Shown here: positions 1 to 64,000 of the stretch, one piece after another
Position numbering within the stretch: the first letter of the stretch is position 1
Layout of the letters: each line of letters opens with the position of its first letter
Source of the DNA: an uncultured Bacteriovoracaceae bacterium
GTDB taxonomy: Bacteria; Bdellovibrionota; UBA2428
Assembly: GCA_964609695.1 (NCBI GenBank)
Contig: CAZSSP010000003.1
Coordinates: 112,224 to 176,223, forward strand
DNA: 64,000 nt
Direction: 5' to 3'
Translations under genes and position numbers: made by a program
The notes under the pieces: model-generated
Database searches by the model: none
Told to the model about the DNA's origin: nothing
Seen by the model: the letters and a program-made list of their open reading frames with translations, nothing else

Positions 1-360
1 ATGGACAACGCTTATTGTGTAGATATTAGTCTTGCTGAAAAAACTGATAAATTCACTCAAGACTTTATGAATAAGTATAAGGCTAAGTTTGGGCGAGCTC
101 CTGTGGACATTTCCGCTATTACTTACGACTTAGCGTTGAGCTTGAAGCAGCTTTTTGAGGAGTCAAAAAACCTACGCTCTAGAGATGAAACTCGTTCATC
201 ACTCGAATCATTGGGCGAAATTAAGGGTGTTGTTGGAAAACATCGTTGGGACGCAGAGCGAGATCCTATGGGAACTCTACAGCTTTTTCAGTCTAGACGA
301 GGGAGCTTCCAATATATTGGCGATATTTCACTCTTAGATTTCGACGCCTCTCATCAATAA
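1..360 (+). CDS. C-terminal fragment of a periplasmic substrate-binding protein (type I PBP, Leu/Ile/Val-binding-like ABC transporter component); 5' end lies outside the window
   Basis: ORF runs from the window edge. Sequence ...YKAKFGRAPVDISAITYDLALSLKQLF...GVVGKHRWDAERD...LQLF resembles the C-terminal lobe of branched-chain amino-acid binding proteins. Confidence 0.5.
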   Translation: MDNAYCVDISLAEKTDKFTQDFMNKYKAKFGRAPVDISAITYDLALSLKQLFEESKNLRSRDETRSSLESLGEIKGVVGKHRWDAERDPMGTLQLFQSRRGSFQYIGDISLLDFDASHQ

Positions 361-449
361 ACTCTCTTAAAATATTAAAGCCATTTAGCCATATTCCGAT
401 GAGTTCATAGAGGGGAATATTATGTTCCCCAAAAAAGGAAGGAAGGCTC

Positions 450-2888
450 ATGGCCCCTAAAAACGACACGGACGATATTGTGATACCAGAATCGCTTCCC
501 ATGCTCCCAGTGAGAGATGTGGTGGTGTTTCCTTTTATGATACTCCCACTATTTGTTGGAAGAGACGCTTCGATTAAAGCTGTCTACGAATCTTTGAGTC
601 GAGATCGATTAATCTTCTTATCCACTCAAAAGAAAATTGGAGACGACAATCCTTCTTCAGAAGATATTTTTACCACTGGAACTGTGGCAATGATCATGAG
701 GATGAGAAAGCTTCCTGATGGGCGCATTAAAATTCTTGCTCAAGGAATCGCAAAAGCGAAAATTAAAAACTTTCAGCAAACTCAACCTTACTATCAAGTG
801 AACATTGAAAGAATCAGAGATGAAGCTACTGCAACGGGTGGTGAAGAAGAACAACTTCTTAAAGCAGTCCGTGAACAGCTAGAGCAAGTTATTAATCTTG
901 GAAAAATGCTCTCACCGGACATTCTCTTGGTGGTTGAAGAAATTTCAGACGCCGGAAGACTGGCTGATCTCATCACCAGTAATTTGGGATTGAAAGTGAG
1001 CGAAGCTCAAGACATTCTTGAGACGGCTGATCCTGTAGCACGTTTAAAGAAAGTAAAAGAATTCTTAGCTAAAGAACTCGATATTCTTAGTGTTCAAAGT
1101 AAAATTAAGAATCAAGTACGTGATGAACTCAGTAAAAATCAAAGAGAGCATTTTTTACGTGAGCAAATGAAGGCCATTAAATCTGAGCTTGGAGAAAATG
1201 ATCCTCGCAACGATGAAATGGCTGAAATGCGCATGAAGATTGAGAATGCCTTTTTGAGTGATGAAGCTAAAACTGAAGCTTATAAACAAATGGGTCGTTT
1301 GGAACGTATGCATCCAGATTCGTCTGAAGCTTCAATTATTAGATCTTACCTTGATTGGATTTGTGACCTTCCATGGACAAAGAGTTCAGAAGATCATCTC
1401 AATCTTGTTGAAGTGAAAAAAGTACTTGATGAAGATCATTACGACTTGGAAAAAATTAAAACAAGAATTCTTGAATTCTTGGCCGTTCGTAAACTTAAGA
1501 AAGATAATAAGGGTCCAATTATTTGTTTAAGTGGCCCTCCTGGTGTGGGTAAAACTTCATTAGGAAAGTCGATTGCACGTTCGATGGGCAGAGAGTTTGT
1601 AAGAATAAGTTTAGGTGGTGTTCATGACGAAGCTGAAATTCGTGGTCACCGAAGAACTTACGTTGGTGCGATGCCTGGTCGAGTGATTCAAGCTATTAAG
1701 CAAGCCGCTACAAATAACCCTGTTATTATGCTCGATGAAATCGATAAATTGGGTAGAGACTATAAGGGCGATCCTTCAAGTGCATTACTCGAAGTATTAG
1801 ATCCTGAGCAAAATAACGCTTTTAGAGATCACTATTTGAATATCAATTTTGATTTGTCGAAAGTTCTTTTTATCTCTACAGCTAACTCTTTGGATACAAT
1901 TCCGGCTCCATTGCGCGATCGAATGGAAGTGATTGAATTGTCTGGTTACACTGAAGAAGATAAAATGCGAATTGCTCGTCAATATCTAATAAGAAAGCAA
2001 GTTAAAGAAAACGGGATCACTAGAGATGCTGTAGTCTTTACAGATGATTCTTTGAAAAAAATTATCAAAGAGTACACAAGAGAAGCAGGTCTAAGAAATT
2101 TTGAAAGATTATTAGGATCTTGCGCTCGAAAAGTGGCACATGACGTAGCGACTTGGGACGGTAAAGCTGCTTTCCCTTGTGTCACAATAGATGAAAGCAA
2201 AGTAGAAGAGTTTTTAGGACCACCTAGATTCTTGCCCACAGATCTTCGTGAAAGAAACGAAGTGGGAGTTTGTACAGGTTTAGCTTGGACTTCTCTGGGT
2301 GGAGATGTTCTTGAAGTTGAAGTCACTTCAATGAAGGGTGATTCAAGAGTACAATTCACAGGATCCTTAGGAGATGTGATGAAAGAATCTTGCCAAGCGG
2401 CAACATCCTGGATTCGCGCCAATGGAAAAGATCTCAATATAGATCCTGAGTGGTTTTCTAAAAACGAACTCCACATTCACTTTCCTTCTGGAGCGGTTCC
2501 AAAAGATGGACCGAGTGCGGGCATTACAATCACAACGGCTATTGTTAGCTTGCTAACAGGAATACCCGTGAGAAGAGATGTGGCTATGACTGGTGAAATT
2601 TCCTTACGAGGAAAAGTATTACCTATAGGTGGATTGAAAGAGAAATCACTTGCGGCTCACCGACATGGTTGCACCACTGTAGTGATTCCAGAACGAAACG
2701 TTAAGGATCTCGTTGATGTTCCTGAAGAAGTGAAAGCCAACGTGGAATTCAAATCAGTTTCTGATGTTCGCGAAGTTTTAGAGCTAGCTTTAGAGCGCTC
2801 TCCCTTCAAGAAACGTCAAAGCGTAAAAGCAAAAGCTTCTCCAAGCGGTAGCGGCGATAAGAATAGACAAGTCGCCGACGCCGCTTAA
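450..2888 (+). CDS. lon: ATP-dependent Lon protease
   Basis: 812 aa. Lon N-terminal domain (LPMLPVRDVVVFPFMILPLFVGR), Walker A GPPGVGKTS, proteolytic serine motif PKDGPSAGIT. AGGA-like RBS upstream. Confidence 0.95.
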   Translation: MAPKNDTDDIVIPESLPMLPVRDVVVFPFMILPLFVGRDASIKAVYESLSRDRLIFLSTQKKIGDDNPSSEDIFTTGTVAMIMRMRKLPDGRIKILAQGIAKAKIKNFQQTQPYYQVNIERIRDEATATGGEEEQLLKAVREQLEQVINLGKMLSPDILLVVEEISDAGRLADLITSNLGLKVSEAQDILETADPVARLKKVKEFLAKELDILSVQSKIKNQVRDELSKNQREHFLREQMKAIKSELGENDPRNDEMAEMRMKIENAFLSDEAKTEAYKQMGRLERMHPDSSEASIIRSYLDWICDLPWTKSSEDHLNLVEVKKVLDEDHYDLEKIKTRILEFLAVRKLKKDNKGPIICLSGPPGVGKTSLGKSIARSMGREFVRISLGGVHDEAEIRGHRRTYVGAMPGRVIQAIKQAATNNPVIMLDEIDKLGRDYKGDPSSALLEVLDPEQNNAFRDHYLNINFDLSKVLFISTANSLDTIPAPLRDRMEVIELSGYTEEDKMRIARQYLIRKQVKENGITRDAVVFTDDSLKKIIKEYTREAGLRNFERLLGSCARKVAHDVATWDGKAAFPCVTIDESKVEEFLGPPRFLPTDLRERNEVGVCTGLAWTSLGGDVLEVEVTSMKGDSRVQFTGSLGDVMKESCQAATSWIRANGKDLNIDPEWFSKNELHIHFPSGAVPKDGPSAGITITTAIVSLLTGIPVRRDVAMTGEISLRGKVLPIGGLKEKSLAAHRHGCTTVVIPERNVKDLVDVPEEVKANVEFKSVSDVREVLELALERSPFKKRQSVKAKASPSGSGDKNRQVADAA

Positions 2889-2894
2889 GCAGAC

Positions 2895-3875
2895 TTAGCT
2901 TTTATTGGAACGAAGAGATCTTAGCAGAAGAGTGACGTAGAAGAATAAGCTACGGTCAATTCCCTGCATTTGAAGACCTAAGTTTCGGATTTTAAAAAAA
3001 GAGTTTAGACTTTTATCGTCTAGAGTTTTTATAAAAGTGTTTAAATAAACAATTTTTGGGTTTTTATTATCAATAGTTCTAAGCTGAAGTCTTTGGCTTA
3101 ATTCTTTGGCTTGAGAGATTCTTTGTTCTATGAGCTCAAAACATTTTTGAGGTTTATTAAAAAAATCTAATATTCTATTTTTTTTACCAGCGCCTGATGC
3201 GTTGCCTGAATGAACTCGATACAAAGTCAGGGCTTCATCAATAAAAACAATTTTTCCTAGAGTGCAAGCTATTAAGGCGCACCACCAGTCGTGCATGAGG
3301 GCGTGGGTAGGTATTGGGCTAGCAATTTTTGCCAAACTTTTATTGATGGCGCTACTGCATCCAACTACAAAATTTTGAACGAGAAGATGTGAAATTTTTT
3401 CTTGAGAAAACTCAGGGTCAAAATTCATTTGGTTATGATAGGAGATGTTTAGTGTATGGCCCTTATCATCTATTGTTTTGAGCTGACTATGCAGCAAAAT
3501 AGGTGTTTCTCTACCAAGGGCGAATTCATATTCATTTAAAGTTTTTGAAAGTGTTTCAAGTTTATGAGTTAACCAAATGTCGTCTTGGTCGCAAAAAAAC
3601 ACATGCTCTTGTGGATAACTTAGGGATATTTCTAAAAGTTTTGAAAAACTTTGAGTGGGGCCCAGATTGCCTAAGGTGTCTTGGACGAGAATTAATCTTG
3701 AATCATTTTTAGAAAAATTTTTTAAAATATCTACGGTTTTGTCGTTAGATCCGTCGTCTCTGACTAAAAGAGTCCAAGTATTAAGACTTTGCTTTTTGAG
3801 GCTTTCAAGCAATTCGTTAATCCATTTTTCCCCATTATAGGTGCTGAGTAAAATAAGGGGGGAGGAAGTTTTCAT
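2895..3875 (-). CDS. Family 2 glycosyltransferase
   Basis: Internal Met MKTSSPLILLSTYNGEKW...RDDGSNDKT is the typical GT2 N-terminus. Start codon overlaps the stop of the upstream gene (TAATG), so the longer ORF-track start is probably not used. Confidence 0.7.
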   Translation of the reverse strand: MKTSSPLILLSTYNGEKWINELLESLKKQSLNTWTLLVRDDGSNDKTVDILKNFSKNDSRLILVQDTLGNLGPTQSFSKLLEISLSYPQEHVFFCDQDDIWLTHKLETLSKTLNEYEFALGRETPILLHSQLKTIDDKGHTLNISYHNQMNFDPEFSQEKISHLLVQNFVVGCSSAINKSLAKIASPIPTHALMHDWWCALIACTLGKIVFIDEALTLYRVHSGNASGAGKKNRILDFFNKPQKCFELIEQRISQAKELSQRLQLRTIDNKNPKIVYLNTFIKTLDDKSLNSFFKIRNLGLQMQGIDRSLFFYVTLLLRSLRSNKS

Positions 3876-4735
3876 TAAATGAATCTCCTCAGGCAAAATC
3901 GAAAAATGATTCCTAAGGCCACAAAGGGAGCGCAAATGTATTTTTTAGGTCCCGCCCATTTTAGATAAAATTTCCACATTCCCTGATGATGATATATGTC
4001 GGGCCAAAGACTGTGTCCTTCGGAAGATCCTTTGATAGTGTGAACGACGTCAATTTTAGGAAAATACATTACAGGAATATTGAGTTGTTGTGCTTTGCGA
4101 CCTAAATCGACGTCTTCAACATAGAGAAAGTAGTTTTCATCAAATCCATTAAGAGTTTTCCATAATGAGGCCGTACAAAAAAGTGCACAGCCGCTGACCC
4201 AATCAACCTGTTGAATTTTATTTGGGTCGATGTCAGATTTTAAAAATTTTCGACTCCAAGGGTTTTGGGGCCAAAGTCTGCTTAGATAACCTTCTCTTCC
4301 AAATAGTGCAGTTAAGCTCCCTGGGAAATTGCGGGCGCTTGCTTGCCGAGAATTTTTAGTGGCGTCATTGAAGACTCTTAATCCAATTAGCGCATTTAAG
4401 CTTAGCATCTCATCGAATATTTTCTGCGTGATTGGGCTAGCGAGAAAACCGTCGGGATTTAAGAAAAGAAAAGCACTCGGGTTTAGAGTGCTTTTTAGCT
4501 GAGCCGCTTTATTGGCGGCTTTCGAAAAACCAAGATTTCCTTCTTGGCCCTTAAGTATAATTTTATGGCGGAATCGAGGATGATTTTTTAAATATTCTTC
4601 AACATATTTTGAGTCATTAGCGTTATCCCAGAGAACGATTTCTGAAGGAAAATCTATATAGCGCTCTAGCGAATCTAAAAAATCAATAAGAGTGTCTCTG
4701 TTGTTATAGAGAACAGAGACAATTCTAAGACTCAT
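3875..4735 (-). CDS. Family 2 glycosyltransferase (rhamnosyltransferase-like)
   Basis: MSLRIVSVLYNNRDTLIDFLDSLE...IVLWDNANDS GT2 signature. ATGA overlap with the upstream UXS-like gene. Confidence 0.65.
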   Translation of the reverse strand: MSLRIVSVLYNNRDTLIDFLDSLERYIDFPSEIVLWDNANDSKYVEEYLKNHPRFRHKIILKGQEGNLGFSKAANKAAQLKSTLNPSAFLFLNPDGFLASPITQKIFDEMLSLNALIGLRVFNDATKNSRQASARNFPGSLTALFGREGYLSRLWPQNPWSRKFLKSDIDPNKIQQVDWVSGCALFCTASLWKTLNGFDENYFLYVEDVDLGRKAQQLNIPVMYFPKIDVVHTIKGSSEGHSLWPDIYHHQGMWKFYLKWAGPKKYICAPFVALGIIFRFCLRRFI

Positions 4736-5703
4736 GTGATTCCGATGTCGTCTCTCAGCCAAGCAATCATTTTCTCAAGGCCTTCTCGAAGGCTGACTTT
4801 GGGTCTCCATCCTAAAAGACGTTCAGCTTTTTGAAGATCGGGTCTTCTTTGAAGCGGATCGTCTTGGGGTAAGTCAGAGTGAACAACTTCGATAGTATCG
4901 GCTGGAAACATGTCCTTTAGAGTTTCAACGACATCGATAATTTTCATTTCAAAGTCATTGCCAATGTTCACAGGTTCACAAATTTCAGTAAAGGCGTAGG
5001 ACAGGACCCCTTCAATAAGGTCATCGATATAACAAAAGCTTCGAGTTTGATGACCATTACCGTAAACGGTCAATGGAGTTTTTCTAAGAAATTGAACCAA
5101 GAAATTGATAATCACACGGCCATCGTCGGGATTCATTCTAGGGCCATAAGTGTTAAAGATTCTTACGAGACCATGTTTAGTTCCGTATTGTTGGTTGAAA
5201 GACCAAATAATACTTTCTCCCAGTCTTTTGGCTTCGTCATAACAAGAGCGCGGCCCGTAGCTATTGGTGTTACCCCAGTAACTTTCTGGTTGTGGGCTGA
5301 TAGACGGATTTCCATAAATTTCACTTGTTGAAGCAAAAATAAGTCGAGCATTGTGTTGGTGGGAAAAGGTGAGCGCGTTGTAAAGCCCCGTGGTGTTGGC
5401 CCAAATAGTTTCAAAAGGATTTTTTTGATAGAGCGGGGGAGACGCGGGTGAGGCAAAGTGAAAACAGTGAGTTAGGGCTTTGTTTAACTTTATTTCAGGC
5501 CATGGAGTGGATACATCATGTTCTATAAAGTTAAAGTTATCGTTGGCTTCAGGAAGGCTTTTTAAAAAGTCTACGTTTTGTCTGCCACCCGTGATGAAAT
5601 TGTCGATTCCAATGACTTGATGCCCTTCACTGAGAAGTTTTTCACAAAGGTGACTGCCTAAAAATCCAGCAGCTCCTGTTATGAGTACGCTTCCTTGCTT
5701 CAT
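4732..5703 (-). CDS. NAD-dependent epimerase/dehydratase, UDP-glucuronate decarboxylase (UDP-xylose synthase)-like
   Basis: MKQGSVLITGAAGFLGSHLCEKLL Rossmann GxxGxxG motif. YGPRMNPDDGRVIINF motif typical of UXS/ArnA-C decarboxylases. Confidence 0.7.
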   Translation of the reverse strand: MKQGSVLITGAAGFLGSHLCEKLLSEGHQVIGIDNFITGGRQNVDFLKSLPEANDNFNFIEHDVSTPWPEIKLNKALTHCFHFASPASPPLYQKNPFETIWANTTGLYNALTFSHQHNARLIFASTSEIYGNPSISPQPESYWGNTNSYGPRSCYDEAKRLGESIIWSFNQQYGTKHGLVRIFNTYGPRMNPDDGRVIINFLVQFLRKTPLTVYGNGHQTRSFCYIDDLIEGVLSYAFTEICEPVNIGNDFEMKIIDVVETLKDMFPADTIEVVHSDLPQDDPLQRRPDLQKAERLLGWRPKVSLREGLEKMIAWLRDDIGIT

Positions 5704-5747
5704 GATTAATGAAGGTCTAGCATATTGAGGCAAAGCAGGAATTTCAA

Positions 5748-6764
5748 ATGAATAAAAAGTGGAAAGAACGTTTTATTGCTCTGGCTAAATGGACCTTTGC
5801 TATAGGGATTTTAACGCTACTCTTGAAAAGCGGTAAAATTTCTCTAAACGACCTGGGTGTTTTTTTGAAGCAGCCCTCTAGAGCCCTTCTGTGCGTTTTA
5901 ATTATATTTGGAAATTATCTCATTAGCTTTTATCGATGGCGAACCATGGTTGGGGGGCTTTCATTAAAGCTAAAATATACGGCAGCTGTTCGGCTAGGTA
6001 TGTTAGGGCAGTTTTTTTCATCAGTTATTCCTGGAACCGTAGGGGGTGATTTGGTGAAGGCTGTTTATGTAGCCAAACGTTTTCCTGAAAAGAAAGTGGC
6101 TGCTGTTTCAACGATATTTTTAGATCGAGTCGTGGGTCTTCTGGGAATGGTCTTGTTGTCAGGAACCGCATACTTTTTTGGTCGACATTTGGTGGCTGCT
6201 GGTAACGGTAATTTAATTCACCTGATTCAAGCTTTGGGCACCACTCTAATGCTTGGAGCGATATCTATATTGGCTTTTTTTCTTGCTTTAACAATTTGGG
6301 GATCTAAGTTTCCAAATCATTTGCCAAAGAAATATTCTGAAAGCTTTTGGTATAAGAAAGTTGAACCTTTGTATGAAATCATTGTGGCTTATAAAAAGCG
6401 CCCTATGATTTTGTGGCGCGTGCTTTTGTTGTCGGTGTTTATTCACATTGTGAATATGGCGTGTTTTTGGATTATTGCAAATACAATATATGGACCTAGC
6501 CCATGGGGTTCTGTGAGTGTGAGCACTTTTGTGCTTTCGGGAATTTTGGGCCTTATTGCTATGGCCATTCCTGTAGCTCCTATGGGTTTGGGAGTTGGGC
6601 AAGTCGCGTTTTCAGCAATATTTTTAGCTCTTGGGGCACCCAGCGCTGCGTTTGGAACCTCTATAGTTACGGTTCAGCAATTAGTTTCTCTTTGTGTAAA
6701 CTTAAGTGGAGCCGTATTTTTTGCGACTTATAAACAAGAAATACCTCAGCCCTCCTTGGTTTAG
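5748..6764 (+). CDS. Flippase-like polytopic membrane protein (lysyl-PG synthase TM-region / UPF0104-like)
   Basis: 338 aa with multiple hydrophobic helices. N-terminal KxxW...AIGIL pattern. Divergently adjacent to the GT2/UXS genes. Confidence 0.45.
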   Translation: MNKKWKERFIALAKWTFAIGILTLLLKSGKISLNDLGVFLKQPSRALLCVLIIFGNYLISFYRWRTMVGGLSLKLKYTAAVRLGMLGQFFSSVIPGTVGGDLVKAVYVAKRFPEKKVAAVSTIFLDRVVGLLGMVLLSGTAYFFGRHLVAAGNGNLIHLIQALGTTLMLGAISILAFFLALTIWGSKFPNHLPKKYSESFWYKKVEPLYEIIVAYKKRPMILWRVLLLSVFIHIVNMACFWIIANTIYGPSPWGSVSVSTFVLSGILGLIAMAIPVAPMGLGVGQVAFSAIFLALGAPSAAFGTSIVTVQQLVSLCVNLSGAVFFATYKQEIPQPSLV

Positions 6765-6770
6765 TTCTAA

Positions 6771-7460
6771 ATGGAAACAAAGCGTCTTCCCGAAATCGAG
6801 GGAGAGTTCTCAACAAATGCTTTTGTGGTGAGTGCGCTACTTTTTGAAGAAAATCATAAGATAGTTCAAATTTTCACTCGAGATTATGGAAAAATGACTT
6901 GTTTCGCAAGAAATGCAGTTCGTTCCAAAAAGAGATTTGGGACTCAGTTAGATGCCGGAAATACCGTTAAAGCTTTTATTGAGAAATCAAAAACTAAACT
7001 TTGGACTCTTAAAAAAGTTGAACTTCTTGATATGCCTCTAAGGGCAAGATCTCAGCTCAGTAACGTTGATGTTATTTTTTTTCTTTTATCAGCACTAAAA
7101 GATCTCTATCCTGATGAACAAGTTGATGTTCAGGCCTTTGAACTTGTTGAGCGTACTTTAAAATGTATTGAAAATCCGTTAAGCGCCAAGCAATTGTCTT
7201 GGTTAAAGTTAAGCATTGCTCGATGGTTTCAAGGGCATTTAGGCTATGGCGATGATATGGATTTTCTCTTCGACCATTTAAGCTTGAGCGAGGAAGATTT
7301 CGAGTCTTGGAAGTCTTTAATTTTTGAAATGCGTTTTTTGGACAATGAAATATTAAAAGATTTTGACAGCTATTCTAGAATAAGTGGAGAAAGTGTTAGA
7401 GTTTTTTATAATAATTGGAAAGAAGTTACGCGCTTGAGCTGGTCCTATTTCGAGAAATGA
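6771..7460 (+). CDS. recO: DNA repair protein RecO
   Basis: N-terminal OB-fold pattern (GK...ARNAVRSKKRFG...L). FELVERTL...ARWFQGHLGYG matches the RecO helical core. Confidence 0.65.
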   Translation: METKRLPEIEGEFSTNAFVVSALLFEENHKIVQIFTRDYGKMTCFARNAVRSKKRFGTQLDAGNTVKAFIEKSKTKLWTLKKVELLDMPLRARSQLSNVDVIFFLLSALKDLYPDEQVDVQAFELVERTLKCIENPLSAKQLSWLKLSIARWFQGHLGYGDDMDFLFDHLSLSEEDFESWKSLIFEMRFLDNEILKDFDSYSRISGESVRVFYNNWKEVTRLSWSYFEK

Positions 7461-7960
7461 TAGTAAAGGGGAATAAATTGAGAAAAATTAAATTAAGCAT
7501 TTTTATAATGATTATCTTTTTGTGCCGTTATTCATTTGGGCAAAACTATTCTGCAAAAGCGCAGAGTTTATCCAAAAAAGAGTTTCTAGTGTGCAATAAA
7601 AAACTATTATTGGAAATTGCCGATAACGACGAAAGTCGTTCAACTGGATTAATGCATCGGACAGGAATCCCTGTTGGAACAGGTATGCTGTTTGTTTTTC
7701 CCTATGAAATTGAGTTGAGTTTTTGGATGAAGAATGTGCCCTTTGATATAGATATTGGTTTTTTTGATAAAAATGGAAATTTCTTAAATGCTATGACAAT
7801 GGCGGGCACAAGTCCTGTTCAGAAAGCTGAATCTTTAGCACACTATAAAAGCCAGGGAATGGCTTTATATGCCGTAGAGGCGAGCGTAGGTTTTTTTAAA
7901 AAAATTACTAAAGCTTCAAAGTGCAAAATCAGCCATCCACCGGGTCCGTCTAAAAGTTAA
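7457..7960 (+). CDS. DUF192 (COG1430) family secreted protein
   Basis: GLMHRTGIPVGTGMLFVFPYE...FWMKNVPFDIDIGFFDKNG matches the DUF192 consensus. ATGA overlap with recO. Signal-peptide-like N-terminus. Confidence 0.55.
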   Translation: MIVKGNKLRKIKLSIFIMIIFLCRYSFGQNYSAKAQSLSKKEFLVCNKKLLLEIADNDESRSTGLMHRTGIPVGTGMLFVFPYEIELSFWMKNVPFDIDIGFFDKNGNFLNAMTMAGTSPVQKAESLAHYKSQGMALYAVEASVGFFKKITKASKCKISHPPGPSKS

Positions 7961-8471
7961 TAGGGACTGGAGCGTGGGTTTCGGTATTTGTTGGGTCATT
8001 AGATTTTGTGGGTAGCCGATTCTCTGCGGGACGATTGTTTTGAGCCTTGTTTTTTTGAATGGCCAGAATGGCTCCAGTCGTAATGGCTATCGCCGCTGTG
8101 CTGAGTATCCAAGGGATCCAGGAACTTTTTCTTTTTTTGGGCACGTTTGTTGTTGTCATGCTGACATTGCTTCTCACATAATTTTCAAGGGTGAGTCGTC
8201 TACCATCTAAAAGCTCAGTCAGTGAAACTTGCATTCGGCCACTCCAGACTGAGTTGTCTCCGGTGATAATGATATTTTGTGAATCATAGTAATATTGAAT
8301 CTTGTTTGGACATTCGTTATTTTCAAATTCAACCTTATAGTCGGGAAGAACTCTGTACATTTGATTGAGAATTCTGGCTTCACTGAGTTTACGTATGTGT
8401 TCCGGAACGTGGGCTATCTCGCTGCCTTGAAATGATATTAGGCTCAGGCAGAGAAGTTGTGGAAGAGACAT
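7950..8471 (-). CDS. Hypothetical protein with signal peptide and C-terminal TM segment
   Basis: ORF with hydrophobic N-terminus and a C-terminal hydrophobic stretch (WIPWILSTAAIAITTGAILAI). No recognisable motif. Confidence 0.35.
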   Translation of the reverse strand: MSLPQLLCLSLISFQGSEIAHVPEHIRKLSEARILNQMYRVLPDYKVEFENNECPNKIQYYYDSQNIIITGDNSVWSGRMQVSLTELLDGRRLTLENYVRSNVSMTTTNVPKKRKSSWIPWILSTAAIAITTGAILAIQKNKAQNNRPAENRLPTKSNDPTNTETHAPVPINF

Positions 8472-8984
8472 TTATTTTTCTCCTTTATAAAATATTTGAA
8501 TTTTTGAAGCTGCTTTTGAAGAATTTTGATTCAAAGTTAAATCAGTCCAAAATAAAGGTTTAAAGGGTGGTATGTCTTTTTTGGCTATAAGACTTCCTTT
8601 TATGGCGTTAGATTGCGAAGCTTTAAATAGTTGTAATTTTTGCGTTTTGCTTAAATCTCTACTTGGAATTCCTAGAGTTTGGAGGATATCTTCTGGAATT
8701 CTCCTGCCTTTGGCTATTGCGAGTGGAGAAACAATCACTTCTATAAAATTGTTTGAGGGAAGATTGTTTATTCTTTCAGTTTTATTCTTAAAGCTTATCG
8801 AAAATAAAATTATTAGTAAGAAAAATGGGATCCCGATTTTTAATAAAAGTGGATTTTCAAGAATTTTTTTTATTTTAGAGTTTTCAGTTTCTATGGTTTC
8901 TAGGGGGCTTTCGCTTCTGTCGATCTTGGGAAGTGTCCAGTTAAAAGAGTTTAAATCATGTATTTCATTTTGCGCTTTTGACAT
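8472..8984 (-). CDS. Hypothetical membrane-anchored protein (possibly SAF/CpaB-like pilus assembly accessory)
   Basis: Single N-terminal TM (IGIPFFLLIILFSISF). FIEVIVSPLAIAKGRRIPEDIL loosely resembles a SAF-domain motif. Lies downstream of the pilin genes. Confidence 0.3.
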   Translation of the reverse strand: MSKAQNEIHDLNSFNWTLPKIDRSESPLETIETENSKIKKILENPLLLKIGIPFFLLIILFSISFKNKTERINNLPSNNFIEVIVSPLAIAKGRRIPEDILQTLGIPSRDLSKTQKLQLFKASQSNAIKGSLIAKKDIPPFKPLFWTDLTLNQNSSKAASKIQIFYKGEK

Positions 8985-9083
8985 AAAAAACTTTATCCTC
9001 TGTGTTTAAAGTTGAAATTTTCCATAAATTTAGCAGCCCCAGTAAAATGCTCATGACTAAAGTGGCTTTTAAAAATTCAAAAA

Positions 9084-9608
9084 TCATAACGCTTGAACGT
9101 CCTCATTGGCGTAAACCCATTGCACGTTTTGGGCCAAAATATTAAAGCCAGCAAAGTTTTCTCGATAACTCATTAAATTGTTTTTTTCTGTTTGGATAAA
9201 TTCGAGCACTTCAGGCAGTTCGCAGGGATTTGTAGTTATTTTTCGCAAAGATCGAGCCATAGTGAGTTTTGGGCTCTCTGATAATCGTTGGAGCTTAAGT
9301 TTTTCTTTTCTTATTGTTAGATCCATAAGAAGTTTATTTTGATAAAGAACTATTATTTTACTGGAGGCCTGAGCGGCCTTTAATCCTGATTTTGTGGGCT
9401 CAAGGAGTAGCGCTGGACAAGATTTAATTAAGTTTCTTAAGTTTTGGTTTGATTTTACAATTTTTAAATAAATCTCTTGAAATTTCTTAGCTTCAAATGC
9501 ACAGAGTTCGTCTTTTGATTTTAATTTTAATATTTTTTCTTGCCAAAGCATCGATTGATTTATCGAGAATAATAAAAAAGTAGAAAGGCTTAACAAAAGA
9601 TACCACAT
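9084..9608 (-). CDS. Hypothetical membrane protein
   Basis: Probable start at MWYLLLSLSTFLLF (internal Met), which avoids overlap with the upstream gene. Confidence 0.3.
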   Translation of the reverse strand: MWYLLLSLSTFLLFSINQSMLWQEKILKLKSKDELCAFEAKKFQEIYLKIVKSNQNLRNLIKSCPALLLEPTKSGLKAAQASSKIIVLYQNKLLMDLTIRKEKLKLQRLSESPKLTMARSLRKITTNPCELPEVLEFIQTEKNNLMSYRENFAGFNILAQNVQWVYANEDVQAL

Positions 9609-9612
9609 AATA

Positions 9613-9945
9613 TTATTTAAGTGTGTAGACTTTTTCCCAGAGGGATTCTTTTTTGAAATTTTTTTCAATTTTGAACTTTATGTTTAAAGAATTTGGGTTT
9701 GAGCAAAAATAATCAACCTTAAAGTAAGTGTTCTTGGGCCATAGTTGAGAGGGCTTGCATATTTTTATTGCATTATTGTATCGATGGGCTCTTAGAAGAT
9801 AATAACTGTCGAGTATTAAGTAATTTTTACTTAGTAAAATAAAATATGAAAATACAAAACCTAACAAGACTGGAATGAAGCAAAAAACTATTAAGCTAAA
9901 TTCTAAAAAGATTTGACCTTCAAGGGACTTTTTATTTTTCAGCAT
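9613..9945 (-). CDS. Flp/TadE-like minor pilin (prepilin-type)
   Basis: SLEG/QIFLEF: Gly followed by Glu at +5 and a hydrophobic helix, the same processing motif as the adjacent Flp pilin. Overlaps the pilin gene end. Confidence 0.4.
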   Translation of the reverse strand: MLKNKKSLEGQIFLEFSLIVFCFIPVLLGFVFSYFILLSKNYLILDSYYLLRAHRYNNAIKICKPSQLWPKNTYFKVDYFCSNPNSLNIKFKIEKNFKKESLWEKVYTLK

Positions 9946-10195
9946 CTCTTATGCCCTCTTTGAAGTTTGATAAATCTTTTATTTCATATTGATCGGCTTC
10001 AACTTTTTTGCTCTCAATTTTCTCTGAAGATTTTCCACCAATCGCATTGGCGACATCACCTATCTTTCTTCTAAGGTTTGTGGAGAGTACTTGGATGACT
10101 GCAATTGAGGCAATTCCAACAAGAGCGACAAGAATTAGATACTCCGCGATGGCTTGTCCGCGTCTGTTTTTTGCTTGGTTCTTATTTATATTCAT
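9932..10195 (-). CDS. flp: Flp family type IVb pilin
   Basis: 87 aa. RRG/QAIAEYLILVALVGIASIAVI matches the Flp_Fap prepilin motif (G/xxxxEY plus hydrophobic helix). Confidence 0.7.
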   Translation of the reverse strand: MNINKNQAKNRRGQAIAEYLILVALVGIASIAVIQVLSTNLRRKIGDVANAIGGKSSEKIESKKVEADQYEIKDLSNFKEGIRDAEK

Positions 10196-10250
10196 AGCTT
10201 AACCTTTCCTTAGGACGACAAATAACTGGCGAGGTCCTAGGCCAAGCCCT

Positions 10251-10266
10251 TGCTAAAATAGTGCCA
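10251..10266 (-). promoter_or_regulatory. Sigma-54 (-24/-12) promoter candidate upstream of the Flp pilin gene
   Basis: Minus-strand sequence TGGCACtatttTAGCA has GG and GC elements at the correct 10-nt spacing, about 55 nt upstream of the pilin start codon. Confidence 0.5.
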
Positions 10267-11073
10267 ATGAGTCGCATTTATAAAAAGAAAATTCATTTAG
10301 AGCGCCCCGAGGCTTATATTCTGGGAGTTCTTGTAGTTTTGGTGGCAGGAATGAATTTCATATTAGGTTTTATGTACGGAATGAAAAGATCGGGTGGAGT
10401 CGTAGCTTTAAATACACATGGTGCGACTGAGCACGGTGAAAGATCTCCAGCGTCAGTTGATGAAGGACATGAAAAAGTTGGTGAAACTCACGCTGATGAA
10501 ATTGAATCTAAAGCGGAAATGATGAAAGTTTATGAAAATTCTAAAAAATTCGCTTTGGAGGAAACGCTTTTAAAACAACAATATCGAGTAGAGCCTAAGT
10601 CTATTTCAGACTTAAAGGCCGATATGTATGAAAAGCAAAAGAATGGTCGAGAGCCTGCGGAGGCAGAAAATGTCGAAAACAAAACTTCTGATGCTCCTAT
10701 GCCCGAAGAGACTCTTGCAGAGAGTGCACCAGAAAAAGCTGTAGCCGATGAGCTTCGAGGTCCAAGTTCAACTTCGGTCAAATCGCTTTTTGAGCAGGGC
10801 GAAGAAGATAGAAAAGTTTTTATTCCAACTCCAGATCATTGGACTATTCAGGTGGGTTCTTATCCCACTAAAGATCAGGCCCAAGCTAAACTGGATCTGC
10901 TGCTTAAGGGCGATGTGGCTGAGAGTTATATCCGTGAAAAAAAAGTTAAAGGTAATTCTTGGTATAGCGTCTTTGTTGGTTCTCATTCAAATAAGCAATG
11001 GTCAGAGCGCCTTGCTAAAAGACTCATTGAGCGCAAACTCATTGAAGACTACATAGTCGATAAAGTACCTTAA
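10261..11073 (+). CDS. SPOR-domain protein (peptidoglycan-binding), N-terminal TM
   Basis: N-terminal TM (ILGVLVVLVAGMNFILGF), acidic linker. C-terminal WTIQVGSYPTKDQAQAKL...NSWYSVFVGSHS is typical of a SPOR domain. Confidence 0.6.
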   Translation: MPMSRIYKKKIHLERPEAYILGVLVVLVAGMNFILGFMYGMKRSGGVVALNTHGATEHGERSPASVDEGHEKVGETHADEIESKAEMMKVYENSKKFALEETLLKQQYRVEPKSISDLKADMYEKQKNGREPAEAENVENKTSDAPMPEETLAESAPEKAVADELRGPSSTSVKSLFEQGEEDRKVFIPTPDHWTIQVGSYPTKDQAQAKLDLLLKGDVAESYIREKKVKGNSWYSVFVGSHSNKQWSERLAKRLIERKLIEDYIVDKVP

Positions 11074-11079
11074 AGATTG

Positions 11080-12054
11080 TTAATCGATATTTTGCCATTC
11101 TCCAGCAGATAAATAATGAGCGAGTTTTCCAGTGATTTGTGGTGGGAGGCTTTCCGCTTTAATCTCGCCAGATTGTGTTCGCATTCCAGAGTACATTAAG
11201 CAATGTTCAAGCTCTCGAATGTTTCCAGGCCAATTATGATTGAGCATGAGCTCAAAACTTTCAGAGGATATTTCTCTGGCTGTTATTCCATTAACTTTTT
11301 CAATTTTTTTCTGAAGACCGCTGATGAGCATGGGTAAATCTTCTTTGCGATGTCTTAGGGCAGGAATGTAAATTGGGCAAATGTTGAGTCGATAGTAGAG
11401 ATCTTTTCGGAATCGCCCCGAATCTATGAGAAATTCTAAAGGAAGGTTGCTGGCGGCGACGACTCGACATTCGATGATGGCGCATTGTTTTGATCCTAAT
11501 CTGTCGATTTCTTTGTTTTGTAAGACACGTAGAAGTTTTGCTTGAACATTAAGTGAAAGATTTTGAATTTCATCTAAAAACAAAAGTCCCTTTCGAGAGC
11601 TTTCAAATTTTCCATATTGTCGGTCGCGAGCAGAGGTGAAGGCTCCTCTTTCGTGTCCAAATAAAATGGATTCAGCAAGACTTTCGGGAATGGCCGCGCA
11701 ATTGACTGCGGTGAAGGGTGCTTCAATTTCATTATATCGATATTTGGCCAAATGCTGTCTATAAATAGTTTTGGCTATCATTTCTTTTCCAGAGCCAGTC
11801 TCTCCGATGACAAGTACAGTGAGCTCAGATTCTTGAGCCAGTTTTAAATCTTCTTTGAGTTTTTGCATGAGAGGGCTGATACCCCAAAACCAAGAGTTTT
11901 CTAGTTCTAGCTTTGTTTGAGCTTCGTTTGAATCTCTCAGCGTTCGAATGGAACTAAGATTTTTTCGTGGAAGTCCATTTGGGAAAAAATAACTTTCCTG
12001 AGTTTCGGTTTTGTCTTCTATATTTTTTTTCATAAAGTTCCTTTCAATTTCCAC
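11080..12054 (-). CDS. Sigma-54-dependent transcriptional activator (AAA+ core only)
   Basis: Walker A GETGSGKE, GAFTSA (GAFTGA-like) sigma-54 contact motif, Walker B LFLDEI. No receiver/GAF N-domain and no obvious Fis-type HTH at the C-terminus. Confidence 0.8.
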   Translation of the reverse strand: MEIERNFMKKNIEDKTETQESYFFPNGLPRKNLSSIRTLRDSNEAQTKLELENSWFWGISPLMQKLKEDLKLAQESELTVLVIGETGSGKEMIAKTIYRQHLAKYRYNEIEAPFTAVNCAAIPESLAESILFGHERGAFTSARDRQYGKFESSRKGLLFLDEIQNLSLNVQAKLLRVLQNKEIDRLGSKQCAIIECRVVAASNLPLEFLIDSGRFRKDLYYRLNICPIYIPALRHRKEDLPMLISGLQKKIEKVNGITAREISSESFELMLNHNWPGNIRELEHCLMYSGMRTQSGEIKAESLPPQITGKLAHYLSAGEWQNID

Positions 12055-12272
12055 TTAGGGTGGAAAGAGTCGGGCCTTTAGCAAATTAGATGCCAAAAAT
12101 TCATTTTTTTAATTTTCAGTAACTTAGAAGCTTTTTAAATTGAGGAGCCTCATCAAAAATCATAGAGATTCCGATTTTCTGGACTTTCTATGCTAAAATA
12201 GGGCCTGTTGGGGTTTCGAAAGAATTCTGACTAAATTTTTTATTCTTAAGGACGGCAACCGGGTTTAACGCA

Positions 12273-12518
12273 GTGAATAAGACGGGAAGAAAGAAGATAT
12301 CAACAACTGTTTACCTCACAGAAGAGCAGGTAGATGCGTTGAAAGAACTTCATCAGCGCACACGTGTCCCCATCGCAGAATACATTCGATTGGGAATTGA
12401 TATGGTTTTAAAGCAACATAGAGAAAGTCTTCCTGGACAAATCTCTCTCTTTGAGGGATTGGAAGAGGAGCTGGATTCAGCGGACAAGGCCGATGACGAC
12501 TCCGAACAAGATTCTTAG
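12273..12518 (+). CDS. Ribbon-helix-helix (CopG/Arc-like) small DNA-binding protein
   Basis: 81 aa. [23 protein letters not shown]...IAEYIRLGI matches the RHH beta-strand plus two-helix pattern. Acidic C-terminal tail. Confidence 0.4.
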
Positions 12519-14352
12519 AAATTTTTCAATTATTGCCCATATCGATCATGGCAAATCGACGTTGGCCGATCGGATTATTGAATGCACGGGCGCGATCACA
12601 AAACGTGAAATGCAAAGCCAGGTACTCGATAATATGGACATCGAGCGTGAGCGCGGAATTACAATTAAAGCTCAAACCATTCGTCTCAATTATAAAGCCA
12701 AGGATGGAAACAATTACGTTCTTAATTTGATCGATACTCCCGGACACGTAGACTTCACTTATGAGGTGTCTCGCTCCTTGGCTGCTTGTGAGGGCGCTGT
12801 TCTTGTTATTGATGCCTCTCAAGGTGTTGAGGCTCAAACATTGGCTAATCTCTATTTAGCATTAGACAATGATTTAGATATTATTCCTGTTATTAATAAA
12901 ATCGATCTTCCTTCTGCGGATGTTGATGGCGTTAAAAAGCAAATTGAAGACGTTATTGGACTTCCAGGTGATGATGCTATTCCGGCTTCCGCTAAAGAAG
13001 GTATTGGTATCAGTGATATTCTTGAGGCGGTTGTTAATAAAATCCCATCTCCTCAAGGTGAACTCTCTCACCCGCTTCAAGCTTTGATAATGGATTCTTG
13101 GTACGACAATTATCAGGGAACCGTCATGTTGATTCGTATTATGGAAGGCACCCTCCGTAAGGGTGATCGCCTTCAAATGATGTACATGAATAAAATGTTG
13201 CGCTCTGAAGATAAGGAACCACGTTTTTATCAGGTGATTCGAATGGGATACATCACTCCAAAATATATTGATATTGAGGAGGCAGGTCCTGGGGAGGTTA
13301 TATTCTTAATTTGTGGTATTAAAACTGTTCGTGACACTCGAATAGGTGACACCATCACGCATTGGCATGAGCAAAGCACTGAAAATTATTTGCCTCCTGT
13401 GGCCACTGAGCCCTTAGAAGGTTTTAAAGAAGTTAAACCAGTCGTGTTCTCTGGGATTTTTCCTACTGATGGAAAAGATTATCCCAATTTAAAAGACGCA
13501 CTTGAAAAGTTATATCTCAATGATTCGGCATTAACATTTGAGCCCGAATCTTCGGCGGCTTTAGGTTTTGGATTCCGTTGTGGATATTTAGGTTTGCTCC
13601 ATATGGAGATTGTTCAAGAGAGATTAGAGCGAGAATATAATCTTAATCTGATTTCTACGGCTCCTGGTGTGAAATATCGGGTCACTAAAACTGATGGAAG
13701 TGTATTTGAGATTGATAATCCCGCTTTGCTTCCAGCTCCTCATATGATTGAAAAAGTTGAAGAGCCATATATAGTGGGCACGATACACACCCCCGCAGAA
13801 TATGTTGGGGCCATTATCGGTCTTTGTGAAAATCGTCGCGGTATTCAAGAGCGAATTGATTACATCACCCCTGAGCGTTGTGCTGTGATTTATCATTTGC
13901 CTTTGGGTGAAATGCTTTTTGATTTCTACGATAAGTTGAAGTCTATCACTAAGGGTTATGCAAGTTTTGACTATGAACTTGAGGACATGCGAGATAGTGA
14001 ACTTGTTAAATTGGATATTTTAATTAATGGAGAGGCTGTCGATGCACTTTCTATTATTGTTCATAAATCAAAATCCTATGACCGTGGTCGTGAACTCACG
14101 AAAAAGATGAAGGAAGTTATTCCGCGCCAACAATTTGAAGTGGCTATTCAGGCGACCATCGGATCGAAGGTTATTGCTCGAGAAACCGTGGGCGCATTAA
14201 GGAAAAACGTTTTGGCCAAATGTTATGGTGGGGATATTTCTAGAAAGCGAAAACTTCTAGAGAAACAAAAAGAGGGTAAGAAGCGTATGAAGTCTATCGG
14301 CTTAGTCGAAGTGCCTCAAGAAGCTTTCTTAGCCATTCTTAAGGTGGAGTGA
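12493..14352 (+). CDS. lepA: Elongation factor 4 (LepA)
   Basis: [19 protein letters not shown]1 motif, [13 protein letters not shown]. Full-length EF4 architecture. Start overlaps the upstream RHH ORF. Confidence 0.95.
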
Positions 14353-15239
14353 TGCTTAAAAAAGATTTGCTTAATGTTGCAGATTTGAGTGATCAGGATT
14401 TAAAAAAAATAATTCTTAAAGCAGCTTTTGAGAAACTACCTTCAAAAGCCTACAGCAACAAAGTCTCTGCGGCGGCTTTGGTTTTTTTCGAAAACTCATC
14501 TAGGACACGAATGAGTTTTGAGCGAGCTTGTCAAGTTGTAGGTCGTCCTTATTCTGTTTTTGATGTTGAACAGTCTTCGATTTCTAAAGGCGAAACTCTC
14601 AAGGAAACTTTTGAAGTTCTTCATGATTATGGATATCGATATTTTATTGTTCGAATTAAAGAAGAAGGTCTTCTTCGACAATTACAGGAATTAGAAGGCT
14701 CTCATGTGATTAGTGCGGGTGAGGGAACTGTTTCTCATCCCACTCAGGTGTTGGGAGATGCTGCGGCCCTGCTTTCTTATACGAAAAAAAAGGACATTAA
14801 AGCTCTTAAGGGTTTAAAAATGGCTATTGTGGGCGACCTTTTACACTCAAGGGTGGCCAAGTCTTGGTACGATTTGGCGCCTAGATTGGGAATCAAGTTA
14901 ACTTTGGTCTCTCCTCATAATTGGCGTCCAGATTGGGGCAATGAACTTCCTTATTTTGATTCACTCCGTAAAGCTCAAAAGGACTGCGATGCTATTATGG
15001 CTCTTAGGGTGCAAAGAGAGCGTCATGGTGCGAGTTCTGGCGACCGTGAATGGCAAAATTATCTTAGAAATTTTCAGTTGAGAAAGTCTGATTTAACTTT
15101 AAAACAAGTTTATTTACATCCCGGCCCTACAAATTGGGGTGTGGAGCTCTCAGAAGAACTCTACGCGGTATCTAAGGCAAACTTAATTTCATTACAGCGT
15201 AAAAAATGCTTTCACGTTAGAGCCTTGTTATTGAGTTAA
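14352..15239 (+). CDS. pyrB: Aspartate carbamoyltransferase catalytic subunit
   Basis: SSRTRMSFE (STRTR motif), HPTQ, LHSR and LHPGP motifs. Start overlaps the lepA stop (TGATG). Confidence 0.8.
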   Translation: MLKKDLLNVADLSDQDLKKIILKAAFEKLPSKAYSNKVSAAALVFFENSSRTRMSFERACQVVGRPYSVFDVEQSSISKGETLKETFEVLHDYGYRYFIVRIKEEGLLRQLQELEGSHVISAGEGTVSHPTQVLGDAAALLSYTKKKDIKALKGLKMAIVGDLLHSRVAKSWYDLAPRLGIKLTLVSPHNWRPDWGNELPYFDSLRKAQKDCDAIMALRVQRERHGASSGDREWQNYLRNFQLRKSDLTLKQVYLHPGPTNWGVELSEELYAVSKANLISLQRKKCFHVRALLLS

Positions 15240-15377
15240 TAAGCGCTGTCGCGGAGCCTCTAGAGAGTTTAGTGTCACTATGACGCAAGTCTCTCTGAAA
15301 ACAGGGGGGGCAAAGATGCAAAATCTAGCTTTTTTCTTGCAGTCTAATGGAATATCGACCAAAGTTTTATTTTTAGA

Positions 15378-16544
15378 ATGACCGAAAAAATCCCTGTTCA
15401 AATTGTCCTTGAAAAAGGTGCCCTTTTGGAAGGCCGCGGGTGGGGTGATTTTTCCAATTATCGTTCTGGTGAGTTTGTTTTTAGCACGGCGATGAGCGGT
15501 ATTGAAGAATCTCTAACTGACCCCAGTTTTGCCAAACAAGTTTTAGTCAATACGGTGTCTCATGTGGGTAACACAGGGATAAATTTAGAAGATCACGAAA
15601 GTTCAAAGATGTGGGCTGAGGGTCTAATCTGTCGTCATGTAGAAACGGTGCCTTCAAGTTGGCGATCGCGATTGAGTCTTCCTACTTGGATACAAGAACA
15701 GAAAAAGTTTTTGGTAGATAAAGTGGACACTCGAAAACTGACAATTTTTTTAAGAGAGACTGGATCGCAAAGAGGATTGGTTTTTCCAAAGGGGAAGCTC
15801 AGCATAGAAGCTGCCCAAAAGTATATTTTAGAAAATGTTCCTTCAATGGCGTCTTTAGAATTAAGTCGTCATGTCTCTTGCGAGAAAGCCTATGACTTCA
15901 CTACAGACACGCAGGCTTATTGGCCCATGAAAGATATTACGCGTGGCCAAGAGTCTAGCCTAAGACCTAAAGTTTTAGTTTGGGACTTTGGGGTGAAGAC
16001 TAATACGTTGAGATGGCTTCATTATCTGGGATTAGATGTTAGTGTTTTGCCTGCGACAGCTAAGGCCGAGGATTTTTTATCGACGAAAGCCTCTGGAATT
16101 TTATTGAGCAATGGCCCAGGAGATCCCGGGGCAGCTACTTTTTTACACGAGGAATTAAAAAAACTTTTAGGGCGAATTCCGATTTTTGGAATTTGTATGG
16201 GTCATCAACTTCTTGGAATTGCCTTAGGTGCTAAAACTCGAAAAATGAAGTTTGGACATCGAGGAATTCACCATCCTGTTGTGCAGTTCGATAAGGCTCG
16301 TAATCCCTTAAGAACGTGGATCACAAGTCAAAATCATGGTTTTGAGGTTGAAGAGGCTTCATTACCCTCCAATGTGTGGGTGAGTTTTCGCCATGCAGAT
16401 GATCAATCCGTTGAAGGATTGGAAGCCCCCAATCAGAAATGTTTTTCTGTTCAATTTCATCCGGAGTCCGCGCCTGGACCCTTCGATTGTTTTGATCTCT
16501 TTAAACGTTTTCAAGAGGAAGTTGTGAATTATGTTAGTCGATGA
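15378..16544 (+). CDS. carA: Carbamoyl-phosphate synthase small subunit (glutamine amidotransferase)
   Basis: GATase class I catalytic region GICMGHQLLGIALGAKT. CPSase small-chain N-domain. Confidence 0.9.
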   Translation: MTEKIPVQIVLEKGALLEGRGWGDFSNYRSGEFVFSTAMSGIEESLTDPSFAKQVLVNTVSHVGNTGINLEDHESSKMWAEGLICRHVETVPSSWRSRLSLPTWIQEQKKFLVDKVDTRKLTIFLRETGSQRGLVFPKGKLSIEAAQKYILENVPSMASLELSRHVSCEKAYDFTTDTQAYWPMKDITRGQESSLRPKVLVWDFGVKTNTLRWLHYLGLDVSVLPATAKAEDFLSTKASGILLSNGPGDPGAATFLHEELKKLLGRIPIFGICMGHQLLGIALGAKTRKMKFGHRGIHHPVVQFDKARNPLRTWITSQNHGFEVEEASLPSNVWVSFRHADDQSVEGLEAPNQKCFSVQFHPESAPGPFDCFDLFKRFQEEVVNYVSR

Positions 16545-17169
16545 ATATTTAGCCCGAGTCATAGAAGCCTACTTTAAAGATGAATATTACGAAGAAATTA
16601 AAGTGGCTCGAGACGAATTTTTTGCGGCCACTGGAAACGTGGCCGATGGTTCTGAACATTTCGAAGCTAAAATGAATAACTTTTTGGATTGGTATGTTTT
16701 TGATCGCCCCTTAAAAAAAATTGGGATTGTTCCTATAAAAGCTTTTGTTCAAGATCATACAAAAGAAATGAGTGAAGAAGAGCGGGGAATATACGATGAC
16801 TTCAGTCTTTCAAAGGTTTCAGTATATGAAATGCTAAAAATAAAAGGCAACGATCTTTACGTGCAAGATCTTTTCGACCGCGAAAAATGTGTGATTGAAG
16901 AGTCTGAGCTTTCTTCTGGATTTACAAAGGGCGATATTTTTCAAACTCGTCTACTTAAATATCGCGAGAGATTGTTGCTCGGAAGCGCTTTTGTTTTTCA
17001 CCCCTATGAAGCCAAGGCTTTCATTCAAAAACAAATTAAAAAGGTCAAATACTTAAAAGATGCTCATAGGCAAACATTGCTCCATAAGCTTTCAGCAATG
17101 AAGCAAAAGGCTGAGCAATACACACACATTGACGTTAAATATATTTATTCGGAAGAACCCATACTATGA
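16531..17169 (+). CDS. Hypothetical protein inserted between carA and carB
   Basis: 212-aa ORF overlapping the carA end by 14 nt and the carB start by 4 nt. No recognisable motif. Confidence 0.5.
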
Positions 17170-20100
17170 GTCGAGCCAAAACTTTTAATACGGTGATGAT
17201 ATTGGGAAGTGGTCCCATCACCATCGGACAAGCTTGTGAATTTGATTATTCAGGAACTCAAGCCTGTAGAGCATTAAAAGAAGAAGGTTATAAAGTTATA
17301 CTGCTCAATTCCAATCCGGCGACGATTATGACCGATCCTGGTGTAGCCGATAGAACTTATATTGAGCCCTTGGATCCTTCCGTAGTGATAGAGATTCTTC
17401 GAAAAGAAGGTGTTGATGCTATTTTGCCCACCATGGGAGGGCAAACGGCACTCAATATTATAATGAATTTAGCCAACATCCCACATGCCCTAGACGGTGT
17501 TGAGATTATAGGAGCCAATTTAAGAGCCATTCACTTGGCGGAAAATCGCAGAGCTTTTCGTGAGCTTGTTGAAAGTTTGGGAATGGATTCTCCCAGGTCT
17601 GCAATTATACGAAACATTGATGATGCTCGTGCTTTTGTTGAAGATGTTGGTTTTCCTTTTATTTTGCGTCCAAGTTTTACATTGGGTGGATCAGGCCAGA
17701 GCATTGTTTTTTCGTCTGAAGAGCTGATTGATAAAACCAATAGAGCTCTTGAATATAGTCCTATTGGCGAAGCTCTTGTTGAAGAAAGTGTGAAAGGTTG
17801 GAAAGAGTTTGAACTTGAGGTCATGAGAGATCGTCAAGACAACGCCATTGTTGTTTGTAGTATTGAGAATTTAGACCCAATGGGTGTGCATACCGGAGAT
17901 TCTATTACGGTAGCGCCACAGCAAACTCTTACCGATAGAGAGTATCAAGCGATGCGCTGGGAAGCACTTCGTTTAATACGTGCTGTAGGTGTTGAGACGG
18001 GTGGATGTAACGTGCAGTTTGCTGTGAATCCGCTCAATGGCAGAAGAGTTGTTATCGAAATGAATCCGCGTGTGTCTCGCTCTTCGGCTTTAGCCTCTAA
18101 GGCCACAGGATTTCCGATTGCTTATGTAGCCACTAAGTTGGCTATTGGTTACAATCTTTCTGAAGTTGATAATAGAATCACTTTAAGCACTAAGGCTTGT
18201 TTTGAACCTCCAATTGATTATGTGGCTTTAAAAATTCCTCGATTTCATTTTGAAAAATTTCCAGGGGCTATAGATGAATTGCTTCCTCAAATGCAAAGTG
18301 TGGGAGAGGTTTTATCTTTTGGCACGAGTTTAGGAGAGGCCTACCATAAAGCGCTTAATAGTTTAGAGAGAAAGTGGCCCCAATTTAAACCGGTAGATTC
18401 ACAAAATCCACAAGAGGCCTGGAGCTTTGAAAAAGAAGACTTGCTGATAAAAGCTCATTCCAAAAGATCTTTTGCCGTTTGGGATGCTTTAGCTTGTGGC
18501 GTATCTCCAGAAGAAGTGGCCCATTGGATGGAGTGGGACCCGTGGTTCACGCGGCAATTAAAATTGTATCAAGAAGAAAATTCATTGGGGCCTCGAGCAA
18601 TAAATCTTTCTAAAGATAATCCTCATTTTGAAATGATAGACACTTGTTCGGGTGAGAATAGAGTGCAAACTTCTTATTTTTATTCGACAAGAGAAAATTT
18701 TTCATTTGAGTCTCCGCAAAATCCTTATTTAGAAACACAAAGTTTAGCTTTACCTAAAGATAAACGTGGTCGAGCTGTGATATTGGGTTCTGGCCCAAAT
18801 CGTATTGGTCAGGGTGTGGAATTTGATTATTGCTGCGTTCATGCTTCCTTGGCTTTATTAAAGCTAGGATTTGAAACAGTTATGATTAACTGTAATCCTG
18901 AAACTGTAAGCACCGATCCGACTACATCGACTCGTTTATATTTAGAGCCCTTACATGAAGATTCTGTTCGAGCTATTCTTGAAAAGGAATTGGGACCTTT
19001 AAAGGCTGCCGGTCAAGAAGCTTTTGTTGTGATTCAAATGGGTGGTCAAACACCCTTAAAATTAGCTTCGAAGATTGAATCTTGGGGCTATAAATTATTA
19101 GGAACCACTCAACAGAGTATTGATTTGTGTGAAGATCGCGAAAAATTCGCTAAGTTTCTAAAGAAAAATAATATTCATTATCCAAGTTTTGCATCGGCTA
19201 CGACTCTTGAAGAATCTATAAAAGTTGTAAAAAAAATTGGTTATCCAGTATTAGTGAGGCCCTCCTATGTTTTGGGTGGGCGGGGTATGAAAATTTGTTA
19301 TTCTGATTTAGAACTTACAGAAGCTTTTCATGCAGCTAAGCAAGTGAATTCTGATTTCCCTTTATATCTGGACAAATATCTTAAAGATGCCATTGAATAT
19401 GACATTGATGGACTCTGCGATGGAAAAAAAGCTTGGGTTGCGGGAGTTATGGAACACGTTGAAGAGGCGGGAATACATAGCGGTGATTCTAGTTGCGTGA
19501 TTCCACCTTTTAGATTGCCTGCTTCAAAGATTGATGAAATGGCCGGGATTGCTAAAAAAATTGCGGTAGGTTCTGGAGGAAAAGGTTTCTTTAATATTCA
19601 AATGGCAGTTGTGGGCGAAGATGTTTTCGTTATCGAAGCCAATCCTCGAGCTTCTCGTACGGTGCCATTTTTAGCAAAAGCCACTGGCTATTCTTTGGTC
19701 GAGTGGGCGATTCGCTCTGCTTTAGGTGAAGAGTCGGTTTCTGAAATTGTGAAAGAAGCACCTATCCCTGGAAATTATCGCTTACCTAGTCATGGATATG
19801 CCGTGAAAACACCTGTCTTTCCGTTTGAGAAATTTAGAAATGTGGATCCAATTTTAGGACCAGAAATGAGAAGTACGGGTGAAGTTATGGGCGTGGGTCC
19901 CAATGCCGGAGATGCTTTGGCTAAATCGTTTTTAGCCTCTGGAGTTAAGCTTCCCGAAAAAGGCGGAATTTTGTTGAGTGTGAAGGATCGAGATAAAAAT
20001 CGATTGCTTCCCATCGCAAGGGGCCTTTCTTTAATGGGCTTTAGACTTTTGGGAACTCCTGGCACTTCAAGTTTTTTAGTCAGAGCGGGAATTGATTGTG

Positions 20101-20381
20101 AACAAGTTCAAAAAATTGGGCAAGCACCCATGGGACAAGATTTACTTCATTTCTTGCAGTCTTCAAAAGTACAAATGGTGGTGAACACTACTGAAACAGC
20201 AGGTTCCTTTAAAGATGGTGAAAGTATTCGGCAGATTGCTTTAAGGTTGAGAATTCCTCTTATGAGTACAATTTCTGCTGCTGAAATGGCACTTATGGCT
20301 ATTGAGAGACTTAAAAAGGGCCATATTCCTACAGTTTGCTTGCAAGACTTCATTGCAGGCGCTCAATTGACGCAGGTTTAA
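17166..20381 (+). CDS. carB: Carbamoyl-phosphate synthase large subunit
   Basis: 1071 aa. Duplicated ATP-grasp halves ([23 protein letters not shown] and [22 protein letters not shown]). MGS-like C-terminus. Confidence 0.95.
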
Positions 20382-20439
20382 GCATCTGGCAAATCATTAG
20401 TGCGGCCAAGAGTAATTACGCCGTTGAAGGATTGTTCTT

Positions 20440-20913
20440 ATGGAAGATAAAATACCCCTTACCATCGCTGGTAAAGAAGCTCTTGAAGCAGAATTAAAAA
20501 GACTCAAAGGCGTAGAACGTCCTGCTATAATTCATGCCATTGAAGTGGCGCGTGCCAATGGCGATCTTTCAGAAAATGCCGATTATCAATTTGCAAAAGA
20601 AAAGCAATCTTTTATTGAGGGAAGAATTTTAGATATTGGCGATAAGCTCGCCCGTGCTGAAGTGATCGACCCTTCTAAAATCCAGGCCGAAAAGGTTGTA
20701 TTTGGAGCAACTGTCACACTCGTAGACGAAGATGGAAAAGAAAGACGCTATCAGATTGTGGGTGAGCCAGAAGCGGATCTCGAAAAAGGAAAAATATCTG
20801 TCAGTTCACCTATATCCAGAGCTCTTTTGGGAAAAATTGCAGGCGATGAGGCTGTTGTTAGAAGTCCAAAGGGCGAAGTCGTTTATGAAGTGTCTAAGGT
20901 TGAATACATTTAA
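20440..20913 (+). CDS. greA: Transcription elongation factor GreA
   Basis: 157 aa. N-terminal coiled-coil with DLSENADY acidic tip motif. C-terminal FKBP-like domain. Confidence 0.9.
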   Translation: MEDKIPLTIAGKEALEAELKRLKGVERPAIIHAIEVARANGDLSENADYQFAKEKQSFIEGRILDIGDKLARAEVIDPSKIQAEKVVFGATVTLVDEDGKERRYQIVGEPEADLEKGKISVSSPISRALLGKIAGDEAVVRSPKGEVVYEVSKVEYI

Positions 20914-20933
20914 TAAAGGGGGCCTCGTTAGCG

Positions 20934-23120
20934 GTGGCCACAAATTCTACTAAAGCGCCTTGGGCCTTATCCGTACAATTTTTAAAAGGGGTTGGTGAAA
21001 AGTTAGCCTCTTTATTTAGAAAAGTACAAATCGAGAGTTATTGGGATTTACTTTTTCATTTACCTAGAGCTTACGAAGATCGTAGAAGATTTTGTAATTT
21101 TAAAGATATTGTTGAGAGTGTCGAAAAAAATCTTCCTGTTTTGGGGCAAGCGATTATTGAGGCTTATGTGCATCGACGCGCTCCAGGAGGGCGTTCTTGG
21201 TTAGAAGCTACGGTTAGGGTTTTAGATCCTAAAGAATCTTCTTCAGTGACTCATTATTTAACATTTGTTTGGTTCCATGAATCTCGCTTTATAGAAAAAT
21301 CTTTTCCAGTTGGAAGTGTTGTACTTTTTCAGGGAAAGGCCCAGTCTTTTAGAGGTCGTCTACAAATGGCTCATCCTCAATTGCAAAAAACTGAAAAAGA
21401 TATGGCTCCTTGGGAGTTTGGGAAAATTGTTCCCGTATATCCAGAGATTATGGGCGTTTCGACGAGAGTGATTCGTAAAATTCAATATCAAGCACTTATG
21501 AGGCCTGAGTTGGATTCTATTCCTGAAACATTACCCAAGGGAATGGCTGAGTCCCTTAAATTACCCGCATTGCCGGAATCATTGCGTGAAATACATTTTC
21601 CTCAAAAATGGGATGCCCCACTTGGAAATGACGTTGAAAATGAGTCTGTATCGAGTCCGTTCTATCGTCGACTGGCTTTCGAGGAACTTTTTTATTTGTC
21701 TTTGGCTTTAAGTTTAAGAAGCCAAGCTAAACTTATGCAATCTTTTGAAACTCCTTTAAAAGTACCGAAGGTGCAAGAAAAGGCTACTGAGAAAATCGGC
21801 TGGTTAACTCAATTGCCCTTTGCTTTAACGGAGGCGCAAAAAAAAGCACTTTCAGAAATTTCTTCTGACATGACTGAAGCAGAAAAACCGATGCATAGGC
21901 TTTTGCAGGGTGATGTGGGTTCTGGAAAAACTATAGTGGCATTTTTATCGATGCTTCAGGCAACTTCAAGTGGATACACCTCAGTGATGATGGCTCCCAC
22001 CGAACTCTTAGCCGACCAGCATTATAGGAATTTTATTAAATTATTTCCCGAATGGGCCGACAAAATTGTTTTATTAAAAGGCTCATTAACTGAAAAAGAA
22101 AAATTAGCGACTAAACGTGAACTTAGTTTTGGAAAAGCAAGAATAGCTATCGGAACCCAGGCCTTATTATTTGCAGAAAATATTTTTCAAGATTTAGCTT
22201 TGGTGGTGATTGATGAGCAGCATCGTTTTGGTGTGAAGCAGCGATTGGCTTTAAAGAAATTGAGCTTAGAGTGGGAGCCTCATTTATTAGTTATGACGGC
22301 AACCCCTATCCCTCGATCATTGGCTCTAACTCTTTATGGTGATTTAAAATTAAGTCAAATTAGAGAAAAACCAAAAGGTCGTCAGCCTATACGAACTCAT
22401 TTATTACGTGAAAAATCTCGAGATAAATTAGTGGAACGACTCAAGGGATTTTTATCCGAAGGAAGGCAAATCTATATGGTTTATCCTTTGGTTGAAGAAA
22501 ACGAAGAACTTGATTTGAAAGATGTTCAAAGAGCTCATCAAGAATGGGGCAGTATTTTTACGGGATTTCGAGTAGCTCTTTTGCATGGTCAAATGAAAGC
22601 TCAAGAAAAAGATCGAGCGATGAGAGAGTTCGTTGAAGGACGAGCTCAAGTTTTGGTGGCTACTACTGTAATTGAGGTTGGAATTGATGTTCCTCGAGCG
22701 AGCGTGATGGTTATTGAGCATGCTGAAAGATTTGGACTGTCTCAGCTCCATCAGTTGAGGGGGCGTGTGGGGCGTGGTGATATTGAAAGTTTTTGTATAC
22801 TTGTGACTCCGGATTGGCTTGGAGAAAAGTCTTATGAAAGACTTTCTATTATGGAAAAAACTGATGATGGATTTGTGATTGCAGAAAAAGATTTAGAGCT
22901 TAGGGGCCCAGGTGAGTTTTTAGGGCAAAGACAAAGTGGATTGCCTCAATTTAGAGTGGCTCATCTTTTAAGAGATGTTGAAATTCTTGATGAAGCAAGA
23001 AAGAAATCCCAAGAATTACTTTTAGGGGACCCTTTATTAAAAAAACCTGAAAATGCATTCGTAAAAGAACATCTCATGCGCTGGTGGGGCACTAAATTCG
23101 AACTATCTCTAAGTGGTTAG
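20934..23120 (+). CDS. recG: ATP-dependent DNA helicase RecG
   Basis: GTG start. Wedge domain region, helicase motif I GDVGSGKT, DEQHRFG motif II, helicase C-domain motifs. Confidence 0.9.
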   Translation: MATNSTKAPWALSVQFLKGVGEKLASLFRKVQIESYWDLLFHLPRAYEDRRRFCNFKDIVESVEKNLPVLGQAIIEAYVHRRAPGGRSWLEATVRVLDPKESSSVTHYLTFVWFHESRFIEKSFPVGSVVLFQGKAQSFRGRLQMAHPQLQKTEKDMAPWEFGKIVPVYPEIMGVSTRVIRKIQYQALMRPELDSIPETLPKGMAESLKLPALPESLREIHFPQKWDAPLGNDVENESVSSPFYRRLAFEELFYLSLALSLRSQAKLMQSFETPLKVPKVQEKATEKIGWLTQLPFALTEAQKKALSEISSDMTEAEKPMHRLLQGDVGSGKTIVAFLSMLQATSSGYTSVMMAPTELLADQHYRNFIKLFPEWADKIVLLKGSLTEKEKLATKRELSFGKARIAIGTQALLFAENIFQDLALVVIDEQHRFGVKQRLALKKLSLEWEPHLLVMTATPIPRSLALTLYGDLKLSQIREKPKGRQPIRTHLLREKSRDKLVERLKGFLSEGRQIYMVYPLVEENEELDLKDVQRAHQEWGSIFTGFRVALLHGQMKAQEKDRAMREFVEGRAQVLVATTVIEVGIDVPRASVMVIEHAERFGLSQLHQLRGRVGRGDIESFCILVTPDWLGEKSYERLSIMEKTDDGFVIAEKDLELRGPGEFLGQRQSGLPQFRVAHLLRDVEILDEARKKSQELLLGDPLLKKPENAFVKEHLMRWWGTKFELSLSG

Positions 23121-23647
23121 CGTTGCTGAGGAGCTTCGTTAATTTTAACGGCGTCTGAAGAGCCTTCTCCAGCGGTAGAGATTTCACTTAAGCAAAGACT
23201 TTGGTTTTTAAATAAAATTTCTACTATACCTTTTTTAGGAATCGAATTTCCAAATTTAGCGAGTTCTTTAACTAGGTCTAATTCTTTTACGTGAATATAA
23301 GAATGAGCTTTATCCCAGTATTCCACTTTAAATGAACTGCTAGTTTCCTTGATTTTATCTTTAGAAGCAGCCACTTTAAAGGTGAGTCTAAGAGTGACTA
23401 AATTCAAATCAGGATTTTTATCTCGGAAAAGATCAAACTTAGAAAAAAGCAAATCATCAAAGCCAGCGTTTGCGGGATCCCAGTCATTGGCGATAAAAAT
23501 GCTTGTTTTGGGAGCGATTTCTCCGGTTTTTTCATCGACAACATCGGCTGATTTATTTAAGCCCCAGAAAACTGGGCAAGTAGGGAGTTTGTCTGCAGCA
23601 AAGCTAAGTACACTTGTAAGACTTAGGATAAACGCTGAAATTTTCAT
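23117..23647 (-). CDS. Hypothetical secreted protein
   Basis: Signal peptide MKISAFILSLTSVLSFAADK. Convergent with recG; the stop codons overlap. Confidence 0.4.
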   Translation of the reverse strand: MKISAFILSLTSVLSFAADKLPTCPVFWGLNKSADVVDEKTGEIAPKTSIFIANDWDPANAGFDDLLFSKFDLFRDKNPDLNLVTLRLTFKVAASKDKIKETSSSFKVEYWDKAHSYIHVKELDLVKELAKFGNSIPKKGIVEILFKNQSLCLSEISTAGEGSSDAVKINEAPQQR

Positions 23648-23664
23648 AAACTTATTATACTCCT

Positions 23665-25836
23665 TTAATTGGCCAATGTGGGACAAGCATTTGGATCAAC
23701 TTTAAAGTTGCCACAAACTTCTCGGGTTTTTTTGCTGTTAGGAAAACATACGTGGATATGATTATGGTGTCCATCTTCATAGCGACAGCTTCTTAAGTTA
23801 GGATCATTGAATAGAATCGTTTCACCGCCAAAATCCTTAGCCATATTGATAAATTTTTGAGTGATGCTCGGACTGTAAGCATTGTCACGGAAAGTAAGAG
23901 GTTCATCTTTAAATTCATCTTTTCTAAAGGGTCTTATGTCTACACAATTTCCAATGGTGTGCGAACTATGATCATTAAAATACATCGCATCGACTTTTGA
24001 AATATCTCCCCAAGAAAGTCGGTAAGCAGAATCTTTATAAGCTATTCCCGCTGGAGCTTGTTTTCGCCATTCTTGCATGAGTGCAGTGAAGGCACAGGCT
24101 GTGATAGGTGAGGCGTAAGCATCATTTCCATTAAGTCCGGCGTTATAGTGAAAACTTCCGCAGGGTCCAACGCTAGGGGCTTTAGGGTTTAAAGGAATTT
24201 GAACCAATCCTGCTTCTCTTACGAGTACAGATCTCCCTTTTCTAGTTGTTGTATAAAGTGCAGGTGAGGTTTTGAAGTACGGAGTTACATAATGTTTATC
24301 GGCTATCATTTTTTTAATTTCCCAAGTAAAAGAAGGTTCACTAAGGGTTTTTGTATCGGTGAGTTTGGCTAAGGTTAAATTAGGATCAGCTTTATAGCCA
24401 TGAGAATAAAACCAACTCATAACAGTCGGGTCTCTGCTGCCAGGTTTACCTATGAGTCTTAGAATTTCATTGACCCGTGATTTGGGGTCGCGAGCTTCTT
24501 CTTGAACCATTACGTCAACTAAGCGGTCTTCATAATCTTGGCTTCCAGGGGTGAGTCCTTCGAATCTATAAGCATATTTTTGAATCAGTAAAGCTCGTTC
24601 TTCACTGTCGAGGCGTTTGGGATCGTATCGAGTCCAGGCTTGTTCGTTGAGTTCGTCGACAAGATTTTTCATCTCCTCAAAATGAGCGTAACAATCATTT
24701 TTATCATCTTGGCTTTTAAATTTTTCTTGGTCACAGAATTTTTTTAAACTTTGACTTAAGTGATAATCGGTTTTGTCTTGGAGGTTGACACCTTTTTCTC
24801 TCAAAAAGATATTGTTGTTTCTTCGAAGCCGGGCCACAGCATTTACGTTATGCCAGATTGCAGTTTCCATATGGGGCTGTCCTATGGCACCTACAACTCG
24901 ATTGGCATATTCATTGGTGACGGCACCGTGTAGAAAATTTCTAGAAATTTCATTTGTGTAAGCTTTACCATTGAAACTATTTGAACCCACAACAAAATTA
25001 GATGTGTTGTAAGTGACTCCCGGCGCGTTGCTTTCATGGTTTTCAAGAAAAATTAATTTTTTCACATAATCCATGGCGTTTACAGTTTCTTTAATATGAA
25101 CGTTGCCTTTAGAATTTTCATCGAGCATTTCCACATTTTGAATGAAGTGATCTATGTTGGCTGGAGTGTCTTCACGGTATTCTCGTGATTTGTGCATTTT
25201 ATCTGAAACATCTTTCCAGAAATAAGAATTGAGATCTTGGAGCGGTTCCTCAAGAGTGTTTTGGCATCTTGTTCGATTCCAGTCCTTTTTGAGGTGGTAT
25301 TCGCACCAGTTTTTAATTTGTTCTTTTAGTAAATCTAATAAATTGGATTTTTCTTTGTGTGTTAAATAAAGATTATTTTTTCTTTGGAGGCGAGCAATGC
25401 TGTTTCCAAATTGCCAAACCTTAAGAGCAAAGTCAGGTTTTCCAAGAGACATAGTCACTTGAGCCAAATAAGAGTTTACAATTTGTGAGTGATATTGATT
25501 TCTTTCTTCTTTGTCTTTGTAGGGGACAAGTTTTCCCTCATCATTTAAATATCCATCGGGCCCTATAACGTAATCTGGAAACTGAACCGGAATACCTTTT
25601 TCGAGTATCTCATCAGATTTATTACTTCCACTAACTGAGGAAGATTGAGACATGTGCCGTTGGGCTTCGTCTAAAGTTATGGAGTTTATTTTTTTGGTAT
25701 AGAGTAGAGATTCTTTGAGGTCTGGTTCCCTCATTAGAGGAATGGCGTCAGCAGCTTTTAAGGCTGTTGAACTCATGAAAAAGAGTATAGCTGCGCTCAT
25801 AAACAGCATAGAAAATGAGCGGCACAGGCTTCTCAT
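23665..25836 (-). CDS. Large secreted protein with C-terminal LAS-family (M15/VanY-like) zinc peptidase signature
   Basis: N-terminal signal peptide. C-terminal SSHTIGNCVD (SxHxxGxAxD-like) and HNHIHV (HxH) motifs characteristic of D-Ala-D-Ala carboxypeptidase/LAS peptidases. Confidence 0.5.
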   Translation of the reverse strand: MRSLCRSFSMLFMSAAILFFMSSTALKAADAIPLMREPDLKESLLYTKKINSITLDEAQRHMSQSSSVSGSNKSDEILEKGIPVQFPDYVIGPDGYLNDEGKLVPYKDKEERNQYHSQIVNSYLAQVTMSLGKPDFALKVWQFGNSIARLQRKNNLYLTHKEKSNLLDLLKEQIKNWCEYHLKKDWNRTRCQNTLEEPLQDLNSYFWKDVSDKMHKSREYREDTPANIDHFIQNVEMLDENSKGNVHIKETVNAMDYVKKLIFLENHESNAPGVTYNTSNFVVGSNSFNGKAYTNEISRNFLHGAVTNEYANRVVGAIGQPHMETAIWHNVNAVARLRRNNNIFLREKGVNLQDKTDYHLSQSLKKFCDQEKFKSQDDKNDCYAHFEEMKNLVDELNEQAWTRYDPKRLDSEERALLIQKYAYRFEGLTPGSQDYEDRLVDVMVQEEARDPKSRVNEILRLIGKPGSRDPTVMSWFYSHGYKADPNLTLAKLTDTKTLSEPSFTWEIKKMIADKHYVTPYFKTSPALYTTTRKGRSVLVREAGLVQIPLNPKAPSVGPCGSFHYNAGLNGNDAYASPITACAFTALMQEWRKQAPAGIAYKDSAYRLSWGDISKVDAMYFNDHSSHTIGNCVDIRPFRKDEFKDEPLTFRDNAYSPSITQKFINMAKDFGGETILFNDPNLRSCRYEDGHHNHIHVCFPNSKKTREVCGNFKVDPNACPTLAN

Positions 25837-26018
25837 GAAATAGTTCCCCCACTCACCATTCTACGCCTCATAATGGAAAAAAGGGCTCCTGGGTACCGCC
25901 AAATATTTGAAATTAATGAGGAAAATTGTATACATTTTGATCGATTGTCTAAGAGTTAGACAGCTGCTGCTGGAAGTAGGGCTTGTGTGTGAAGCTTGGC
26001 CTTGTTAAATGGGGGGGT

Positions 26019-26198
26019 ATGAGCTTTTGGCATTTATTACTTCTTTTTCTTATTTTGTTGTTTGTAATGGGTCCTAACAAGATTGAAGGAATTGGTGTTT
26101 CATTAGGTCGAGCTATTCGCGGTTTTAAAAAAGGTCTTCATGAAGGTGAAGAAGAAGCTAAAACTCCTAATCAAAATAAAAGCGAAAATCCTGCTTAA
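26019..26198 (+). CDS. tatA: Twin-arginine translocase subunit TatA/E
   Basis: MSFWHLLLLFLILLFVMGPNKIEGIGVSLGRAIRGFKKG matches the TatA TM and amphipathic helix consensus (FG..KL...G..LG.A.R.FKK). Confidence 0.7.
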   Translation: MSFWHLLLLFLILLFVMGPNKIEGIGVSLGRAIRGFKKGLHEGEEEAKTPNQNKSENPA

Positions 26199-26202
26199 AT
26201 TT

Positions 26203-27366
26203 TTAGAATCCTAAGCTTTGCTTATGAAGTTCGCCTGAGGCTTCGTCAACAAAAACCTCTGAATCTTTTGTTGAAAATCTAATTCGCTCCCCTTTTAAAA
26301 CCTGACTTTCTTTTTTTACTGTAGCCACATGTTTTAAAATGATCTGACCACTTTGAGGGTCAAATTCTGCTTCTTGGCACTGAGCCGTTCGATCGCTGGT
26401 TTCTATAGTGACATCACCTTGAAGGTAAAGTCTATCGGCCTCGGGATTTTTAGGGTTGCTAGCGTAGATGAGCTTTTCGCTTCTCATTTTAATTTTATCT
26501 CGAGTGACGGCGTCAACCTTACCGTGGGCTTCCATTTTATCGAGTTCACCACTCTCGTTAAAATAAACAGTCATACCATCTGAGTAGAGGTCAATTTTTT
26601 CAAGTTTGGCAACGATTTTTCTTCCGGCTTTTTCGGGATTACTTTCTAATTCTAGCCTTTCGATTTCGCCACCCTCACTGTTTTTTTTAGCGGCTTTCTT
26701 TTTATCTTTAAAAATAGTTTTTAAGCTATCTCCTAGGAGTTGCATTTTGTCGGAATAAACTTTGACTTCACCTAAGAACGTCGCAAAGTTTTGAGCGGGT
26801 TGGATGTTAACTCTTTCAGAAAGTATTTTTAAATCATTTTGTTTATGGTTTTTCTTTTGAGCGCTCACATCGGATAATATTTGATAGAAATCTTTTTTAG
26901 TTTCAATTTTTAAACCTCGGCCGCTAATTTCCATTTCATCTCCTGATTGACGTGCGGCTCTGAGGGCTCTGATGGAGTCTTCGCTAGTGAGAATTCCGCT
27001 AGAGTTTTCGTAATCTAAACTTTCCGTCTGAAATAATGTCCCATCGGGACTGAGCAACGAACAGTTTTTTCGGAGGCTGAGGTCCTGGCTAAGAGTTTGA
27101 ATGATTCCTTCATTAGCCATAATTTTGTAAGGCTCACTTTGATGATTCCAAATTAATGTTTCTGGCATTCTCACGGTGCTGAGATTTTGTTTTTGATAAA
27201 CTTCTGCGGAATCGGCCTTCATTGAGAAGCGCTTTTTTTGGCGATGAACATCGATCATTTGAAAACGATGTATTTCCACGTCTGGCTTGCCCGTCGGAAA
27301 CGTTAATGCGGCGAGCAAATATCCTTTGCTCTTAAGTGCTTTGTGCAATTTCCGATTCATTCTCAA
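26203..27366 (-). CDS. Hypothetical periplasmic protein, possibly LptA/LptC(OstA)-like
   Basis: C-terminal segment ...YLQGDVTIETSDRTAQCQEAEFDPQSGQIILKHV... resembles OstA-like beta-jellyroll repeats. Weak. Confidence 0.3.
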   Translation of the reverse strand: MRMNRKLHKALKSKGYLLAALTFPTGKPDVEIHRFQMIDVHRQKKRFSMKADSAEVYQKQNLSTVRMPETLIWNHQSEPYKIMANEGIIQTLSQDLSLRKNCSLLSPDGTLFQTESLDYENSSGILTSEDSIRALRAARQSGDEMEISGRGLKIETKKDFYQILSDVSAQKKNHKQNDLKILSERVNIQPAQNFATFLGEVKVYSDKMQLLGDSLKTIFKDKKKAAKKNSEGGEIERLELESNPEKAGRKIVAKLEKIDLYSDGMTVYFNESGELDKMEAHGKVDAVTRDKIKMRSEKLIYASNPKNPEADRLYLQGDVTIETSDRTAQCQEAEFDPQSGQIILKHVATVKKESQVLKGERIRFSTKDSEVFVDEASGELHKQSLGF

Positions 27367-27379
27367 TGTATAATTTACA

Positions 27380-28969
27380 ATGAGTATGAGGAAAATTCTT
27401 CCATTAATTATTTTCTTAAGCGCTTTTACGACTCAATCAAAGGAACCTTGGCCTTTTGACCAAAGAAATATCCTTCTTGTTCGCGTTAGTGGAGATGACT
27501 ATCCAGATGATGCGAGTTTGGCTCAGATTATGGATGTCTTTGTTGAGCGGGGTCGTATTCGATGGGTCACTCAAAAGGGTGATCCTGCACAAATAGTTCC
27601 TTTGCAAGTTCCGGTGGATTTTCCATGGCATTCTGCCCCTAGTGTGCGAGCTATGGGTTTAAAGTATAAGGCTGATGGAATTCTATATTTTGTTCAAGAA
27701 GGTATTGGGACTGAGCTTCGTTGGTATTCAACCTTAGACGGTCTCCCGATGGTTATTGAAAGTGTCAAAATTCCGGCGGCAGGTTCAGATGCTAAATGGC
27801 AAGAACAAAGAAGGGCCCGGCTCAAGGAATGGGCTCATCAAATTTGGGATCAAATTCCAGGAAATGGTTATGTGGTTCAACGACGTGGGAACGAAGCCTT
27901 GGTTGAGGGTCTTGATCCTGCTAGAATAAAAGTGGGTCAGCGTATCGATTTTATCAGAATAGATAAGGTGAATAGGCATCCCATTTTAAAGACACTTTCT
28001 CAGATCGAAAGTTCAGCGACCGGATATGGTGAAGTGACTTCGATACAAAAAAATCAATCACAAGTAAAAATTCAATTTGAATCTGAAATAGATCCTATAC
28101 AAGAAGGTGATAGATATTCCTATCAAGTTGTTGCTAAGGCGACCCCTTCAGCCCCTATCTCTGAATCTGTGGAAAATGAAGTTTCACAAAACACTCAGAG
28201 TGCCGAGCCTCAAGAGAATTCTCCTCAAACACAAGAAACTCCTTCGGGACTTTTATTTTTCAATAATACTAAAAAAATATTTGATCTTTATGCTGGGTTC
28301 AGTTTTGGGCAAATCACTCATGATGAAACAATCACTTCAACTTCGCGTTCAATGAAGAGTTCGAGTTTTTCTCCTGGATTTGATTTAGGTTCAACATTTT
28401 ATATAACTCGATCTTGGATTTCGGGCCTTGATTATTCTCAAACGGTGGCAAAATTTACTGATGTTCATCCTGGTTACGGAAGAACAAAAGTTAATTCTGG
28501 ATTGAGCACTTACAAAATATTTGGTGGTTATCGTTTTCTCATTGAAGAAGGCGTGACTTCATCGGCTGAACTCAGGGTTACTGCGGGCTATCGTAGTTGG
28601 GCTTTGGCCATGGAAGATATTGGCGGAAGTATTGCTCCTTCAGCAAAATCTTATGAAGGTCTAGAGCTGGGAGTGCTTGTTGGCTTTCCTATTTATAAGG
28701 GAGTAGGAGCTTCTTTTAGTGGTGGAAAAATGTTGGGAGCCAGTTTGAGTGAGAAACCACGAACGAGTGGAGATACTCCTGATGCGAGTTTCTGGCATTT
28801 TGGTGGTGGGCTTTCTTATGACATCAAGGGTAAGGGTGAGGCCCGTATTGGTTATAGAATTGAAACGGGTGAAACAAATTTCGATGGACAGGGTCAGCGC
28901 GGAACTAAAGCGAGCACAACTCTAGCTAAAAGAAGTTATTTTACTTGTAGCTACATAAACGCATTTTAA
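27380..28969 (+). CDS. Putative outer-membrane protein
   Basis: Signal peptide (ILPLIIFLSAFTTQS). Gly/Ser/Tyr-rich C-terminal half with alternating pattern, ending in an aromatic residue (…YINAF). Confidence 0.4.
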   Translation: MSMRKILPLIIFLSAFTTQSKEPWPFDQRNILLVRVSGDDYPDDASLAQIMDVFVERGRIRWVTQKGDPAQIVPLQVPVDFPWHSAPSVRAMGLKYKADGILYFVQEGIGTELRWYSTLDGLPMVIESVKIPAAGSDAKWQEQRRARLKEWAHQIWDQIPGNGYVVQRRGNEALVEGLDPARIKVGQRIDFIRIDKVNRHPILKTLSQIESSATGYGEVTSIQKNQSQVKIQFESEIDPIQEGDRYSYQVVAKATPSAPISESVENEVSQNTQSAEPQENSPQTQETPSGLLFFNNTKKIFDLYAGFSFGQITHDETITSTSRSMKSSSFSPGFDLGSTFYITRSWISGLDYSQTVAKFTDVHPGYGRTKVNSGLSTYKIFGGYRFLIEEGVTSSAELRVTAGYRSWALAMEDIGGSIAPSAKSYEGLELGVLVGFPIYKGVGASFSGGKMLGASLSEKPRTSGDTPDASFWHFGGGLSYDIKGKGEARIGYRIETGETNFDGQGQRGTKASTTLAKRSYFTCSYINAF

Positions 28970-29033
28970 TACTGCGCTGATAAACGGACCTTTTAATCTA
29001 TTCCCTTCTTTAACTTCAAATTGCTCAATACAT

Positions 29034-30521
29034 TTACTCTTGAGCAGCTGGGGGCTTGGGCAGTGATCCTGGAGTATTAACCAACATGGCTTTGGGTACA
29101 CTTTTATTTAAAAGTCCTATTACAGCGAGCCTATCTTTTACGGCTTTACTGACATTACTTTGAGAATATTCATGTTGATAATATGATAATAGCATTCTGC
29201 TTTCTTCAGAATCTGGGTGAGCGTTAATGAAATCAGGAGTTCCCATCTTTTTCAAATACGCTACAAGCTCAGAGGAGTTTTTAGGTTTGTTTTGGCGAAG
29301 CACATAAATCTGTTTGATGAAATCTAAGCTGTAATCACGAGACATGGGGTCTTTGTTTTCACCAACATCAGCAATCAATCGGGCCAATTCTTCGTTAGTA
29401 GTGTTGGGGAGTAATTGATCTAGTTTTAATTGATTAGGATCTGATGAATTATGCTTATAATTTGCATTCGCTACAATGGCTAACTCTCTAATTTCTATTC
29501 GGCTATTTTCTGACTGTTTAGCATAGGCCTCCAATACATCTCCTTCTTTGTCTCCGCTTCTTTTTTGGTAAAACTCGTTAATACTCGTATAAAGATTGGG
29601 AAAATCTTTTTTAACTTTCTCTAGTCCTTTGGCTTCATCATGAAAGAAATTGGGATTTTTCAGGTTTTCTGTAGCTTGTTTGAATAAGTCGAGTTTAGCT
29701 TTATTTTCTTTGGCCCCAATGTAATCGGCAAGACGTCCAACTTTACTGATTTGAGAACCTAACTCAACTTTTTCCTTTTCGCTTAAAAGGACTCCTGGTT
29801 TTTCTCTATCTTTTATATAAGAGGCAAAGGCTTTGGGGTTTTTCTTTTGATCTTTTAATGCAGCAAAGCAACGACTACCTAGTTTTTGGTATAAAGATTG
29901 ATAGACACTATTGTTGCTCAAATTTTCGAAATCACCCCAATCAAGATTGTCTTCGGCTTTTGATAGAATCCAGGGATTGTTTTCAGCGGGTATCATGCCA
30001 ATTAATTTCTTAAAAGAAACTTCAGTAGGAGCCTTATCAGTAAGCATGACAGAGTTAATTCCATCGTTGGATTTCTCGATAAGGAGTTGAATGCGTCCGA
30101 GAGCTTTAATCTCATCTATACTCAGTTCGCTATTGTTGTGCCTGATTGTTTCAAAGGCCTGAGTGATAGCGTTTTTATAAGCTTTGGCTTTCTCTGGATA
30201 GTTTTCTGGATCGGTTTTTTTTAAGGCTTGAAGTGCTTTTGCTTCTTCGTTCATGAGTCGATTGAGGTACCAGTATTTTGTGGAAGATTCTTCTTTGGGA
30301 TTTTTGATATCTTGGGGGCACTCAAAAATTGAGCTGAGTTTTATTTTAAAGCGTTCAGCTTCACTTTGAGTTTTTAAGGAACTGAAAATTTCCTTTTCAG
30401 CTGAAGTAGATAATACTTCAGTTTTTACTTTGCTGTGATTGTTAGACCCAGCAAAAATTTGAGAGGCTGATAAGATTGAGCAAGTTAAAGAGACTCTTTT
30501 GAATTTTTGAATTCTCAACAT
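29034..30521 (-). CDS. Hypothetical secreted Lys-rich protein
   Basis: 495 aa with signal peptide (VSLTCSILSASQIFAGS). No motif recognised. Confidence 0.35.
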   Translation of the reverse strand: MLRIQKFKRVSLTCSILSASQIFAGSNNHSKVKTEVLSTSAEKEIFSSLKTQSEAERFKIKLSSIFECPQDIKNPKEESSTKYWYLNRLMNEEAKALQALKKTDPENYPEKAKAYKNAITQAFETIRHNNSELSIDEIKALGRIQLLIEKSNDGINSVMLTDKAPTEVSFKKLIGMIPAENNPWILSKAEDNLDWGDFENLSNNSVYQSLYQKLGSRCFAALKDQKKNPKAFASYIKDREKPGVLLSEKEKVELGSQISKVGRLADYIGAKENKAKLDLFKQATENLKNPNFFHDEAKGLEKVKKDFPNLYTSINEFYQKRSGDKEGDVLEAYAKQSENSRIEIRELAIVANANYKHNSSDPNQLKLDQLLPNTTNEELARLIADVGENKDPMSRDYSLDFIKQIYVLRQNKPKNSSELVAYLKKMGTPDFINAHPDSEESRMLLSYYQHEYSQSNVSKAVKDRLAVIGLLNKSVPKAMLVNTPGSLPKPPAAQE

Positions 30522-30629
30522 ATGAATACATTATGAGGCATTTAATGTTAAAAAAGAAGGAATCCTGACTAAGCTTTTCGAGCGAATTATTGAAATATCG
30601 TCAAGTTTATAGAAGTTACTGACAATAAG

Positions 30630-30947
30630 TTAGTCATCTTCTTTATCGCAACAAAACATATTATCGCCATATCCGTCGTGAGGATCCAATGGGTGGCAAG
30701 TTGAAGCGTTAGATTTGATCATCTGGGCTTTAGACATCACCTTGCAATCGGATTCTTGATCTTTCCACTTTTTAACCTGTTCCTTAGAGGGTTTTGCGGC
30801 CTCTTCATATTGCATGGTTTCATTTATTTTTTCTCTATCCCACTCTTGCTCGTGCCCAACATGTTTAACCTTTGTCTGGTTTTTTTTCGAAGAACAAGCT
30901 GTTATGCTGATTAGGGATACAATGAAAAGGGTGAGGACTTTTCTCAT
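30630..30947 (-). CDS. Small lipoprotein
   Basis: MRKVLTLFIVSLISITAC lipobox. Cys-rich C-terminus (CHP...CCDKEDD). Confidence 0.35.
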   Translation of the reverse strand: MRKVLTLFIVSLISITACSSKKNQTKVKHVGHEQEWDREKINETMQYEEAAKPSKEQVKKWKDQESDCKVMSKAQMIKSNASTCHPLDPHDGYGDNMFCCDKEDD

Positions 30948-30968
30948 AACTTCTAATTTTACAGACTC

Positions 30969-33386
30969 ATGAAGAATGTCCAACATATATTTTGGTCGAA
31001 CGGAAAAAACACTTTAACGCTTGACACCCTGCTCTGGAAGTTTCCGCAAAAGCTCTTAGCTTCACTGAATCTAAAAGAACTCCAAGTCTCTATATATAAT
31101 GCTCTAGTTCTGGATTGGGGCGATGCTCCCGTTGCGGATTTAGAAGAAATTAAAAACTGGATTCGATGCGGATCAAATTTTCAGTTTGTAGATAAATATC
31201 CTACATTTGCTTTAGAGTTTAGATCTAAAAGTTCCTTAGCTCAGGAGCTTCCTACGCTTTTATTAAGTAATTTTCAGCACGGAGCTCATTCAAGCCCTCA
31301 TTCTATTTATCAAAGTAAAATTCTCGAATTTCATTTTACAGGGCCTGAAGGAGAATCCCTATGGGAGAAAATTCTTGAAGCATTAAAAAAGCGCCCCAAT
31401 CTCAATACGCTCTGGGATCCAGTTGTAGAAGAAATGCGCGTAGTGAAAGATTCTAAATATGATTTCTGGACTTTTTCTCGAAATGATTTTTCTCAGTGGA
31501 AGGATATTCAAGCAATAATCGAATCTGAGTATGAAAATCAAGAAACTCATCCCTTAAAAAATCATCATTTGCTTATCGAAAAACAAAATGCACAAGAAGA
31601 AGCTCGACCTAGATATGTTCAAAATCAACTCGCTAAGGATCTTTGGAGTAATTTGTATGGTAAAGAATTTAAAGCACAGGCTGATTTTTTATTTTTTAAA
31701 CCTAAAAAGTGGAAGTTGAGGCAGTTCTCAGAATTTTCACCTAAAAGAGTACTAGCTAAATCCTTAGCGTTGTCTGGAAAACCTTTAGGAAATTTTGTTG
31801 AAATTGAAATCAATTCTGTTTTCCCTCGTGTTGAGAGCCTCAGTTCTTTGCCTGTTTCAAGTCAACGCTTTTATAATCAAAAGAATGGTGAACACTTATT
31901 TTTTGTGGGCCCTTGGGATTCTAATAATAAGGTTGTAGAGCAATCTGTTGAAAAGTGGCTTCAAGCTAAACCCGATCTTCTTATTAGAGGAATTCTTTGG
32001 GATTCATCTGAAAATTGGGTGTATTCGTTGTTAGAAACAGTTTTCAAGCTTCCTGGATGGCGTTTCGAGAAATCTGCATTTATGAATTTCTTAAGTGCCG
32101 TTAGTGAAAAGTCCTATTCATCAAATTATTTAATTTTCTGGGGAGAAATTAAAGAAATCACTCAATTTCAAGATGGAACATTTCCCGCTGGTTTAAAAGC
32201 TGGAATTTTAGGGTCTCGTGATCGCGATGGAGTTTATCAAGTCGATGCTTTTGAAGAGTCTGCTTCGTTTTTTTCAAAATTAAAATCAGATCTTAAAACT
32301 GGAAGTGATCCAAATTCTTTAGCTAGTAAATTAAAAACAGTTATTCGAGAAAATCCTCAAATTAAAGCCGCCTCATATGGCTACGATAGGGCGTCAGCGT
32401 TTCCAGATCAATATAGCTTAAAGGCGCATGTGGTCGCACGTGGGACCAATCAAGAGTGGATTGAGTCTCTGTGGTTAAATAGAACCGGATCTAAAATTTG
32501 GTCTACTACTATGGGATCCTTTTTTAATATCGCTAGTAATTCAAGAAAAGTGGCTACGGGTGAAAATTTAAATGTCGTAGCTGGGCAGCGTCTGCGTGCT
32601 TCTTGGTCCCATAACCCCGCTAAGAGTGCGGCTATTTTAATCGATGATGCCTTGAGGTCACTATTATCTCAGGGGGCTTCTCTAAAACGTATCAGCGTTA
32701 ATTTATGGATTGGATATGGCCGAAGATTATCGGGCCCCACTCAAGCTTCATTAAGTTTATTTTTTGAATCGTTTAAATCAAATTTATTAAAATTAGGGAT
32801 GAGCTTAGATTCTTTAAAAATGTCGCCTATGGCTCATTCGGAAGGCTTAGACGCATTTTTAATGCTGCAATCTCAAGAAGGATTATTGGAGCCTCAAGAT
32901 TCATTTTCTGGGTTTAGAATGGAAGAGGAAAGCATTTATTCTGTGGGGCCTAGACCCTTTCAAATGGAGTCGGGAAGTACGGTGCTTCGTTTTGTGCGAG
33001 TTTATTCTAATTTTGTTTCTTCCATTGAAGTTGAAAAGCAAATACAACTTTATCATCGCTTATCAGAACTTCAGAGAAAGGGAATCATATCTTCATTATC
33101 TAGCGTAACAGAAAGGGGTATAGCTGGATCTTTGTTAAATATGTCACTCTGGGGATCTCGTGGCGCGCAATTGCGACCAGGTTTGTCTTCAATAGAATTG
33201 TTTAGCGCAAGTCCTGGTCGATTACTTGTAGGTGTTCTGCCTCAAGATGCAAAAACTTTTGAATCTGAATTAAAAGGTGAGCAAGTATTAATGGTTGGAA
33301 CTGTTAAAGGGGATCGACTTTGGGGTTTAAAGTTAAGTGAAATGGTGAAGGTCATGACAGATTATGAAAAAGATCATATTGCTTAA
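30969..33386 (+). CDS. Divergent PurL-like (FGAM synthase / PurM-fold) protein
   Basis: C-terminal SVTERGIAGSLLNMSLWGSRGAQLRPG...ELFSASPGRLLVGV resembles the PurM C-terminal-domain consensus (HDVAEGGLG..LAE...LFSESQSR.V..V). WSHNPAKSAA is a weak echo of the E(S/T)HNHPSA motif. Confidence 0.45.
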   Translation: MKNVQHIFWSNGKNTLTLDTLLWKFPQKLLASLNLKELQVSIYNALVLDWGDAPVADLEEIKNWIRCGSNFQFVDKYPTFALEFRSKSSLAQELPTLLLSNFQHGAHSSPHSIYQSKILEFHFTGPEGESLWEKILEALKKRPNLNTLWDPVVEEMRVVKDSKYDFWTFSRNDFSQWKDIQAIIESEYENQETHPLKNHHLLIEKQNAQEEARPRYVQNQLAKDLWSNLYGKEFKAQADFLFFKPKKWKLRQFSEFSPKRVLAKSLALSGKPLGNFVEIEINSVFPRVESLSSLPVSSQRFYNQKNGEHLFFVGPWDSNNKVVEQSVEKWLQAKPDLLIRGILWDSSENWVYSLLETVFKLPGWRFEKSAFMNFLSAVSEKSYSSNYLIFWGEIKEITQFQDGTFPAGLKAGILGSRDRDGVYQVDAFEESASFFSKLKSDLKTGSDPNSLASKLKTVIRENPQIKAASYGYDRASAFPDQYSLKAHVVARGTNQEWIESLWLNRTGSKIWSTTMGSFFNIASNSRKVATGENLNVVAGQRLRASWSHNPAKSAAILIDDALRSLLSQGASLKRISVNLWIGYGRRLSGPTQASLSLFFESFKSNLLKLGMSLDSLKMSPMAHSEGLDAFLMLQSQEGLLEPQDSFSGFRMEEESIYSVGPRPFQMESGSTVLRFVRVYSNFVSSIEVEKQIQLYHRLSELQRKGIISSLSSVTERGIAGSLLNMSLWGSRGAQLRPGLSSIELFSASPGRLLVGVLPQDAKTFESELKGEQVLMVGTVKGDRLWGLKLSEMVKVMTDYEKDHIA

Positions 33387-34017
33387 AGGGCCTGGGTTAT
33401 TAGATTATTCTGAAATCGCATTTCTATTTGAGTCTCCTGACGTTAGTTTCGAAACCATAGAAATTAATGCATTTAGTTCAGAGCACCCTCGTTTTTCAGA
33501 TTTAAAATTTGATGGATTGATTTTTGGTTCTCCATATTTTTTTAGTCCCGAAGAAGCTCTTTGGGTTCGTTTGTTAACGAAAAAAATTGCACCACTTTTA
33601 GACAATTGTTGGGAGTCTAACGCTAAGGTTTTAGCGATGGGACGTGGTGCTTTAGTGTTTTGGGAATGGATGCTGGCTGATCGTTGGAAAAATTGGAAGG
33701 TTTTTGAATCCGCTGGTGTCGATGATTCTCTTTTAGAGTGCGAATTTTTTATTAGGGGTGAATGGAAGGCTTTGCGTTGTGGTCGTTTCAGTACTGACTT
33801 TATTTTACCAGAAACTAATGATTTCACGGATTGGGAGTCATTTTTAAGAAATTCAGGAAACACATTAGGTTGGGTGACTCGTAATTGCTATATCACTTTA
33901 GTGGATTTGCTTGCTTTTATGAATTCGGCTCAATTAGAATCTTATGGTTATTCGACTGATATTGAGCCCGGGGACTTTGCTGGGACCATAATTGAGGATA
34001 TTTTTGAATTAAAATGA
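33364..34017 (+). CDS. PurQ-like class I glutamine amidotransferase homologue, probably catalytically inactive
   Basis: KKIILLKGPG...FDGLIFGSPYFFSPEEAL...KVLAMGRGALVFWEWM parallels the PurQ/PurL glutaminase layout, but the nucleophile Cys position (GxCNG) reads AMGRG. Overlaps the upstream gene by 23 nt. Confidence 0.4.
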   Translation: MKKIILLKGPGLLDYSEIAFLFESPDVSFETIEINAFSSEHPRFSDLKFDGLIFGSPYFFSPEEALWVRLLTKKIAPLLDNCWESNAKVLAMGRGALVFWEWMLADRWKNWKVFESAGVDDSLLECEFFIRGEWKALRCGRFSTDFILPETNDFTDWESFLRNSGNTLGWVTRNCYITLVDLLAFMNSAQLESYGYSTDIEPGDFAGTIIEDIFELK

Positions 34018-35402
34018 GAAGCAGAGAAGAAGTTTTTGAAGATTGGAAAAAAAAATCCCTTCAGGATTTTTGGTTAATTTCTCAAGAGTTCTTTTCTTCT
34101 GATTCCGATTTTGTAGAGTTATTAGATAGAGTTTCCTACCAAGTAAAAAAGGGTAAATTAAGAAGCAGTGTAGAGTGTGACCGCTATTTGTTTTCACTTT
34201 TCCTTAAAACATTAGGTCAAAAAAGAAGAGCTGTTACTGAAAAAATTTATTTATTAGCATTGTTTAAGCTCAATTGGCCTCTTGAAAAGTTGTCTTCATT
34301 AACACATGAATATACTTCGAAAATAAAGTTTGTAGTCACTCAATCTTTAAAAGATAGGGTTTCTGTAGAGTTGAGCTCTAAAAAACTAACTCAGGATTGC
34401 TGCCGGGCCGATCTTTTTTTGGTGGATTATTTATTTGAGCGATCTTGGAAGCTTCCTTTTAAGGAAAATTTTAATCTTTTAACACTGAAAAATCATTTAA
34501 AATCTTGTGAACGTTGTCAGGCTGTGGTGGGTGCTGCCGAGGGAATTAAATCGCAAGTTGTTTATCAAGATATTAAAACATTTGAATATCAGTATCCCTT
34601 TACAAAAAAGATAAGCAAAAACAAAGTTCTCAAAAGTTTTGAGTTTTATCAGAACTTTTCATTGCATTGGAAGGGCTTAATTCAGATTCTACTTTCTATA
34701 GTATTAGTTTTTTCTATTGCGACAATTCCATTTGTTGGTAAATTTCTCATAAAACAACAACAAGGGGCTCAGTCTGAGGGCGAAGCAAAGAAAGCTGCAG
34801 TTGAAAAGCTTGATGCGACTTGGGTTGATTTAGCTCTCGAGCGTGATTTAATCTCTCCTCCTTGGCTTGTGAGTGAGCAACATGATAGCCCTCAGATTTC
34901 ACCTCTAAGTAAATTTTTAAATAATTATAAAGCAGAAGAAATAGCGCTTTCTCAGAAAAAAGAGACTGTTGATGTAGAGGCCCCAAAAGTGCAGGCTCCT
35001 CAGGTGGCTAAGAATGATGGCCCTAAAAACGCAGTAGTAGAAGTTGTAAAAGCGGATATTAAAACACGCTCTGAAATTGAAGAAGAGAATGCAGCAGAAT
35101 CTGATAATCAGTGGGTATTTTATAGGTGGGGTGCTTACGCTGAGGATCTAGACGTGATAGTTCCGAAAATTTTGAGCGTTCTTGAAATAAATCAAGCGGA
35201 AAAAGCCGGAGAACTAGATTTGGGTGCTGAGTATCGTGGTGGCCGCTATTTTCACTTTTCCATTAAAAAAGAGTTAATGAGAAAAGTTGTTGATGAATTA
35301 AAGACTTTAAAGCTTGAAGGATTTACAAAAGTTGAAGCAAAGTCAGACCGTAAAAATAAAGAAGGTCATTCAAGAATAGTCTTTCTACTCAAGCAAAAAT
35401 AA
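34014..35402 (+). CDS. Single-pass membrane protein with ZAS-type (zf-HC2) anti-sigma zinc-finger motif
   Basis: DCCRADLFLVDYLFE...(31 aa)...NHLKSCERCQ gives C...H-x3-C-x2-C. Central TM (LIQILLSIVLVFSIATIPFVGKFLI). ATGA overlap with the upstream gene. Confidence 0.4.
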   Translation: MRSREEVFEDWKKKSLQDFWLISQEFFSSDSDFVELLDRVSYQVKKGKLRSSVECDRYLFSLFLKTLGQKRRAVTEKIYLLALFKLNWPLEKLSSLTHEYTSKIKFVVTQSLKDRVSVELSSKKLTQDCCRADLFLVDYLFERSWKLPFKENFNLLTLKNHLKSCERCQAVVGAAEGIKSQVVYQDIKTFEYQYPFTKKISKNKVLKSFEFYQNFSLHWKGLIQILLSIVLVFSIATIPFVGKFLIKQQQGAQSEGEAKKAAVEKLDATWVDLALERDLISPPWLVSEQHDSPQISPLSKFLNNYKAEEIALSQKKETVDVEAPKVQAPQVAKNDGPKNAVVEVVKADIKTRSEIEEENAAESDNQWVFYRWGAYAEDLDVIVPKILSVLEINQAEKAGELDLGAEYRGGRYFHFSIKKELMRKVVDELKTLKLEGFTKVEAKSDRKNKEGHSRIVFLLKQK

Positions 35403-35430
35403 ATGAAAAGCTTGCTCATGATTTTGAGTT

Positions 35431-35689
35431 TTAAATAAGGTGATTAGTATTTATATATTTTTCCCTAAGAGTTGTTGGGGGTGCGGCCGTAAGCGTGCGT
35501 TAACAATTCTATATTAGCTTTACCGAAAGACACGGCAGGGCACCCCCTTCCTCAGGTCTTCGCCTAATGGCTCGACCTTCGGGAACCCCGAGTGTCTTTC
35601 GGTAAAGCTAATATAGAATTGTTAACGCATGCCGATGGCGCGGAGGAACTCTTAGGGAAAAATATATAAATACTAATCACCTTATTTAA
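35431..35689. repeat. About 260-bp nested perfect inverted-repeat element (41-bp outer arms plus 37-bp inner arms) between convergent genes
   Basis: 35431-35471 is the exact reverse complement of 35649-35689. 35497-35533 is the exact reverse complement of 35592-35628. An asymmetric internal loop separates them, with a 58-nt GC-rich centre carrying small hairpins. Confidence 0.8.
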
Positions 35690-35726
35690 AGAGTAAACCC
35701 ACTAATAAGCTTTTCGTTTTTTTTGC

Positions 35727-37538
35727 TTAAGTGCTTTTGATTATATTCAATCTTAAATCGGCAAGCTGATCGCTGCTAACCGGTGACGGGCATTCACTCA
35801 TTAAACAAAGTGAAGAAGCCGTTTTCGGAAAAGCGATAACATCACGAATGCTAGAGGTTCCAGCTAGAACCATAATAAGTCGATCAAAACCAAAAGCGAT
35901 ACCGCCGTGAGGAGGCGTTCCATATTTTAAAGCTTCTACAAAAAATCCAAATTTTTGAACAATTTCTTCTTCGCTAAGTCTCAAAGCTCTAAACATGGCT
36001 TTTTGAACTTCAGAATCATAAATTCTTAGACTACCGCCAGCAACTTCATAACCATTAAGGGCTAAATCGTAGGCCTGTGCTCTAACATTCTTAAGCTCTT
36101 CAATGTCTCCTTTAAGAAGTTTAGGAAGATCTTCATCGTTGGGGCGTGTGAAGGGGTGGTGAGCCGCACCTAATTGTTGAGTTTGAGGGTCGTATTCAAA
36201 TAAAGGAAATTCTGTAATCCAAGTGAAGACCCATTTATCGCTGATTCCTTCCTTAACTAAACCAATCTCTTTAGCTAGATGCTGACGAAGGGCTCCCATC
36301 GCTTGATAAATTCTTGGGGCTTCGGCGGCACCTAAGAGAAGATAATCACCTTCGGAAAGACCCCATTTTTTAGTTAATTCACCCTGTAAGTTAGCATCAA
36401 AAAATTTGGCTATAGGAGAATTCCACTGTCCATCTTTAATTCGAATCCAGGCGACCCCTTTGAGTCCAAATGGGCTGACCACTGGATTGAAGTTCTCAAG
36501 GTCTTTGCGAGACCATTCCGGTAGCGCAATCTTTTCTTCTTTGAGTTCATTTTGAGTGACTTTAATCCCAATAACTTTACCGCCAGCCGCGACAACGCTT
36601 GAGAAAACTTTAAAATCACATTTTGCGAAGTTATCGCTTAGATCTTCGAGTTTTAATTTGTATCGTAAGTCGGGCTTGTCAGAACCATAGACCGACATGG
36701 CTTCTTGGTAATCCATCCTCTTAAATGGAATTTGAAGATTGACGTTGAGCACTTCTTTCCAGAGTTTTTGGACAAATCTTTCCATAATTGAAAGGAATTC
36801 GTCTTGAGATAGAAAACTAGCTTCCAAATCTATTTGAGTAAATTCAGGTTGGCGGTCGGCTCTTAAGTCTTCATCGCGAAAACAACGAGCAATTTGAAAA
36901 TAACGTTCGAATCCGGCAATCATAAGAAGTTGTTTAAGAGTTTGGGGCGACTGTGGAAGTGCAAAAAAGCTTCCATGATAAACTCTGGAGGGAACTAAGT
37001 AATCTCGAGCACCCTCTGGAGTGCTTTTATAAAGGATAGGGGTTTCAACTTCTAAAAATCCTTCCTCACTAAAGAATTGGCGGGTGAGCTGAAGAGCCTT
37101 ATGGCGTGTTTGTAATATTTTTTGTAATTGAGGACGTCTTAAATCCAAATATCGATACTTTAAACGAGTGTTTTCATGCGCGCTGTCGCTAGATTCATCA
37201 ATAGAGAAGGGAGGGACCTCAGCTTTTGCGAGTACATTAAGTGCAGTGACTTCAACTTCAACTTCGCCACTAGCAATTTTTGAATTAATCATATTGTCTG
37301 GACGAGCTTTTACAATTCCAGAAATTTGAATAACAAATTCACTTCGTAATTTTTCAGATTCTGCTAAGTTTTGGGGTAAGACCAACTGGCAAAGACCAGA
37401 ACGGTCACGAAGATCAATAAAACTGACTCCTCCGTGATCTCTTAGGCGATTAACCCAGCCGCAAAGACGGACTTCTTTACCGACAAGTGTTTTGTCGAGG
37501 GATGAACATGAGTGTGTACGATATGGATAACGGGACAT
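35727..37538 (-). CDS. aspS: Aspartate--tRNA ligase
   Basis: 603 aa. Class II aaRS motifs (FRDEDLRADRQPEFTQID, GGSLRIYD, GFDRL). N-terminal OB anticodon-binding domain. Confidence 0.95.
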   Translation of the reverse strand: MSRYPYRTHSCSSLDKTLVGKEVRLCGWVNRLRDHGGVSFIDLRDRSGLCQLVLPQNLAESEKLRSEFVIQISGIVKARPDNMINSKIASGEVEVEVTALNVLAKAEVPPFSIDESSDSAHENTRLKYRYLDLRRPQLQKILQTRHKALQLTRQFFSEEGFLEVETPILYKSTPEGARDYLVPSRVYHGSFFALPQSPQTLKQLLMIAGFERYFQIARCFRDEDLRADRQPEFTQIDLEASFLSQDEFLSIMERFVQKLWKEVLNVNLQIPFKRMDYQEAMSVYGSDKPDLRYKLKLEDLSDNFAKCDFKVFSSVVAAGGKVIGIKVTQNELKEEKIALPEWSRKDLENFNPVVSPFGLKGVAWIRIKDGQWNSPIAKFFDANLQGELTKKWGLSEGDYLLLGAAEAPRIYQAMGALRQHLAKEIGLVKEGISDKWVFTWITEFPLFEYDPQTQQLGAAHHPFTRPNDEDLPKLLKGDIEELKNVRAQAYDLALNGYEVAGGSLRIYDSEVQKAMFRALRLSEEEIVQKFGFFVEALKYGTPPHGGIAFGFDRLIMVLAGTSSIRDVIAFPKTASSLCLMSECPSPVSSDQLADLRLNIIKST

Positions 37539-37590
37539 GTTGCGGGATTCTACTTGCTCTTTGGCCGCCTTGTCACTATTTTGATAAAGG

Positions 37591-38883
37591 ATGCAGTCTC
37601 TTTCTAGCCAACCCTATAAAGGGTCACGGGATTTTTATCCCGCTGATTTTAAACGACGACAATGGATTTATGAAACTTGTGCACGAGTCCTAAGGGGCTT
37701 TGGATATCAGGAATACGATGGTCCACTTTTAGAGTCTTTTGACTTATATGCAGCAAAGTCGGGGCAAGAGCTCGTCGATCAGCAACTTTATTCCTTTTTG
37801 GATCGTGGCGAAAGAAAAGTTGCGATCCGGCCTGAGATGACTCCCACTTTAGCTCGTATGGTGGCTGCTAAATTGGAAGAAATTCCTAAACCTGTAAGAT
37901 GGTTTAGTTTTCCTAATGTTTGGAGATACGAGCGACCTCAAAGGGGCAGGCTAAGAGAGCATTGGCAGCTCAATGTAGATGTTCTTGGGGGTGATGCCAC
38001 CTGGGCTGAGACTGAAATTCTTGAAATCGCTGGTTCCTTATTTAAAAGTTTTGGAGCTCAGAAATATGTTCGTTTTAGGATCAATCATCGCGCCCTGATG
38101 GACGCTTTTTATACTCAACAACTTTCACTAAGTTCTGAAATTATTCCTGCCCTTTCTAGAATTTTAGATGGAAGAGAAAAGATGAGTTCTGAAGTTTTTA
38201 TTCAAAACTTAGAGAAAATCCAGTTAACTGCCACTCAAATTGATAAAGTTCAGTCATTTATAAGCTCGGATTTGTCGCAAGCCACTCAATTGTGTCCTTG
38301 TCCGGCTGCGGAACATCTCAATATTCTTTTTGAAAGGTTGTCTAATACCTCAACTCCTGATGTTTATCATTTTGATCCGTCTATCGTTCGGGGGCTGGAT
38401 TATTATACTGGAGTGGTTTTTGAGGCCTTTGATGTTTCTCCGGAAAACAATCGCGCCCTTTTTGGAGGGGGCCGATACGACAACTTGATGGGGCTTTTTC
38501 ATAAAAATAAAAGCCTTTCTGGTGTGGGTTTAGGCATGGGCGATGTGGTTTTAAGTGATTTTCTGGATTTGCATAAGTTGTGGCCTGATTTGAATCAGAA
38601 AAATCAAATTTTTATTTCATGCCCCGATGATCAATTCTACAATGATGTTTCTAAACTTGCCGTATCTCTGAGAGACTCCGATTTGTCCGTTATGACTTCA
38701 TTGGGGTCTGGATCTTTTAAAAGTCAATTGAAGCAAGCCGATCGATTGGGCGTTCGCTGGATTATACTTTGGGGCGAAAATGAGAAAAAATCTAATCAAG
38801 TTTTAGTCAAAGAGCTTTCCACCGGATCTCAAGATGCTGTTGATATCGGCCAATTGCTCCAGTGGTTTAAATCTCGTTGTTAA
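37591..38883 (+). CDS. hisS: Histidine--tRNA ligase
   Basis: 430 aa. PYKGSRDFYP N-terminus, motif 2 region WRYERPQRGRLREHWQ, GGGRYDNL motif 3. Confidence 0.9.
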   Translation: MQSLSSQPYKGSRDFYPADFKRRQWIYETCARVLRGFGYQEYDGPLLESFDLYAAKSGQELVDQQLYSFLDRGERKVAIRPEMTPTLARMVAAKLEEIPKPVRWFSFPNVWRYERPQRGRLREHWQLNVDVLGGDATWAETEILEIAGSLFKSFGAQKYVRFRINHRALMDAFYTQQLSLSSEIIPALSRILDGREKMSSEVFIQNLEKIQLTATQIDKVQSFISSDLSQATQLCPCPAAEHLNILFERLSNTSTPDVYHFDPSIVRGLDYYTGVVFEAFDVSPENNRALFGGGRYDNLMGLFHKNKSLSGVGLGMGDVVLSDFLDLHKLWPDLNQKNQIFISCPDDQFYNDVSKLAVSLRDSDLSVMTSLGSGSFKSQLKQADRLGVRWIILWGENEKKSNQVLVKELSTGSQDAVDIGQLLQWFKSRC

Positions 38884-38905
38884 GAGATATCTTTCTACCG
38901 ATTCA

Positions 38906-39829
38906 TTATTGAAGGCGAAGTATACCAAAAGACACTTGAGATTGGTCGATAAAGTATTGTCCGTGAAGATGTCTCATGTAAGATTCAATGAAAGTTTGTT
39001 TAATAATGGAATCGCTATTTTTAATAAGTTGAGTCTTTACGAAATCAATATAAATAATGGCATTATCTGTATTCACCATATTGGCTAAATATGAAGATGG
39101 AACAGTGATGCTTCCAGTGTTTGGTCCAATGCAAATGATAGGATCCGTTTGATAGTCAGCTAGAAGAAGTCTGACGAAGCCAGCGGAAGTGGCTCCGGAG
39201 TACTTTAATGTAAAACCGGAATTTTTTTGAATCGTAATCATTTGGTTTGGGTCATAGCTTGGGCTTGGTATATTTTGATAGATTTCGCTGCCACTTTTAA
39301 GTTGAAGATTAGATCCAGGACTTGGAATCGTGAAGTTTTGTCGGGTGTGGAGAACTCCGTTGATACCTTGGGTTTCAAAAGAATGAGTGCCGGGGCCAAG
39401 ATAAAGATTATCAGAAACATAATAATCACCATTGGAGCCTTGTTGAGGATTAAAATTTAAAGCCGTTTCCCCTTGAGGCGTGATTAAAACTGAGCCGAAA
39501 TTTAAAAATCGGGTCAAGGTGATTGGAGTGGTGGCATTGCTATAACTCGTGCATCCCATGCTAGGATTGGCAACGCTTGTGTAATCAGAATCATTGGTGG
39601 CCACAAAAGATTTTCCAACAAAGCCCGAAAGTGCGTCTCTGAGTTCCATATCAAAGACGGGATGTTGAATAAATTTGAAGTTAACAATGACATTTGCGGT
39701 GATAGCGTCGCTTTCAATTTTTTTATCTTCTTCACTTTTGCTTGTTGTGATTGGATTTTTTACACGACATGCGATCAGAGTGACGAACAAACATGTGAAT
39801 GAGAAGATTTTATGAAATTTTCCGCGCAT
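38906..39829 (-). CDS. Hypothetical lipoprotein
   Basis: Probable start at MRGKFHKIFSFTCLFVTLIAC (lipobox). No other motif. Confidence 0.4.
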   Translation of the reverse strand: MRGKFHKIFSFTCLFVTLIACRVKNPITTSKSEEDKKIESDAITANVIVNFKFIQHPVFDMELRDALSGFVGKSFVATNDSDYTSVANPSMGCTSYSNATTPITLTRFLNFGSVLITPQGETALNFNPQQGSNGDYYVSDNLYLGPGTHSFETQGINGVLHTRQNFTIPSPGSNLQLKSGSEIYQNIPSPSYDPNQMITIQKNSGFTLKYSGATSAGFVRLLLADYQTDPIICIGPNTGSITVPSSYLANMVNTDNAIIYIDFVKTQLIKNSDSIIKQTFIESYMRHLHGQYFIDQSQVSFGILRLQ

Positions 39830-40022
39830 ATTTCTATTATAGATTGTCGTCAAAAGTGATTTCTCAAAGATTTTTGACATCCCATTTCAAAAAAATGACA
39901 AAAATCTACCAAGTATTGAGAAAAATTAAATTTGCTATTGCGCACAAGGCGAATGACACGTAAGGTTAGTAGAAGAAGAGAAAAAAATTTCTCTTCAAAA
40001 TTTCCATAGGAGGGCCAAAAAG

Positions 40023-40103
40023 ATGGCAACTAAGAAGAAAGCAAAAAAGAAAGCAACTAAGAAAAAAGCGACTAAGAAGAAAGCTAAAAGTCGCAAAAAA
40101 TAG
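40023..40103 (+). CDS. 26-aa lysine-rich small protein (MATKKKAKKKATKKKATKKKAKSRKK)
   Basis: AGGAGG SD at 40008-40013, 9 nt upstream of the ATG. KKKAT repeats. A strong rho-independent terminator follows. Not in the ORF track because it is under 60 aa. Confidence 0.4.
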   Translation: MATKKKAKKKATKKKATKKKAKSRKK

Positions 40104-40158
40104 GACCGTAAGGTCTTAGGTTGCATTCCGGACTCCGATCGATCGGTCCGGAACTTTA

Positions 40159-40196
40159 CCCCCGACTCTCACAAAGAGTCGGGGGTTTGTTTTTTC
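40159..40196 (+). terminator. Rho-independent terminator
   Basis: 11-bp GC-rich stem CCCCCGACTCT/AGAGTCGGGGG with 5-nt loop, followed by TTTGTTTTTT. Confidence 0.7.
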
Positions 40197-40293
40197 AGCG
40201 TCGATAAAATGACACTAAGATTTCTAATAAGAGCCTAATTGCTGGCTCAAAGACTTCTCTTCATGCTGATAGAATAGAAATTGAGCGAATTTA

Positions 40294-41262
40294 ATGAAGA
40301 GCTTCCCTGAATTAATAAATCTACAAAAAGTCATTGATAGGGCTCCTTCGTTTGCACGTTTTAAAGTTTTACGTGAAATTGAGTTTGAGGCTTCGACATT
40401 TCCGATAATTTCTATGGAAATGGGTTCTGAAGATAAAAGTGTTCCTTGTTTTGGACTTTTTGGTGGAGTTCATGGTTTAGAGCGCATTGGTTCGCAGTTA
40501 ATTATTAATTATCTTGATGTTCTTTTTGAACAATTGAAATGGGATGAAGATTTAGCAGCGCAATTCTCTAAATGTAGGATTGTATCTATTCCGATTATTA
40601 ATCCGGTGGGAATGTCTAAAGGGTGGCGAAGTAACGTCAATGGTGTTGACCTCATGAGAAATGCACCCGGAGAATTCGATAAAAAGGTTTCCTTTTTAGT
40701 AGGTGGTCATCGAATCGGACGATGGTTGCCTTGGTATCGAGGACCGCAATCATCCCAAATGGAAGTTGAAGCTCAAGTTCTGGTGGATTTTGTAAAGGAG
40801 CAACTTTTTCCATCAAGATTCAGCATGGCATTAGATGTTCATTCTGGCTTCGGACTTAAAGACCAGATTTGGTATCCCTTTGCTCGTTCTGAAGAAGCAT
40901 TCCCACGAATGGATTTGGTCGAGAAGTTTAGAAATTTGCTCGATAAAAGTCATCCGAATCACATTTATGTTTTAGAGGCTCAATCTAAGAATTATACGAC
41001 CAATGGTGATTTGTGGGATTATATATTCGATCAGTTCACCAATAGCTTTGGTCATGGGGATAAAGTTTTTTTACCTTGGACGTTAGAAATCGGTTCTTGG
41101 ATTTGGATTAGAAAAAATCCGCTTCAAATGTTTTCATCAATGGGGCTTTTTAATCCAATTAAAGAACATAGATTCCGAAGAACTATGCGCCGACATCGTC
41201 ACTTAATAGATTTATTTTACTTAGCGACCAAAAATTACCAATCATGGCTAAAACAATATTAA
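40294..41262 (+). CDS. M14-like zinc carboxypeptidase / succinylglutamate desuccinylase-aspartoacylase superfamily protein
   Basis: GGVHGLERIGSQL (GGxHGxE zinc-binding motif), NPVG, GVDLMRNAP motifs. Confidence 0.5.
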   Translation: MKSFPELINLQKVIDRAPSFARFKVLREIEFEASTFPIISMEMGSEDKSVPCFGLFGGVHGLERIGSQLIINYLDVLFEQLKWDEDLAAQFSKCRIVSIPIINPVGMSKGWRSNVNGVDLMRNAPGEFDKKVSFLVGGHRIGRWLPWYRGPQSSQMEVEAQVLVDFVKEQLFPSRFSMALDVHSGFGLKDQIWYPFARSEEAFPRMDLVEKFRNLLDKSHPNHIYVLEAQSKNYTTNGDLWDYIFDQFTNSFGHGDKVFLPWTLEIGSWIWIRKNPLQMFSSMGLFNPIKEHRFRRTMRRHRHLIDLFYLATKNYQSWLKQY

Positions 41263-42032
41263 AAAAACCTAAAATAAAGGCCTTATTGCTTCGTGGACTT
41301 GTGCGTGAGCAAAAACATTGGGGAGATTTTGTTAAATACTGGCGAGAAGTTTTGCCTGAGCATGAGGTGCATTTACTGGATTTGCCTGGAATTGGAACTG
41401 AAAGACGTAGAGCATCACCTTTTACGATTGAAGCCATTACTGATGATATTCGTAATCGATGGCTTAAGTTAAAGAAAGACGACGATGACTGTTGGATTCT
41501 CTTTACTTTGTCTTTGGGGTCAATGGTAGCTTTAGATTGGGCTTCTCGATATCCAGAAGATTTTAAGCAAATCACAATTATGAACACAAGCGCTGCCAAT
41601 ACATCTCCAGTTTGGAAGCGCTTAAAGTTAAGGAATCTTCCGAATATAATTAAAGTAGCTCTAGAAAAGAATGCTTTTAAAAAGGAAATGCAAATTCTGA
41701 AGTTAACAACAAATTTGCTGGAGAATCCTGAAGCCTTGGCCCAAACGTGGTCCAAACATGTTCTACCCAAGAATAGAATGAGGGCATTGGCTTTGGCTCA
41801 ATTGTTAGCAGCGCTTAGATTTAGAGCCCCTCGCTTTTTAGTTCCTAAACTAACAGTTTTTGTTGGATTGAAAGATCGATTTGTAGACCCCTCATGCACT
41901 GAAGTATTAGCCCAACGATACGGCGTTATTGCTCATCGTCACCCCGATGCAGGTCACGACATGTGTTTGGACACGCCTCTTTGGGTTTTAAAAGTTCTTC
42001 AAGAAGAGTTGGATCAAATTTCTCTGGCCTAA
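41244..42032 (+). CDS. Alpha/beta-fold hydrolase
   Basis: HLLDLPGIG...LFTLSLGSMVALDWA (GxSxG nucleophile elbow), C-terminal HPDAGHDM. Confidence 0.65.
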   Translation: MAKTILKKPKIKALLLRGLVREQKHWGDFVKYWREVLPEHEVHLLDLPGIGTERRRASPFTIEAITDDIRNRWLKLKKDDDDCWILFTLSLGSMVALDWASRYPEDFKQITIMNTSAANTSPVWKRLKLRNLPNIIKVALEKNAFKKEMQILKLTTNLLENPEALAQTWSKHVLPKNRMRALALAQLLAALRFRAPRFLVPKLTVFVGLKDRFVDPSCTEVLAQRYGVIAHRHPDAGHDMCLDTPLWVLKVLQEELDQISLA

Positions 42033-42035
42033 CTA

Positions 42036-42995
42036 TTAGCCTTTGCCTTTTTCTTTCATAAGCTTTTTAGCGGCAATTTTGGGGGCTATAGCCATGGCGA
42101 TAATGAAAATGCTTTTAAGATCATTTTCACTTGGAATAGTGCTTTTGCTTCCTAGTCTTACGTTGAGGGTGCCAACCGTTCTGTTTCTGTGTCTGATGGG
42201 AAGGACGGCTAGGCCAGAAATTTCAATGTCTTTGACTTTTCCTTTGATTTCTTGAGTGAGAGGGTTCGAATTCACGTCGCGGATAAAAATAATATTACTT
42301 TTCAGTAAAACTTCGCGAACTTCAGGATAGCGATCGAGATCAACCTCTTTATTTTTAAAACTTTCACTATCAGAGCTACAGATGACTGTGGCTGCGCTGT
42401 CTTCAAGGCTCGCCATCATAATATTCACGCGAGTGGCAGACGAGTAGTCGGAAATTCTTCTTAGACATTCAAAAAGTGCTTTTTGCGTATCTTCAAATTC
42501 GGCTAGAATTCTTTGGCATTCGTAAATTAAGCTAAAGCATCCCTTGAGCTCGTTTTCGTCGACTTCGAGATTATCGATATCGAAGACATCTTTGTCTTGG
42601 AATTGAAAACGGAGTCGCTCGAGAACTAATTTTGTATCAAAGGGCTCAATAATAAAGTCTGTAGCCCCAGCGCTTATGCATTTTTTAATATTTTCTTCGG
42701 AGTAATGAGAGGTCACGACAATAATTTTGGTGTCGTTTCCCTTTTTTAAATTGGTAATTTCTCGGATTAACGAAATGTTGCTAGAGCTAGACATGAAAAG
42801 ATTTATGATGATGAGTGAAGGTTGAAAATTTAATACAGTGTTAATGGCATTTTGTTTGTCGTTAACGGCTTGAACAACCCAGTCTTCTTTTTCAAGTTCC
42901 TTTATGAGATCTTGATATTTGTGCATTGAATTGTCGAAGATGACGACTCTTTTTACAGTTCGGGATAATTTTCTCGTCGTTGCCAAGTTTTGCAT
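42036..42995 (-). CDS. Receiver(REC)-GAF two-domain protein with degenerate receiver
   Basis: CheY-like fold (VVIFDNS...LIIINLFM...IIVVTSH...) followed by a GAF-like C-terminal domain (...LAVLPIRHRNRTVGTLNV). Phospho-acceptor position reads Asn and the conserved Lys position reads Glu. Confidence 0.55.
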   Translation of the reverse strand: MQNLATTRKLSRTVKRVVIFDNSMHKYQDLIKELEKEDWVVQAVNDKQNAINTVLNFQPSLIIINLFMSSSSNISLIREITNLKKGNDTKIIVVTSHYSEENIKKCISAGATDFIIEPFDTKLVLERLRFQFQDKDVFDIDNLEVDENELKGCFSLIYECQRILAEFEDTQKALFECLRRISDYSSATRVNIMMASLEDSAATVICSSDSESFKNKEVDLDRYPEVREVLLKSNIIFIRDVNSNPLTQEIKGKVKDIEISGLAVLPIRHRNRTVGTLNVRLGSKSTIPSENDLKSIFIIAMAIAPKIAAKKLMKEKGKG

Positions 42996-43013
42996 ATAAT
43001 CTATTGTCGCCTT

Positions 43014-43469
43014 ATGAAAACAAACTTTATTTTGCTTTGGTCAGAAAAAACTAAAAAGGAGCACAGGAATCCTTTTAAGCAAAGTTCTTACCAAGACTTA
43101 TTCTCAGATTATATCTTGCGAGCTGGAAAGTTTAGTCCTGCGACTGTCAAAGTGATGGCTCGAGAAGAGTTTAAATCTCTAAAAGGAACTTTGTGGCTCT
43201 GTGATACTTCTCCGAGTGCCAAGATGTTGACTTCGGAAGCCTTAGCAAAAAAAATTGAGAATGCACAGGTCCATGGAGTGTCCATATTAAATATTGCCAT
43301 TGGCCCTCATGACGGATTCAGCGATGAGGATAGAAAGCGCGCCGATTGGCTTTGGTCTTTTGGGGCCCTTACGCTTCCCCATGAACTGGCAGCAGTTATT
43401 GCCGCCGAACAAATATATAGAGCCTGGACAATAATCAAACGTCATCCCTATCACCTGGGTCATAAGTAG
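43014..43469 (+). CDS. rlmH: 23S rRNA (pseudouridine1915-N3)-methyltransferase RlmH
   Basis: SPOUT YbeA family: ILNIAIGPHDGFSDED, SFGALTLPHELAAVIAAEQIYRAWTIIKRHPYH. Confidence 0.75.
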   Translation: MKTNFILLWSEKTKKEHRNPFKQSSYQDLFSDYILRAGKFSPATVKVMAREEFKSLKGTLWLCDTSPSAKMLTSEALAKKIENAQVHGVSILNIAIGPHDGFSDEDRKRADWLWSFGALTLPHELAAVIAAEQIYRAWTIIKRHPYHLGHK

Positions 43470-43592
43470 CTGTTCTCCTTTTTTGACGTGGAGAGTCTTC
43501 TTTAATTTTCTTACATCAATCAATGCTTCTTGAAGCCAATTCTCCACTCCATTAATTCCAAGACCTTCTAGAGTGTGAGAAAGGGATTTAAA

Positions 43593-44429
43593 ATGCAGAA
43601 GAAGTTTTTAACAGTTTTTAGTGTTTTCATATTTGGTTTTGTTGCTTTTGCCAGAGCAGAGGCACCAGTGAAGGATGTGGAAGATGGTTTGAACGATCCC
43701 TATCCTACAGATCCAAATTTTGATGATTATGATTTTGATGCTGAAGATTCTAGCGATCTACCAAAGTTTAATACTAAATATTTTCAAGAGAAAATTGCCC
43801 GAGAATTCGAGTCTGCTGATAAGGCTTTTCCCGTTCTTTTTGAGTTTTTAAAGAAAAAAACTAAGGAGCTTCCTGAAATTTCTACTCAGGCAGTAGATGC
43901 CAGTAATTTAGATATTGAAGTTTTTAAGCGGCCTAAAGATTTTCCAGAATTTTTAGTATTGCGATCAGGAGGCCAGGCTTTAATGGTTGCAGTCGTTTCA
44001 ACGGCTAGAGGTGGAAAGGCCACTCCGTCTGGACGTTTCAGAGGGTTTCATTATCGTAATAAAACTCATCGATCTTCTAAATATCATCAATCGCCTATGC
44101 CTTATGCGCAGTTTTTTAATGGAAACATAGCTTTCCACGGAATTGATGAAAAATATTATCCAAATTTGGGCGGACCTGCTTCAGCGGGTTGTGTGCGTAT
44201 TCAAGTGGCGGATGCAAAAAAACTTTGGGATTTTGTAAATCGTTATGGACGTGATGCTTTCGAAACACAAGTTCATCCTTCTGGAACAGATACTTTTAAG
44301 AATGCTGATGATTATGAAGTTCTAGTTCGAGCGGTGAACAAAAGTCTTCAAGAGCGAGATGCGGCTTATGCAGTTTTTGCTAAAAGTGGAATTCGAAGCC
44401 CAGAATGGCCTTCGGGATATTTCAAATAA
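43593..44429 (+). CDS. L,D-transpeptidase (YkuD domain) with signal peptide
   Basis: Signal peptide MQKKFLTVFSVFIFGFVAFARA. Catalytic motif HG...GGPASAGCVRI (H...SxGCxR). Confidence 0.65.
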   Translation: MQKKFLTVFSVFIFGFVAFARAEAPVKDVEDGLNDPYPTDPNFDDYDFDAEDSSDLPKFNTKYFQEKIAREFESADKAFPVLFEFLKKKTKELPEISTQAVDASNLDIEVFKRPKDFPEFLVLRSGGQALMVAVVSTARGGKATPSGRFRGFHYRNKTHRSSKYHQSPMPYAQFFNGNIAFHGIDEKYYPNLGGPASAGCVRIQVADAKKLWDFVNRYGRDAFETQVHPSGTDTFKNADDYEVLVRAVNKSLQERDAAYAVFAKSGIRSPEWPSGYFK

Positions 44430-44454
44430 TTTAAACTCTATTGAATTTTAAATT

Positions 44455-44496
44455 AAAAAAGCCTTCCCCCCGTTAAAGGGAGAAGGCTTTTTTGTT
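44455..44496. terminator. Bidirectional rho-independent terminator between convergent genes
   Basis: AAAAAAGCCTTCCCCCCGTTAAAGGGAGAAGGCTTTTTTG: GC stem flanked by an A-tract and a T-tract. Confidence 0.65.
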
Positions 44497-44514
44497 TCAA
44501 TAATTTTAAAGCGA

Positions 44515-45051
44515 TTATTTTGAAAAAGCTAAGCTGTTAGCATCAGGAATGGGCGAACCTTTTTTGGCTAAACGATAAGAGATGATAGGGTTCTTCTCAC
44601 CTTTAACTGCACATTGATAAGCGCGGTTATAAACACTGATATCTTTAGCAACAGTGGTGCAGTTTAAAAGAGTGCTTTGAAATCCTGAGGCACTGACAAG
44701 TTCAACAGTAAAATCTAATCCATCGTTTTTTACCCAAGCATCATTAATGTCGAGTTTTACATCGAGAGGTAGATTGTCTCCTTTATGGAGAGCCCAGCTA
44801 CTGTTTTTTCCAAGTTCCATTTCGTATTTTTTATTAAAGGTCACTCGAATGAATACTTTCTCTTGAGAATTCAGACGGCTTGAAGGATCTAATCCAAGGT
44901 TTTGGATATGAAGCTCATAAGTGTTTTCAGCTCCAGAGGGGCGACGGTTAGCACTTTGATCGAGAACATGTGTTGTCGTTAAAGTGAGGCTAATGCCCAA
45001 TAAGAGTGTTGATACAAAAAAGGTGTCTATGTGAGTTAATAATTTTTTCAT
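44515..45051 (-). CDS. Hypothetical secreted protein
   Basis: Signal-peptide-like start MKKLLTHIDTFFVSTLLLGISL. Last gene of a 4-gene minus-strand cluster. Confidence 0.35.
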   Translation of the reverse strand: MKKLLTHIDTFFVSTLLLGISLTLTTTHVLDQSANRRPSGAENTYELHIQNLGLDPSSRLNSQEKVFIRVTFNKKYEMELGKNSSWALHKGDNLPLDVKLDINDAWVKNDGLDFTVELVSASGFQSTLLNCTTVAKDISVYNRAYQCAVKGEKNPIISYRLAKKGSPIPDANSLAFSK

Positions 45052-45154
45052 ACATAGAATAGATTGCAAAAGCCAAGCCAACCAGAATTCAGTAGTTTAT
45101 AGAGAGACTTATCTCTAAACGGGCGCATTTCGCCAACGACTGTCTAAACTTTAA

Positions 45155-46528
45155 TCACTTTAGGGGAGCATCAAATAAAGTTTGGGGCTCAGAAATTTCA
45201 TGAGGCTTTATAGCAGGTGGGCGCTTTTGTGCGGCTCTTTTTTCTGCGCTCTCGAAGATTTGACTGATTTGGTTTTCAATAACAGCTCTTTTAATCCCGC
45301 TACTATCGCTACGCCACATTTCAAGTAACGACCTCAATGTTTGCTTATCTTCATTGGATAAAATGGCATTTTTTTCTTTGATGACTTTTTCAATATCGAC
45401 AGGCTTAAAGCTTGTTTGAGTAATTGTTAACATTGGGTCGGGAAATGGGGGATTGAGTTTGGCGTAAGTCCAACTGCCACCGACCATTAGAGCTGCGGCT
45501 AGGGCCGTTACTATGGGGCGCCACACTCTGTGGTTTTGGGCGATTTGAGCGTGCGCTAATATTCTAGGCGCAATGACTTGTTTTCGATATCCAGCTTCAA
45601 CTTCAAAAAGATTTTTTTCATGGGCTTGGGCATCTAATAAAAGGCGTTCGAAGGAATCATAGTCAGCCTGATTCCATACGTGTTTTAAATAAAATTTATA
45701 GTTAGATTTAAAGAGCAGCATCAAAATTCGATGAGTGTAGGACTTGGGGGGATTTTCAGAGAGAGTGTCTTTAGCGGCTTCCCATTCTATGGGGTATTGA
45801 GGGAAATAGTTCTTCAAACCCCTCACTACAGAGTAGAAATGAAGTTCTCCTTGAGTGTAAGCATCGGCCACTCTGGCGGCGTAGGTGCGAGTGTTTTTAG
45901 AAAGGGGAAGTCTAAAAAATTCGCCTTTGCGGGCGACACTGAGAGTGTAAAAATCTGCAATCGATCTAGAAAAACTTCGAATATCGCGAAGTATTTGACC
46001 AAGGCTTTGTGTGCCTTCTCGAGGCCATTTCACTATGAGTTGTCGTTTGGAGTAGCTTAAACGAGTTTCAACCTGGCTGATGTCTTCAGTTTTGAAAACA
46101 ACGCTGAGACCAATTTGTGGATAGCGACTTAAATGTCGAGAGAGACTCCACTCATAATTTGGGTTGAGTGCATCGGCCATAGCCAAAAGGCTCTCGACTC
46201 CAGTCGGATGATTGTTTTTGAGTTCACTAAGAACATCTGCTTCGTTAAGCGACGTTCTTTCGCGGAAAAAGATATTCCATTTATGAAAGGAACTTTCGTA
46301 ATTTTCTTGATTATAGTTTTTTAAATGTGGGGTGAGCGTGGAAAGTTCGGACTCACAAGTAGGATTAGCTGAAGCTTGGGCTCCAAACTGAGGCGTAAGA
46401 ATGAGTAGGCTTAAACCTAGGGCTATAATCTTCACGGTGCCGCGTAGCATTATACGGAATTTAAATTTAGGCAAGTCTTCTTTTAAAAAAAGCTCTTGAG
46501 AATGAAATATTTTCAATAAAATCATCAA
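45155..46528 (-). CDS. Hypothetical exported protein with C-terminal TM anchor
   Basis: Signal-like IIALGLSLLILTPQFGAQA. C-proximal TM WRPIVTALAAALMVGGSW. Confidence 0.35.
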   Translation of the reverse strand: MMILLKIFHSQELFLKEDLPKFKFRIMLRGTVKIIALGLSLLILTPQFGAQASANPTCESELSTLTPHLKNYNQENYESSFHKWNIFFRERTSLNEADVLSELKNNHPTGVESLLAMADALNPNYEWSLSRHLSRYPQIGLSVVFKTEDISQVETRLSYSKRQLIVKWPREGTQSLGQILRDIRSFSRSIADFYTLSVARKGEFFRLPLSKNTRTYAARVADAYTQGELHFYSVVRGLKNYFPQYPIEWEAAKDTLSENPPKSYTHRILMLLFKSNYKFYLKHVWNQADYDSFERLLLDAQAHEKNLFEVEAGYRKQVIAPRILAHAQIAQNHRVWRPIVTALAAALMVGGSWTYAKLNPPFPDPMLTITQTSFKPVDIEKVIKEKNAILSNEDKQTLRSLLEMWRSDSSGIKRAVIENQISQIFESAEKRAAQKRPPAIKPHEISEPQTLFDAPLK

Positions 46529-46554
46529 AATTTTAGGGTCTATACCCTATAAAA

Positions 46555-46821
46555 TTAGTCGATGGCCTTTTGAATTTCTTTAAGTGCATTGAGGTGGCGT
46601 TGGTCGATGGGTTCCAAAGGATGTTGGGCGTTTTCAATATCTTGCTGTTTTGAGTTGGCAATGTCGCGAGCGACTTGGTCGTGTGTTTCTTTTTGAGTGA
46701 AATGAAGTGCAATCGCTAGAGTGCTCACACAAAGTAACCAGCCCAATTTATGCATCACAAAATCCCCCCAAATTGGCCTATCATTAGGCCAATGATTTTT
46801 AATTTCCGGTATAAGCAACAT
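46555..46821 (-). CDS. Small hypothetical membrane protein
   Basis: 88-aa ORF with one hydrophobic segment (LGWLLCVSTLAIALH). Overlaps the upstream gene end. Confidence 0.25.
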   Translation of the reverse strand: MLLIPEIKNHWPNDRPIWGDFVMHKLGWLLCVSTLAIALHFTQKETHDQVARDIANSKQQDIENAQHPLEPIDQRHLNALKEIQKAID

Positions 46822-47986
46822 TCACAACAGCTCCGTTGCTAGGAACTGCAGATCCGTGGAAGACCAATCTGTTTTCGCTTGAAAGGTAAGTCCAGCCATT
46901 AGTGGCGTCTTGCGGATATTGTACGCTGTTAACTGTCACGACTAGATTGCTTAAATTTGGTGTTACAGAAAGTGTGAACTTAGGAAGATAAGTGATTCTT
47001 ACGCTTTGGCTAAGTCCAGGAATGTTTCCTGCTGTAAAAACGACTGTGCTACCTGATAAATTCCACTGTGTTCCTTTAGTTTTTTCGGCTCCGTTAACAT
47101 AAACATGCACAGTATCAGGATCAAAGTTAGCAATTTGAAGTTCGAATTTGTCTGTAGGTTTGCTCACGTCTTGCGCGAGATCATCAAGGAGTGCAGAAAA
47201 GTTCGAAGTTTTTACGCAGGCAGTGACTGATGTAGAGCTATTTTGTTGGTATTGGGCATCCAGTAATCTTGTAGTGTCCATGAAGCGTGTTCCAACTTTT
47301 TCGTCGATGTATGTTGGATCTGCTGTGCAACCACTGTTTCCAGTGATCACGATAGAACGAGAGCTGACGAAAGCAGAGCTTGGTTTGAAGGCTTTGAGGC
47401 TTGAAGCATAATTGCTCGCGCTTCGACTTCCGCCTAAGCGACTTTGAGAGAGATCATCGGTATCGGATACGAAAACGTAAACTAATTGCGAACCAGGTCT
47501 TACGAAACTAGATCCTCGCGCTTGCATTGTTTTTAATGTGGCTTCAAGGCCAAGGGTGGTGTTTTTAGCTAGCGGAGAACCTAAACTATAAAGTTGGTCG
47601 ATGAAACTATTTTGAAGAGACGCAGCTTGAGAGGATTCAATAGTGATTCCTCCAATAAAGCTTTGGCTAATAGTGCTGTATTGAGCGGCATCAACGTTTC
47701 CGTTGATAAATCCAATTCGGTATTTGATGTTTTCGCTCACAAGGCTTTGAGCAAAGTCTGAGAGACTGTCGATAAGAAGTTCTCTTTTGTTTTTCATAGA
47801 GTAACTTCCGTCTACAGTGAAGATGTAATCGGCTTGTAGAATTTGATTGGCTTGTTGGTAGAGATCTTCAGAGTCGATAGTGAAAGAGTCTACAGCTCCT
47901 GGAATAAAGGTTTGTGGTCCTTTACTGCACGAAGCAACTGCAAAAATCAGCGGCAATAGTAGGCATGCATAGCGTTTCATAAACAA
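46799..47986 (-). CDS. Lipoprotein with probable von Willebrand factor A (VWA)-like domain
   Basis: Lipobox LIFAVASC. DYIFTVDGSYSMKNKRELLIDSL resembles the VWA MIDAS motif DxSxS. Confidence 0.4.
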   Translation of the reverse strand: MFMKRYACLLLPLIFAVASCSKGPQTFIPGAVDSFTIDSEDLYQQANQILQADYIFTVDGSYSMKNKRELLIDSLSDFAQSLVSENIKYRIGFINGNVDAAQYSTISQSFIGGITIESSQAASLQNSFIDQLYSLGSPLAKNTTLGLEATLKTMQARGSSFVRPGSQLVYVFVSDTDDLSQSRLGGSRSASNYASSLKAFKPSSAFVSSRSIVITGNSGCTADPTYIDEKVGTRFMDTTRLLDAQYQQNSSTSVTACVKTSNFSALLDDLAQDVSKPTDKFELQIANFDPDTVHVYVNGAEKTKGTQWNLSGSTVVFTAGNIPGLSQSVRITYLPKFTLSVTPNLSNLVVTVNSVQYPQDATNGWTYLSSENRLVFHGSAVPSNGAVVNVAYTGN

Positions 47987-48022
47987 CTCCTACTGGGTGG
48001 GATGCAAGGTCGGTGCCAGTGT

Positions 48023-48940
48023 CTAGTTTGTGCTTATAAGTTGGGTTGCAAATGCAATATCTTTTTGAATTTGTTCGCGAAGTTCCAAGAGCGATGAAAA
48101 TTTCATTTCGCTACGAATCCTGTCGATAAATTCGACAGCTATTCTTTTTTCATACAATGTTCCTGAGTAGTTAAGTAAGTGTGTTTCAATGCAAAGAGGG
48201 TGGCCTTCGCCCAGCGTGGGTTTCACCCCAATGTTTGTGACGGAGTGATAAACTTCGTTTGTTTCTAAAAGAGTCGTTTTTGTGAAATAAACTCCTTTGT
48301 TCGGTAAGCACATTTGATAAGCTTGATTGGGGCCTGGAGGAATAAGATTAGCTGTAGGGAAGCCTAAGAGGTGTCCTTGCCTATGTCCGTGGCTCACGGT
48401 TTCTTCAAAAGAGTAATTTCGCCCCAATAATTCTGCTGCAGCTTTGACATTGCCTTCAAAAAGACAATTTCGAATGCGGCTGCTTGAAATATTGCTTTCA
48501 CCCATTTCGAGAGCGGGCACTAAGTCGAGTTGAATGCTTCGTTTTTCGCACCAGCTTTTTAAAAATTCCGAATCGCCTTCGCGATTGCGCCCAAAGAAAA
48601 AATTGGACCCTACGCTTAAATAAGATACGGGAAATTTCTGTTGTCGAATGAGAAAATTTAAAAAATCATCAGCAGATTTTTGTGAAAATTCTTTGTCGAA
48701 TTTAATAACCTGAACTTCGTCGATACCGAATTGTTTTAGGAGTTTTATTTTTTGTTCGGGTGAATTGAGTCGAAGCACTTTTTGACCACTGAGCACTTCT
48801 CTAGGGTGGGGCTCAAAAGTCATGGCAGCGCAATTTACAGGAACTTTTTGTTCTGCTTTCCATGCCTTCATGCTTGCGAGCAGTTTTTGGTGCCCTAAGT
48901 GAAGTCCGTCAAAATTTCCTAAAGTCATTGCTGTGAGCAT
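48023..48940 (-). CDS. ribF: Bifunctional riboflavin kinase / FMN adenylyltransferase
   Basis: MTLGNFDGLHLGHQKLL FAD-synthetase nucleotidyltransferase motif. C-terminal riboflavin kinase domain (…GFPTANL…). Confidence 0.85.
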   Translation of the reverse strand: MLTAMTLGNFDGLHLGHQKLLASMKAWKAEQKVPVNCAAMTFEPHPREVLSGQKVLRLNSPEQKIKLLKQFGIDEVQVIKFDKEFSQKSADDFLNFLIRQQKFPVSYLSVGSNFFFGRNREGDSEFLKSWCEKRSIQLDLVPALEMGESNISSSRIRNCLFEGNVKAAAELLGRNYSFEETVSHGHRQGHLLGFPTANLIPPGPNQAYQMCLPNKGVYFTKTTLLETNEVYHSVTNIGVKPTLGEGHPLCIETHLLNYSGTLYEKRIAVEFIDRIRSEMKFSSLLELREQIQKDIAFATQLISTN

Positions 48941-49011
48941 AAGTTTTTGAAAACCTTATTAAAATGACACAAATGCTCGATTTTGAAAAGATTTTTCTAA
49001 AAAAGCTCAGG

Positions 49012-49027
49012 TGGCACGAAGAATGCG
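49012..49027 (+). promoter_or_regulatory. Sigma-54 (-24/-12) promoter candidate
   Basis: TGGCACgaagaaTGCg with GG-N10-GC spacing, 67 nt upstream of the 1025-aa secreted protein start codon. Confidence 0.35.
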
Positions 49028-49094
49028 ACGATAGGTATAAGGGGAGTGGGGGCATTTTCGGCGCATAGGCGCAAAGTCCCTGAAATTACTGAAT

Positions 49095-52000
49095 ATGCGA
49101 ATGAGGGCATGGGGTTTTGTTAAGGGCCAAAGTTTTGCATTTTTGAGAAAGCGTGTATTTCGTGTTCAGTTTTTATTAAGTTTAGCTTTAGGGAGTCTTT
49201 CTCAAGGCGCCCAAGCGGGTGTTGTTTGGGACGATTTAAAATCTTGTATGGCCAATCCCAAGCTTTGTGTTACTTCGATTCAATCCTCATTAAAAGCGGG
49301 CACAACGAGCATCGCCGATATGAGAAGAAACTTTTTGCTTCAGTATGCGATATTAAAAAATAGTCCTCAACTTTTAGCTCAACTCGAAGACATTTTAGGG
49401 CCTCTTGCTTTGAGTGAGACCGATAAATTAAAAATCAAACAGCTTCAAGAGAAGTATGCCAAAGTAAAAATTGATGAAGATCCCACTAAAGATGATCTTA
49501 AGGGATTTTCAAAAGAACTGGTGGATATACTTTCTCATGGAAATATTAACCCCGATCTCTTGGCCAAAATCAGTGAGCCACTTGAATCCGCAGGGCTTCT
49601 TGTTCACTCTCAACTGGACGAAGGCAGTGCTGCTGGCGCTCTTGCTAAAGAGGCAGCTGCATCTGGAGACTTTGAAAAAAGAATTGAAAACATGGCTGCA
49701 AGTGGAGGAGAAATATCGAATCCTTCAAAAGCAAATTTAGTTGAAGAAAAAAACACTAAATCGACGGCGACTAACTCGCCTAGCGACGAAGTGGCTTTAG
49801 ACGGTAGTCCCGTTGTTAATAAAAAAGTGGCATCGAATTTAAAAAGCAAAGCAAATCTTAATGGCAATTCTAAAAAATTTGATATTCCTACAGAAGATAT
49901 TATTCCCTCTTTTCCTGGGGCCCCAACATCAACGCCCTTGGCTTCGTCTAATTTTGACGGCTCAACGGGTAGTGGCGGCTCTACGGACTTAGTAGAGGAA
50001 TTTGAGAGAAGCCCCGCTTCGACTAGTGCTAAACAAGTGCACGGTAATGGGGATTCTTCTTCTACTTCGTCTTCGGGTGGTGCAAGTGCTGGAGCATCAA
50101 GCTCAGCGCCAATAAAGGGTAGTGGAAATAATGCAACGGATTCTTCGGGCTCTAGTGGAACATCAAGTGAAACAGCTTCTGTGGATACTCAACAAAATGG
50201 CTTGAGCCAGAACAATGGAACGCAAGATAAAGCAAATACTGCTTCCAGCGATTCACAAGATAATCAGCGGCATGTTTCAACTGATAACGGAACTGCTGCA
50301 AAAAATACTGATACCCAAGAGCGAAGCACTGAAGACTTTAAACCTAAAGAGGATCCCACTAAAGTTGAGCCTGCAAAAACTGGAGAGGCAAAAACAGGTG
50401 TAGAAATAAAAGGACCCGAAACTTTTAAGGCGACTAAGCCAGAAGTTAAAACTGCGGATAAAAGTTCAGTTTTTACGCAGCAGTTTTTAGATGCTCAAAA
50501 ATCAAAGGAATTAGTCAAGGCCTTTACTTCAAGTGACCAGGTGATTTCACCTCCTAATCTTACTGAAGGGATTAATTTGCTGATGTCACAGGGAAACTAT
50601 CAACAAGCTGAAGCTCTAATTAGATCTATGAATCCTGATTTTGTGGAAGAATATCAAAAACAAAAAGCGATAGATGATGAGATTTTACATTTATCTCAAA
50701 TGGAAAAAGCCGGTAAAATTACTAAGGAAGTTTTACTAGAAGAAGTTGCAAAAAATTTAGAAGCAAAAGAAAAGTTTAATAAATCTCGTGAAGCCAATAG
50801 CACAAATACTAAGGTTAAAAACGCTGCGAAATCAAAGACAACTTCAAAAGCTTCATCGGTAGTTTCTAAAGATCAAGTTTCTGCTCCCGATCGATTAAAA
50901 AAGGCATCCGATTTGATTGCCACTTCAATTAAAAGTAGTTCGGAAAACATTCTTCTGGAAACTAGAATAAAGCAAGCTAAAGAAACCTTGGAAGCTAGTT
51001 TAAAAAATCCTCCTTTACTTAACAGTGAGCGATTAGCTGAATGTAAATTGTTTTATAACAAAGCTTTTCTAGGTGATAGGGAGTCCGTTATTGAGCGTTC
51101 AAAAGAGTCGATAAAAGACTTTGGAGGAAATTTAGATACTGCCGATGTTAAATGTGAAAATTTGAAAATTAATTGGAGACATTCTTTGAGTAGCTACATG
51201 ATGCCGCTCAATCTTATGCATCCGGATGTAAATCCAAATTATAAACAAGATTTGCTTTATAATTGTGTTTCAGCATATTTGAAAATTTCAGCTTATAATA
51301 AATTAGCATCTTCTGAGGCCGACGAATATGTAAAAACGGGTTTAAAACCCATTACCAGTTACAATAAATACATGAGCTCTAAACTTGCTCAAGAAGATAG
51401 TTTGGAAATTCAGGCTAAACTTCTGCTAGTAGCAGAGCCTGAAGAATTGCTTTGTGCCTCTTTAATTCCAGAATACAACTTAAATAAACAAAGAGATTTA
51501 GGTAAAGTTCATGATTTTTATAAATGTGGCAAAGGAGCTCGAAGTTTAGAAACGCTTCCGCTTTATTTTGATAAAAAGGCTTATGAGAAACGTCTAGGAA
51601 ATTTACCACTTGTAGTCACGAGCAAAAATTTAAACGATAAAATGATTGAAGATTCTGAAGGTGTTGGCTTGCCTGTTTATCCCACAAGTACGAATTTAAC
51701 TGCCGATGGTCAGTTTGCTAAAACAGCATTTATGTTTAATTTTTTTAAAACAATTGAAATAGAAAATAATCAAATTCATGTGCCCTTTAAACCTTTTGAT
51801 TCTGAGGAAATTGGTCAAAGGTTGACGTTGCTTGAAGCTTCTAAAAGATCAAATTCTAACTCGCAATCAGATAAATTAAAAAGAGACAGAACTTATACTG
51901 CAAAACTTTATGAGTTACTTTATGGATCTTGTAGTCAATCTTTCGTAGGAGTAGGAGATGATTGTCGGGAGATTTTAAGTCATGATAAAGCGATTAAAGT

Positions 52001-52172
52001 AAAAACTGCTTTAACTAAAGCTAATCAAAGAGCATCACGAGATTTAGATAAGGTGAAATCAGATTTATTAAGTTCTGATGGTATGGAGAAGAATAAACCT
52101 TTTAGAGATGTTGTGGTTAAAAATCTATGTCGTGAAAGAGAACCAGCTTCAACTTCGCTTCACTCAAAATAG
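49095..52172 (+). CDS. Large secreted protein with Ser/Gly/Thr-rich low-complexity central region
   Basis: Signal peptide (FLLSLALGSLSQGAQA). About 170 aa of S/G/T/D/N-rich linker. Helical Lys-rich C-terminal half. No catalytic motif recognised. Confidence 0.45.
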   Translation: MRMRAWGFVKGQSFAFLRKRVFRVQFLLSLALGSLSQGAQAGVVWDDLKSCMANPKLCVTSIQSSLKAGTTSIADMRRNFLLQYAILKNSPQLLAQLEDILGPLALSETDKLKIKQLQEKYAKVKIDEDPTKDDLKGFSKELVDILSHGNINPDLLAKISEPLESAGLLVHSQLDEGSAAGALAKEAAASGDFEKRIENMAASGGEISNPSKANLVEEKNTKSTATNSPSDEVALDGSPVVNKKVASNLKSKANLNGNSKKFDIPTEDIIPSFPGAPTSTPLASSNFDGSTGSGGSTDLVEEFERSPASTSAKQVHGNGDSSSTSSSGGASAGASSSAPIKGSGNNATDSSGSSGTSSETASVDTQQNGLSQNNGTQDKANTASSDSQDNQRHVSTDNGTAAKNTDTQERSTEDFKPKEDPTKVEPAKTGEAKTGVEIKGPETFKATKPEVKTADKSSVFTQQFLDAQKSKELVKAFTSSDQVISPPNLTEGINLLMSQGNYQQAEALIRSMNPDFVEEYQKQKAIDDEILHLSQMEKAGKITKEVLLEEVAKNLEAKEKFNKSREANSTNTKVKNAAKSKTTSKASSVVSKDQVSAPDRLKKASDLIATSIKSSSENILLETRIKQAKETLEASLKNPPLLNSERLAECKLFYNKAFLGDRESVIERSKESIKDFGGNLDTADVKCENLKINWRHSLSSYMMPLNLMHPDVNPNYKQDLLYNCVSAYLKISAYNKLASSEADEYVKTGLKPITSYNKYMSSKLAQEDSLEIQAKLLLVAEPEELLCASLIPEYNLNKQRDLGKVHDFYKCGKGARSLETLPLYFDKKAYEKRLGNLPLVVTSKNLNDKMIEDSEGVGLPVYPTSTNLTADGQFAKTAFMFNFFKTIEIENNQIHVPFKPFDSEEIGQRLTLLEASKRSNSNSQSDKLKRDRTYTAKLYELLYGSCSQSFVGVGDDCREILSHDKAIKVKTALTKANQRASRDLDKVKSDLLSSDGMEKNKPFRDVVVKNLCREREPASTSLHSK

Positions 52173-52187
52173 AGTGTTTGAGTTTAA

Positions 52188-53708
52188 TTACAGTCCGATT
52201 CTTTGAAGTTCTTTAAATATTTGGCTTTGTTTAGTGGCGAAGCGCTGTTCTTTCATAGCGGCTTCAAGCATTTCGCGAGCTTTAGTTTTTTGAGCTGCTT
52301 TATCGTAGAGCTTGGAGCAATTTATTAAGCCTTCGAAACTTTTAAATGATTTAAAATCTTTTTGATAGCGATCGCATAATTCAGGACCAAATTTTTCTTT
52401 GTTTGAATGCACGCAAATTTCAATAATATCGAGTAGGAGATCTTCGCTAACGACGGCTTCTCGCGTGAGAGGAAGAGCGTAGTCTAGGGCAAAATCCATG
52501 TCTTGAGCCATAGTTTCAGCAGGTGTGAAGTTTTTACTTCGGGCATAATTTAAAAGCGCTAGGGCAGTTTTGCTGCGAATAAAGCGACTTTCAGTGCTTT
52601 GTGAAATAGCTTTTTTGTAATAAATGATTCCACGGCTAATTTTTCCAGCTGTGATTTCACGGTCGCCTAAATTCTCTAAGAGTAAAGCGGAAAATTTATT
52701 GGTGAGATCTTTAGGTTTGTTTTTAATCTTAGAAAGACTTTTGACAACTTCTTGAGCTTCATCAATTCTTTGATTGTAAAGTAAAGATAAACCACGACCT
52801 ATATAGTACAAAGCCTCATTGGGATATTTCTTAAGGGCTCTGTTGGAAATTTCGCCGAGTTCGTTGGATTTTTCTGAAGATAAATAAATTAGAATGAGCT
52901 GATCGAAAGCCCATTTTTCGTATTCTGGAAAATGAGTCAGTTTTTCTAGTTTAGAAGTGGCTTGATCAAGCATTTTATTTCGTAGCAGAGTTTTAGCACT
53001 CAGATTGAGTGCTTCGAGGTTGTTTGGTGTTTTAGCTAGAACTTGATCGAGCAATTTTATTCCTTCTTGCCAATTTCCTTCTAAAATATTGAGGTCTGCT
53101 TTTCCAAGAAGCACTTCGGCGGCAATGTTATTGTTGTCTGATTTTAAGGCCGCAATGTCGTCAATTCTTCTGAGAGATTCTCGTCTATATACGGGAAGAT
53201 GCTTTTCTCTTTCGGCGGGCGACATTTCTAAGAGCTTTCGTGATTCTAAATTCATGAAAATGTGCCAAGCTTTTAATCTTAGCTCTGAATTTTGAGGATT
53301 TATTTTTGCAGCATCGTCATAAAATAAAATGGCATTGCTCAAATCGTCTCGAAAGGCAAAAAAATCACCGACACTTTCTTTGAAGTCGGCACGGGCTTTG
53401 GCTTGATTGGGGGCATTGTCGTATAGGGTTACAAAAATCTCTTCATAGGATCGTTTACAGCTAAGGTAAAAGGACCGTGGCATTTCACTTTTGTCTTCAG
53501 AGCGCATTCTTTCTAAAATTTTTCGAGTTTCAACCATTAATGTGATTCGTTGCTCTGCTGAAAGCTTTGGGGCTAAGGCATTGGCCCGTGCTGTGTTGAT
53601 GTCAGAAGTGCTACAGGGAAGCTCGGCTCGTAGATGAAGGGCAAAAGTCACTAAAACTATGAAGCTGAATCTAAGTCGGCTACTCATAGGATTAGTGTAG
53701 AGGCCCAA
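52188..53708 (-). CDS. Secreted tetratricopeptide (TPR) repeat protein
   Basis: Signal peptide FIVLVTFALHLRA. Multiple TPR-like A/L/Y/G-spaced helical repeats. Confidence 0.55.
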   Translation of the reverse strand: MGLYTNPMSSRLRFSFIVLVTFALHLRAELPCSTSDINTARANALAPKLSAEQRITLMVETRKILERMRSEDKSEMPRSFYLSCKRSYEEIFVTLYDNAPNQAKARADFKESVGDFFAFRDDLSNAILFYDDAAKINPQNSELRLKAWHIFMNLESRKLLEMSPAEREKHLPVYRRESLRRIDDIAALKSDNNNIAAEVLLGKADLNILEGNWQEGIKLLDQVLAKTPNNLEALNLSAKTLLRNKMLDQATSKLEKLTHFPEYEKWAFDQLILIYLSSEKSNELGEISNRALKKYPNEALYYIGRGLSLLYNQRIDEAQEVVKSLSKIKNKPKDLTNKFSALLLENLGDREITAGKISRGIIYYKKAISQSTESRFIRSKTALALLNYARSKNFTPAETMAQDMDFALDYALPLTREAVVSEDLLLDIIEICVHSNKEKFGPELCDRYQKDFKSFKSFEGLINCSKLYDKAAQKTKAREMLEAAMKEQRFATKQSQIFKELQRIGL

Positions 53709-53746
53709 GTATAAATCCGCAACAAGGAGTCTTGTGAGTTTTCTAG

Positions 53747-54115
53747 ATGATATGCATAATCAAACTATTAATAAGCGCTATGATTAGAACAATTTTATTA
53801 CTTCTAATATCAAACGGTTTTATGACTTATGCTTGGTATGGTCATTTGAAAGATTCAAAAGATAAAGTTCTTTGGGTGGCCATTCTTTTGAGTTGGGGTG
53901 TGGCATTTTTTGAATATTGTTTTCAGGTGCCCGCCAATAGAATCGGTTTTCGATATTTAACATTGCCACAGCTAAAAGTACTTCAAGAGATTATAACAAT
54001 GGGTGTTTTTGCGCTTTTTAGCTTTTTATATATGAAAACACCATTAAATCGTAACTATCTCTATGCTTCGTTATGTTTAGTGATGGCAGCTTACTTTATG
54101 TTCAAAAGAGATTAG
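53747..54115 (+). CDS. DMT-superfamily small membrane protein (DUF486/COG3169-like)
   Basis: 122 aa, four hydrophobic helices. WYGHLK...FFEYCFQVPANRIGF pattern of the DUF486 family. Confidence 0.5.
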   Translation: MICIIKLLISAMIRTILLLLISNGFMTYAWYGHLKDSKDKVLWVAILLSWGVAFFEYCFQVPANRIGFRYLTLPQLKVLQEIITMGVFALFSFLYMKTPLNRNYLYASLCLVMAAYFMFKRD

Positions 54116-54263
54116 GGCCTGCTGAAAAAATGTCATCTGCTTTGTTCTCGGTCGCTCAGAGCCCTTTGCGCGGCTACTTCGCTCCCTGCGGCCTTGCATC
54201 TGACGACTTTTTCAACAGTCCCACTCGTCAATCAAGTATTCTCATTTTTGCTTTTAAGTAATT

Positions 54264-54737
54264 TTATCTGCAATCGTTAATGTTTCTTTCTCCAACGCTT
54301 AAGTATCGTTGATGTTCGAATTTAAAACCACGAATTTTTCCTTCAACTGTTTCTTCTAGGGTGACTATGCAAGTTTGTTTTTCGGAGTCTGGAACTAGAT
54401 TTTTGTTGAGTCTAATGGTGAGCTCAACAGGCTCCACTCCGAATCGATTTTGAATAACTTCTTCGGGAGTTTTAGCTTCAAAAGTCGCAAGGCAAGGAGC
54501 ATTTTCTCTAAAGTTTCTGTGGTCTAAAAGTGTAACATCCGCTAGCTCGGGTATTAAGACTTTAACAACGGGCTCGCTGTAGCCTGCTCTTGAAAATTTT
54601 AGATTCCATTTATTTATAGCCACATCCAATGTTACAGTTTTCTCACTCAAATTGACAGAGATTGGCTCTGCTTGAGCTTGAACGCCCAGGGCTAAGAGCA
54701 TCCCTACTTTAAGAAAAATATTTGATAGTGTTTTCAT
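54264..54737 (-). CDS. Hypothetical secreted protein
   Basis: Signal peptide MKTLSNIFLKVGMLLALGVQAQA. Confidence 0.35.
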   Translation of the reverse strand: MKTLSNIFLKVGMLLALGVQAQAEPISVNLSEKTVTLDVAINKWNLKFSRAGYSEPVVKVLIPELADVTLLDHRNFRENAPCLATFEAKTPEEVIQNRFGVEPVELTIRLNKNLVPDSEKQTCIVTLEETVEGKIRGFKFEHQRYLSVGERNINDCR

Positions 54738-54835
54738 TTTACATCCTCCATCCCCTAAGGGGTTAGAGCTAAAATTAGTCACTTTTTAAATATAAATATA
54801 ATGAATATATTTATTAAATGTAATAAATAGAATTA

Positions 54836-55687
54836 ATGATTAACCCCGTAGATTTGAGCTATTTTATTGAAGCCGCTCGCTCTAAAAATTTTTCGAGAGC
54901 TGCGGAGAAGTTGGGGATAACTCAACCTGCGTTAAGTCATTCTATAAAGCGTATGGAATCTCATTTAAAATTAAAACTCTTTATACGATCAAAGCGAGGC
55001 GTTGAATTGAGTTCGACAGGTCAATTGCTTTATCGTGAAGCCTCAAATCTACTAGGAACTTGGAATAATTTGTTAAGCCACTTAGAGGACGAATCTAAAA
55101 TTCCGCAGGGTGTGATTCGTTTGGGTTGTCATGCAGTTGTTGCGCAATATCTTTTACCTAAGTTCTTAACTCATTTCTTAGCAAAATATCCAAAAATTAA
55201 TTTTCAAATTGAGCATGGATTGTCGAGAGTCATGGCCGAGCGAGTGTTTAGTTCGCAGCTAGATATAGCGATTGTGGTCAACCCTACTCGTCATCAAGAT
55301 TTTATTATTAAGGAAATTTGTAATGACAGAGTTACATTGTGGCGACATAAGAAATTACGTGACTCTAAACTTTTAATGATTGAACCGAGTCTAAAGCAAA
55401 CTCAAAGTATTCTGAAAAAATTGAAAGTTAAAAGTTTTCAATTTGAGTCTATTTTAGAATCTTCGAGTTTAGAGTTTTTGTCTCAAATGCTTCTCTCAAA
55501 GGCGGGTTGTGCCATATTACCCGAGAGAGTCGTTGATATGCTTAATTCAAATGAAATAGAAGCCGTCGAGGGTGCTCCTGTACTTTACGACAAGATTTGT
55601 GCTGTTTATAAGCCGCATTTTAGATCCACTGAAAGAGCTCGAGTTTTTACTCAAGAACTTTTAGATTTTTATAAGAACAAGCTTTAA
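54836..55687 (+). CDS. LysR-family transcriptional regulator
   Basis: N-terminal HTH FSRAAEKLGITQPALSHSIKRME. LysR substrate-binding domain. Confidence 0.85.
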   Translation: MINPVDLSYFIEAARSKNFSRAAEKLGITQPALSHSIKRMESHLKLKLFIRSKRGVELSSTGQLLYREASNLLGTWNNLLSHLEDESKIPQGVIRLGCHAVVAQYLLPKFLTHFLAKYPKINFQIEHGLSRVMAERVFSSQLDIAIVVNPTRHQDFIIKEICNDRVTLWRHKKLRDSKLLMIEPSLKQTQSILKKLKVKSFQFESILESSSLEFLSQMLLSKAGCAILPERVVDMLNSNEIEAVEGAPVLYDKICAVYKPHFRSTERARVFTQELLDFYKNKL

Positions 55688-55711
55688 TTTAGTTTTGAAT
55701 AGAGTCCTATA

Positions 55712-56185
55712 TTGCTTATTCAAGGGTGCGCGGTTAGCGTTATAGTTGGAGGAACCATTATGAAAAATAAATTTTGGTGGGGTGTTCTGTGGAGCATTCT
55801 GACTGTCTTTGCAACGGACTTTTTAATTCACCAAGTCTTTTTGAAAGAAACTTACATGGCCACTGCAAGCTTGTGGCGCCCAGCTGGTGAAATGAACACA
55901 ACTTTACCTTATATGTTTTTGGGGCAAGCTTTAGTGGGTTTCTTTTTATTCTGGATTTATTCCATTGGATATAAAGGAAAGGGCTGGAGTGAAGCATGGC
56001 ACTTTGCACTTTATTTTGGATGTTTTGAGGCTGGAAAAACTTTTATTATGTTTGCCGTAACTCCCTACACATGGGACTTGGTTTCGGGATGGGTGATTGC
56101 AGGATTTTTCCAAATGTGGGCCGTGGCACTAGTGGCCACTTGGTCTATTAAAACTTGGAAAATCAAACCTTGGGTTTGGGGCTGA
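55712..56185 (+). CDS. Hypothetical integral membrane protein
   Basis: Trp-rich, four predicted TM helices. Directly downstream of the LysR regulator. Confidence 0.35.
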   Translation: MLIQGCAVSVIVGGTIMKNKFWWGVLWSILTVFATDFLIHQVFLKETYMATASLWRPAGEMNTTLPYMFLGQALVGFFLFWIYSIGYKGKGWSEAWHFALYFGCFEAGKTFIMFAVTPYTWDLVSGWVIAGFFQMWAVALVATWSIKTWKIKPWVWG

Positions 56186-56210
56186 TTTTTATCTATTTGT
56201 ATTAAAATTA

Positions 56211-56257
56211 AAGTCGCTTGAAGATTCTTTCATTGAATTTTTAAGCGACTTTTTTAT
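56211..56257. terminator. Rho-independent terminator (bidirectional) between convergent genes
   Basis: AAGTCGCTT...AAGCGACTT 9-bp stem followed by TTTTTT. Confidence 0.5.
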
Positions 56258-56259
56258 TG

Positions 56260-57051
56260 TTAAAATATTTCTTTAAAGAGCTGATCCATCGCCAAGTGCG
56301 ATCTTCTGTCAGCGACTTCATTGTAAGCAGCGCCTTTCTTGATATCGTTACCAGCGCTTTTGTCGGTAAAGGAATGAACAGCGCCTCCATACTTAATCAT
56401 TTGAAAATCGACATTGTATTTTTTCATTTCATCCTCAAAGGCGTTCAATTCATCGGGCGCTACAAAGGGGTCGATGGCGCCATGGAGCGCTAAAATTTTA
56501 GCTTTAATATTTTTTCCGTCCTCAGGATTGGGTGAGTCTAGGCCTCCGTGAAATGATACTGCCGCATTGATCTTTGCGCCTGAGCGAGCCAATTCAATAA
56601 CGCCCGTTCCTCCAAAACAAAATCCAATGGCCGCAATTTTTTTTGAATCAACATTTTTTTGTTTTAAAAGAGTTTTAAGTCCTGCCTTCATTCTTTCGCG
56701 GAAAAGTTTGCGATCTTTTTTATAGAGACCTGCTAAAGCTCCTGCTTCTTGTTGATTTTTGGGTCGAGTGTCTTTGCCATAAATATCTGCGGCAAATGCT
56801 ACATATCCTTTTTTGGCTAACTCTTGAGCCTCAAACTTAGTGGTGTCGCTTATTCCCATCCAATTGTGTGTGACCAAAATTCCAGGAGCCTTATTCTGAA
56901 TGGCGTCATCATAAATAAGATAGCCTTCTAGAATGCTTTTGCCTTCTTTGTACTCAATTGTGCTTTCAACGAGTTTCGCATTTCCGGTTGCGTGAATAAA
57001 AATGAAGCTTAATAAAAAAACTTTGATGAATAAATTTTTCATAATTGTCAT
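56260..57051 (-). CDS. Dienelactone hydrolase family protein (secreted)
   Basis: Signal peptide. DLH fold with GFCFGG nucleophile motif and ...ALHGAIDPFV..., HGGAVHSF. Confidence 0.7.
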   Translation of the reverse strand: MTIMKNLFIKVFLLSFIFIHATGNAKLVESTIEYKEGKSILEGYLIYDDAIQNKAPGILVTHNWMGISDTTKFEAQELAKKGYVAFAADIYGKDTRPKNQQEAGALAGLYKKDRKLFRERMKAGLKTLLKQKNVDSKKIAAIGFCFGGTGVIELARSGAKINAAVSFHGGLDSPNPEDGKNIKAKILALHGAIDPFVAPDELNAFEDEMKKYNVDFQMIKYGGAVHSFTDKSAGNDIKKGAAYNEVADRRSHLAMDQLFKEIF

Positions 57052-57065
57052 TATGGAATGAGAAC

Positions 57066-57821
57066 TTAGAATTTGAAAGCCTGAGAGATGGAGAAGTTTA
57101 TATTTTGAAAAAGTCTTCTGCAGGGCAAAGTCTGTTGAATTTGAGAATTACGTAGGAGATTTAGAAGGCCCTTATAGGAATCCCGAGGCTTGTTAGGATC
57201 GGGAAGCGGGGCTTTAAGATCGAATACCTTTGCACGTCCGTAGGGTGCAAATTCTTTGAAGTCACCATTCCAAATTCGACCATGTAATTCCGGGTCGATT
57301 GGCACCAATGTCGCGTTAAGTTCTTTTGCCGTTTCTTTGTAACTGTCATAGCCTAAATCGCCAAATATTGCCGTTTGTACTTCTAATGGTATGTTTTTTG
57401 TTTTTAAATAGTTCTCTACATAATCTCTATTTAGTTCTGCGCTTATTCCACTAAATACTACATCGTACAAAACTATTTTTTTTATTCCATTTGGGATTAC
57501 TAAAAATTTTTCAATATGTGAGTTGAGTCTATTGGTCAGTTTTCTATTCATTTTATTGAGTTTTACTCCAGATGTTCTTAGCTCAGAAATGGGTAGAAAT
57601 ACCTGATGAAGCTCCGGGTCTAAACTCATTGCTGCCGCAATTACACTGGGTGACTGACCGACACAAACAAATAGAGTGCTCGCTTTGTCGAAAGGCTTTT
57701 TTAGGGCTTCCGCTGCTTCAAAAATACTAAGTATCTCTCCAGGAAAAAAGTTTTGAGAATAACTAGTAGTTCCCCAAAAGAAAAAATATCCTACGAGTAA
57801 ATTTAGAAAAAACTTCCTCAC
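57066..57821 (-). CDS. Hypothetical secreted protein
   Basis: Signal peptide MRKFFLNLLVGYFFFWGTTSYS. Confidence 0.35.
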   Translation of the reverse strand: MRKFFLNLLVGYFFFWGTTSYSQNFFPGEILSIFEAAEALKKPFDKASTLFVCVGQSPSVIAAAMSLDPELHQVFLPISELRTSGVKLNKMNRKLTNRLNSHIEKFLVIPNGIKKIVLYDVVFSGISAELNRDYVENYLKTKNIPLEVQTAIFGDLGYDSYKETAKELNATLVPIDPELHGRIWNGDFKEFAPYGRAKVFDLKAPLPDPNKPRDSYKGLLNLLRNSQIQQTLPCRRLFQNINFSISQAFKF

Positions 57822-57924
57822 TTTTCAGTATCGGATTAAACTCTAGCTTCTTGATTTAGATGAAACTTAAGCGCTAATTTTTTGGCGCTTAAGACTTTAT
57901 AATGTCTGGGTAGGGCCTTCGGCA

Positions 57925-57951
57925 AAAATGGCGGAGAGGGTGGGATTCGAA
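57925..57951 (-). repeat. 27-bp direct repeat of the tRNA-Ser 3' end (att-like partial tRNA copy)
   Basis: AAAATGGCGGAGAGGGTGGGATTCGAA is identical at 57925-57951 and 58177-58203. The second copy is the 3' end of the intact tRNA-Ser. Confidence 0.6.
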
Positions 57952-58180
57952 GTCATGCGCTCGTGCTCGCGCAGCTCGCACTCCGCCTGACCACTCGCAA
58001 AGCTTTCACTCGCTCCCCGCTCGTTCAGCCCCTTGGGCCGCATTGCTCTAGGTTCGAATCCCCCACAATTTTCACGTGATAATTTTCCCCTCAAACGAGG
58101 AAGTTAAGTGCGAGTGTATACATACGAAAGTATCCGAGCACTTAAGTGACAATGTTTGAGTGGAAAAGTATCCGTGAAAA

Positions 58181-58270
58181 TGGCGGAGAGGGTGGGATTC
58201 GAACCCACGTAACCCTTGCGGATTATCCAGTTTTCAAGACTGGCGCGATCAACCGCTCTGCCACCTCTCC
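58181..58270 (-). tRNA. tRNA-Ser (anticodon UGA)
   Basis: Minus-strand sense GGAGAGGTGGCAGAGCGGTTGATCGCGCCAGTCTTGAAAACTGGATAATCCGCAAGGGTTACGTGGGTTCGAATCCCACCCTCTCCGCCA. 7-bp acceptor stem, anticodon loop CTTGAAA, long variable arm, GTTCGAATC T-loop, encoded CCA. Confidence 0.85.
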
Positions 58271-58416
58271 GAAATAATGAAATAACTTCATTAAAGCAGT
58301 GTCTTGCTGACTGGCGTCATATAAATCTTGCGTTTATATCGGCTCAGTTAGCCCCTTAGCTCGGTTGAAGCTTTTGGGCGCTGCTTGTTAGCTTTTCTAG
58401 TCCGAAGTAGCTTTTT

Positions 58417-58445
58417 TTGAAAGGGGCGTAAAAATTAGTTATAGC
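58417..58445 (+). promoter_or_regulatory. Sigma-70-type promoter for SRP RNA
   Basis: TTGAAA, 17-nt spacer, TATAGC, ending about 7 nt before the predicted RNA 5' end. Confidence 0.4.
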
Positions 58446-58452
58446 ATTAGGT

Positions 58453-58552
<100 letters not shown>

Positions 58553-58601
58553 TTATGCTTCCCAAGTGGAAGCCGAAGATGAGTTCAAATTAAGAGGATA
58601 G

Positions 58602-60266
58602 ATGTCGTATTTAGTTTTGGCCCGAAAATATCGTCCGCAGCGTTTTGTGGATTTAGTCGGCCAAGAACACGTTGCTGTCACTCTTAAAAATGCTATTAAA
58701 GGCGATCGCACGGCCCATGCCTATCTTTTTACTGGTCCTCGCGGCGTGGGAAAAACAAGTGCCGCAAGAATTCTAGCCAAAGCCCTTCGTTGTCAAAACC
58801 CAGCCAGTGATGGTGAACCTTGTAATGAGTGTGAATCTTGTGTGGCTGTTAATCTCGGAAATAGTTTAGACGTCATTGAAATCGATGCAGCTTCCAATAC
58901 AGGCGTTGATAACATCCGTGAACTTCGCGAATCCGTGGGCTTCATGGCCACCCAGGGCAAATACCGAATCTATATTATTGATGAAGTTCACATGCTTTCT
59001 ACGGCGGCTTTCAACGCTCTCTTGAAAACTCTTGAAGAGCCCCCGCCTCATGTGCTTTTTGTTTTTGCCACCACTGAAATTCATAAAGTTCCGGCAACGA
59101 TACTCTCTCGCTGCCAGCGTTTTGATTTTAAAAAAATTCCACCAGCCATTATGGTCGAAAACCTTAAGGGAATTTGCGCCAAAGAAAAAATTGCCATTGA
59201 TGAAAATTCCCTTAAAGCCGTAGCCATCGAGAGCGAAGGATGTTTGAGAGATGCTCAATCTTTACTCGATCAAGCGATTGCCATTTGCGGCGAAAAAATT
59301 GAACTCGAAAATTTAGAAAAAGCTTTGGGACTTGTGTCGCGCGCAAAGTTTTTTGCACTGATCGAAGCCATATTTGAGCACAAGGCCGACAAGGCTCTAC
59401 TTCAATGCACTGAGATGCTTGAAAATGGTATGGACCCGAAAATACTTTTGGGTCGACTTACTATTTTCTTTAGAGATCTTCATTTCTTTTATTGGACGGG
59501 GCAAAGCTCACTCGATGATGCCTACACTTTGCAAATTTTTGAAAAGGGTCGAAATTCTCTGAGTGTCGATGAGGTTGTTCGGGCCTTAGACTTGTGTTTA
59601 CGCACTCAAACTCAACTACCCCTTTCTATTTTGGCCGCATTTTCATTGGAGTCTTTGGTGGCCAAACTTTGCTTGCAGCGCCCCGCCTTGGCGGTGTCGA
59701 CTAGCAGTGCTGGAGTTTCTCAAGAGGCTCCTCGGGCTCAGTCTTATTCTCAACCTCAGGCCCACACTCAAACACATTCTCCCTCTGCGGCTTCAGTCAA
59801 AGCGAGCCCAGCCTCTACGCCAACTTCTTCTTCTAGTTCTGCTTCTGTGGCTTCACCTGCTATTTCTGCAAGTGCTGTCGATCGTGGAACTCAATCACCT
59901 TTGATGCGTTTAGAGGAATATCTTCGTCAGAATAAAAATTCTTGGATTCCAGTTATTAGAAGTGTTTTGCGAATGGATTTAAATGAGCAAAAACTCGATG
60001 TCGAAGTGAAGTCTGATTTTGCTGGAAAGCGATTGGCGTCTAAGGACGGTATCGAGCTTTTGAGACTGATTTTTTCAATCCCCAACGTAGTTGTTACTGT
60101 TGAGGGCGGCGATGAGCAAAAAAAAAACTCTTTTAAGCGTCCCGAAGACATTTTATTAGAGAAACGCCGTGAAGCTCGTGAACATGTGGCGGTGCAGGAA
60201 GCTATTAAAAGCTTTCGAGCGGTTGTCAAAGAAACAAAAGTCCTCAATGATGAGAAACTGAAATAA
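58602..60266 (+). CDS. dnaX: DNA polymerase III subunit tau/gamma
   Basis: GPRGVGKTS Walker A, Zn-module CNECESC, DEVHML box. Low-complexity S/A/P-rich linker. Confidence 0.9.
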   Translation: MSYLVLARKYRPQRFVDLVGQEHVAVTLKNAIKGDRTAHAYLFTGPRGVGKTSAARILAKALRCQNPASDGEPCNECESCVAVNLGNSLDVIEIDAASNTGVDNIRELRESVGFMATQGKYRIYIIDEVHMLSTAAFNALLKTLEEPPPHVLFVFATTEIHKVPATILSRCQRFDFKKIPPAIMVENLKGICAKEKIAIDENSLKAVAIESEGCLRDAQSLLDQAIAICGEKIELENLEKALGLVSRAKFFALIEAIFEHKADKALLQCTEMLENGMDPKILLGRLTIFFRDLHFFYWTGQSSLDDAYTLQIFEKGRNSLSVDEVVRALDLCLRTQTQLPLSILAAFSLESLVAKLCLQRPALAVSTSSAGVSQEAPRAQSYSQPQAHTQTHSPSAASVKASPASTPTSSSSSASVASPAISASAVDRGTQSPLMRLEEYLRQNKNSWIPVIRSVLRMDLNEQKLDVEVKSDFAGKRLASKDGIELLRLIFSIPNVVVTVEGGDEQKKNSFKRPEDILLEKRREAREHVAVQEAIKSFRAVVKETKVLNDEKLK

Positions 60267-60283
60267 GCTTTTAAGGAGTCGAT

Positions 60284-60610
60284 ATGAAATTTCCGGGAAA
60301 TATGGGCGGCATGGGGCAATTGCTTCAACAAGCTCAAAAAATGCAGGCCGAAATGAAACAAGTCCAAGCTAAGTTAGCTGAAAAAGAACTCGACGTTGAA
60401 AGTGCGGGCGGGCGTATAAAAATTAAAATCAACGGAAAACAAGAAATCTTAAAGATCGATATTTCTGCGGAATTAGTCGATCCCAACGACGTGGCTCTTC
60501 TGGCCGATATGGTGAAGGTGGCGGTCAATGAAGCTGTTACGACTTCTCAAAACATGGTGGCCACTGAAATGGGTCGCATTGTTCCTCCGGGATTATCGGG
60601 TTTATTTTAA
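60284..60610 (+). CDS. ybaB: Nucleoid-associated protein YbaB/EbfC
   Basis: 108 aa. MGGMGQLLQQAQKMQAEMKQVQAKL...GGRIKIKINGKQE. Confidence 0.85.
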   Translation: MKFPGNMGGMGQLLQQAQKMQAEMKQVQAKLAEKELDVESAGGRIKIKINGKQEILKIDISAELVDPNDVALLADMVKVAVNEAVTTSQNMVATEMGRIVPPGLSGLF

Positions 60611-60632
60611 ACTTTTGTAGAGAGTCATATTT

Positions 60633-61238
60633 GTGAAGTTACTTCCCTCAAGCCTTCAAATTTTAGTCGAGGAGTTTTCAAAGCTTCCCGGCGTGGGAGA
60701 GAGAAGTGCCCTTCGATATGCGCTTTCGTTAATGCGTTCTGGAAAAAATGCTTATAAAGATTTAGCTCGTGCTTTGATGGAAGTTGGTGAGAGCGTAGAT
60801 TCATGTCCTCGATGTCATTTTTGGACTGATAGCGGACATTGCCCTTTGTGTTCTAATTCACAACTTCATTCTGAAACTCTTTGCGTCGTTCGAGATTCTC
60901 CCGACGTGCTAGCTTTAGAAAAGTTTCGCACTCATGGTTGGCGCTATCATGTGCTTCAAGGTTTGCTTTCGCCTCTTCAGGGTGTGGGGCCACAGCGCTT
61001 GCGTCTCAACACGCTTTTTTCTCGAATCAAAGAAGATGGCGTTAAAGAATTAATTTTAGCTCTCGATGCTACTCTTGAGGGCGATGCTACGGCTCTTTAT
61101 ATTCGTGATTATTTGCAGGAACATTTTCCTGAGGTCAAAATAAGTAGAACTGCTTTGGGATTGCCCGCGGGTTCCTCGGTTGAATATCTCGACCCTTCAA
61201 CTCTTGAGCAGGCCCTCATGCACAGAACGGGACTTTGA
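60633..61238 (+). CDS. recR: Recombination protein RecR
   Basis: GTG start. HhH region (FSKLPGVGERSALRYA), C4 zinc finger CPRCHFWTDSGHCPLC, Toprim domain. Confidence 0.9.
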   Translation: MKLLPSSLQILVEEFSKLPGVGERSALRYALSLMRSGKNAYKDLARALMEVGESVDSCPRCHFWTDSGHCPLCSNSQLHSETLCVVRDSPDVLALEKFRTHGWRYHVLQGLLSPLQGVGPQRLRLNTLFSRIKEDGVKELILALDATLEGDATALYIRDYLQEHFPEVKISRTALGLPAGSSVEYLDPSTLEQALMHRTGL

Positions 61239-61242
61239 GGCG

Positions 61243-61782
61243 ATGGGTTTTTTAGTCAACGAACTTGAAACTTTAGTTTATAGAGTTATGGTTTTGAGCG
61301 ATTCCCATGATTCTCTTAAAGATGTTTTTCAAGATATGTCTATGGAAGTCACAACAGAACTTAGTCCTGGGCAAAATCTTGAATGGAAGGCCGGAGTTTT
61401 TTCAAAAGATTCTATTTTTCCATTTTTTTGTGCGGCCACTTTGGGGCAGCGAGGTAAGTTGAAGTGTCGAGTTCATTTTGTGGGACACACCATAAATACA
61501 GATCAGGAAATTTTTGATTTTTGTGAAATGGCCGATTTGGTTTTGCTCGATATTAGATTTGAGAGGCCCGATTCGGCCATATTTATTAATAAAATTCGAC
61601 AAACATTAACTAAACCTTGTGCCATTAGGGGCTTTAAGGGCAGCCCTGTTCTTCCTTCGGATGAGTTGCGGGCTAAGGCCCTTAGAAAATGGGCTGAAGA
61701 GCGCTTTTCTAAACTATTATTGCTCAAAGAAAATGATAAGTTGGTTCAAAGAAGTTTGGATTGGGCCTTGAGCTTTTCTTAA
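61243..61782 (+). CDS. Hypothetical protein
   Basis: ORF immediately after recR (start 5 nt past the recR stop). No motif recognised. Confidence 0.35.
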   Translation: MGFLVNELETLVYRVMVLSDSHDSLKDVFQDMSMEVTTELSPGQNLEWKAGVFSKDSIFPFFCAATLGQRGKLKCRVHFVGHTINTDQEIFDFCEMADLVLLDIRFERPDSAIFINKIRQTLTKPCAIRGFKGSPVLPSDELRAKALRKWAEERFSKLLLLKENDKLVQRSLDWALSFS

Positions 61783-61816
61783 GGCTTGGCTATGTTCAGA
61801 TTCGTTTTCAGGATAT

Positions 61817-61892
61817 TCGCTGGTAGCTCAGTTGGTAGAGCAGGTGGCTGTTAACCACCTTGTCGCAGGTTCGAGTCCTGCCCAGCGAGCCA
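61817..61892 (+). tRNA. tRNA-Asn (anticodon GUU)
   Basis: TCGCTGGTAGCTCAGTTGGTAGAGCAGGTGGCTGTTAACCACCTTGTCGCAGGTTCGAGTCCTGCCCAGCGAGCCA. Canonical cloverleaf with encoded CCA. Confidence 0.9.
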
Positions 61893-62038
61893 TTTTTCTG
61901 CGGCAAAATCTGAATTGATTCAGATTTTGAAGCTGAAAAGGGGGAGCACTGAGCGAGCGTATATCGCGAGCGAAAAGCGCACCCTGCGCGATTTTTTCCG
62001 CAACAGCATCGTTCTCAGTCACTTAAAATCAATAAAAT

Positions 62039-63049
62039 TTAAAATAAGTTCAAACAATATTTTTCAAATAGATTTTTTGGGTCTTTTTTGGGTTCTTTTG
62101 AGTTGCTTCTCTCATCAGATAATTTTGCGCAAAACGCAAGTGAAGCAGTGCCTAAGACCATGCTACCCGCTACTGTGAGATAACCATTAAAGCGTCTGTT
62201 GAATTGTATATACGGACTATTCAAAATGGCTTTGTCTTTATCAAAATAGGCGAAACGATTTTTTAATTTTTTGAGTAATTCCTTATCGGCAGCAGTTAGA
62301 TTTCTACCTTTTTCCTTAAGTTCCATCCAAAATCCAAATCCTTCTGCAAAATCTTCTACCCAGCTTGTGTCTCCATAAGCGGAGACTCCCACGTTGTCCC
62401 TAGCAGCGGCTCTTTTGTATTCTAGGGGGGGCTCGTAGTTTCCGTAGAAATGATAAAGAAGTAAATGGCCAAATTCGTGTTGGTTTGTAAATCGCTCGGG
62501 AGCCTTTCCTTTAAAATCAAAATAGCGAATGGTGTCTACGTCGGCGTGGGCTAGGGCGTCGGAGTTTCCTCGCTCAGGAGAGCCAATCAATTCAATTCTT
62601 TTTACAACTTCAATATGATCGTGAGGTAGCGAGCTGATAATTGAAGTCATGGTGTCTTCTACATACTTATCAATGGGCCCATCAACGAGTGGACGATGAA
62701 GCATGGGCTTTTCAACATAAAAATTAATTGTGTGAGCTTTTTTGCCACTACCTATAGTGGCTTCAATGATAAAAGTTTTTGCACTACGACCCTCTTTATA
62801 AGTTTTTGTTAGGCGACCTTCTTGATTGGGCTTTTGGCCTATTAAAGTGCATCCATACTCAAAGCAATTTTCAACGGGGCGCCCGGAGTTTTTCCAAGTG
62901 TAATGAATATCTTTAGGGTCGACTAGGCGATTTAGTTTTGAAACTTTTTGGAAAAGTGGAGGGCAAATTAAACCTAAAATCGCATGGCTATGTGCAGAAA
63001 CTAAAAAGAGCAGGCTTGCTCCAGGCGATTTTAGTTTCGTTAAGCGCAT
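62039..63049 (-). CDS. Putative secreted zinc metallopeptidase (HEXXH)
   Basis: Signal peptide. HEFGHLLLYH motif (HExxH) with a downstream acidic EDFAEGF segment. Confidence 0.4.
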   Translation of the reverse strand: MRLTKLKSPGASLLFLVSAHSHAILGLICPPLFQKVSKLNRLVDPKDIHYTWKNSGRPVENCFEYGCTLIGQKPNQEGRLTKTYKEGRSAKTFIIEATIGSGKKAHTINFYVEKPMLHRPLVDGPIDKYVEDTMTSIISSLPHDHIEVVKRIELIGSPERGNSDALAHADVDTIRYFDFKGKAPERFTNQHEFGHLLLYHFYGNYEPPLEYKRAAARDNVGVSAYGDTSWVEDFAEGFGFWMELKEKGRNLTAADKELLKKLKNRFAYFDKDKAILNSPYIQFNRRFNGYLTVAGSMVLGTASLAFCAKLSDERSNSKEPKKDPKNLFEKYCLNLF

Positions 63050-63215
63050 CTAGTTGTTTTCGGATTTAATGATTTGAGTCTTAAGCATCTTTTTTTCCGC
63101 TTAACACTTGCATTTAAAGCGTCAAAGAGTTGACGCTTAGGTGCCGGCTCGTTAAAAGTTTAAAAGCAGGCTTTATATAAGCTAAGCCAAAAACGAGTAA
63201 CCAGAGGGGGTCTCC

Positions 63216-63743
63216 ATGACATTTAAAAACAAATTTTTATTAACCGCGACTTTAGCTATGTCTTCATTGGCCAGTGCCGTTCAAGCGGCTGAAAAGGCGC
63301 CTTTGCTAGCAAAAATTGAACAGGGTGCAGGGCTTATGATGCCACCAGAAAATAAGAATGATCCAGTTTTTGTGGGTCGAGTTTTTGAGGTGACTGAAGA
63401 TGGAAGCGTTTATGTTTTGAGTCGTTATCTAAAAAATGGCAAAACAATTATTAAAGAATCAAAGCCATTAACATATAAGCAAGAAGATATTGTTGAATTC
63501 AAAAGAAGTATTAATCAATTAAAATTGGAGCGCCCACTTGTTGTGGATGAAAATGCACCGGTTCTTTGTGATGGTGGTTTTGCGCATTTTTCAGTAGTCA
63601 TCAACGGAAAGCTAACTCTTATACAAGAAAACAATGACTGCTCACCTAATCGAGTTCGAGCAGGGCGATCTTGGTTAGAAGTTGCGGTTCTAGATGTTCT
63701 GACTGATTTATTAAAAGCTTATTACAATATTCCTCAAAAATAA
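63216..63743 (+). CDS. Hypothetical secreted protein
   Basis: Signal peptide LLTATLAMSSLASAVQA. No motif. Confidence 0.35.
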   Translation: MTFKNKFLLTATLAMSSLASAVQAAEKAPLLAKIEQGAGLMMPPENKNDPVFVGRVFEVTEDGSVYVLSRYLKNGKTIIKESKPLTYKQEDIVEFKRSINQLKLERPLVVDENAPVLCDGGFAHFSVVINGKLTLIQENNDCSPNRVRAGRSWLEVAVLDVLTDLLKAYYNIPQK

Positions 63744-64000
63744 TTTCAATGAATCTAAGAGCCTAGAACTTTTCTGAAGTTCTAGGCTCATGACTTCTTT
63801 TTGACTCTCTTAAAGTTCTAAATTCTTCCATAATTAAATTAATGCGACGTGAGTATTTGGGCTTAGCTATATGCGTTTTATTGCTGTCTTGCCAAAGAGC
63901 ACCCAAACAAAGCTTGAGTATTAGAATAACTAAAAATGAGTCATCGATTTTAGAAATTCCAAATTTTTTTAACCCACGAATGATGAGCACCTCAACAACA

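What the first reader, a model, noticed from the sequence alone, without database searches (positions are those of the whole stretch)
30969..35402. Three-gene operon: PurL-like protein, PurQ-like pseudo-glutaminase and ZAS-motif membrane protein
All three ORFs are co-directional with overlapping stop/start codons (23-nt and ATGA overlaps), which implies one translationally coupled unit. The 805-aa product carries a PurM-fold C-terminal signature (…TERGIAGSLLNMSL…ELFSASPGRLLVGV) and only a weak echo (SHNPAKSAA) of the HNHP substrate motif of FGAM synthase. The 217-aa product parallels the PurQ / PurL glutaminase layout but lacks the nucleophilic Cys. The third product carries an anti-sigma ZAS zinc motif plus a TM helix. 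These are purine-enzyme folds that look catalytically degenerate, coupled to a transmembrane regulator-like protein. I know of no described system with this composition. It could be a repurposed pseudoenzyme sensor/signalling module rather than a metabolic PurL.
Basis: partly seen in the sequence, partly recalled or inferred. Interest (0 to 1): 0.8.

Follow-up and report, generated by a model that had tools for sequence, protein, structure and literature searches.

The report
Dead PurL-like operon with zinc-motif membrane protein
A tightly coupled gene block, found only in a group of predatory-type bacteria (Bdellovibrionota), encodes a copy of the purine enzyme PurL that keeps the fold but has lost the recognisable catalytic residues, a small partner protein and a zinc-motif membrane protein, so an old metabolic enzyme was probably given a new, still unknown job.

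Summary
The three overlapping ORFs are real. The block, plus a divergent Cys-rich lipoprotein gene (g0), recurs in about 17 Bdellovibrionota/Bacteriovoracaceae lineages. All four genes are under strong purifying selection (dN/dS 0.03-0.08).

**g1 (805 aa)** is a genuine but very remote PurL homologue:
- hhalign against PurL gives probability 99.7%, E 1.6e-25.
- PurL's catalytic signatures cannot be recognised, and the auxiliary-site metal ligands are not conserved. It scores 30 bits against a 525-648 bit PurL cutoff.
It lies in the non-catalytic A2 domain.

**g2 (217 aa)** has no conserved Cys or His, and an invariant G-R-x-A sits where a nucleophile elbow would be. Its PurQ homology could not be shown: hhalign P 0.035-0.13, no better than unrelated proteins.

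**g3** has an invariant C-x31-H-x3-C-x2-C zinc motif, one TM helix, a conserved periplasmic domain and a weak ECF-sigma-like N-terminus.

No database family or paper describes this block. It is most likely a PurL-derived pseudoenzyme module working with a sigma/anti-sigma-like membrane protein. The function is unproven. Whether a canonical purL exists elsewhere in the genome could not be tested.

The parts
30630..30947 (-). g0: small Cys-rich lipoprotein, divergent from g1. The mechanical ORF runs to 30986, but the likely start is Met14 at 30947.
   Evidence: It has a signal peptide with the lipobox ...SITAC. The conserved motif is WD..I..R..E ... DC-x(n)-SGC-x-D-R-G-x-G-x3-CC, with four conserved Cys in 13 relatives. 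It lies upstream and divergent in every locus with enough flank. dN/dS is 0.026. Pfam gives no hit.
30969..33386 (+). g1: 805-aa PurL-like protein with no recognisable catalytic motifs (putative pseudo-FGAM synthetase).
30969..31535 (+). g1 N-terminal alpha/beta region (aa 1-189), possibly equivalent to the PurS-like N-domain plus linker of large PurL.
31536..32303 (+). g1 A1/B1-equivalent half (aa ~190-445). This is the catalytic half in PurL and is degenerate here.
   Evidence: No member of the 24-sequence family has SEHCxHK, ETHNHPS, GGxxRD or GAKP-type motifs in this region. PurL invariants retained: A1 0/22, B1 2/23. The hhalign alignment has essentially no confidence for aa 129-318.
32364..32414 (+). 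g1 family-specific motif K-x-P-x-Y-G-[FY]-D-R-A-x2-F-P-D-Q-Y (aa 466-482).
   Evidence: K466, G471 and P479 are invariant or nearly invariant, and Y470 and D480 are conserved in at least 20 of 24 sequences. No PurL counterpart was recognised. The model has low pLDDT at aa 467-470, so part of the motif may be flexible.
32415..33338 (+). g1 A2/B2-equivalent half (aa ~483-790), the conserved part of the family.
   Evidence: High-confidence hhalign to PurL A2/B2. AIRS_C matches aa 693-782. The PurL auxiliary-site ligands E718, N722, D884 and S886 are not conserved. Family-invariant or near-invariant residues include D/E559, R563, R650, E654, S680, N681, Q691, Y695, S746, R751, E765 and E771.
33364..34017 (+). 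g2: 217-aa soluble protein, translationally coupled to g1. PurQ-like only by position, size and motif layout.
   Evidence: The family is present directly after g1 in all loci. Conserved motifs are GPG, R-x-PW, G-R-x-A, GW, D181 and QL..GY, with no conserved Cys or His. Pfam and PDB give no hits. hhalign against the PurL glutaminase domain: P 0.035-0.13. dN/dS is 0.028.
33640..33651 (+). g2 G-R-G-A motif (aa 93-96) at the position where a class I amidotransferase would have G-x-C-x-G.
   Evidence: G93, R94 and A96 are invariant in the 10-sequence alignment. GR.A is conserved in at least 80% of the 16-sequence alignment. Equivalence to the nucleophile elbow is an inference from motif order only.
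34014..35402 (+). g3: 462-aa single-pass membrane protein.
   Evidence: The family is present after g2 in all loci with enough flank. dN/dS is 0.078. No Pfam or NCBIfam family passes threshold.
34026..34379 (+). g3 N-terminal region (aa 5-122) with weak resemblance to an ECF sigma factor (sigma2 remnant plus sigma4-like helix-turn-helix).
   Evidence: hhalign against E. coli RpoE: P 9.3e-4, collinear over RpoE 7-189, with a reversed control at P 0.45. PDB profile hit to FliA sigma region 4, E 0.12. No Pfam sigma-domain hit.
34398..34517 (+). g3 zinc-binding anti-sigma (ZAS)-type motif C129-x31-H161-x3-C165-x2-C168.
   Evidence: C129, D133, H161, C165, R167 and C168 are invariant. PDB profile hit to anti-sigma-W RsiW across the motif, E 0.039. 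NCBIfam RsrA E 0.1. zf-HC2 E 0.29 in 1 of 12 members.
34668..34742 (+). g3 transmembrane helix (aa ~219-243).
   Evidence: This is the only Kyte-Doolittle window above 1.6 in g3. g1 and g2 have none.
35115..35393 (+). g3 conserved C-terminal extracytoplasmic domain (aa 368-460): F-Y-R-W-G-A ... G-G-R-Y-F-H-F ... R-I-V-F.
   Evidence: It is the best-conserved part of g3, 39-53% identical in relatives that are otherwise about 25% identical. It follows a low-complexity A/E/K/V-rich linker. Pfam and PDB give no hit.

Best explanation
The block encodes a lineage-specific module built around a PurL paralogue that no longer makes FGAM.

**Shown**
- g1 keeps the tandem PurM-type fold of FGAM synthetase.
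- No histidine motif, nucleotide/Mg motif or full catalytic loop of PurL can be recognised in g1 or its relatives.
- g2 has no conserved Cys, and no conserved His.
- g3 is a single-pass membrane protein with an invariant Cys/His zinc motif on the cytoplasmic side and a conserved domain on the periplasmic side.
- The genes are translationally coupled, conserved as a block and under purifying selection.

**Inferred**
- g1 and g2 form a cytoplasmic, PurL/PurQ-like but non-catalytic pair. Their conserved surface lies in the A2/B2 half of g1 (D559, R563, R650, E654, S680, N681...) and around the invariant Arg of g2. It binds a partner or a small ligand rather than carrying out catalysis.
- This pair docks on the cytoplasmic sigma-like/zinc-motif part of g3. 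Together they form an envelope-spanning regulatory complex.
- The periplasmic end of that complex (the g3 C-terminal domain, perhaps with lipoprotein g0) receives or delivers a signal.
- R563 sits where PurL has a metal-ligand residue (N722, or D318 in the other half), which suggests a filled-in, dead nucleotide site.
For: - **PurL homology and fold:**
- **Loss of signatures:** (A1 0/22, B1 2/23, A2 0/9 PurL invariants retained; H216 to E/D; H296 to V/L/I; G447, G450 and S455 unaligned). One search shows no His motif in any of 24 members. One search shows E718, N722, D884 and S886 are not conserved. One search gives 30 bits against cutoffs of 525-648.
- **g2:** no conserved Cys or His, and invariant G-R-x-A.
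- **g3:** zinc motif, TM helix and sigma-like N-terminus.
- **Block conservation and tight junctions** in about 17 lineages.
- **Purifying selection** equal to that on aspS and hisS.
- **Precedent:** catalytically dead PurL homologues with non-metabolic roles exist in herpesviruses (PMC7605207). g1 superposes on them.
Against: - No experiment or interaction evidence exists. Docking of g1/g2 on g3 is inferred only from operon structure.
- The A1 alignment to PurL is low-confidence, and I had no model coordinates, so 'dead' rests on the absence of any recognisable motif, not on a structural superposition.
- The whole neighbourhood (aspS, hisS, an M14 peptidase) is syntenic in these genomes. Adjacency, especially of g0, is therefore weaker evidence than usual.
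- The many invariant polar residues in A2/B2 could equally be a new active site.
- The fold of g2 is unknown.
Confidence: 0.4

Rival explanations
1. g1/g2 is a neofunctionalised enzyme. It is still an ATP-using or amide-forming catalyst, but with a rebuilt active site in the A2/B2 half and a different substrate. g3 is its membrane anchor or regulator.
Against: The metal ligands of the PurL A2/B2 nucleotide site are not conserved (D884 is Pro in 20/24, and E718 and N722 are variable). An invariant Arg sits at the metal-ligand position. g2 has no conserved nucleophile. No profile similarity was found to any characterised PurM-superfamily enzyme other than the PurL C-terminus.
Confidence: 0.25
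2. g1/g2 and g3 are functionally unrelated neighbours kept together by the general synteny of this chromosome region. g3 is an ordinary ZAS anti-sigma factor for a sigma factor encoded elsewhere. g1/g2 is a structural or chaperone-like relic.
For: aspS, hisS, the M14 peptidase, a hydrolase and a response regulator are also syntenic across these genomes. No sigma gene is in the operon or among the neighbours that were scanned.
Against: g2 and g3 overlap or abut by a few nucleotides in essentially every lineage despite about 25% protein identity. This is typical of co-translated partners, not of mere synteny. g1, g2 and g3 also evolve at similar, elevated long-range rates (25-30% identity against about 60% for AspS).
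Confidence: 0.2
3. It is simply this lineage's very divergent, split but functional FGAM synthase (PurL plus PurQ).
For: The gene order mirrors the domain order of large PurL (synthetase, then glutaminase). No other purL was found in the 64-kb window. The organism does carry de novo pyrimidine genes (pyrB, carA, carB), so it is not a general nucleotide auxotroph.
Against: The residues invariant in all six reference PurLs are missing throughout the catalytic half. There is no Cys or His available for a triad in g2. The score is 30 bits against equivalog cutoffs of 525-648. The family exists only in one lineage, with 31 hits at E<=1e-10 among 1.84 billion clusters.
Confidence: 0.03

Closest known systems
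FGAM synthetase PurL (small PurL of the PurLQS complex; large single-chain PurL/PFAS)
   Different: The PurL catalytic and nucleotide-binding signatures are not recognisable. g1 fails the curated PurL models by about 500 bits. Its partner g2 has no conserved Cys or His. It sits in an operon with a membrane protein, not with purine genes.
Gammaherpesvirus tegument vFGARAT / viral pseudo-glutamine-amidotransferases (ORF75, BNRF1)
   Different: The viral proteins are single chains of about 1300 aa that include the glutaminase domain, and they are eukaryotic-virus proteins. g1/g2 is bacterial, split, and linked to a membrane zinc-motif protein. Nothing points to common descent beyond PurL itself.
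Zinc-binding anti-sigma (ZAS) factors such as RsrA, ChrR and RsiW
   Same: g3 has an invariant H-x3-C-x2-C plus an upstream Cys ligand. It also has a cytoplasmic N-terminus, a single TM helix and an extracytoplasmic C-terminal domain. There is a weak profile hit to RsiW over the motif (E 0.039).
   Different: No partner ECF sigma gene lies next to g3. The motif starts at residue 129 rather than near the N-terminus. The Cys-to-His spacing is 31, against about 25 in RsrA and ChrR (from memory). g3 does not reach the Pfam zf-HC2 or NCBIfam thresholds.
ECF52-type sigma factors with a fused zinc-finger, TM region and extracytoplasmic domain (e.g. SCO4117)
   Same: The order of parts is the same: sigma-like region, zinc motif, TM helix, low-complexity linker, C-terminal extracytoplasmic domain (PMC5826349). 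g3 aa 5-122 aligns collinearly with RpoE at P 9e-4.
   Different: The sigma-like part of g3 is only about 120 aa, with no Pfam sigma-domain hit. The C-terminal domain is not a recognised carbohydrate-binding module. ECF52 is reported as exclusive to Actinobacteria, whereas this is Bdellovibrionota. ECF52 proteins are not linked to PurL-like genes.

Membership tests
FGAM synthetase PurL (EC 6.3.5.3) | Tandem PurM-type (A1B1-A2B2) fold | tested here: met
FGAM synthetase PurL (EC 6.3.5.3) | Reaches the curated equivalog HMM thresholds (TIGR01736, NF002290) | tested here: not met
   28-31 bits against cutoffs of 525.75 and 648. Only the C-terminal ~145 residues match.
FGAM synthetase PurL (EC 6.3.5.3) | Catalytic-site histidines and the SEHCxHK / ETHNHP motifs (H216, H296 in E. 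coli/Salmonella numbering) | tested here: not met
   The aligned positions are E/D (21/24) and V/L/I/T. No His-containing motif occurs in this region in any of 24 members. Caveat: alignment confidence is low in A1.
FGAM synthetase PurL (EC 6.3.5.3) | Nucleotide/Mg motifs (GGxxRD...GAKP), the catalytic loop, and the B1 motifs (DxGAGG, SESQER) | tested here: not met
   A1 retains 0/22 and B1 2/23 PurL invariants. The catalytic-loop residues G447, G450 and S455 fall in a gap.
FGAM synthetase PurL (EC 6.3.5.3) | Auxiliary ADP-site ligands in A2/B2 (E718, N722, D884, S886; roles recalled from the Salmonella structure literature) | tested here: not met
   E718 and N722 are variable, D884 is Pro in 20/24 and S886 is Gly in 16/24. 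This is a high-confidence part of the alignment.
FGAM synthetase PurL (EC 6.3.5.3) | Sole purL of the genome, in a purine-pathway context | not testable with these tools
   No other purL/purQ is in the window (tblastn), and no purine genes are among the neighbours that were scanned.
PurQ / class I glutamine amidotransferase | Homologous alpha/beta amidotransferase fold | tested here: inconclusive
   Pfam and PDB profile searches found nothing. hhalign P is 0.016-0.035 against a two-sequence PurL glutaminase profile, with a reversed control at 0.27. Against 51 single targets the three amidotransferase domains rank 2nd, 6th and 10th, but are not above unrelated proteins. No structure model was made.
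PurQ / class I glutamine amidotransferase | Nucleophilic Cys in a G-x-C-x-G elbow | tested here: not met
   No Cys is conserved in 16 sequences. The invariant G-R-x-A sits at the position suggested by motif order.
PurQ / class I glutamine amidotransferase | His-Glu of the triad (HPE motif) | tested here: not met
   No conserved His. The C-terminal conserved residues are D181 and Q-L-x3-G-Y.
ZAS (zinc-binding) anti-sigma factors | H-x3-C-x2-C motif plus an upstream Cys/His ligand | tested here: met
   C129, H161, C165 and C168 are invariant in the 12- and 13-sequence family alignments.
ZAS (zinc-binding) anti-sigma factors | Significant match to anti-sigma domain models (zf-HC2 PF13490, RsrA TIGR03988) | tested here: not met
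   zf-HC2 E 0.29 in 1 of 12 members. RsrA E 0.1, 12.7 bits against a cutoff of 62.5. PDB RsiW E 0.039. These are suggestive only.
ZAS (zinc-binding) anti-sigma factors | Adjacent, co-transcribed ECF sigma factor gene | tested here: not met
   The operon is g1-g2-g3. No neighbour with a Pfam hit within ~10 kb is a sigma factor, though several neighbours have no Pfam hit. A weak sigma-like region lies in cis.
ZAS (zinc-binding) anti-sigma factors | Zinc binding and sigma-factor sequestration | not testable with these tools
   This needs metal analysis and binding assays.
ECF52-type sigma/zinc-finger/TM fusion proteins | Bona fide ECF sigma domain (sigma2 plus sigma4) at the N-terminus | tested here: inconclusive
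   No Pfam sigma-domain hit in 12 members. hhalign against RpoE: P 9.3e-4, probability 22%. FliA region 4: E 0.12.
ECF52-type sigma/zinc-finger/TM fusion proteins | Carbohydrate-binding C-terminal module; Actinobacteria only (PMC5826349) | tested here: not met
   The C-terminal domain has no Pfam hit. The loci with a named organism are Bdellovibrionota or Bacteriovoracaceae MAGs.

The most novel reading that the evidence does not exclude
A fossil of the purine enzyme complex PurL/PurQ has been recruited as the cytoplasmic ligand-sensing or regulatory subunit of a membrane-anchored sigma/anti-sigma-like protein. This occurred in predatory-type Bdellovibrionota. The dead amidotransferase pair would still bind a metabolite, for example glutamine/glutamate at the invariant Arg of g2, or a nucleotide or purine intermediate in g1. 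Binding would gate release or activity of the zinc-motif domain of g3. Nutrient status would thereby be coupled to an envelope signal received by the g3 periplasmic domain and lipoprotein g0. This would be a new type of bacterial signal-transduction module built from a pseudoenzyme.
Probability: 0.15. Interest if true: 0.85.

Novelty: new variant of a known kind. Interest (0 to 1): 0.62.

Why it matters
Bacterial pseudoenzymes are far less studied than eukaryotic and viral ones. I found no description of a PurL homologue that lacks its catalytic signatures, is conserved and is under strong selection in bacteria. The only comparable case found is the herpesvirus tegument vFGARAT family. Its fixed coupling to a ZAS-type, sigma-like membrane protein gives a concrete, testable hypothesis for how a metabolic enzyme scaffold can be re-used in regulation. 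It also assigns a first structural annotation to four 'hypothetical' gene families of a poorly characterised predatory lineage. If the module is instead catalytic, it would be a new chemistry in the PurM superfamily.

Tried and rejected
- **First AF2 run of g1**, with only 3 sequences, failed (pLDDT 31.8). The re-run with 24 family members worked but used the last structure job, so g2 and g3 could not be modelled.
- **afdb50 Foldseek** was unavailable.
- **An apparent g2-g3 fusion ORF in L008/L018** (777 aa) is an artefact of a long spurious upstream ORF in a high-GC genome. g2 lies in another frame.
- **The g1 N-terminus against the E. coli PurL N-domain:** no sequence signal (P 0.19).
- **g2 against PurQ:** a larger family alignment did not improve the signal. 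An empirical background of 48 window proteins showed the amidotransferase scores are not exceptional.
- **A PDB search to harvest diverse PurQ sequences** returned only Salmonella PurL variants.
- **Database scans:** PADLOC gave no defence-system match. Rfam found only two tRNAs and SRP RNA, and no riboswitch near the operon.
- **The promoter/terminator scan** gave no more sites than shuffled sequence.
- **Literature searches** for a bacterial PurL pseudoenzyme, or for this block in Bdellovibrionota comparative genomics, found nothing.
- **The 'divergent functional split purL' reading** was rejected on the residue evidence.

Full report
**Observation**

The window has three co-directional ORFs at exactly the stated coordinates:
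- g1, 30969-33386, 805 aa
- g2, 33364-34017, 217 aa
- g3, 34014-35402, 462 aa

The 23-nt g1/g2 overlap and the ATGA g2/g3 overlap are visible in the sequence. A fourth gene belongs to the picture. g0 is a small divergent ORF at 30630-30986 (-). Its likely start is Met14 (30947), which gives a lipoprotein signal peptide. That start leaves only 21 nt between the divergent starts.

**Distribution and selection**

Word-based searches found almost nothing:
- g1: a 94% and a 43% relative
- g2: one 98% relative
- g3: a 93% relative and two at about 26%

An exhaustive profile search of 1.84 billion cluster representatives found only 26 proteins at E<1e-30. Among the top hits, all but a few fragments are 790-845 aa. 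After a gap come only weak hits. All ten of those weak hits that I checked are genuine PurLs, matched through their C-termini.

Contig look-ups and genome and metagenome scans gave about 17 distinct loci. The ones with a named organism are Bdellovibrionota or Bacteriovoracaceae MAGs. Every locus with enough flank carries g0(-), g1, g2 and g3 in the same order. The g1-g2 distance is -23 to +3 nt, and the g2-g3 distance is -44 to +13 nt.

Against the 94%-identical relative, dN/dS values are as follows:

| Gene | dN/dS |
|---|---|
| g0 | 0.026 |
| g1 | 0.057 |
| g2 | 0.028 |
| g3 | 0.078 |
| aspS | 0.031 |
| hisS | 0.040 |

These are therefore functional genes. At long range they evolve faster than housekeeping genes, at 25-33% identity against about 60% for AspS.

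One caution applies. aspS, hisS and further neighbours are also syntenic in these genomes. The tight junctions are therefore stronger evidence of coupling than adjacency alone.

**g1 is a PurL homologue**

- Sequence: Pfam AIRS_C matches aa 693-782 just below threshold and matches 20 of 24 family members. NCBIfam PurL models match aa 647-790 at 28-31 bits, against cutoffs of 525-648.
- Profile against profile: the 24-member family aligns to PurL with probability 99.7% and E 1.6e-25 over g1 319-786. That span corresponds to PurL domains B1, A2 and B2.
- Structure: with the family alignment, AlphaFold gave a confident model (pLDDT 82.6, pTM 0.87).
  - Foldseek ranks large PurL/human PFAS first (E 6e-24, TMq 0.6). 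T. thermophilus small PurL follows (TMq 0.46), then single PurM-type modules.
- The tandem PurM-module fold is therefore established.
- The idea that the N-terminal ~190 residues correspond to the PurS-like N-domain and linker of large PurL (domain scheme in PMC7124931) is only suggested. The support is the higher Foldseek coverage. The sequence gives no signal (P 0.19).

**g1 has lost the PurL signatures**

I mapped residues invariant in six reference PurLs onto the family through the hhalign alignment. The number retained in at least 80% of members is:

| Domain | Retained |
|---|---|
| N/linker | 1/6 |
| A1 | 0/22 |
| B1 | 2/23 |
| A2 | 0/9 |
| B2 | 6/8 (five glycines and one Leu) |

- H216 aligns to E/D and H296 to V/L/I. 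Part of the catalytic-loop region is unaligned.
- No member shows any SEHCxHK, ETHNHP, GGxxRD or GAKP-like motif.
- In the high-confidence A2/B2 part, the auxiliary-site residues are not conserved: E718 and N722 are variable, D884 is Pro and S886 is Gly. An invariant Arg (R563), with D/E559 one helical turn before it, occupies the metal-ligand face of that helix.
Its His is not conserved.
- Caveat: the A1 alignment has essentially no confidence, and I could not superpose coordinates. 'Dead' therefore means 'no recognisable catalytic residue in any family member'.
- The family has its own invariant polar residues, nearly all in A2/B2, plus a K-x-P-x-Y-G-[FY]-D-R-A-x2-F-P-D-Q-Y motif at aa 466-482.

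**g2**

- The 16-sequence family conserves GPG, R-x-PW, G-R-x-A, GW, D181 and QL..GY. It has no conserved Cys or His, so it cannot be a triad amidotransferase.
- The order of its motifs parallels the PurQ motifs, recalled from memory as 'PGxN', 'GGFSYGD' and 'GxCNG'. It also sits where large PurL has its glutaminase domain.
- Homology is nevertheless not demonstrable.
  - Pfam and PDB profile searches found nothing.
  - hhalign gives P 0.016-0.035, with a reversed control at 0.27.
  - Against 51 single targets, the three amidotransferase domains rank 2nd, 6th and 10th with full-length collinear alignments, but they score no better than unrelated proteins.

**g3**

- Thirteen relatives share an invariant C129-x31-H161-x3-C165-x-R-C168.
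- There is one TM helix at aa ~219-243. A low-complexity linker follows, then a well-conserved C-terminal domain at aa 368-460.
- Profile searches give only weak, but correctly positioned, hits:
  - anti-sigma RsiW across the zinc motif (E 0.039)
  - FliA sigma region 4 over positions 60-126 (E 0.12)
  - RsrA (E 0.1)
- The N-terminal 122 residues align collinearly with E. coli RpoE 7-189 at P 9.3e-4, with a reversed control at 0.45.
- The layout is sigma-like region, zinc motif, TM helix, linker, extracytoplasmic domain. It resembles the actinobacterial ECF52 proteins (PMC5826349). g3 meets neither their sigma-domain criterion nor their carbohydrate-module criterion.
- No sigma factor gene was identified in the operon or among its neighbours.

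**g0**

g0 is a lipoprotein with four conserved Cys, in the pattern DC...SGC..D.R.G.G...CC. It has no family match.

**Context**

The window is ordinary chromosome. It carries lon, recO, lepA, pyrB, carA, carB, recG, aspS, hisS, ribF, dnaX, SRP RNA and tRNAs. No purine gene and no second purL/purQ is in the window. There is no defence-system match. No riboswitch was found, and the promoter/terminator scan gave no more sites than shuffled sequence.

**Interpretation**

The best-supported reading (confidence about 0.4) has three parts:
- g1, probably with g2, is a PurL-derived pseudoenzyme.
- It works with the zinc-motif membrane protein g3 as one lineage-specific module.
- The module most plausibly acts as an envelope-spanning regulatory complex.

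The rivals are:
- a neofunctionalised enzyme with a new site in A2/B2 (0.25)
- unrelated neighbours held together by synteny (0.2)
- a divergent but functional split purL (0.03)

The closest precedents are the herpesvirus vFGARAT pseudoenzymes (PMC7605207). g1 superposes on them, but nothing points to common descent beyond PurL itself.

I rate the finding a new variant of known kinds: a PurL-fold pseudoenzyme, and a ZAS-type membrane regulator. The gene combination itself is not described in any family library or paper that I could search.

Noticed in passing
window 30630-30986 (-): The mechanical ORF for g0 overlaps the g1 start codon by 18 nt in divergent orientation. With the likely start at Met14 (30947), the divergent starts are only 21 nt apart. 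The promoters of g0 and g1 must therefore lie inside each other's coding regions.
   Followed up: partly
window 16531-17169 (+): A 212-aa ORF with no Pfam hit is wedged between carA (15378-16544) and carB (17166-20381) and overlaps both ends. It is an unknown protein that appears translationally coupled inside the carbamoyl-phosphate synthetase operon, downstream of pyrB (14349-15239).
   Followed up: no
window 23665-25836 (-), 27380-28969 (+), 29034-30521 (-), 45155-46528 (-), 46799-47986 (-), 49095-52172 (+): Six large ORFs (395-1025 aa) have no Pfam family at E<=1e-5. The 495-aa one just upstream of g0 starts with a hydrophobic, signal-peptide-like N-terminus and has no detectable relative in the more distant loci.
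   Followed up: no
L011:6274-7035 and L022:6257-7018: In one lineage, g3 is only 253 aa. It has the sigma-like region, the zinc motif and the TM helix, but no periplasmic linker or C-terminal domain. This may be a natural truncation or an assembly problem.
   Followed up: no
L017:6602-7408: This g2 orthologue carries an extra ~45-residue insertion in the middle of the protein, in the variable region between the conserved W residues.
   Followed up: no
L005:11225-12535 versus window 37591-38883: hisS lies next to aspS in both loci but on the opposite strand in L005, a local inversion within otherwise conserved synteny.
   Followed up: no
window 33364-33386 and L001:2665-2687: The 23-nt g1/g2 overlap is also 23 nt long in a relative whose g1 is only 43% identical. 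Both reading frames are conserved there (g1 ...YEKDH, g2 MKKI...). The overlap segment itself therefore appears to be under dual-frame constraint.
   Followed up: partly
window 1-64000: GC skew is positive in almost every 2-kb bin across the whole window (cumulative skew rises steadily). This is consistent with a single replichore and no origin or terminus in the window.
   Followed up: no

Follow-up and report, generated by a model that had tools for sequence, protein, structure and literature searches.

Much work on eukaryotes and viruses has dealt with relatives of metabolic enzymes that have lost catalysis, the herpesvirus FGARAT homologues among them, but their bacterial counterparts are poorly catalogued. 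In PurL, the FGAM synthetase active site lies in the A1-B1 half and an auxiliary ADP site, whose function is unknown, in A2-B2; a long loop and A2 take part in the interface with the glutaminase (PMC3815217). The vGATs of gammaherpesviruses (KSHV ORF75, MHV68 ORF75c, and EBV BNRF1) are enzyme-deficient homologues of cellular FGARAT/PFAS (PMC7605207). A PurQ paralogue without any triad residue, Memar_1841 of Methanoculleus marisnigri, is missing about 150 residues and was read as a case of gene decay (PMC3261824). Our literature search found no account of a dead PurL/PurQ pair in a bacterium.

Here we describe a locus in a 64,000-nucleotide stretch of DNA from a Bacteriovoracaceae bacterium (the window, in which all positions are given) that probably (we put it at roughly 0.72) encodes an undescribed, Bdellovibrionota-restricted pseudo-PurL/pseudo-PurQ pair whose role is binding or scaffolding. 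The pseudo-PurQ ORF (33364..34017, + strand, ATG start) encodes a cytoplasmic, soluble protein of 217 aa with no TM segments by hydropathy, and an 805-aa PurL-related gene (30969..33386, + strand) lies directly upstream. Soluble and catalytically dead, the 217-aa protein would descend from a class I glutaminase of PurQ type whose fold it has retained, and is produced together with, and most likely bound to, the 805-aa protein. The architecture of the ancestral PurL-PurQ complex would thereby be kept for binding or scaffolding rather than for FGAM synthase activity, and the pair probably acts with a single-pass membrane protein, encoded downstream, that bears a Cys/His zinc-finger-like motif.

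Homology of the 805-aa protein to small PurL lies in its second half, from about residue 395 to 800 (nt ~32151-33370), which corresponds to A2-B2. In hhalign, the match of the 805-aa family to small PurL (probability 97.9%, E 5e-13) is limited to the C-terminal half; by halves, the C-terminal half gives 98.2% against the PurL C-terminal half and 30.8% against the N-terminal one. The N-terminal ~400 aa match neither PurL half, while the control comparison of the PurL N- and C-terminal halves gives 99.1%. The NCBIfam PurL model gives a match at E 1e-7 that falls far short of its cut-off (score 30.6 against 648), and AIRS_C is detected in five of six orthologues; a search of PDB sequences with the family profile returned nothing, and a search of the genome contigs with the 805-aa alignment found only four loci. 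The full A1-B1-A2-B2 duplication with its catalytic N-terminal half is absent, and neither TDCLNFG nor SGNVSLYNE, both PurL motifs, is present where the alignment would place it. The gene has a dN/dS of 0.057 and appears, from its profile matches, to encode a degenerate PurL derivative in which a novel N-terminal region of ~400 aa is joined to a non-catalytic A2-B2 half. That half would be the one facing the glutaminase.

The 805-aa gene overlaps the start of the 217-aa gene by 23 nt (33364..33386, + strand), compared with 4 nt in most relatives, which suggests translational coupling. A 462-aa gene follows (34014..35402, + strand), its ATG overlapping the stop of the 217-aa gene (ATGA). In every context examined, synteny and overlap with the upstream ~800-aa gene are kept, even at ~22-30% identity, and the gene that follows encodes a protein that spans the membrane once and bears a C...HxxxCxxC motif. 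The three genes form a deeply conserved operon. Neither PurS nor any other pur gene occurs near the pair, in the window or in the contexts of its relatives, and a promoter/terminator scan of 30400-35800 was uninformative, with counts not above those of shuffled controls.

Six orthologues of the 462-aa protein (alignment A6) share an invariant C129 and H161-x3-C165-x2-C168 in an N-terminal cytoplasmic region, followed by one TM helix (~221-243 by hydropathy) and a conserved C-terminal domain (FFRWGA...GGxYFHF); dN/dS for this gene is 0.078. The H-x3-C-x2-C with an upstream Cys/His ligand is the pattern of the zinc-binding anti-sigma factor (ZAS) motif. We considered and did not adopt an anti-sigma identity, for which the motif is the evidence; the library models do not support it, the matches being weak, to zf-HC2 at E 0.29 in one of the six members and to RsrA at E 0.1. 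No sigma-factor Pfam family was found among the neighbors of the 462-aa gene in any context. Gene order suggests a possible link between this protein and the pair.

If such a link exists, the pair could be a cytoplasmic metabolite sensor that controls the membrane protein with its zinc-finger (anti-sigma-like) motif; a small molecule would then be bound in the former glutamine pocket, at the Gly-Arg-Gly elbow, or at what was once the auxiliary nucleotide site in the PurL half. We offer this version tentatively and think it unlikely. Quite unlikely, in our estimate, is that the 217-aa protein acts on its own, as a protein of GATase fold that binds a ligand or regulates without associating with the 805-aa protein, their adjacency reflecting only shared regulation in a lineage-specific operon. 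Much of the surrounding synteny (aspS, hisS, and an M14 peptidase) is also kept in the lineage, which makes adjacency by itself weak evidence, and the ranking of fold matches given below is not specific to PurQ. However, the stop/start overlap with the PurL-like gene persists among the most divergent relatives, the two proteins descend from two subunits of one known complex, and the PurL half that is retained is the half near the glutaminase interface (PMC3815217). These points favor a bound pair.

An earlier note on this DNA, made from the sequence, had proposed that the 217-aa protein is a glutamine amidotransferase homologue lacking the catalytic cysteine, on the basis of an alignment of its elbow to the G-V/I-C-N-G-x-Q pattern of PurQ and PurL. 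That alignment is reproduced by hhalign, by MAFFT, and by the geometry of an AF2 model. The degenerate nucleophile elbow, KVLAMGRGALVF (residues 88-99; 33625..33660, + strand), has G93 (33640-33642) where PurQ has its catalytic Cys, followed by R94 (33643-33645) and G95 (33646-33648). In hhalign, A91-M92-G93-R94-G95-A96-L97 lies opposite G-I-C-N-G-F-Q with high column confidence, and the register is unchanged when MAFFT aligns the protein with two genuine PurQ sequences. A comparison with the single E. coli PurL, too weak to use (E 0.069), shifts the register by two and sets Gly95 under the Cys, still leaving the elbow without one. Gly93 and Arg94 are each invariant in the 19 aligned family members and Gly95 is present in 17, while five additional orthologues outside this alignment also carry Gly at the nucleophile position. 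As to the note's question of whether relatives keep the Cys, they have Gly, and none of the alignment columns conserves Cys.

The other parts of the active site have been lost as well. Across the columns of the alignment, Cys reaches at most 3 of the 19 sequences and His at most 2, and this census leaves no conserved candidate for an alternative Cys or His nucleophile elsewhere in the family. The Cys of the G-x-C-x-G elbow of class I GATases is therefore missing, and so is the His-Pro-Glu that follows the last strand, although its exact structural equivalents are not fixed; a forced global hhalign of the C-terminal half gives an ambiguous, untrustworthy register for His and Glu. Residues 51-65 (GLIFGSPYFFSPEEA; 33514..33558, + strand) lie opposite the oxyanion-strand motif PGGFSYGDYL of PurQ, and here GGFSYGD is replaced, the family consensus being LRGPWsxsPEE. 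As an internal control, carA in the same window retains GICMGHQ and FHPE. The triad is absent and not relocated, because Gly93 replaces Cys and no column among the 19 members conserves Cys or His. With no such residue in a protein of class I GATase fold, neither a Cys-His-Glu triad nor a thioester intermediate can form, the latter as the earlier note had argued on condition that its alignment was right, and with the Cys changed to an invariant G93, the oxyanion-strand motif replaced, and His/Glu not conserved, glutamine hydrolysis via a thioester is impossible. The family has lost all three catalytic residues, which predicts that glutaminase activity is absent.

What is conserved instead is a set of polar positions: in addition to Arg94, these include D181, Q190, and Y196 (18/18 each) and Ser/Thr at 178 (16/19). 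Several fall in the C-terminal conserved segment, residues 181-196 (33904..33951, + strand), where the near-invariant Asp181 sits at the end of the last strand in the region of the PurQ His-Pro-Glu, the register of the latter being uncertain. Beyond it, Q190, G195, and Y196 constitute the most conserved C-terminal motif of the family; the model has pLDDT < 50 at residues 189-198, and this segment may bind the partner. The former active site may bind a ligand via the invariant Arg94. A structural or regulatory role, as the earlier note suggested for a dead GATase, is a reasonable inference.

Such conservation, together with strong purifying selection on the gene, might also indicate that the scaffold was rebuilt around another catalytic set (Ser/Thr178 with Asp181, or Arg94-assisted chemistry) for an amidase, transferase, or other reaction, possibly one that feeds the PurL-like partner, and the invariant residues at the old elbow suggest that the pocket is still important. 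We judge this decidedly improbable. His or Cys is conserved nowhere in the family, and the window protein departs from consensus at four positions (R55G, W113V, W123L, and R188S), losing residues whose loss would be unexpected in a tight active site. Moreover, the partner is without the catalytic A1-B1 half and its TDCLNFG and SGNVSLYNE motifs. No class I GATase-fold enzyme is known to have a catalytic set of the Ser/Thr178-Asp181 or Arg94 type.

The fold assignment, which the earlier note had left to an AlphaFold model, agrees with its proposal. An AF2 model from the single 217-aa sequence was useless (pLDDT 36) and was replaced by one built on the 19-sequence alignment of distant homologues (A1), which, although shallow, gives pLDDT 85 and pTM 0.85. 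In this model strand 88-93 runs directly into helix 94-104, the geometry of a nucleophile elbow, and the order of secondary-structure elements agrees with PurQ. Foldseek against the PDB returned 56 matches at E <= 0.001, and the 50 listed all belong to the class I GATases; CheY, flavodoxin, and DJ-1 do not appear among them. The best E is 8.9e-7, and Thermotoga maritima PurQ (3d54_D, E 1.3e-5) stands only at rank 16, after GuaA-A, Pdx2, and others. The TM-scores of the matches are moderate, at 0.5-0.6. In the viral library, gammaherpesvirus FGARAT homologues account for 5 of the top 10 matches, led by an EBV 'FGAM-synthase' at E 5.8e-5. In hhalign, the profile of the family aligns with that of PurQ along no more than the N-terminal 98 columns (probability 66%, E 5.6e-5); the score is 38.1, whereas reversing the PurQ profile gives 13.6 and 20 profiles with shuffled columns give 10.5-16.8. 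As modeled, the 217-aa protein has the alpha/beta, strand-elbow-helix fold of a class I GATase of PurQ type, and PurQ/PurL was an apt comparator for the earlier note, given this profile match and the PurL-derived upstream gene.

It is very improbable that the protein has no GATase ancestry, its resemblance reflecting either an alpha/beta sandwich of the general flavodoxin-like kind or an artefact of modeling from the shallow alignment. Consistent with that idea, Pfam, NCBIfam, and PDB sequence matches are all lacking, TM-scores reach only 0.5-0.6, and hhalign of the family against the CarA GATase domain of the window gave nothing, though this single-sequence comparison is too weak to use. It is contradicted by the uniform class I GATase identity of the listed structural matches, by the PurQ-like order of elements, by a PurQ profile score far above the reversed and shuffled controls, and by the PurL-derived neighbor.

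The family is also absent from the view of the standard domain libraries searched here. Neither the 217-aa protein nor any of the 19 family members matches Pfam or NCBIfam, the purQ model of the latter included, even at E <= 10, and searches of PDB sequences with the single sequence and with the family profile gave chance matches only. Word-indexed homology searches return almost solely a near-identical MAG protein, and the family was collected by an exhaustive HMMER search, its members being annotated only as 'hypothetical protein'. This invisibility to the libraries searched, the degeneracy of the partner itself, and the conserved three-gene operon all go beyond the earlier note. Full-length orthologues occur in 21 representative clusters at identities down to ~22%; identity across the family ranges from 22 to 46%, and the pair is kept lineage-wide at identities from 98% to about 22%. 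The lineage of the pair, the Bdellovibrionota, consists of predatory-type bacteria.

Compared with a close relative, the 217-aa gene shows 37 synonymous and 5 non-synonymous differences (dN/dS 0.028) in an intact reading frame; it is under strong purifying selection and is not decaying. That it is a functionless, pseudogene-like purQ remnant, as might be supposed from the loss of every catalytic residue and from the truncated PurQ-like remnant described in an archaeon (PMC3261824), is effectively refuted by these selection and conservation data, including the invariant motifs of the full-length orthologues and the conserved operon structure.

Both amidotransferase subunits seem to have lost their enzymatic role jointly and to have stayed paired throughout the lineage; if this is true, nature has supplied here a clear case of an enzyme complex put to another use. 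Recognizing the 217-aa family improves the annotation of Bdellovibrionota genomes and guards against wrongly inferring, or discounting, a capacity for purine biosynthesis from weak PurL-like matches. If the membrane protein is indeed linked to the pair, the locus would represent a new signaling module, and should the sensor reading be true, a previously undescribed Bdellovibrionota signaling system derived from a retired purine-biosynthesis enzyme.

Among known systems, the 217-aa protein shares its fold with PurQ of PurLQS (T. maritima 3D54 chain D) and with the glutaminase domain of large PurL (Salmonella 1T3T). It resembles PurQ in profile over its N-terminal half, in the register of the elbow, in its size of ~220 aa, and in adjoining and overlapping a PurL-related gene. 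It differs in having an invariant Gly for Cys, in lacking GGFSYGD, MPHPE, and a conserved His, in failing the Pfam and NCBIfam models, in the absence of PurS or a pur-operon context, and in a partner without the PurL catalytic half. GuaA subunit A (2a9v), Pdx2/YaaE (2nv0), TM1158 (1o1y), and Arabidopsis GGP1 match the model with Foldseek E values comparable to or slightly better than that of PurQ, but these are active Cys-His-Glu enzymes without a PurL-like neighbor. In contrast to Memar_1841, which was interpreted as decayed, the 217-aa family is ancient, its members are full-length, and the purifying selection acting on it is strong. The gammaherpesvirus vGATs, the best structural matches to the 217-aa model in the viral library, derive like the pair from FGAM synthetase and are described as enzyme-deficient and put to non-metabolic use (PMC7605207), a fate that the pair would share. 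They are single, large-PurL-type polypeptides of ~1300 aa from animal viruses that co-opt host PFAS, whereas the pair consists of separate bacterial genes with half a synthetase module and no known partner enzyme; the likeness, as far as shown, would be one of analogy and not of shared descent.

The 217-amino acid protein is encoded by an intact open reading frame on the forward strand (33364..34017) with an ATG start. Its residues 88–99 (nucleotides 33625–33660) read KVLAMGRGALVF, identical to the stretch from which an earlier note had proposed a glutamine amidotransferase (GATase) homologue lacking the catalytic cysteine; the codon of Gly93 occupies 33640–33642. The gene for an upstream 805-amino acid protein (30969..33386, +) shares its last 23 nucleotides with this frame, and that for a downstream 462-amino acid membrane protein (34014..35402, +) begins over its stop codon in an ATGA junction. 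A 152-amino acid antisense frame (33405..33863, −), nested entirely within the gene, is most likely a spurious chance ORF in AT-rich DNA. The gene differs from that of the closest relative (locus L001) by 37 synonymous changes and 5 non-synonymous ones (dN/dS 0.028; 0.057 and 0.078 for the flanking 805- and 462-amino acid genes). This ratio, together with full-length orthologues down to ~22% identity, rules out a decaying gene; it is functional and under strong purifying selection.

The protein has no Pfam or NCBIfam match, and a sequence search of the PDB returned only noise. The sole match in a word-indexed protein search was 98% identical and came from the metagenome-assembled genome (MAG) of a ‘Proteobacteria bacterium’ (GCA_018001635.1); when 1.84 billion representatives were scanned exhaustively with HMMER, 21 proteins scored E ≤ 0.001. 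Nearly all of these have lengths of 210–280 amino acids and align from end to end, and all that are named are labelled ‘hypothetical protein’. In an alignment of 19 sequences (22–46% identity to the query), G11, G93, and R94 are invariant and G9, A96, D181, Q190, G195, and Y196 nearly so; Pfam models match 0 of the 19 members, even at E ≤ 10. At four residues that are otherwise strongly conserved, the window protein and its nearest relatives deviate from the family (R55→G, W113→V, W123→L, R188→S); they form a divergent branch of it.

AlphaFold2 modeled the protein with a pLDDT of 36 without an alignment and of 85 (pTM 0.85; five models spanning 79–85) with the 19-sequence alignment. The latter, a confident model, has a class I GATase fold: Foldseek returned 56 PDB matches at E ≤ 0.001, and all 50 of those listed are class I glutamine amidotransferases, with no CheY, flavodoxin, or DJ-1 protein among them. 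The list contains GMP synthase subunit A (2a9v; E = 8.9e-7), TM1158, Pdx2, gamma-glutamyl peptidase, HisH, PabA, and GatD, as well as PurQ of the T. maritima PurLQS complex (3d54_D; E = 1.3e-5, TM 0.53). In a viral structure library an Epstein-Barr virus (EBV) ‘FGAM-synthase’ ranked first (5.8e-5), and gammaherpesvirus FGARAT-homologue tegument proteins made up five of the ten best matches. The modeled elements run beta1, alpha, beta2, beta3, a long alpha, and beta4 leading directly into a helix, then through an antiparallel beta region to the last strand and the C-terminal helix, an order that we read as that of a class I GATase. The only segment with pLDDT below 50, residues 189–198 (33928–33957), holds the best-conserved C-terminal motif of the family (Q190, G195, Y196); it may become ordered on partner binding and is a candidate partner-binding segment.

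In class I GATases, the nucleophile sits at a strand-helix junction, the nucleophile elbow. Among eight genuine PurQ or PurL-glutaminase sequences drawn from annotated records, G-x-C-N-G-x-Q and M-P-H-P-E are invariant. An hhalign comparison of the family with a PurQ profile (probability 66%, E = 5.6e-5, N-terminal 98 columns) places A91-M92-G93-R94-G95-A96-L97 opposite G-I-C-N-G-F-Q with top column confidence; it scores 38.1, whereas the reversed PurQ profile reaches 13.6 and twenty column-shuffled profiles 10.5–16.8. The same elbow register emerged from an independent MAFFT alignment that included two real PurQ sequences, and in the model strand 88–93 directly meets helix 94–104 with G93 at the junction. 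Together, these identify Gly93 as the counterpart of the catalytic cysteine, as the earlier note had suspected. Orthologues have not kept the cysteine, glycine occurring in 19 of 19 alignment members and five further orthologues. In the hhalign register, the PurQ oxyanion-strand motif PGGFSYGD corresponds to LRGPWsxsPEE in the family and to IFGSPYFFSPEE in the window protein.

Sequence alignment of the C-terminal half to PurQ is not reliable, and the register of the H-P-E region differs between MAFFT and the AlphaFold2 model. This ambiguity leaves the loss of the triad intact because a census of all columns of the 19-sequence alignment found none with Cys in more than three members or His in more than two, so that no Cys-His-Glu triad, relocated or otherwise, is possible anywhere in the family; its loss is family-wide. 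The best-conserved candidate alternative residues are Ser/Thr178 (16/19), Asp181 (18/18), and Arg94 (19/19). As an internal control, carA in the window (15378..16544) retains GICMGHQ and FHPE.

The 805-amino acid protein matches NCBIfam PurL weakly (E = 1e-7, residues 647–790; 30.6 bits where the cut-off is 648) and AIRS_C slightly under threshold, and five of six orthologues match AIRS_C (best E = 1.4e-7). Aligned as a family of six orthologues to a small-PurL profile, it gave a probability of 97.9% (E = 5e-13) limited to query columns 411–821 against PurL 334–738; the PurL motifs TDCLNFGSPE and SGNVSLYNE are lost at the corresponding positions. Its C-terminal half matches the C-terminal half of PurL at 98.2% (E = 3e-14) and the N-terminal half at 30.8% (E = 5e-4), while its N-terminal half matches neither PurL half nor its own C-terminal half (<1%, E = 0.29–0.83); the control, PurL N-half against PurL C-half, gave 99.1% (E = 5e-19). 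PurL homology is thus confined to residues ~395–800, the A2-B2 half, and the N-terminal ~400 residues have no detectable relative in PurL, the protein's own C-half, Pfam, or the PDB. These profile comparisons indicate that the catalytic half of PurL has been swapped for this ~400-residue region. In PurL, the A1-B1 half contains the FGAM synthetase active site, the A2-B2 half carries an auxiliary ADP site to which no function has been assigned, and the glutaminase domain contacts the A2 region and a long loop (PMC3815217), so the half kept is the non-catalytic, glutaminase-facing one. Neither the 805- nor the 217-amino acid protein has a membrane segment.

Gene order is constant in all readable contexts (relatives' loci L001, L003, L004-6, L007-9, L011, L012, L013, and L025, and two contigs): a ~100-amino acid gene (−), genes of ~800–866, ~210–251, and ~420–509 amino acids, aspS (−), and hisS (+), with overlaps usually of 4 nucleotides among the three plus-strand genes and, in L012, an additional 361-amino acid ORF ahead of aspS. 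Where the record carries a name, it is that of an ‘uncultured Bacteriovorax sp.’ or ‘Bdellovibrionota bacterium’ MAG. The 217-amino acid gene obligatorily adjoins and overlaps the half-PurL derivative. No canonical PurQ or PurL occurs within the window, where the surrounding genes (carA, carB, greA, recG, lptC/A-like, aspS, hisS, M14 peptidase) are those of an ordinary bacterial chromosome.

Several further frames lack Pfam matches. A divergently oriented 118-amino acid ORF (30630–30986, −) begins with a lipoprotein-like segment (...SLISITAC) and is Cys-rich at its C-terminus; its position is held by a ~100–117-amino acid gene in most relatives examined. Frames of 723 (23665–25836, −) and 495 amino acids (29034–30521, −) have positional counterparts in L001, and the position of a 324-amino acid frame (38906–39880, −) is kept in most relatives (~307–320 amino acids). 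A 212-amino acid ORF (16531–17169, +) lies between carA and carB (17166–20381), overlapping both gene ends, an insertion that is unusual because the two genes are normally contiguous. In more distant relatives (L007, L008, L025, and two contigs) a class B acid phosphatase gene precedes the operon, in three of them with a phosphonate-binding-type ABC transporter also upstream; the window instead has an outer-membrane beta-barrel-like ORF and the 495-amino acid ORF.

In the 462-amino acid family (six orthologues), C129 and H161-x3-C165-x2-C168 are invariant, the motif type of zinc-binding anti-sigma factors (ZAS), and a conserved C-terminal domain (FFRWGA...GGxYFHF...SRIVF) is present; the protein has a single hydrophobic helix at ~221–243, read as transmembrane. 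The segment before the motif (consensus EISFLTGxxVSRVR) looks like a sigma region-4-type helix-turn-helix. Library matches are negligible (RsrA, E = 0.1; zf-HC2, hit by a single orthologue of the six at E = 0.29), no library model backs either the helix-turn-helix or the anti-sigma reading, and no sigma-factor gene adjoins in any context examined.

Fold and descent place the 217-amino acid protein in the class I GATase superfamily, with PurQ nearest, and the dead GATase proposed in the earlier note holds and can be extended to pairing with a pseudo-PurL. Neither PurQ nor amidotransferase would be a correct annotation because the protein lacks the defining catalytic features and is missed by the curated sequence models. 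We infer, with a probability of roughly 0.5–0.6, that the two proteins would still assemble as a complex of the ancestral PurL-PurQ type; such a complex would very probably have neither FGAM synthetase nor glutaminase activity. More tentatively, the former active-site pocket, whose Gly-Arg-Gly elbow is invariant, might now bind a ligand without hydrolysis, and joint action with the downstream membrane protein is a more doubtful suggestion.

Dead GATase domains are already known, and for the role of this pair our reading extends as far as a probable non-catalytic complex. The literature searched contained no account of a dead PurL/PurQ pair in bacteria, an absence that is no proof; we regard the family, with its pseudo-PurL partner, as undescribed pseudoenzymes restricted to one lineage. 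In concept, the closest precedent lies in the vGAT proteins of gammaherpesviruses, FGARAT homologues deficient in enzyme activity (PMC7605207); unlike the bacterial pair, each of these animal-virus proteins is one large-PurL-type polypeptide. A truncated PurQ-like gene without the triad in Methanoculleus has been read as decay (PMC3261824), whereas the 217-amino acid family is clearly maintained.

Follow-up and report, generated by a model that had tools for sequence, protein, structure and literature searches.

How a zinc-binding anti-sigma (ZAS) motif comes to stand in a membrane protein that has no ECF sigma factor gene beside it is the question raised by this locus, which was examined within a window of 64,000 nucleotides (64 kb; the whole stretch of DNA that was analysed). 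A sequence-only reading had described an H-x3-C-x2-C motif well inside the protein, followed by a single transmembrane (TM) helix, and had suggested that an orphan ZAS module was recruited into a pathway served by PurL-like neighbours. The reading favored in this study is that the gene probably encodes a one-chain inner-membrane sigma/anti-sigma signalling protein, with its sigma partner fused in cis as a degenerate module. The open reading frame is genuine and encodes 462 aa, and its ATG start codon shares the tetranucleotide ATGA with the stop of the upstream 217-aa gene. The features discussed below are located in Table 1.

Table 1. Positions, within the 64-kb window, of the gene for the 462-aa protein, its predicted parts and the two upstream genes.
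Feature	Position	Strand	Basis
Whole gene; proposed sigma-like/ZAS anti-sigma fusion membrane protein, 462 aa	34014..35402	+	
N-terminal module, residues 1-118, six helices (H4-24, H30-45, H52-67, H71-85, H90-97, H101-116)	34014..34367	+	
Putative sigma region-4-type helix-turn-helix (HTH), residues 73-116	34230..34361	+	hhalign, PDB profile match, P0078 alignment
Predicted class-I zinc-binding anti-sigma domain, residues 127-183 (helices 127-140, 155-164, 166-183)	34392..34562	+	
C129, putative fourth zinc ligand, 31 residues upstream of H161	34398..34400	+	
H161-x3-C165-x2-C168 motif; family form H-x3-C-x-R-C	34494..34517	+	Invariant in 39/39 members
Single TM helix, residues 220-242, with conserved P239	34671..34739	+	
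Long helix, then disordered A/E/K/V/P-rich linker, residues 245-365, predicted periplasmic	34746..35108	+	pLDDT and composition
C-terminal alpha/beta domain, residues 366-462, conserved; putative periplasmic sensor	35109..35399	+	
Upstream gene 1: 805-aa remote PurL-like (PurM-superfamily) protein, no PurL orthologue	30969..33386	+	
Upstream gene 2: 217-aa protein, no family match; overlaps its neighbours by 23 nt and 4 nt	33364..34017	+	

The segment singled out by the sequence-only reading corresponds to residues 128-169 of the 462-aa protein and contains C129 and C130 and, 31 residues on, H161-L-K-S-C165-E-R-C168, so that the match to H-x3-C-x2-C is exact. Conservation was assessed over 39 relatives with about 22% identity to the 462-aa protein (range 18-29%); H161, C165 and C168 are invariant in this family, and conservation reaches at least 90% at C129, D133 and R167. 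By alignment, C129 is at least 90% conserved in A2 and invariant in A3 and A7. A chance motif was ruled out by this conservation together with a shuffle test, in which the pattern arose anywhere in the protein in 117 of 200,000 composition shuffles. In the AF2 model, C129 lies on the helix spanning residues 127-134, which is the first helix of the anti-sigma domain (ASD), and the helix II/III junction of the domain falls at H161/C165.

On the 462-aa protein itself, zf-HC2 gave no Pfam match at E<=1 and its gathering threshold was not reached, Pfam and NCBIfam produced no usable match, and a single-sequence phmmer search against the PDB found nothing. Inside the clade the best zf-HC2 match was at E 0.0086; matches were found in 11 of 100 more distant relatives, the best-scoring of which, the homologue P0074, exceeds the gathering threshold (29.2 vs 22.2 bits). 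Additionally, the top PDB match of the family profile was the anti-sigma-W factor RsiW (E 0.0021), the RsrA model matched the 462-aa protein weakly (E 0.013-0.1), and member P0009 matched an NCBIfam anti-sigma model at E 6e-4. Of the two findings that the sequence-only reading had named as counting against it, one was therefore obtained, the lack of a zf-HC2 match on the 462-aa protein, and the other was not, since the Cys and His residues are conserved in its relatives. Combined, the conserved ligands, the RsiW and RsrA matches and the zf-HC2 score of P0074 support the view that this single-pass membrane protein contains a ZAS-type anti-sigma domain, which would be expected to bind zinc. The protein resembles RsiW, RsrA and ChrR in having H-x3-C-x2-C, an upstream Cys and a helical anti-sigma domain, and shares a single TM helix with RsiW; unlike the 462-aa protein, these three carry the ASD at the extreme N-terminus, and their sigma is the product of a separate, usually adjacent gene.

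The TM helix following the motif was confirmed as the one hydrophobic segment of the protein, at residues ~220-242, with a peak Kyte-Doolittle 19-mer of 2.45. Its preceding flank contains five K/R against one D/E, which fits an N-in topology. Beyond the membrane, AF2 assigned pLDDT values <50 across residues 277-361 and of 93-98 to the C-terminal domain, whose topology is beta-alpha-beta-beta-alpha-beta-beta and which carries the motifs FYRWGA, AGELxLGAxYxGGRYFHF, SDR and RIVF. According to an exhaustive profile search, this domain is common to ~260 proteins, including classical short anti-sigma-like ones.

Both peculiarities that the sequence-only reading had pointed out are real. The motif is displaced from the N-terminus, as the ZAS domain is preceded by ~125 residues; and an adjacent ECF sigma is absent within the 64-kb window, where phmmer with RpoE and SigR found no ECF sigma among all six-frame ORFs and Pfam gave no match on the small unassigned ORFs. 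The preceding residues give remote matches to sigma region 4. The N-terminal profile aligned by hhalign in register with the sigma4.2 HTH of RpoE (2e-5), SigR (1e-3) and SigW (9e-3) and with a 144-aa Sigma70_r4_2 protein from locus L005 (1.8e-4); FliA sigma4 was the second-best PDB match of the family profile (E 0.15), and the Pfam family that members match most often is Sigma70_r4_2. P0078, a homologous Oligoflexia protein named 'sigma-70 family RNA polymerase sigma factor' at NCBI, aligned with the family profile at 99.6% probability (E 1.8e-23), starting at residue 73 of the 462-aa protein and residue 115 of P0078, within the Sigma70_r4_2 match of the latter (108-154). Full-length ECF sigma models align to residues ~7-161 of P0078, P0086 and P0051, with scores below the curated cut-offs (26-28 bits vs 42.9 for P0078 and P0051). 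These alignments point to a remote homology of residues 73-116 to sigma region 4.

The first half of the module is less distinct. TIGR02937 and Sigma70_r2/r4_2 gave no match on the 462-aa protein at the curated cut-off, and hhalign of residues 1-70 with sigma2 of RpoE, SigW, SigR, P0078, P0086 and P0051 was not significant (E 0.06-0.45); in the AF2 model these residues show no more than a three-helix fold. Residues 1-190 were modelled as one confident folded unit (pLDDT 90.3, pTM 0.83), and a degenerate ECF-sigma-like domain is proposed for residues 1-118. Because the N-terminal offset carries a putative sigma4-type HTH, the sigma partner is likely fused in cis, and a partner in cis would explain both why the motif lies ~130-160 residues from the N-terminus and why there is no ECF sigma gene next door.

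The wider family contains split as well as fused forms. At L005, the 144-aa gene, whose product scores above threshold for Sigma70_r4_2 (30.5 bits), overlaps the gene of a 345-aa zf-HC2 relative by 4 nt, and L017 has the same split layout; the fused form comprises about 40 clusters at 50% identity. A word-indexed homologue search recovered 3 relatives only, the family surfacing with the exhaustive profile search, and a metagenome scan with a 12-sequence alignment returned 4 loci only. In the sources that name them, the family proteins appear as 'hypothetical protein'. No account of the family in Bdellovibrio came up in a literature search, and the ECF classification paper makes no mention of Bdellovibrio or Oligoflexia; the family is unannotated.

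These relatives bear on the alternative that the protein is a conventional membrane anti-sigma for an ECF sigma encoded elsewhere, its N-terminal 125 residues being an accessory helical/HTH domain unrelated to the target. In its favor, the ZAS, TM helix and C-terminal domain agree with the classical layout of the relatives of ~350 aa, residues 1-70 are not demonstrably sigma2, and no sigma HMM passes threshold on the 462-aa protein. However, all of the clade retains the extension, the second half of which appears homologous to sigma region 4, the N-termini of relatives are more clearly ECF sigma, the split form has a Sigma70_r4_2 gene directly upstream of the anti-sigma gene, and residues 1-190 are predicted to pack as one unit, all of which make a conventional anti-sigma decidedly unlikely.

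Whether a fused sigma partner would still work as a sigma factor is a further matter. In the AF2 model, helix 52-67 passes into helix 71-85 through ~3 residues, leaving almost no linker between the halves of the module, and a flexible sigma2-sigma4 linker able to span RNAP is absent. Judging from this model, the short linker might block sigma function, and the sigma-like part of the protein may no longer be acting as a sigma. Foldseek searches of the PDB with the full-length and N-terminal models returned nothing significant; PhyR recurred at E>0.4, and its sigma-like domains were the best sensible, if non-significant, neighbours of the N-terminal module. The PhyR SL domain, from the alphaproteobacterial general stress response, is, like the module proposed for residues 1-118, a compact degenerate sigma2-sigma4-like helical module (~120-130 aa), and its partner is of anti-sigma type, not RNAP. 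PhyR differs from the 462-aa protein in having a receiver domain, in being soluble and in binding NepR, which is no ZAS protein, and the structural likeness is non-significant.

A cis partner-switch along PhyR-like lines was accordingly weighed, in which the N-terminal module would be a catalytically dead sigma mimic competing with a separately encoded ECF sigma for its own anti-sigma domain, and signalling would make that domain exchange the decoy for the genuine sigma or the reverse. PhyR sigma-like domains being the only recurring sensible structural neighbours, the shortness of the module, the near-zero linker and a sigma2 sequence that is no longer detectable are all consistent with a mimic; this arrangement nevertheless seems unlikely, given that the structural matches are non-significant, that the protein has no receiver domain or other cytoplasmic switch input, and that no candidate partner sigma was found in the 64-kb window.

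The upstream genes were also compared with the purine enzymes named by the sequence-only reading, which had taken them as PurL-like partners. A single AIRS_C domain was detected in 7 of 7 orthologues of the 805-aa protein (best E 2.8e-8), and the protein matched PDB entry 3viu at E 0.0014; a homologue search with its profile found 2 close proteins only, both named hypothetical. The 805-aa protein was rejected as a true PurL, since its score was 30.6 bits against an equivalog cut-off of 648, the match was confined to the C-terminal ~150 residues, and the duplicate AIRS N-/C-terminal domains were not found beyond the one AIRS_C. For the 217-aa family, there was no Pfam match and no PDB profile match; PurQ or another class-I glutamine amidotransferase was rejected for this protein (hhalign vs a PurQ sequence, E 0.28), and the family has an invariant G-R-G-A where the nucleophile Cys would be expected, so that a PurQ-like nature is an impression only. 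The term PurL-like partners is thus only partly right: the 805-aa protein has an AIRS_C domain and a weak PurL match, and the 217-aa protein matches nothing.

The genes for the 805-aa, 217-aa and 462-aa proteins are tightly coupled throughout this Bdellovibrionota clade and not in the wider family. Wherever a clade member has enough flanking sequence, the genes overlap or lie almost end to end (the window, L001, L002, L003, L006, L007, L009, L011, L012 and L014), although identity in the three proteins has dropped to about 20-30%; the neighbouring aspS is still near E-250. Coupling that persists despite such divergence could indicate that the ZAS domain was recruited to a non-sigma pathway, where the 805-aa and 217-aa proteins would be its targets or be anchored by it; it could, for instance, regulate a PurM-superfamily complex in response to redox state or zinc. 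Yet the coupled loci are all broadly syntenic, so the three-gene linkage could be inherited gene order, and members of the wider family have different neighbours (Transgly, MreB together with a histidine kinase, or pseudopilin genes). With a sigma4-like module in cis as the obvious partner for the ASD, and nothing that points to purine or redox chemistry, recruitment of this kind is judged very improbable. The earlier proposal of an orphan ZAS module in a PurL-like pathway, with its redox link, is therefore not supported as stated: the putative sigma4-type HTH is in cis, the PurL-like linkage is restricted to the clade, and no evidence ties the coupling to redox or purine chemistry. A more speculative combination, to which very little probability is given, would make the dead sigma mimic and its own ZAS a single-chain membrane partner-switch with PhyR/NepR logic, wired in this Bdellovibrionota clade to a pair of PurL/PurQ-derived pseudoenzymes as cytoplasmic input or output; if true, a sensor derived from purine enzymes would be linked to envelope state by a signalling route that does not use a conventional sigma factor.

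The preferred reading, a sigma partner fused in cis, has counterparts among known proteins. Sigma/anti-sigma hybrids with ZAS, TM helix and Pro-rich linker are described for ECF48, ECF52 and ECF53, and IutY is a further sigma/anti-sigma hybrid (PMC8999054). ECF52 (SCO4117, Streptomyces coelicolor) and ECF48/ECF53 have in one polypeptide the order of parts that is proposed for the 462-aa protein (PMC8999054; see also PMC5826349): a sigma module, ZAS, one TM helix, a Pro-rich/flexible linker outside the cytoplasm and, at the C-terminus, a globular domain. The ECF52/48/53 proteins, however, are actinobacterial, contain an ECF sigma that HMMs recognise in full (sigma2, linker and sigma4) and end in a carbohydrate-binding region, whereas the 462-aa protein is from Bdellovibrionota, has a proposed sigma part of ~118 aa with near-zero linker and remote homology at the level of sigma4 only, and ends in an uncharacterised alpha/beta domain. 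The hybrid layout, a single chain that joins sigma module, ZAS and TM helix to an extracytoplasmic extension, is a likeness of architecture only, and phylogenetic membership of ECF52 is unlikely. In IutY (ECF243, Pseudomonas putida), sigma and membrane anti-sigma form a single protein, which is activated when regulated proteolysis by Prc and RseP frees the sigma part (PMC8999054). IutY, like the fusion proposed for the 462-aa protein, joins a sigma-type part to a membrane anti-sigma in one chain; IutY differs in having a functional sigma and TonB-dependent cell-surface signalling, and its anti-sigma part is not reported as ZAS in PMC8999054.

By analogy with IutY and ECF52/SCO4117, a way of working can be proposed for a chain that would run, from N to C, from the ~118-aa ECF-sigma-like module through the class-I ZAS, the TM helix and the periplasmic linker to the alpha/beta C-terminal domain. 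The anti-sigma domain, stabilised by zinc bound through C129, H161, C165 and C168, would hold the sigma-like module at the membrane by contact in cis. A signal at the periplasmic C-terminal domain, or a thiol/zinc event at the ZAS site, would then cause the protein to be cleaved or to open, which would free the cytoplasmic sigma-like module to act. Because of the ~3-residue junction and a first half in which sigma2 sequence is not detected, the module once freed may no longer be a conventional RNAP sigma subunit, and its output could instead be that of a sigma4-type DNA- or protein-binding module.

The apparent anomaly of an anti-sigma zinc finger without a sigma is thus resolved by a partner that is probably in cis and so decayed that standard HMMs miss it. 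The practical yield is modest: annotation is improved, and Bdellovibrionota gain a candidate for envelope signalling that can be tested. The family presents a graded series from the split gene pair, through fused forms in which an ECF sigma is recognisable, to those with a vestigial sigma, which could reveal how sigma/anti-sigma pairs become single-chain transducers or sigma mimics. Additionally, relatives are repeatedly linked to genes for MreB and GT51 transglycosylase, a hint that the signal in these lineages of predatory bacteria is related to the cell wall.

The 462-aa window protein is a single-pass membrane protein comprising, from N to C terminus, a sigma4-containing module, a four-ligand zinc-binding anti-sigma (ZAS) domain, a transmembrane (TM) helix, a flexible linker and a conserved C-terminal domain. 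The peptide quoted in the sequence-only reading corresponds to residues 128-169; it opens with C129 and C130 and carries, 31 residues further, an exact H-x3-C-x2-C motif (H161-LKS-C165-ER-C168). When the protein was shuffled 200,000 times with its composition kept, the motif arose at any position in just 117 cases. A single strongly hydrophobic segment was found at residues about 220-242, confirming both the motif and the single TM helix of that reading. The flank ahead of this segment is K-rich (5 K/R vs. 1 D/E), and the protein therefore fits an N-in, C-out topology.

A word-indexed homologue search recovered no more than three relatives, with identities of 93% (one) and 26-27% (two), across all of which C129, R131, D133, H161, C165, R167 and C168 were invariant. 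When 1.84 billion cluster representatives were searched with a profile, 262 proteins were returned at E≤1e-3, 43 of them at E≤1e-30; every full-length member (about 420-590 aa) carries H-x3-C-x-R-C at residue about 145-210, and the N-terminal extension ahead of the motif is kept throughout the fused clade. Two observations had been named as counting against an anti-sigma finger, namely the lack of a zf-HC2 hit and poorly conserved Cys/His residues. The first was indeed made, since Pfam zf-HC2 gave no match to the window protein even at E≤1; the second clearly fails, as H161, C165 and C168 are invariant in a 39-sequence alignment (mean column identity 22%) in which conservation reaches at least 90% for C129, D133 and R167. 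Homology of the motif region to ZAS domains is supported despite the missing zf-HC2 match, because the anti-sigma-W factor RsiW was the best PDB match of the family profile, aligned at the motif (E 0.0021), the model of RsrA, a sensor of thiol oxidants, matched the window protein weakly (E 0.013-0.1), an NCBIfam anti-sigma model matched one member (P0009, E 6e-4), and zf-HC2 was matched by 11 of 100 more distant relatives sharing the C-terminal domain.

AlphaFold2 predicted with high confidence six N-terminal helices (4-24, 30-45, 52-67, 71-85, 90-97 and 101-116) followed by three in the anti-sigma domain (ASD; 127-140, 155-164 and 166-183). Residues 1-190 modelled alone reached a pLDDT of 90.3 and a pTM of 0.83, which predicts that extension and ASD pack together as one unit. 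Independent evidence of several kinds marks residues about 73-116 as a probable sigma region-4 helix-turn-helix. The N-terminal profile aligned by hhalign in one register with sigma4.2 of RpoE (E 2e-5), SigR (1e-3) and SigW (9e-3), and with a 144-aa Sigma70_r4_2 protein (E 1.8e-4). FliA region 4 was the second-best PDB match of the whole-family profile (E 0.15; profile 72-126 vs. FliA 177-233), and the top families in a Pfam scan of all 39 members were Sigma70_r4_2 (three members, best E 7e-4) and zf-HC2 (three members). The family profile also matched P0078 (99.6% probability, E 1.8e-23), a fused and more sigma-like relative named by NCBI 'sigma-70 family RNA polymerase sigma factor [Oligoflexia bacterium]'; their alignment begins at window residue 73 and P0078 residue 115, within the Sigma70_r4_2 match of P0078 (108-154, E 4.5e-5), and runs on across its zf-HC2 match and the common C-terminal domain. 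Matches to full-length ECF sigma models span residues about 7-161 of P0078 and of two similar relatives (P0086 and P0051), all of them below curated cut-offs (e.g., BldN-family, 8-146 vs. 13-155 of 170; SigC, 6-159 vs. 16-173 of 179). Residues 1-70 showed no significant similarity to region 2 of the tested sigmas and the more sigma-like relatives (E 0.06-0.45), and in the model about three residues join the two halves of the module with no long linker between them. The module is therefore termed sigma-like and is not filed as an ECF sigma. In ECF holoenzymes a long linker lets the sigma span RNA polymerase, suggesting that the window module may be unable to work as a conventional sigma.

A split form of the same architecture was found outside the clade. 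A short relative (P0074, 345 aa) has zf-HC2 at residues 18-47, above the gathering score (29.2 vs. 22.2 bits), and its gene lies directly downstream of, and overlaps by 4 nt, the gene of the 144-aa protein, which passes the Sigma70_r4_2 threshold (30.5 vs. 25.7 bits; locus L005). The arrangement recurs at a second locus (L017), where the small protein has 150 aa and shares 28% identity with the 144-aa protein (E 2e-12); jointly, the two small proteins match the clade N-terminal profile (E 2e-4). The lengths nearly add up, at 144 + 345 aa for the split form against 462-511 aa for fused proteins. On the simplest reading, the window protein unites in one chain a small sigma-like protein and the ZAS anti-sigma factor that partners it, which puts the 'missing' sigma in cis. 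The earlier statement that no ECF sigma is adjacent holds insofar as none was detectable in the window by phmmer or by Pfam on candidate ORFs, although the partner is now read as fused; the puzzle of an anti-sigma finger without a sigma is thus largely explained. Gene order in the split form is mreB, the 144/150-aa sigma-like gene, a 345/358-aa anti-sigma-like membrane protein and a further membrane protein (L005:387-3417; L017:5513-10017), the last being a HAMP histidine kinase in L017 and cut off in L005.

Within the TM helix a proline (P239) is conserved. A long helix follows, then a disordered A/E/K/V/P-rich linker (pLDDT below 50 over 277-361) and a very confidently modelled alpha/beta domain (residues 366-462) of predicted beta-alpha-beta-beta-alpha-beta-beta topology. 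This domain holds the most conserved motifs of the family (FYRWGA, AGELxLGAxYxGGRYFHF, SDR and RIVF) and links the fused clade with about 200 shorter anti-sigma-like proteins; it matched no Pfam family, and three distant relatives weakly matched DUF4349. Many short-class proteins lack the H-x3-C-x2-C ligands (e.g., P0064).

All clade loci whose flanks are long enough (the window, L001/L004, L002/L010, L003, L006, L007, L009, L011, L012 and L014) have the 805-aa, 217-aa and 462-aa genes side by side, overlapping or a few bases apart, with a convergent aspS after them; by source title these loci come from Bdellovibrionota or unclassified 'Proteobacteria' MAGs. This linkage might be inherited gene order, because the loci are broadly syntenic over >10 kb; the three proteins diverge to 20-30% identity, yet the start/stop overlap is retained. 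The partners had been called PurL-like, which stands in part: the AIRS_C domain of the 805-aa protein is genuine (7/7 orthologues, best E 2.8e-8) and its coupling is conserved in the clade, but its weak PurL match over the C-terminal third scores far below the PurL cut-off, so that PurL orthology was rejected, and the 217-aa protein matched no Pfam or PDB family. The 805-aa protein carries the PurM-superfamily AIRS_C domain at its C-terminal end only, its N-terminal ~530 residues match nothing, and seven orthologues, about 24% identical, share many invariant residues; it could represent a pseudoenzyme derived from PurL, or a new enzyme of the PurM superfamily. The 217-aa protein recalls PurQ by size and by position after a PurL-like gene, and its family has invariant G9-P10-G11, E63-E64, G93-R94-x-A96 and W111; the impression is of a PurQ-like protein in which an invariant G-R-G-A has taken the place of the nucleophile, a similarity that hhalign against a PurQ sequence did not confirm (E 0.28).

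Outside the clade, a GT51 peptidoglycan transglycosylase gene (PF00912) directly follows each of the three fused, more sigma-like relatives (L015:1416-4318, L018:81-2805 and L019:2447-5193; genes overlapping or 1 nt apart), which suggests a conserved sigma/anti-sigma-fusion and transglycosylase operon in Oligoflexia-like bacteria. The split form is flanked by mreB on one side and a HAMP histidine kinase gene on the other, and another relative (P0040) comes after pseudopilin genes. Therefore, the PurL-like association is clade-specific, and the wider family sharing the C-terminal domain leans towards cell-envelope functions.

The rest of the window holds housekeeping genes (Lon, LepA, CarAB, RecG, AspRS and HisRS), and local GC rises to 0.43-0.46 across 58-62 kb. 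Read from internal Met14, the 118-aa ORF has a textbook lipoprotein signal (MRKVLTLFIVSLISITAC) and a Cys-rich C-terminus; three loci (L001, L002 and L006) have a similar-sized gene (101-118 aa) in the same orientation and position. The 387-aa protein, with LptC (27-169) and LptA/LptD_N (OstA; 278-368) domains in one chain, looks like an LptC-LptA fusion. The 152-aa antisense ORF recurs in the 92-93%-identical locus L003 and is most likely a shadow ORF, being conserved only in this near-identical genome.

Coordinates of the features discussed, in window positions
Feature	Position	Strand	Remark
462-aa ORF	34014-35402	+	own ATG overlaps stop of upstream 217-aa ORF by 4 nt
217-aa ORF	33364-34017	+	overlaps 805-aa ORF by 23 nt
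805-aa ORF	30969-33386	+
118-aa ORF	30630-30986	-	divergent from 805-aa gene; annotated starts overlap
152-aa antisense ORF	33405-33863	-	within 217-aa gene
387-aa ORF	26203-27366	-
Four ORFs (395-1025 aa)	23665-25836; 49095-52172; 45155-46528; 46799-47986	-; +; -; -	no Pfam match at E≤1e-5
tRNA-Ser(TGA)	58181-58270	-
Small SRP RNA	58456-58552	+	adjoins tRNA-Ser(TGA)
tRNA-Asn(GTT)	61817-61892	+

Sigma/anti-sigma hybrids have already been described, namely IutY and ECF48/52/53, including SCO4117 (PMC8999054). By analogy, the sigma-like module would be bound in cis by the ASD, and a signal reaching the C-terminal domain in the periplasm would lead to regulated proteolysis and free the cytoplasmic module. 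The freed module could work as a minimal sigma, as a DNA binder of the sigma4 type or, like PhyR, as a decoy for a separately encoded sigma. ECF52-type hybrids share the architecture of the window protein, which differs from them in its lineage, vestigial sigma part, uncharacterised C-terminal domain and conserved coupling to PurM-superfamily genes. No description of the family was found in the literature searched, and those sources that name clade members use 'hypothetical protein'. The residual interest of the family lies in its decayed sigma module and its PurL-like neighbours.

Follow-up and report, generated by a model that had tools for sequence, protein, structure and literature searches.

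The palindrome lies within a 64,000-nucleotide stretch of DNA, analyzed as a whole and referred to here as the window, at the point where a three-gene operon and aspS converge. The convergent arrangement given in the initial annotation was confirmed: the operon ends at 35402, and aspS occupies 35727–37538 on the minus strand. The operon belongs to a conserved cluster (30630–35402) in which a 118-aa gene on the minus strand is followed by genes for proteins of 805, 217, and 462 aa on the plus strand. The 805-aa protein has a weak PurL/AIRS_C-like C terminus and nothing more; the 217- and 462-aa proteins have no match in Pfam, NCBIfam, or PADLOC, and neither the 805- nor the 462-aa protein has a match in the PDB. 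Only three clusters of homologues of the 462-aa protein were found among 5.8 billion proteins. The gene cluster adjoins aspS/hisS in every case, down to relatives at 26%–27% identity. The features of the junction are as follows.

34014–35402, plus strand: last gene of the operon (462 aa), whose last 16 nt, stop codon included, belong to the outermost imperfect arm
35387–35429, unstranded: outermost imperfect left arm, ∼85% complementary to 35691–35732
35430–35473, unstranded: outer left arm, 44 bp, perfect complement of 35647–35690; AT-rich, with a sequence that varies by copy and strain
35474–35496, plus strand: module A (GTTGGGGGTGCGGCCGTAAGCGT), GC-rich and conserved; pairs with module B via G.U on the plus strand only
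35497–35533, unstranded: inner left arm, 37 nt (GCGTTA to GACAC), with a variable sequence that covaries with that of the right arm
35534–35591, plus strand: core, 58 nt, GC-rich and conserved, with three predicted small hairpins
35592–35628, unstranded: inner right arm
35629–35646, plus strand: module B (CATGCCGATGGCGCGGAGG in the window), GC-rich and conserved
35647–35690, unstranded: outer right arm, 44 bp, perfect
35691–35732, unstranded: outermost imperfect right arm; holds an eight-T run (35717–35724) and the aspS stop codon (35727–35729)
35727–37538, minus strand: aspS (aspartyl-tRNA synthetase), convergent with the operon

Recomputation of the repeat layout bore out the nested palindrome of ∼260 bp that had been placed at 35431–35689 and made it slightly more extreme. 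Both pairs of arms are indeed perfect, with corrected lengths: the outer arms extend over 44 bp rather than 41 bp and the inner arms (35496–35533 and 35592–35629) over 38 bp rather than 37 bp. The spacers between them are non-complementary and asymmetric, as described, and measure 22 nt (35474–35495) and 17 nt (35630–35646) in place of the 25 and 20 nt given before. The centre is, as noted, a GC-rich segment of 58 nt (35534–35591) with small hairpins. A UUCG tetraloop that had been read into it was not upheld, as these bases fall, in the consensus fold, within a hairpin of 5 bp and a 3-nt loop. Weaker symmetry (85%–88%) continues out to 35387–35732 and takes in the stop codons of both the 462-aa gene (35400–35402) and aspS (35727–35729), so that the palindrome occupies the entire 324-bp convergent gap together with both stop codons. 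Gaps at the other convergent junctions in the window measure 3–150 bp, and none holds such a hairpin; the arms, the core, and module A each occur once in the 64 kb. The predicted RNA fold has an energy of −166.4 kcal/mol for the plus strand and −160.7 kcal/mol for the minus strand (z = −18.9 and −21.0, respectively, against dinucleotide shuffles), and none of 200 shuffles was equally stable. A fold so far beyond shuffles, together with the family of copies and the covariation described below, leads us to reject a chance hairpin.

One genome for each of 185,579 species was scanned with a 20-mer from the core. Three of the nine matches were due to chance and fell in GC-rich coding DNA; the other six are copies on six contigs of a single metagenome-assembled genome (MAG), ‘Proteobacteria bacterium Gw_Eff_bin_446’ (JAGNHS01, GCA_018001635.1). 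The question of whether the element recurs elsewhere is thereby answered, with at least six copies in this related MAG and one in the window. A scan of metagenome contigs with a 19-mer from the core gave nine matches, which were attributed to chance as they have a GC content of 52%–68% and are without the architecture of the element. The genome and metagenome scans indicate that the family is real, multi-copy, and narrowly distributed.

Loci at the same site were gathered from contigs that encode homologues of the 462-aa protein. Ten of these (L001–L010), from five JGI metagenomes and several Logan runs, represent the window locus in near-identical strains. The element was found at the same site in five of them (L001, L002, L004, L005, and L006), in a lineage with 93% protein identity to the window (L014), and in the MAG, one of whose copies (L020) is orthologous to the window locus, with 93% DNA identity. 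For a copy at a second locus (L023), orthologues were found in L035 and L039, and the window-like species carries the element at no fewer than two loci (L001 and L035). The L023/L035 copies have a methyltransferase-like gene on one side and, convergent with it, a gene for a 316-aa protein on the other. In the distant relatives L015 and L016, the order of operon, aspS, and hisS is kept and the element is absent, as merely 6–20 bp separate the operon from aspS. The element is missing only in such very distant relatives, and both loci that could be compared are filled in all close lineages. The palindrome thus represents the long form in a family of hairpin elements that is both dispersed and lineage-restricted.

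A covariance model built from nine copies was run on the window and 20 other loci and detected no additional copies, diverged ones included. By blastn, the element had no match among 72,556 plasmids or 50,697 phage records, and scans of viral contigs with the core and module A were also negative. A 17-mer from the arm matched three viral contigs, none of which was matched by the covariance model. No Rfam family matched the element at the gathering threshold; the best matches at E up to 10, mir-641 (19 bits, threshold 100) and the OppA thermometer (15.6 bits, threshold 290), were discarded as artefacts of the long hairpin. Within the window, the only Rfam matches at the gathering threshold were two tRNA genes and the small SRP RNA (58184–58270, 58456–58552, and 61817–61889). 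ARAGORN found no tRNA-like gene in the element. A literature search, both by description and by sequence strings, returned no earlier report of such an element.

Every copy contains the core, GGCAGGGCACCCCCTTCCTCAGGTCTTCGCC-loop-GGCTYGACCTTCGGGAACCCCGA, whose conserved flanks (...AAGACAC/GTGTCTT...) lead into an AT-rich stem. Over the ten copies compared, the only part of the core to vary is the middle hairpin, in its loop and at two adjacent positions. Seven copies are long forms (the window, L001, L014, L020, L018, L023, and L035). In all of these the length of the inner stem is conserved (36–37 bp), and it is flanked 5′ by module A (GTTGGGGGTGCGGCCGTAAGCGT) and 3′ by module B (CATGCCGATGGCGCGGWGR), beyond which lies a second AT-rich stem, of ∼44 bp. 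The span between equivalent anchors is 271 nt in six of the seven and 269 nt in L018. The short forms, L019, L022, and L024, consist of the core and a single stem only. The AT-rich stem differs in sequence in each copy, with complementarity kept. Module A, in turn, is identical at 23 of 23 positions over the four copies at the aspS locus and nearly so in the other long forms, and module B is identical at 15–17 of 18 positions among the aspS-locus copies. The stems act as spacers, and the core and modules are what is held constant.

Two possible sources of the GC-rich modules were considered. Derivation of the core or module A from 16S rRNA, with which they have CCTTCGGGAACC and TGGGG.GT.CGGCCG.AAG in common, was rejected because local and chained alignments were no better than those of shuffles (p = 0.13 to 0.66). 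Modules A and B together are weakly similar to a split antisense core (p about 0.06); that they arose in this way, by nested self-insertion of one element into another, is speculation.

Several G.U pairs contribute to the pairing of modules A and B. The sense of the core is defined here as the strand that reads GGCAGGGCACCCCC. To compare the strands, minimal constructs in which A and B were joined by a GAAA loop were folded in both senses. In seven of seven long copies, the core-sense strand gave the more stable A/B helix, by 9–17.5 kcal/mol over the antisense strand; pairing is retained in L018 with the conserved G.U pair moved by one position. The preference of the helix for the sense strand implies that the selected structure is a single strand of defined polarity, and these predicted energies point to a functional form that is probably single stranded, either RNA or ssDNA. 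The strand asymmetry does not separate the two, because G.T pairs are tolerated in ssDNA hairpins as well. A double-stranded, cruciform-forming site, one of the roles first suggested for the palindrome, is unlikely given that the 58-nt centre is not palindromic and the module helix is strand specific.

Comparison across copies, which had been recommended as a check, gave clear evidence of covariation. In the nine-copy alignment, 95.3% of cells are paired, and 25 of the 41 inner-stem pairs have changed on both sides; none of 500 shuffles attained any of these measures, and sliding the structures by one to three columns reduced the pairing to 34%–50%. Over ten copies, the stem pairs comprise 650 Watson-Crick pairs, 23 G.T pairs, 10 A.C pairs, and 18 other mismatches; the surplus of G.T over A.C counts among the signs of strand specificity. 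The three small hairpins of the core never vary and hence receive no support from covariation.

The rate at which the different parts change can be set against the divergence of the flanking genes at four-fold sites, which amounts to 22% (window/L020), 28% (window/L014), and ∼21% (L038/L035). Over these distances, the core is identical at 55–58 of 58 positions and module A at 23 of 23, whereas the inner stems differ by 8%, ∼21%, and ∼38%. The identity of core and module despite neutral divergence indicates that the GC-rich modules are under strong constraint, and the stems drift at approximately the neutral rate while staying paired. The element has been inherited vertically at two or more loci. 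The perfection of the arms had been taken as a sign of recent origin or of selection. Same-site inheritance across lineages with 21%–28% four-fold divergence does not support a recent origin; the perfection instead reflects arms that evolve together. Between L023 and L035, for example, both arms carry ∼14 of 37 substitutions as well as an 8-nt indel. Mirrored indels and the many A↔T swaps point to copying between the arms at the level of DNA, by template switching or gene conversion, and not to selection on independent compensatory mutations alone. Such copying could yield the same covariation pattern as selection on RNA.

The genomic positions of the copies bear on a possible role in termination. 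Four of the six loci (the aspS locus, L019, L022, and L023) lie between convergent genes. L024 is between co-directional genes and on their sense strand; the neighbors of L018, ABC-F and cupredoxin genes, are also co-directional, and both run opposite to its sense strand. An intrinsic terminator that is simply oversized and serves the operon and aspS in both directions would agree with the location of the palindrome between convergent genes. It would also agree with the bases that follow the outermost stem in the window, eight T on the plus strand and a T-rich run on the minus strand, which make termination plausible there. The other copies, however, have no T tract, so this is not a property of the family. 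At L022 and its counterpart L042, the element is placed between two canonical intrinsic terminators, each with A tract, hairpin, and T tract (L042 4436–4474 and 4695–4707), that belong to its convergent neighbors, an M48 peptidase and a glyoxalase gene, so that no read-through is expected at that copy. In a distant relative (L041), a GC-rich hairpin terminator alone (4680–4720) is found at the same M48 peptidase/glyoxalase junction; the lineage does use ordinary terminators. Moreover, the remaining convergent junctions of the window manage without such a hairpin, distant relatives make do with the few base pairs noted above at the operon/aspS junction, and the invariant 58-nt core would be left unexplained. 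A terminator is therefore a very unlikely explanation for the element. The earlier remark that the palindrome is far larger than a terminator needs to be holds, as an invariant core and copies lacking a T tract go beyond termination. A scan for promoters upstream of the copies found none that is conserved, and promoter-like matches occurred at chance level.

Strains that are otherwise indistinguishable differ at the element. Between the window and the L001-type strains, there are no differences over 426 four-fold sites, and almost all of the 88 mismatches in the 9-kb alignment fall inside 35404–35735. Relative to the window, L014, and L020, everything between the outer arms is inverted in L001, L002, L004, L005, and L006, which indicates that the element can flip through recombination between its arms. 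Even after flipping, the intergenic identity between the window and the L001-type strains is just 82.6%. The inner stems and core loop of the window correspond to those of L020 (34/37, 32/37, and 58/58), and those of L001 correspond to L014 (37/37, 37/37, and 57/58); the outer arms of the window differ by ∼23% from all other copies. The alleles of the element are thus discordant with the phylogeny of the flanking genes, which in these alignments may reflect either exchange localized to the element or an old polymorphism. The variation does not stop at the intergenic region. The final two codons of aspS read K-S-T-stop in the window (35727–35735) and K-N-S-stop in L001 (4662–4670), and such a difference between strains identical at four-fold sites means that the variable palindrome tract extends into coding sequence.

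The inversion raises the question of an invertible DNA switch, in which the nested inverted repeats would serve phase variation. No promoter lies inside the invertible part, however, no recombinase gene was found in the flanks examined, and unrelated loci show the same architecture; the k=31 contig L008 is the sole evidence that one sample holds both orientations. We consider such a switch highly improbable. In L008 (Logan SRR23702517), the core is opposite to its own modules and the contig ends inside the core, and several contigs break at the inner arm. This flip of the centre alone is probably an ambiguity of the k=31 assembly graph, the inner arms being longer than k, although it could be real.

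The inversion between strains is also in keeping with a palindrome without function, selfish or neutral, whose arms remain paired through internal gene conversion and inversion and whose GC-rich modules remain alike through conversion between copies. The perfect arms of the window, the indels and transversions mirrored in both arms, and the lack of any promoter or terminator logic common to all copies fit this explanation as well. Conversion within a genome, however, cannot account for a core and modules that are identical between species. Conversion from arm to arm should, in addition, erase the G.T mismatches and the asymmetric A/B loop that are conserved in all long forms, and the interior is of equal length in six of the seven long copies, with L018 only 2 nt shorter. 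A functionless palindrome is accordingly judged improbable.

Dispersed hairpins are known from other genomes. ERIC/IRU, Correia (NEMIS), RUP, and other bacterial MITEs are imperfect palindromes of 100–300 bp that occur in transcribed intergenic regions and form long RNA hairpins, and some of them affect mRNA stability or are cut by RNase III. The proposal that the palindrome is a MITE-like element stands as far as its multiple copies are concerned and falls with respect to the classical form. MITE copies have common terminal inverted repeats and target-site duplications, whereas in the present family only the core and modules are common to the copies and the arms are specific to each. Presence/absence polymorphism among close relatives was seen at neither of the two loci compared. 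TTTAA/TTAAA-like sequences at the edges, which had been suggested as target-site duplications, are part of the arms (TTTAAA is itself palindromic), and no direct repeat flanks any copy. Fungal mitochondrial genomes, which are AT-rich, contain mobile GC clusters and double-hairpin elements, multi-copy GC-rich hairpin modules in AT-rich intergenic DNA. Unlike the family described here, these are organellar and shorter and have neither long co-evolving AT-rich stems nor nested modules.

In Gammaproteobacteria, REP/BIME and REPIN (RAYT) sequences are dispersed intergenic hairpin repeats, often located between convergent genes and mostly inherited vertically, which fold as ssDNA or RNA and serve as targets of insertion sequences (PMC1525189). 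A REP has a conserved palindromic stem and a variable loop; in the palindrome family it is the stems that vary, and the 58-nt tip, which is not palindromic, and the internal loop that are conserved. No short palindromic unit is present as the conserved repeat, since the core is non-palindromic and the palindromic parts are unconserved. About six copies were seen, as opposed to tens to hundreds for REPs, and no RAYT is known for the host lineage. Integron attC sites are similar in that structure is conserved over sequence, the stems are variable, folding is strand specific, and there are unpaired features. In attC, however, short boxes (GTTRRRY) at the base of the stem are conserved and the tip is variable, the reverse of what is observed here, and GCGTTAAC / GTTAAYGC does not fit GTTRRRY. 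The sites of attC lie in cassette arrays beside intI, whereas the neighbors of the present element are housekeeping genes (aspS, the lysS region, and others). The family lacks the defining features of MITEs, REPs, attC sites, and every Rfam family and resembles them in being a dispersed intergenic hairpin.

The main alternative to the explanation favored below is a non-autonomous mobile element whose movement, like that of REP/REPIN-RAYT, IS200/IS605-derived, or attC systems, would depend on an ssDNA hairpin formed by one strand only. A recombinase or transposase encoded elsewhere would recognize the core and modules, and pairing would be all that is required of the stems. Dispersal in multiple copies to intergenic ‘safe’ sites, between convergent genes or terminators, an orientation independent of neighboring genes, and the strand-specific fold are all consistent with mobility, as is the replacement of alleles between otherwise identical strains. 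The nested form could come from self-insertion, for which the weak likeness of A and B to the antisense core (p about 0.06) may be cited, and in L036 foreign DNA is joined exactly where the outer arm meets module A. Nevertheless, both comparable loci are filled in all close lineages over 21%–28% neutral divergence, with no filled/empty polymorphism at either. There are no common termini or target-site duplications, and conservation is found at the hairpin tip instead of at the ends. Copies long resident at a site would be expected to decay, but no decay is seen in the core, which is invariant. An unsystematic look beside the copies noticed no transposase gene. A mobile element is possible and, on this balance, doubtful.

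The junction in L036 (1600–1849), which represents the species and locus of L035, consists of the left outer arm (...TTTCTTGGAGTTGT) followed by unrelated sequence (CCACATGTGGCGGGAAGATCCCGCGAGG...), and the join falls precisely at the boundary between outer arm and module A. The foreign sequence had no match in plasmids, in the window, or in the other loci compared. It could represent an insertion, an alternative cargo, or an assembly chimera.

Long-stem RNAs (RNase III-cut stalks of rRNA processing, 6S, Y, and SRP RNA) are likewise rod-like, with covarying spacer helices and conserved loops, and this likeness is the basis for the explanation that we favor, a putative role at the level of RNA, in which the element would be a structured RNA module with stems for processing or presentation. 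We hold it at somewhat less than even confidence. Among the candidates put forward at the outset, a structured RNA is the leading, though unproven, one. The compensatory changes and strand-specific fold of such an RNA are present; no promoter or terminator of its own was found. Under the RNA model, read-through from the operon or from aspS, depending on the current orientation, would produce a rod-like hairpin of 260–340 nt on which the core and the A/B loop are exposed as modules for recognition or processing. The long perfect duplexes would be likely substrates of RNase III, whose cleavage could free the core hairpin, with a stable stem remaining at the 3′ end of the mRNA. The window copy might secondarily act as a barrier to read-through between the operon and aspS. 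Perfect arms would be maintained by template switching or gene conversion within the palindrome, in addition to selection for pairing.

Several observations count against the RNA model. Apart from having no Rfam match, the family differs from the long-stem RNAs in being multi-copy and variable in orientation. No conserved promoter precedes the copies, the sense strand of L018 is opposite both of its neighbors, L022/L042 is enclosed by terminators, and the orientation at the aspS locus varies between strains. Mirrored indels and A↔T swaps in both arms, moreover, come more easily from copying at the DNA level than from selection on RNA. In more general terms, we tentatively suggest that the family is a hitherto unrecognized class of element structured as a single strand, whether a hairpin-homing mobile element or a processed non-coding RNA, whose function would reside in the 58-nt apical domain and the internal loop, spaced by helices of arbitrary sequence, and whose palindromic DNA would make inversion, arm-to-arm gene conversion, and allele exchange between lineages locally frequent. 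If it is a functional RNA, the element would constitute a new structured family with unusually clean comparative support from an uncultured, poorly known lineage of Pseudomonadota, the lowest rank at which the organism was placed. A mobile or selfish hairpin, for its part, would reverse the logic of bacterial palindromic repeats, with a conserved tip and free arms. In either case, a long palindrome with co-evolving arms and a flipping interior survives in a compact bacterial genome, and its replacement by recombination while the surrounding genes are identical at four-fold sites bears on how palindromes shape local recombination.

Two further observations concern the contigs themselves. Within assembly GCA_020050275.1, contigs L039 and L042 are 99.9%–100% identical to the MAG and the aspS-locus contig L014 is just 94.5% identical, so the assembly seems to hold at least two related strains or species. 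The genes aspS and hisS are divergent in the window (35727–38883) and in L015 (9557–12833) and co-directional in L016 (9402–12535), a difference in orientation which indicates that hisS has been inverted in part of the lineage.
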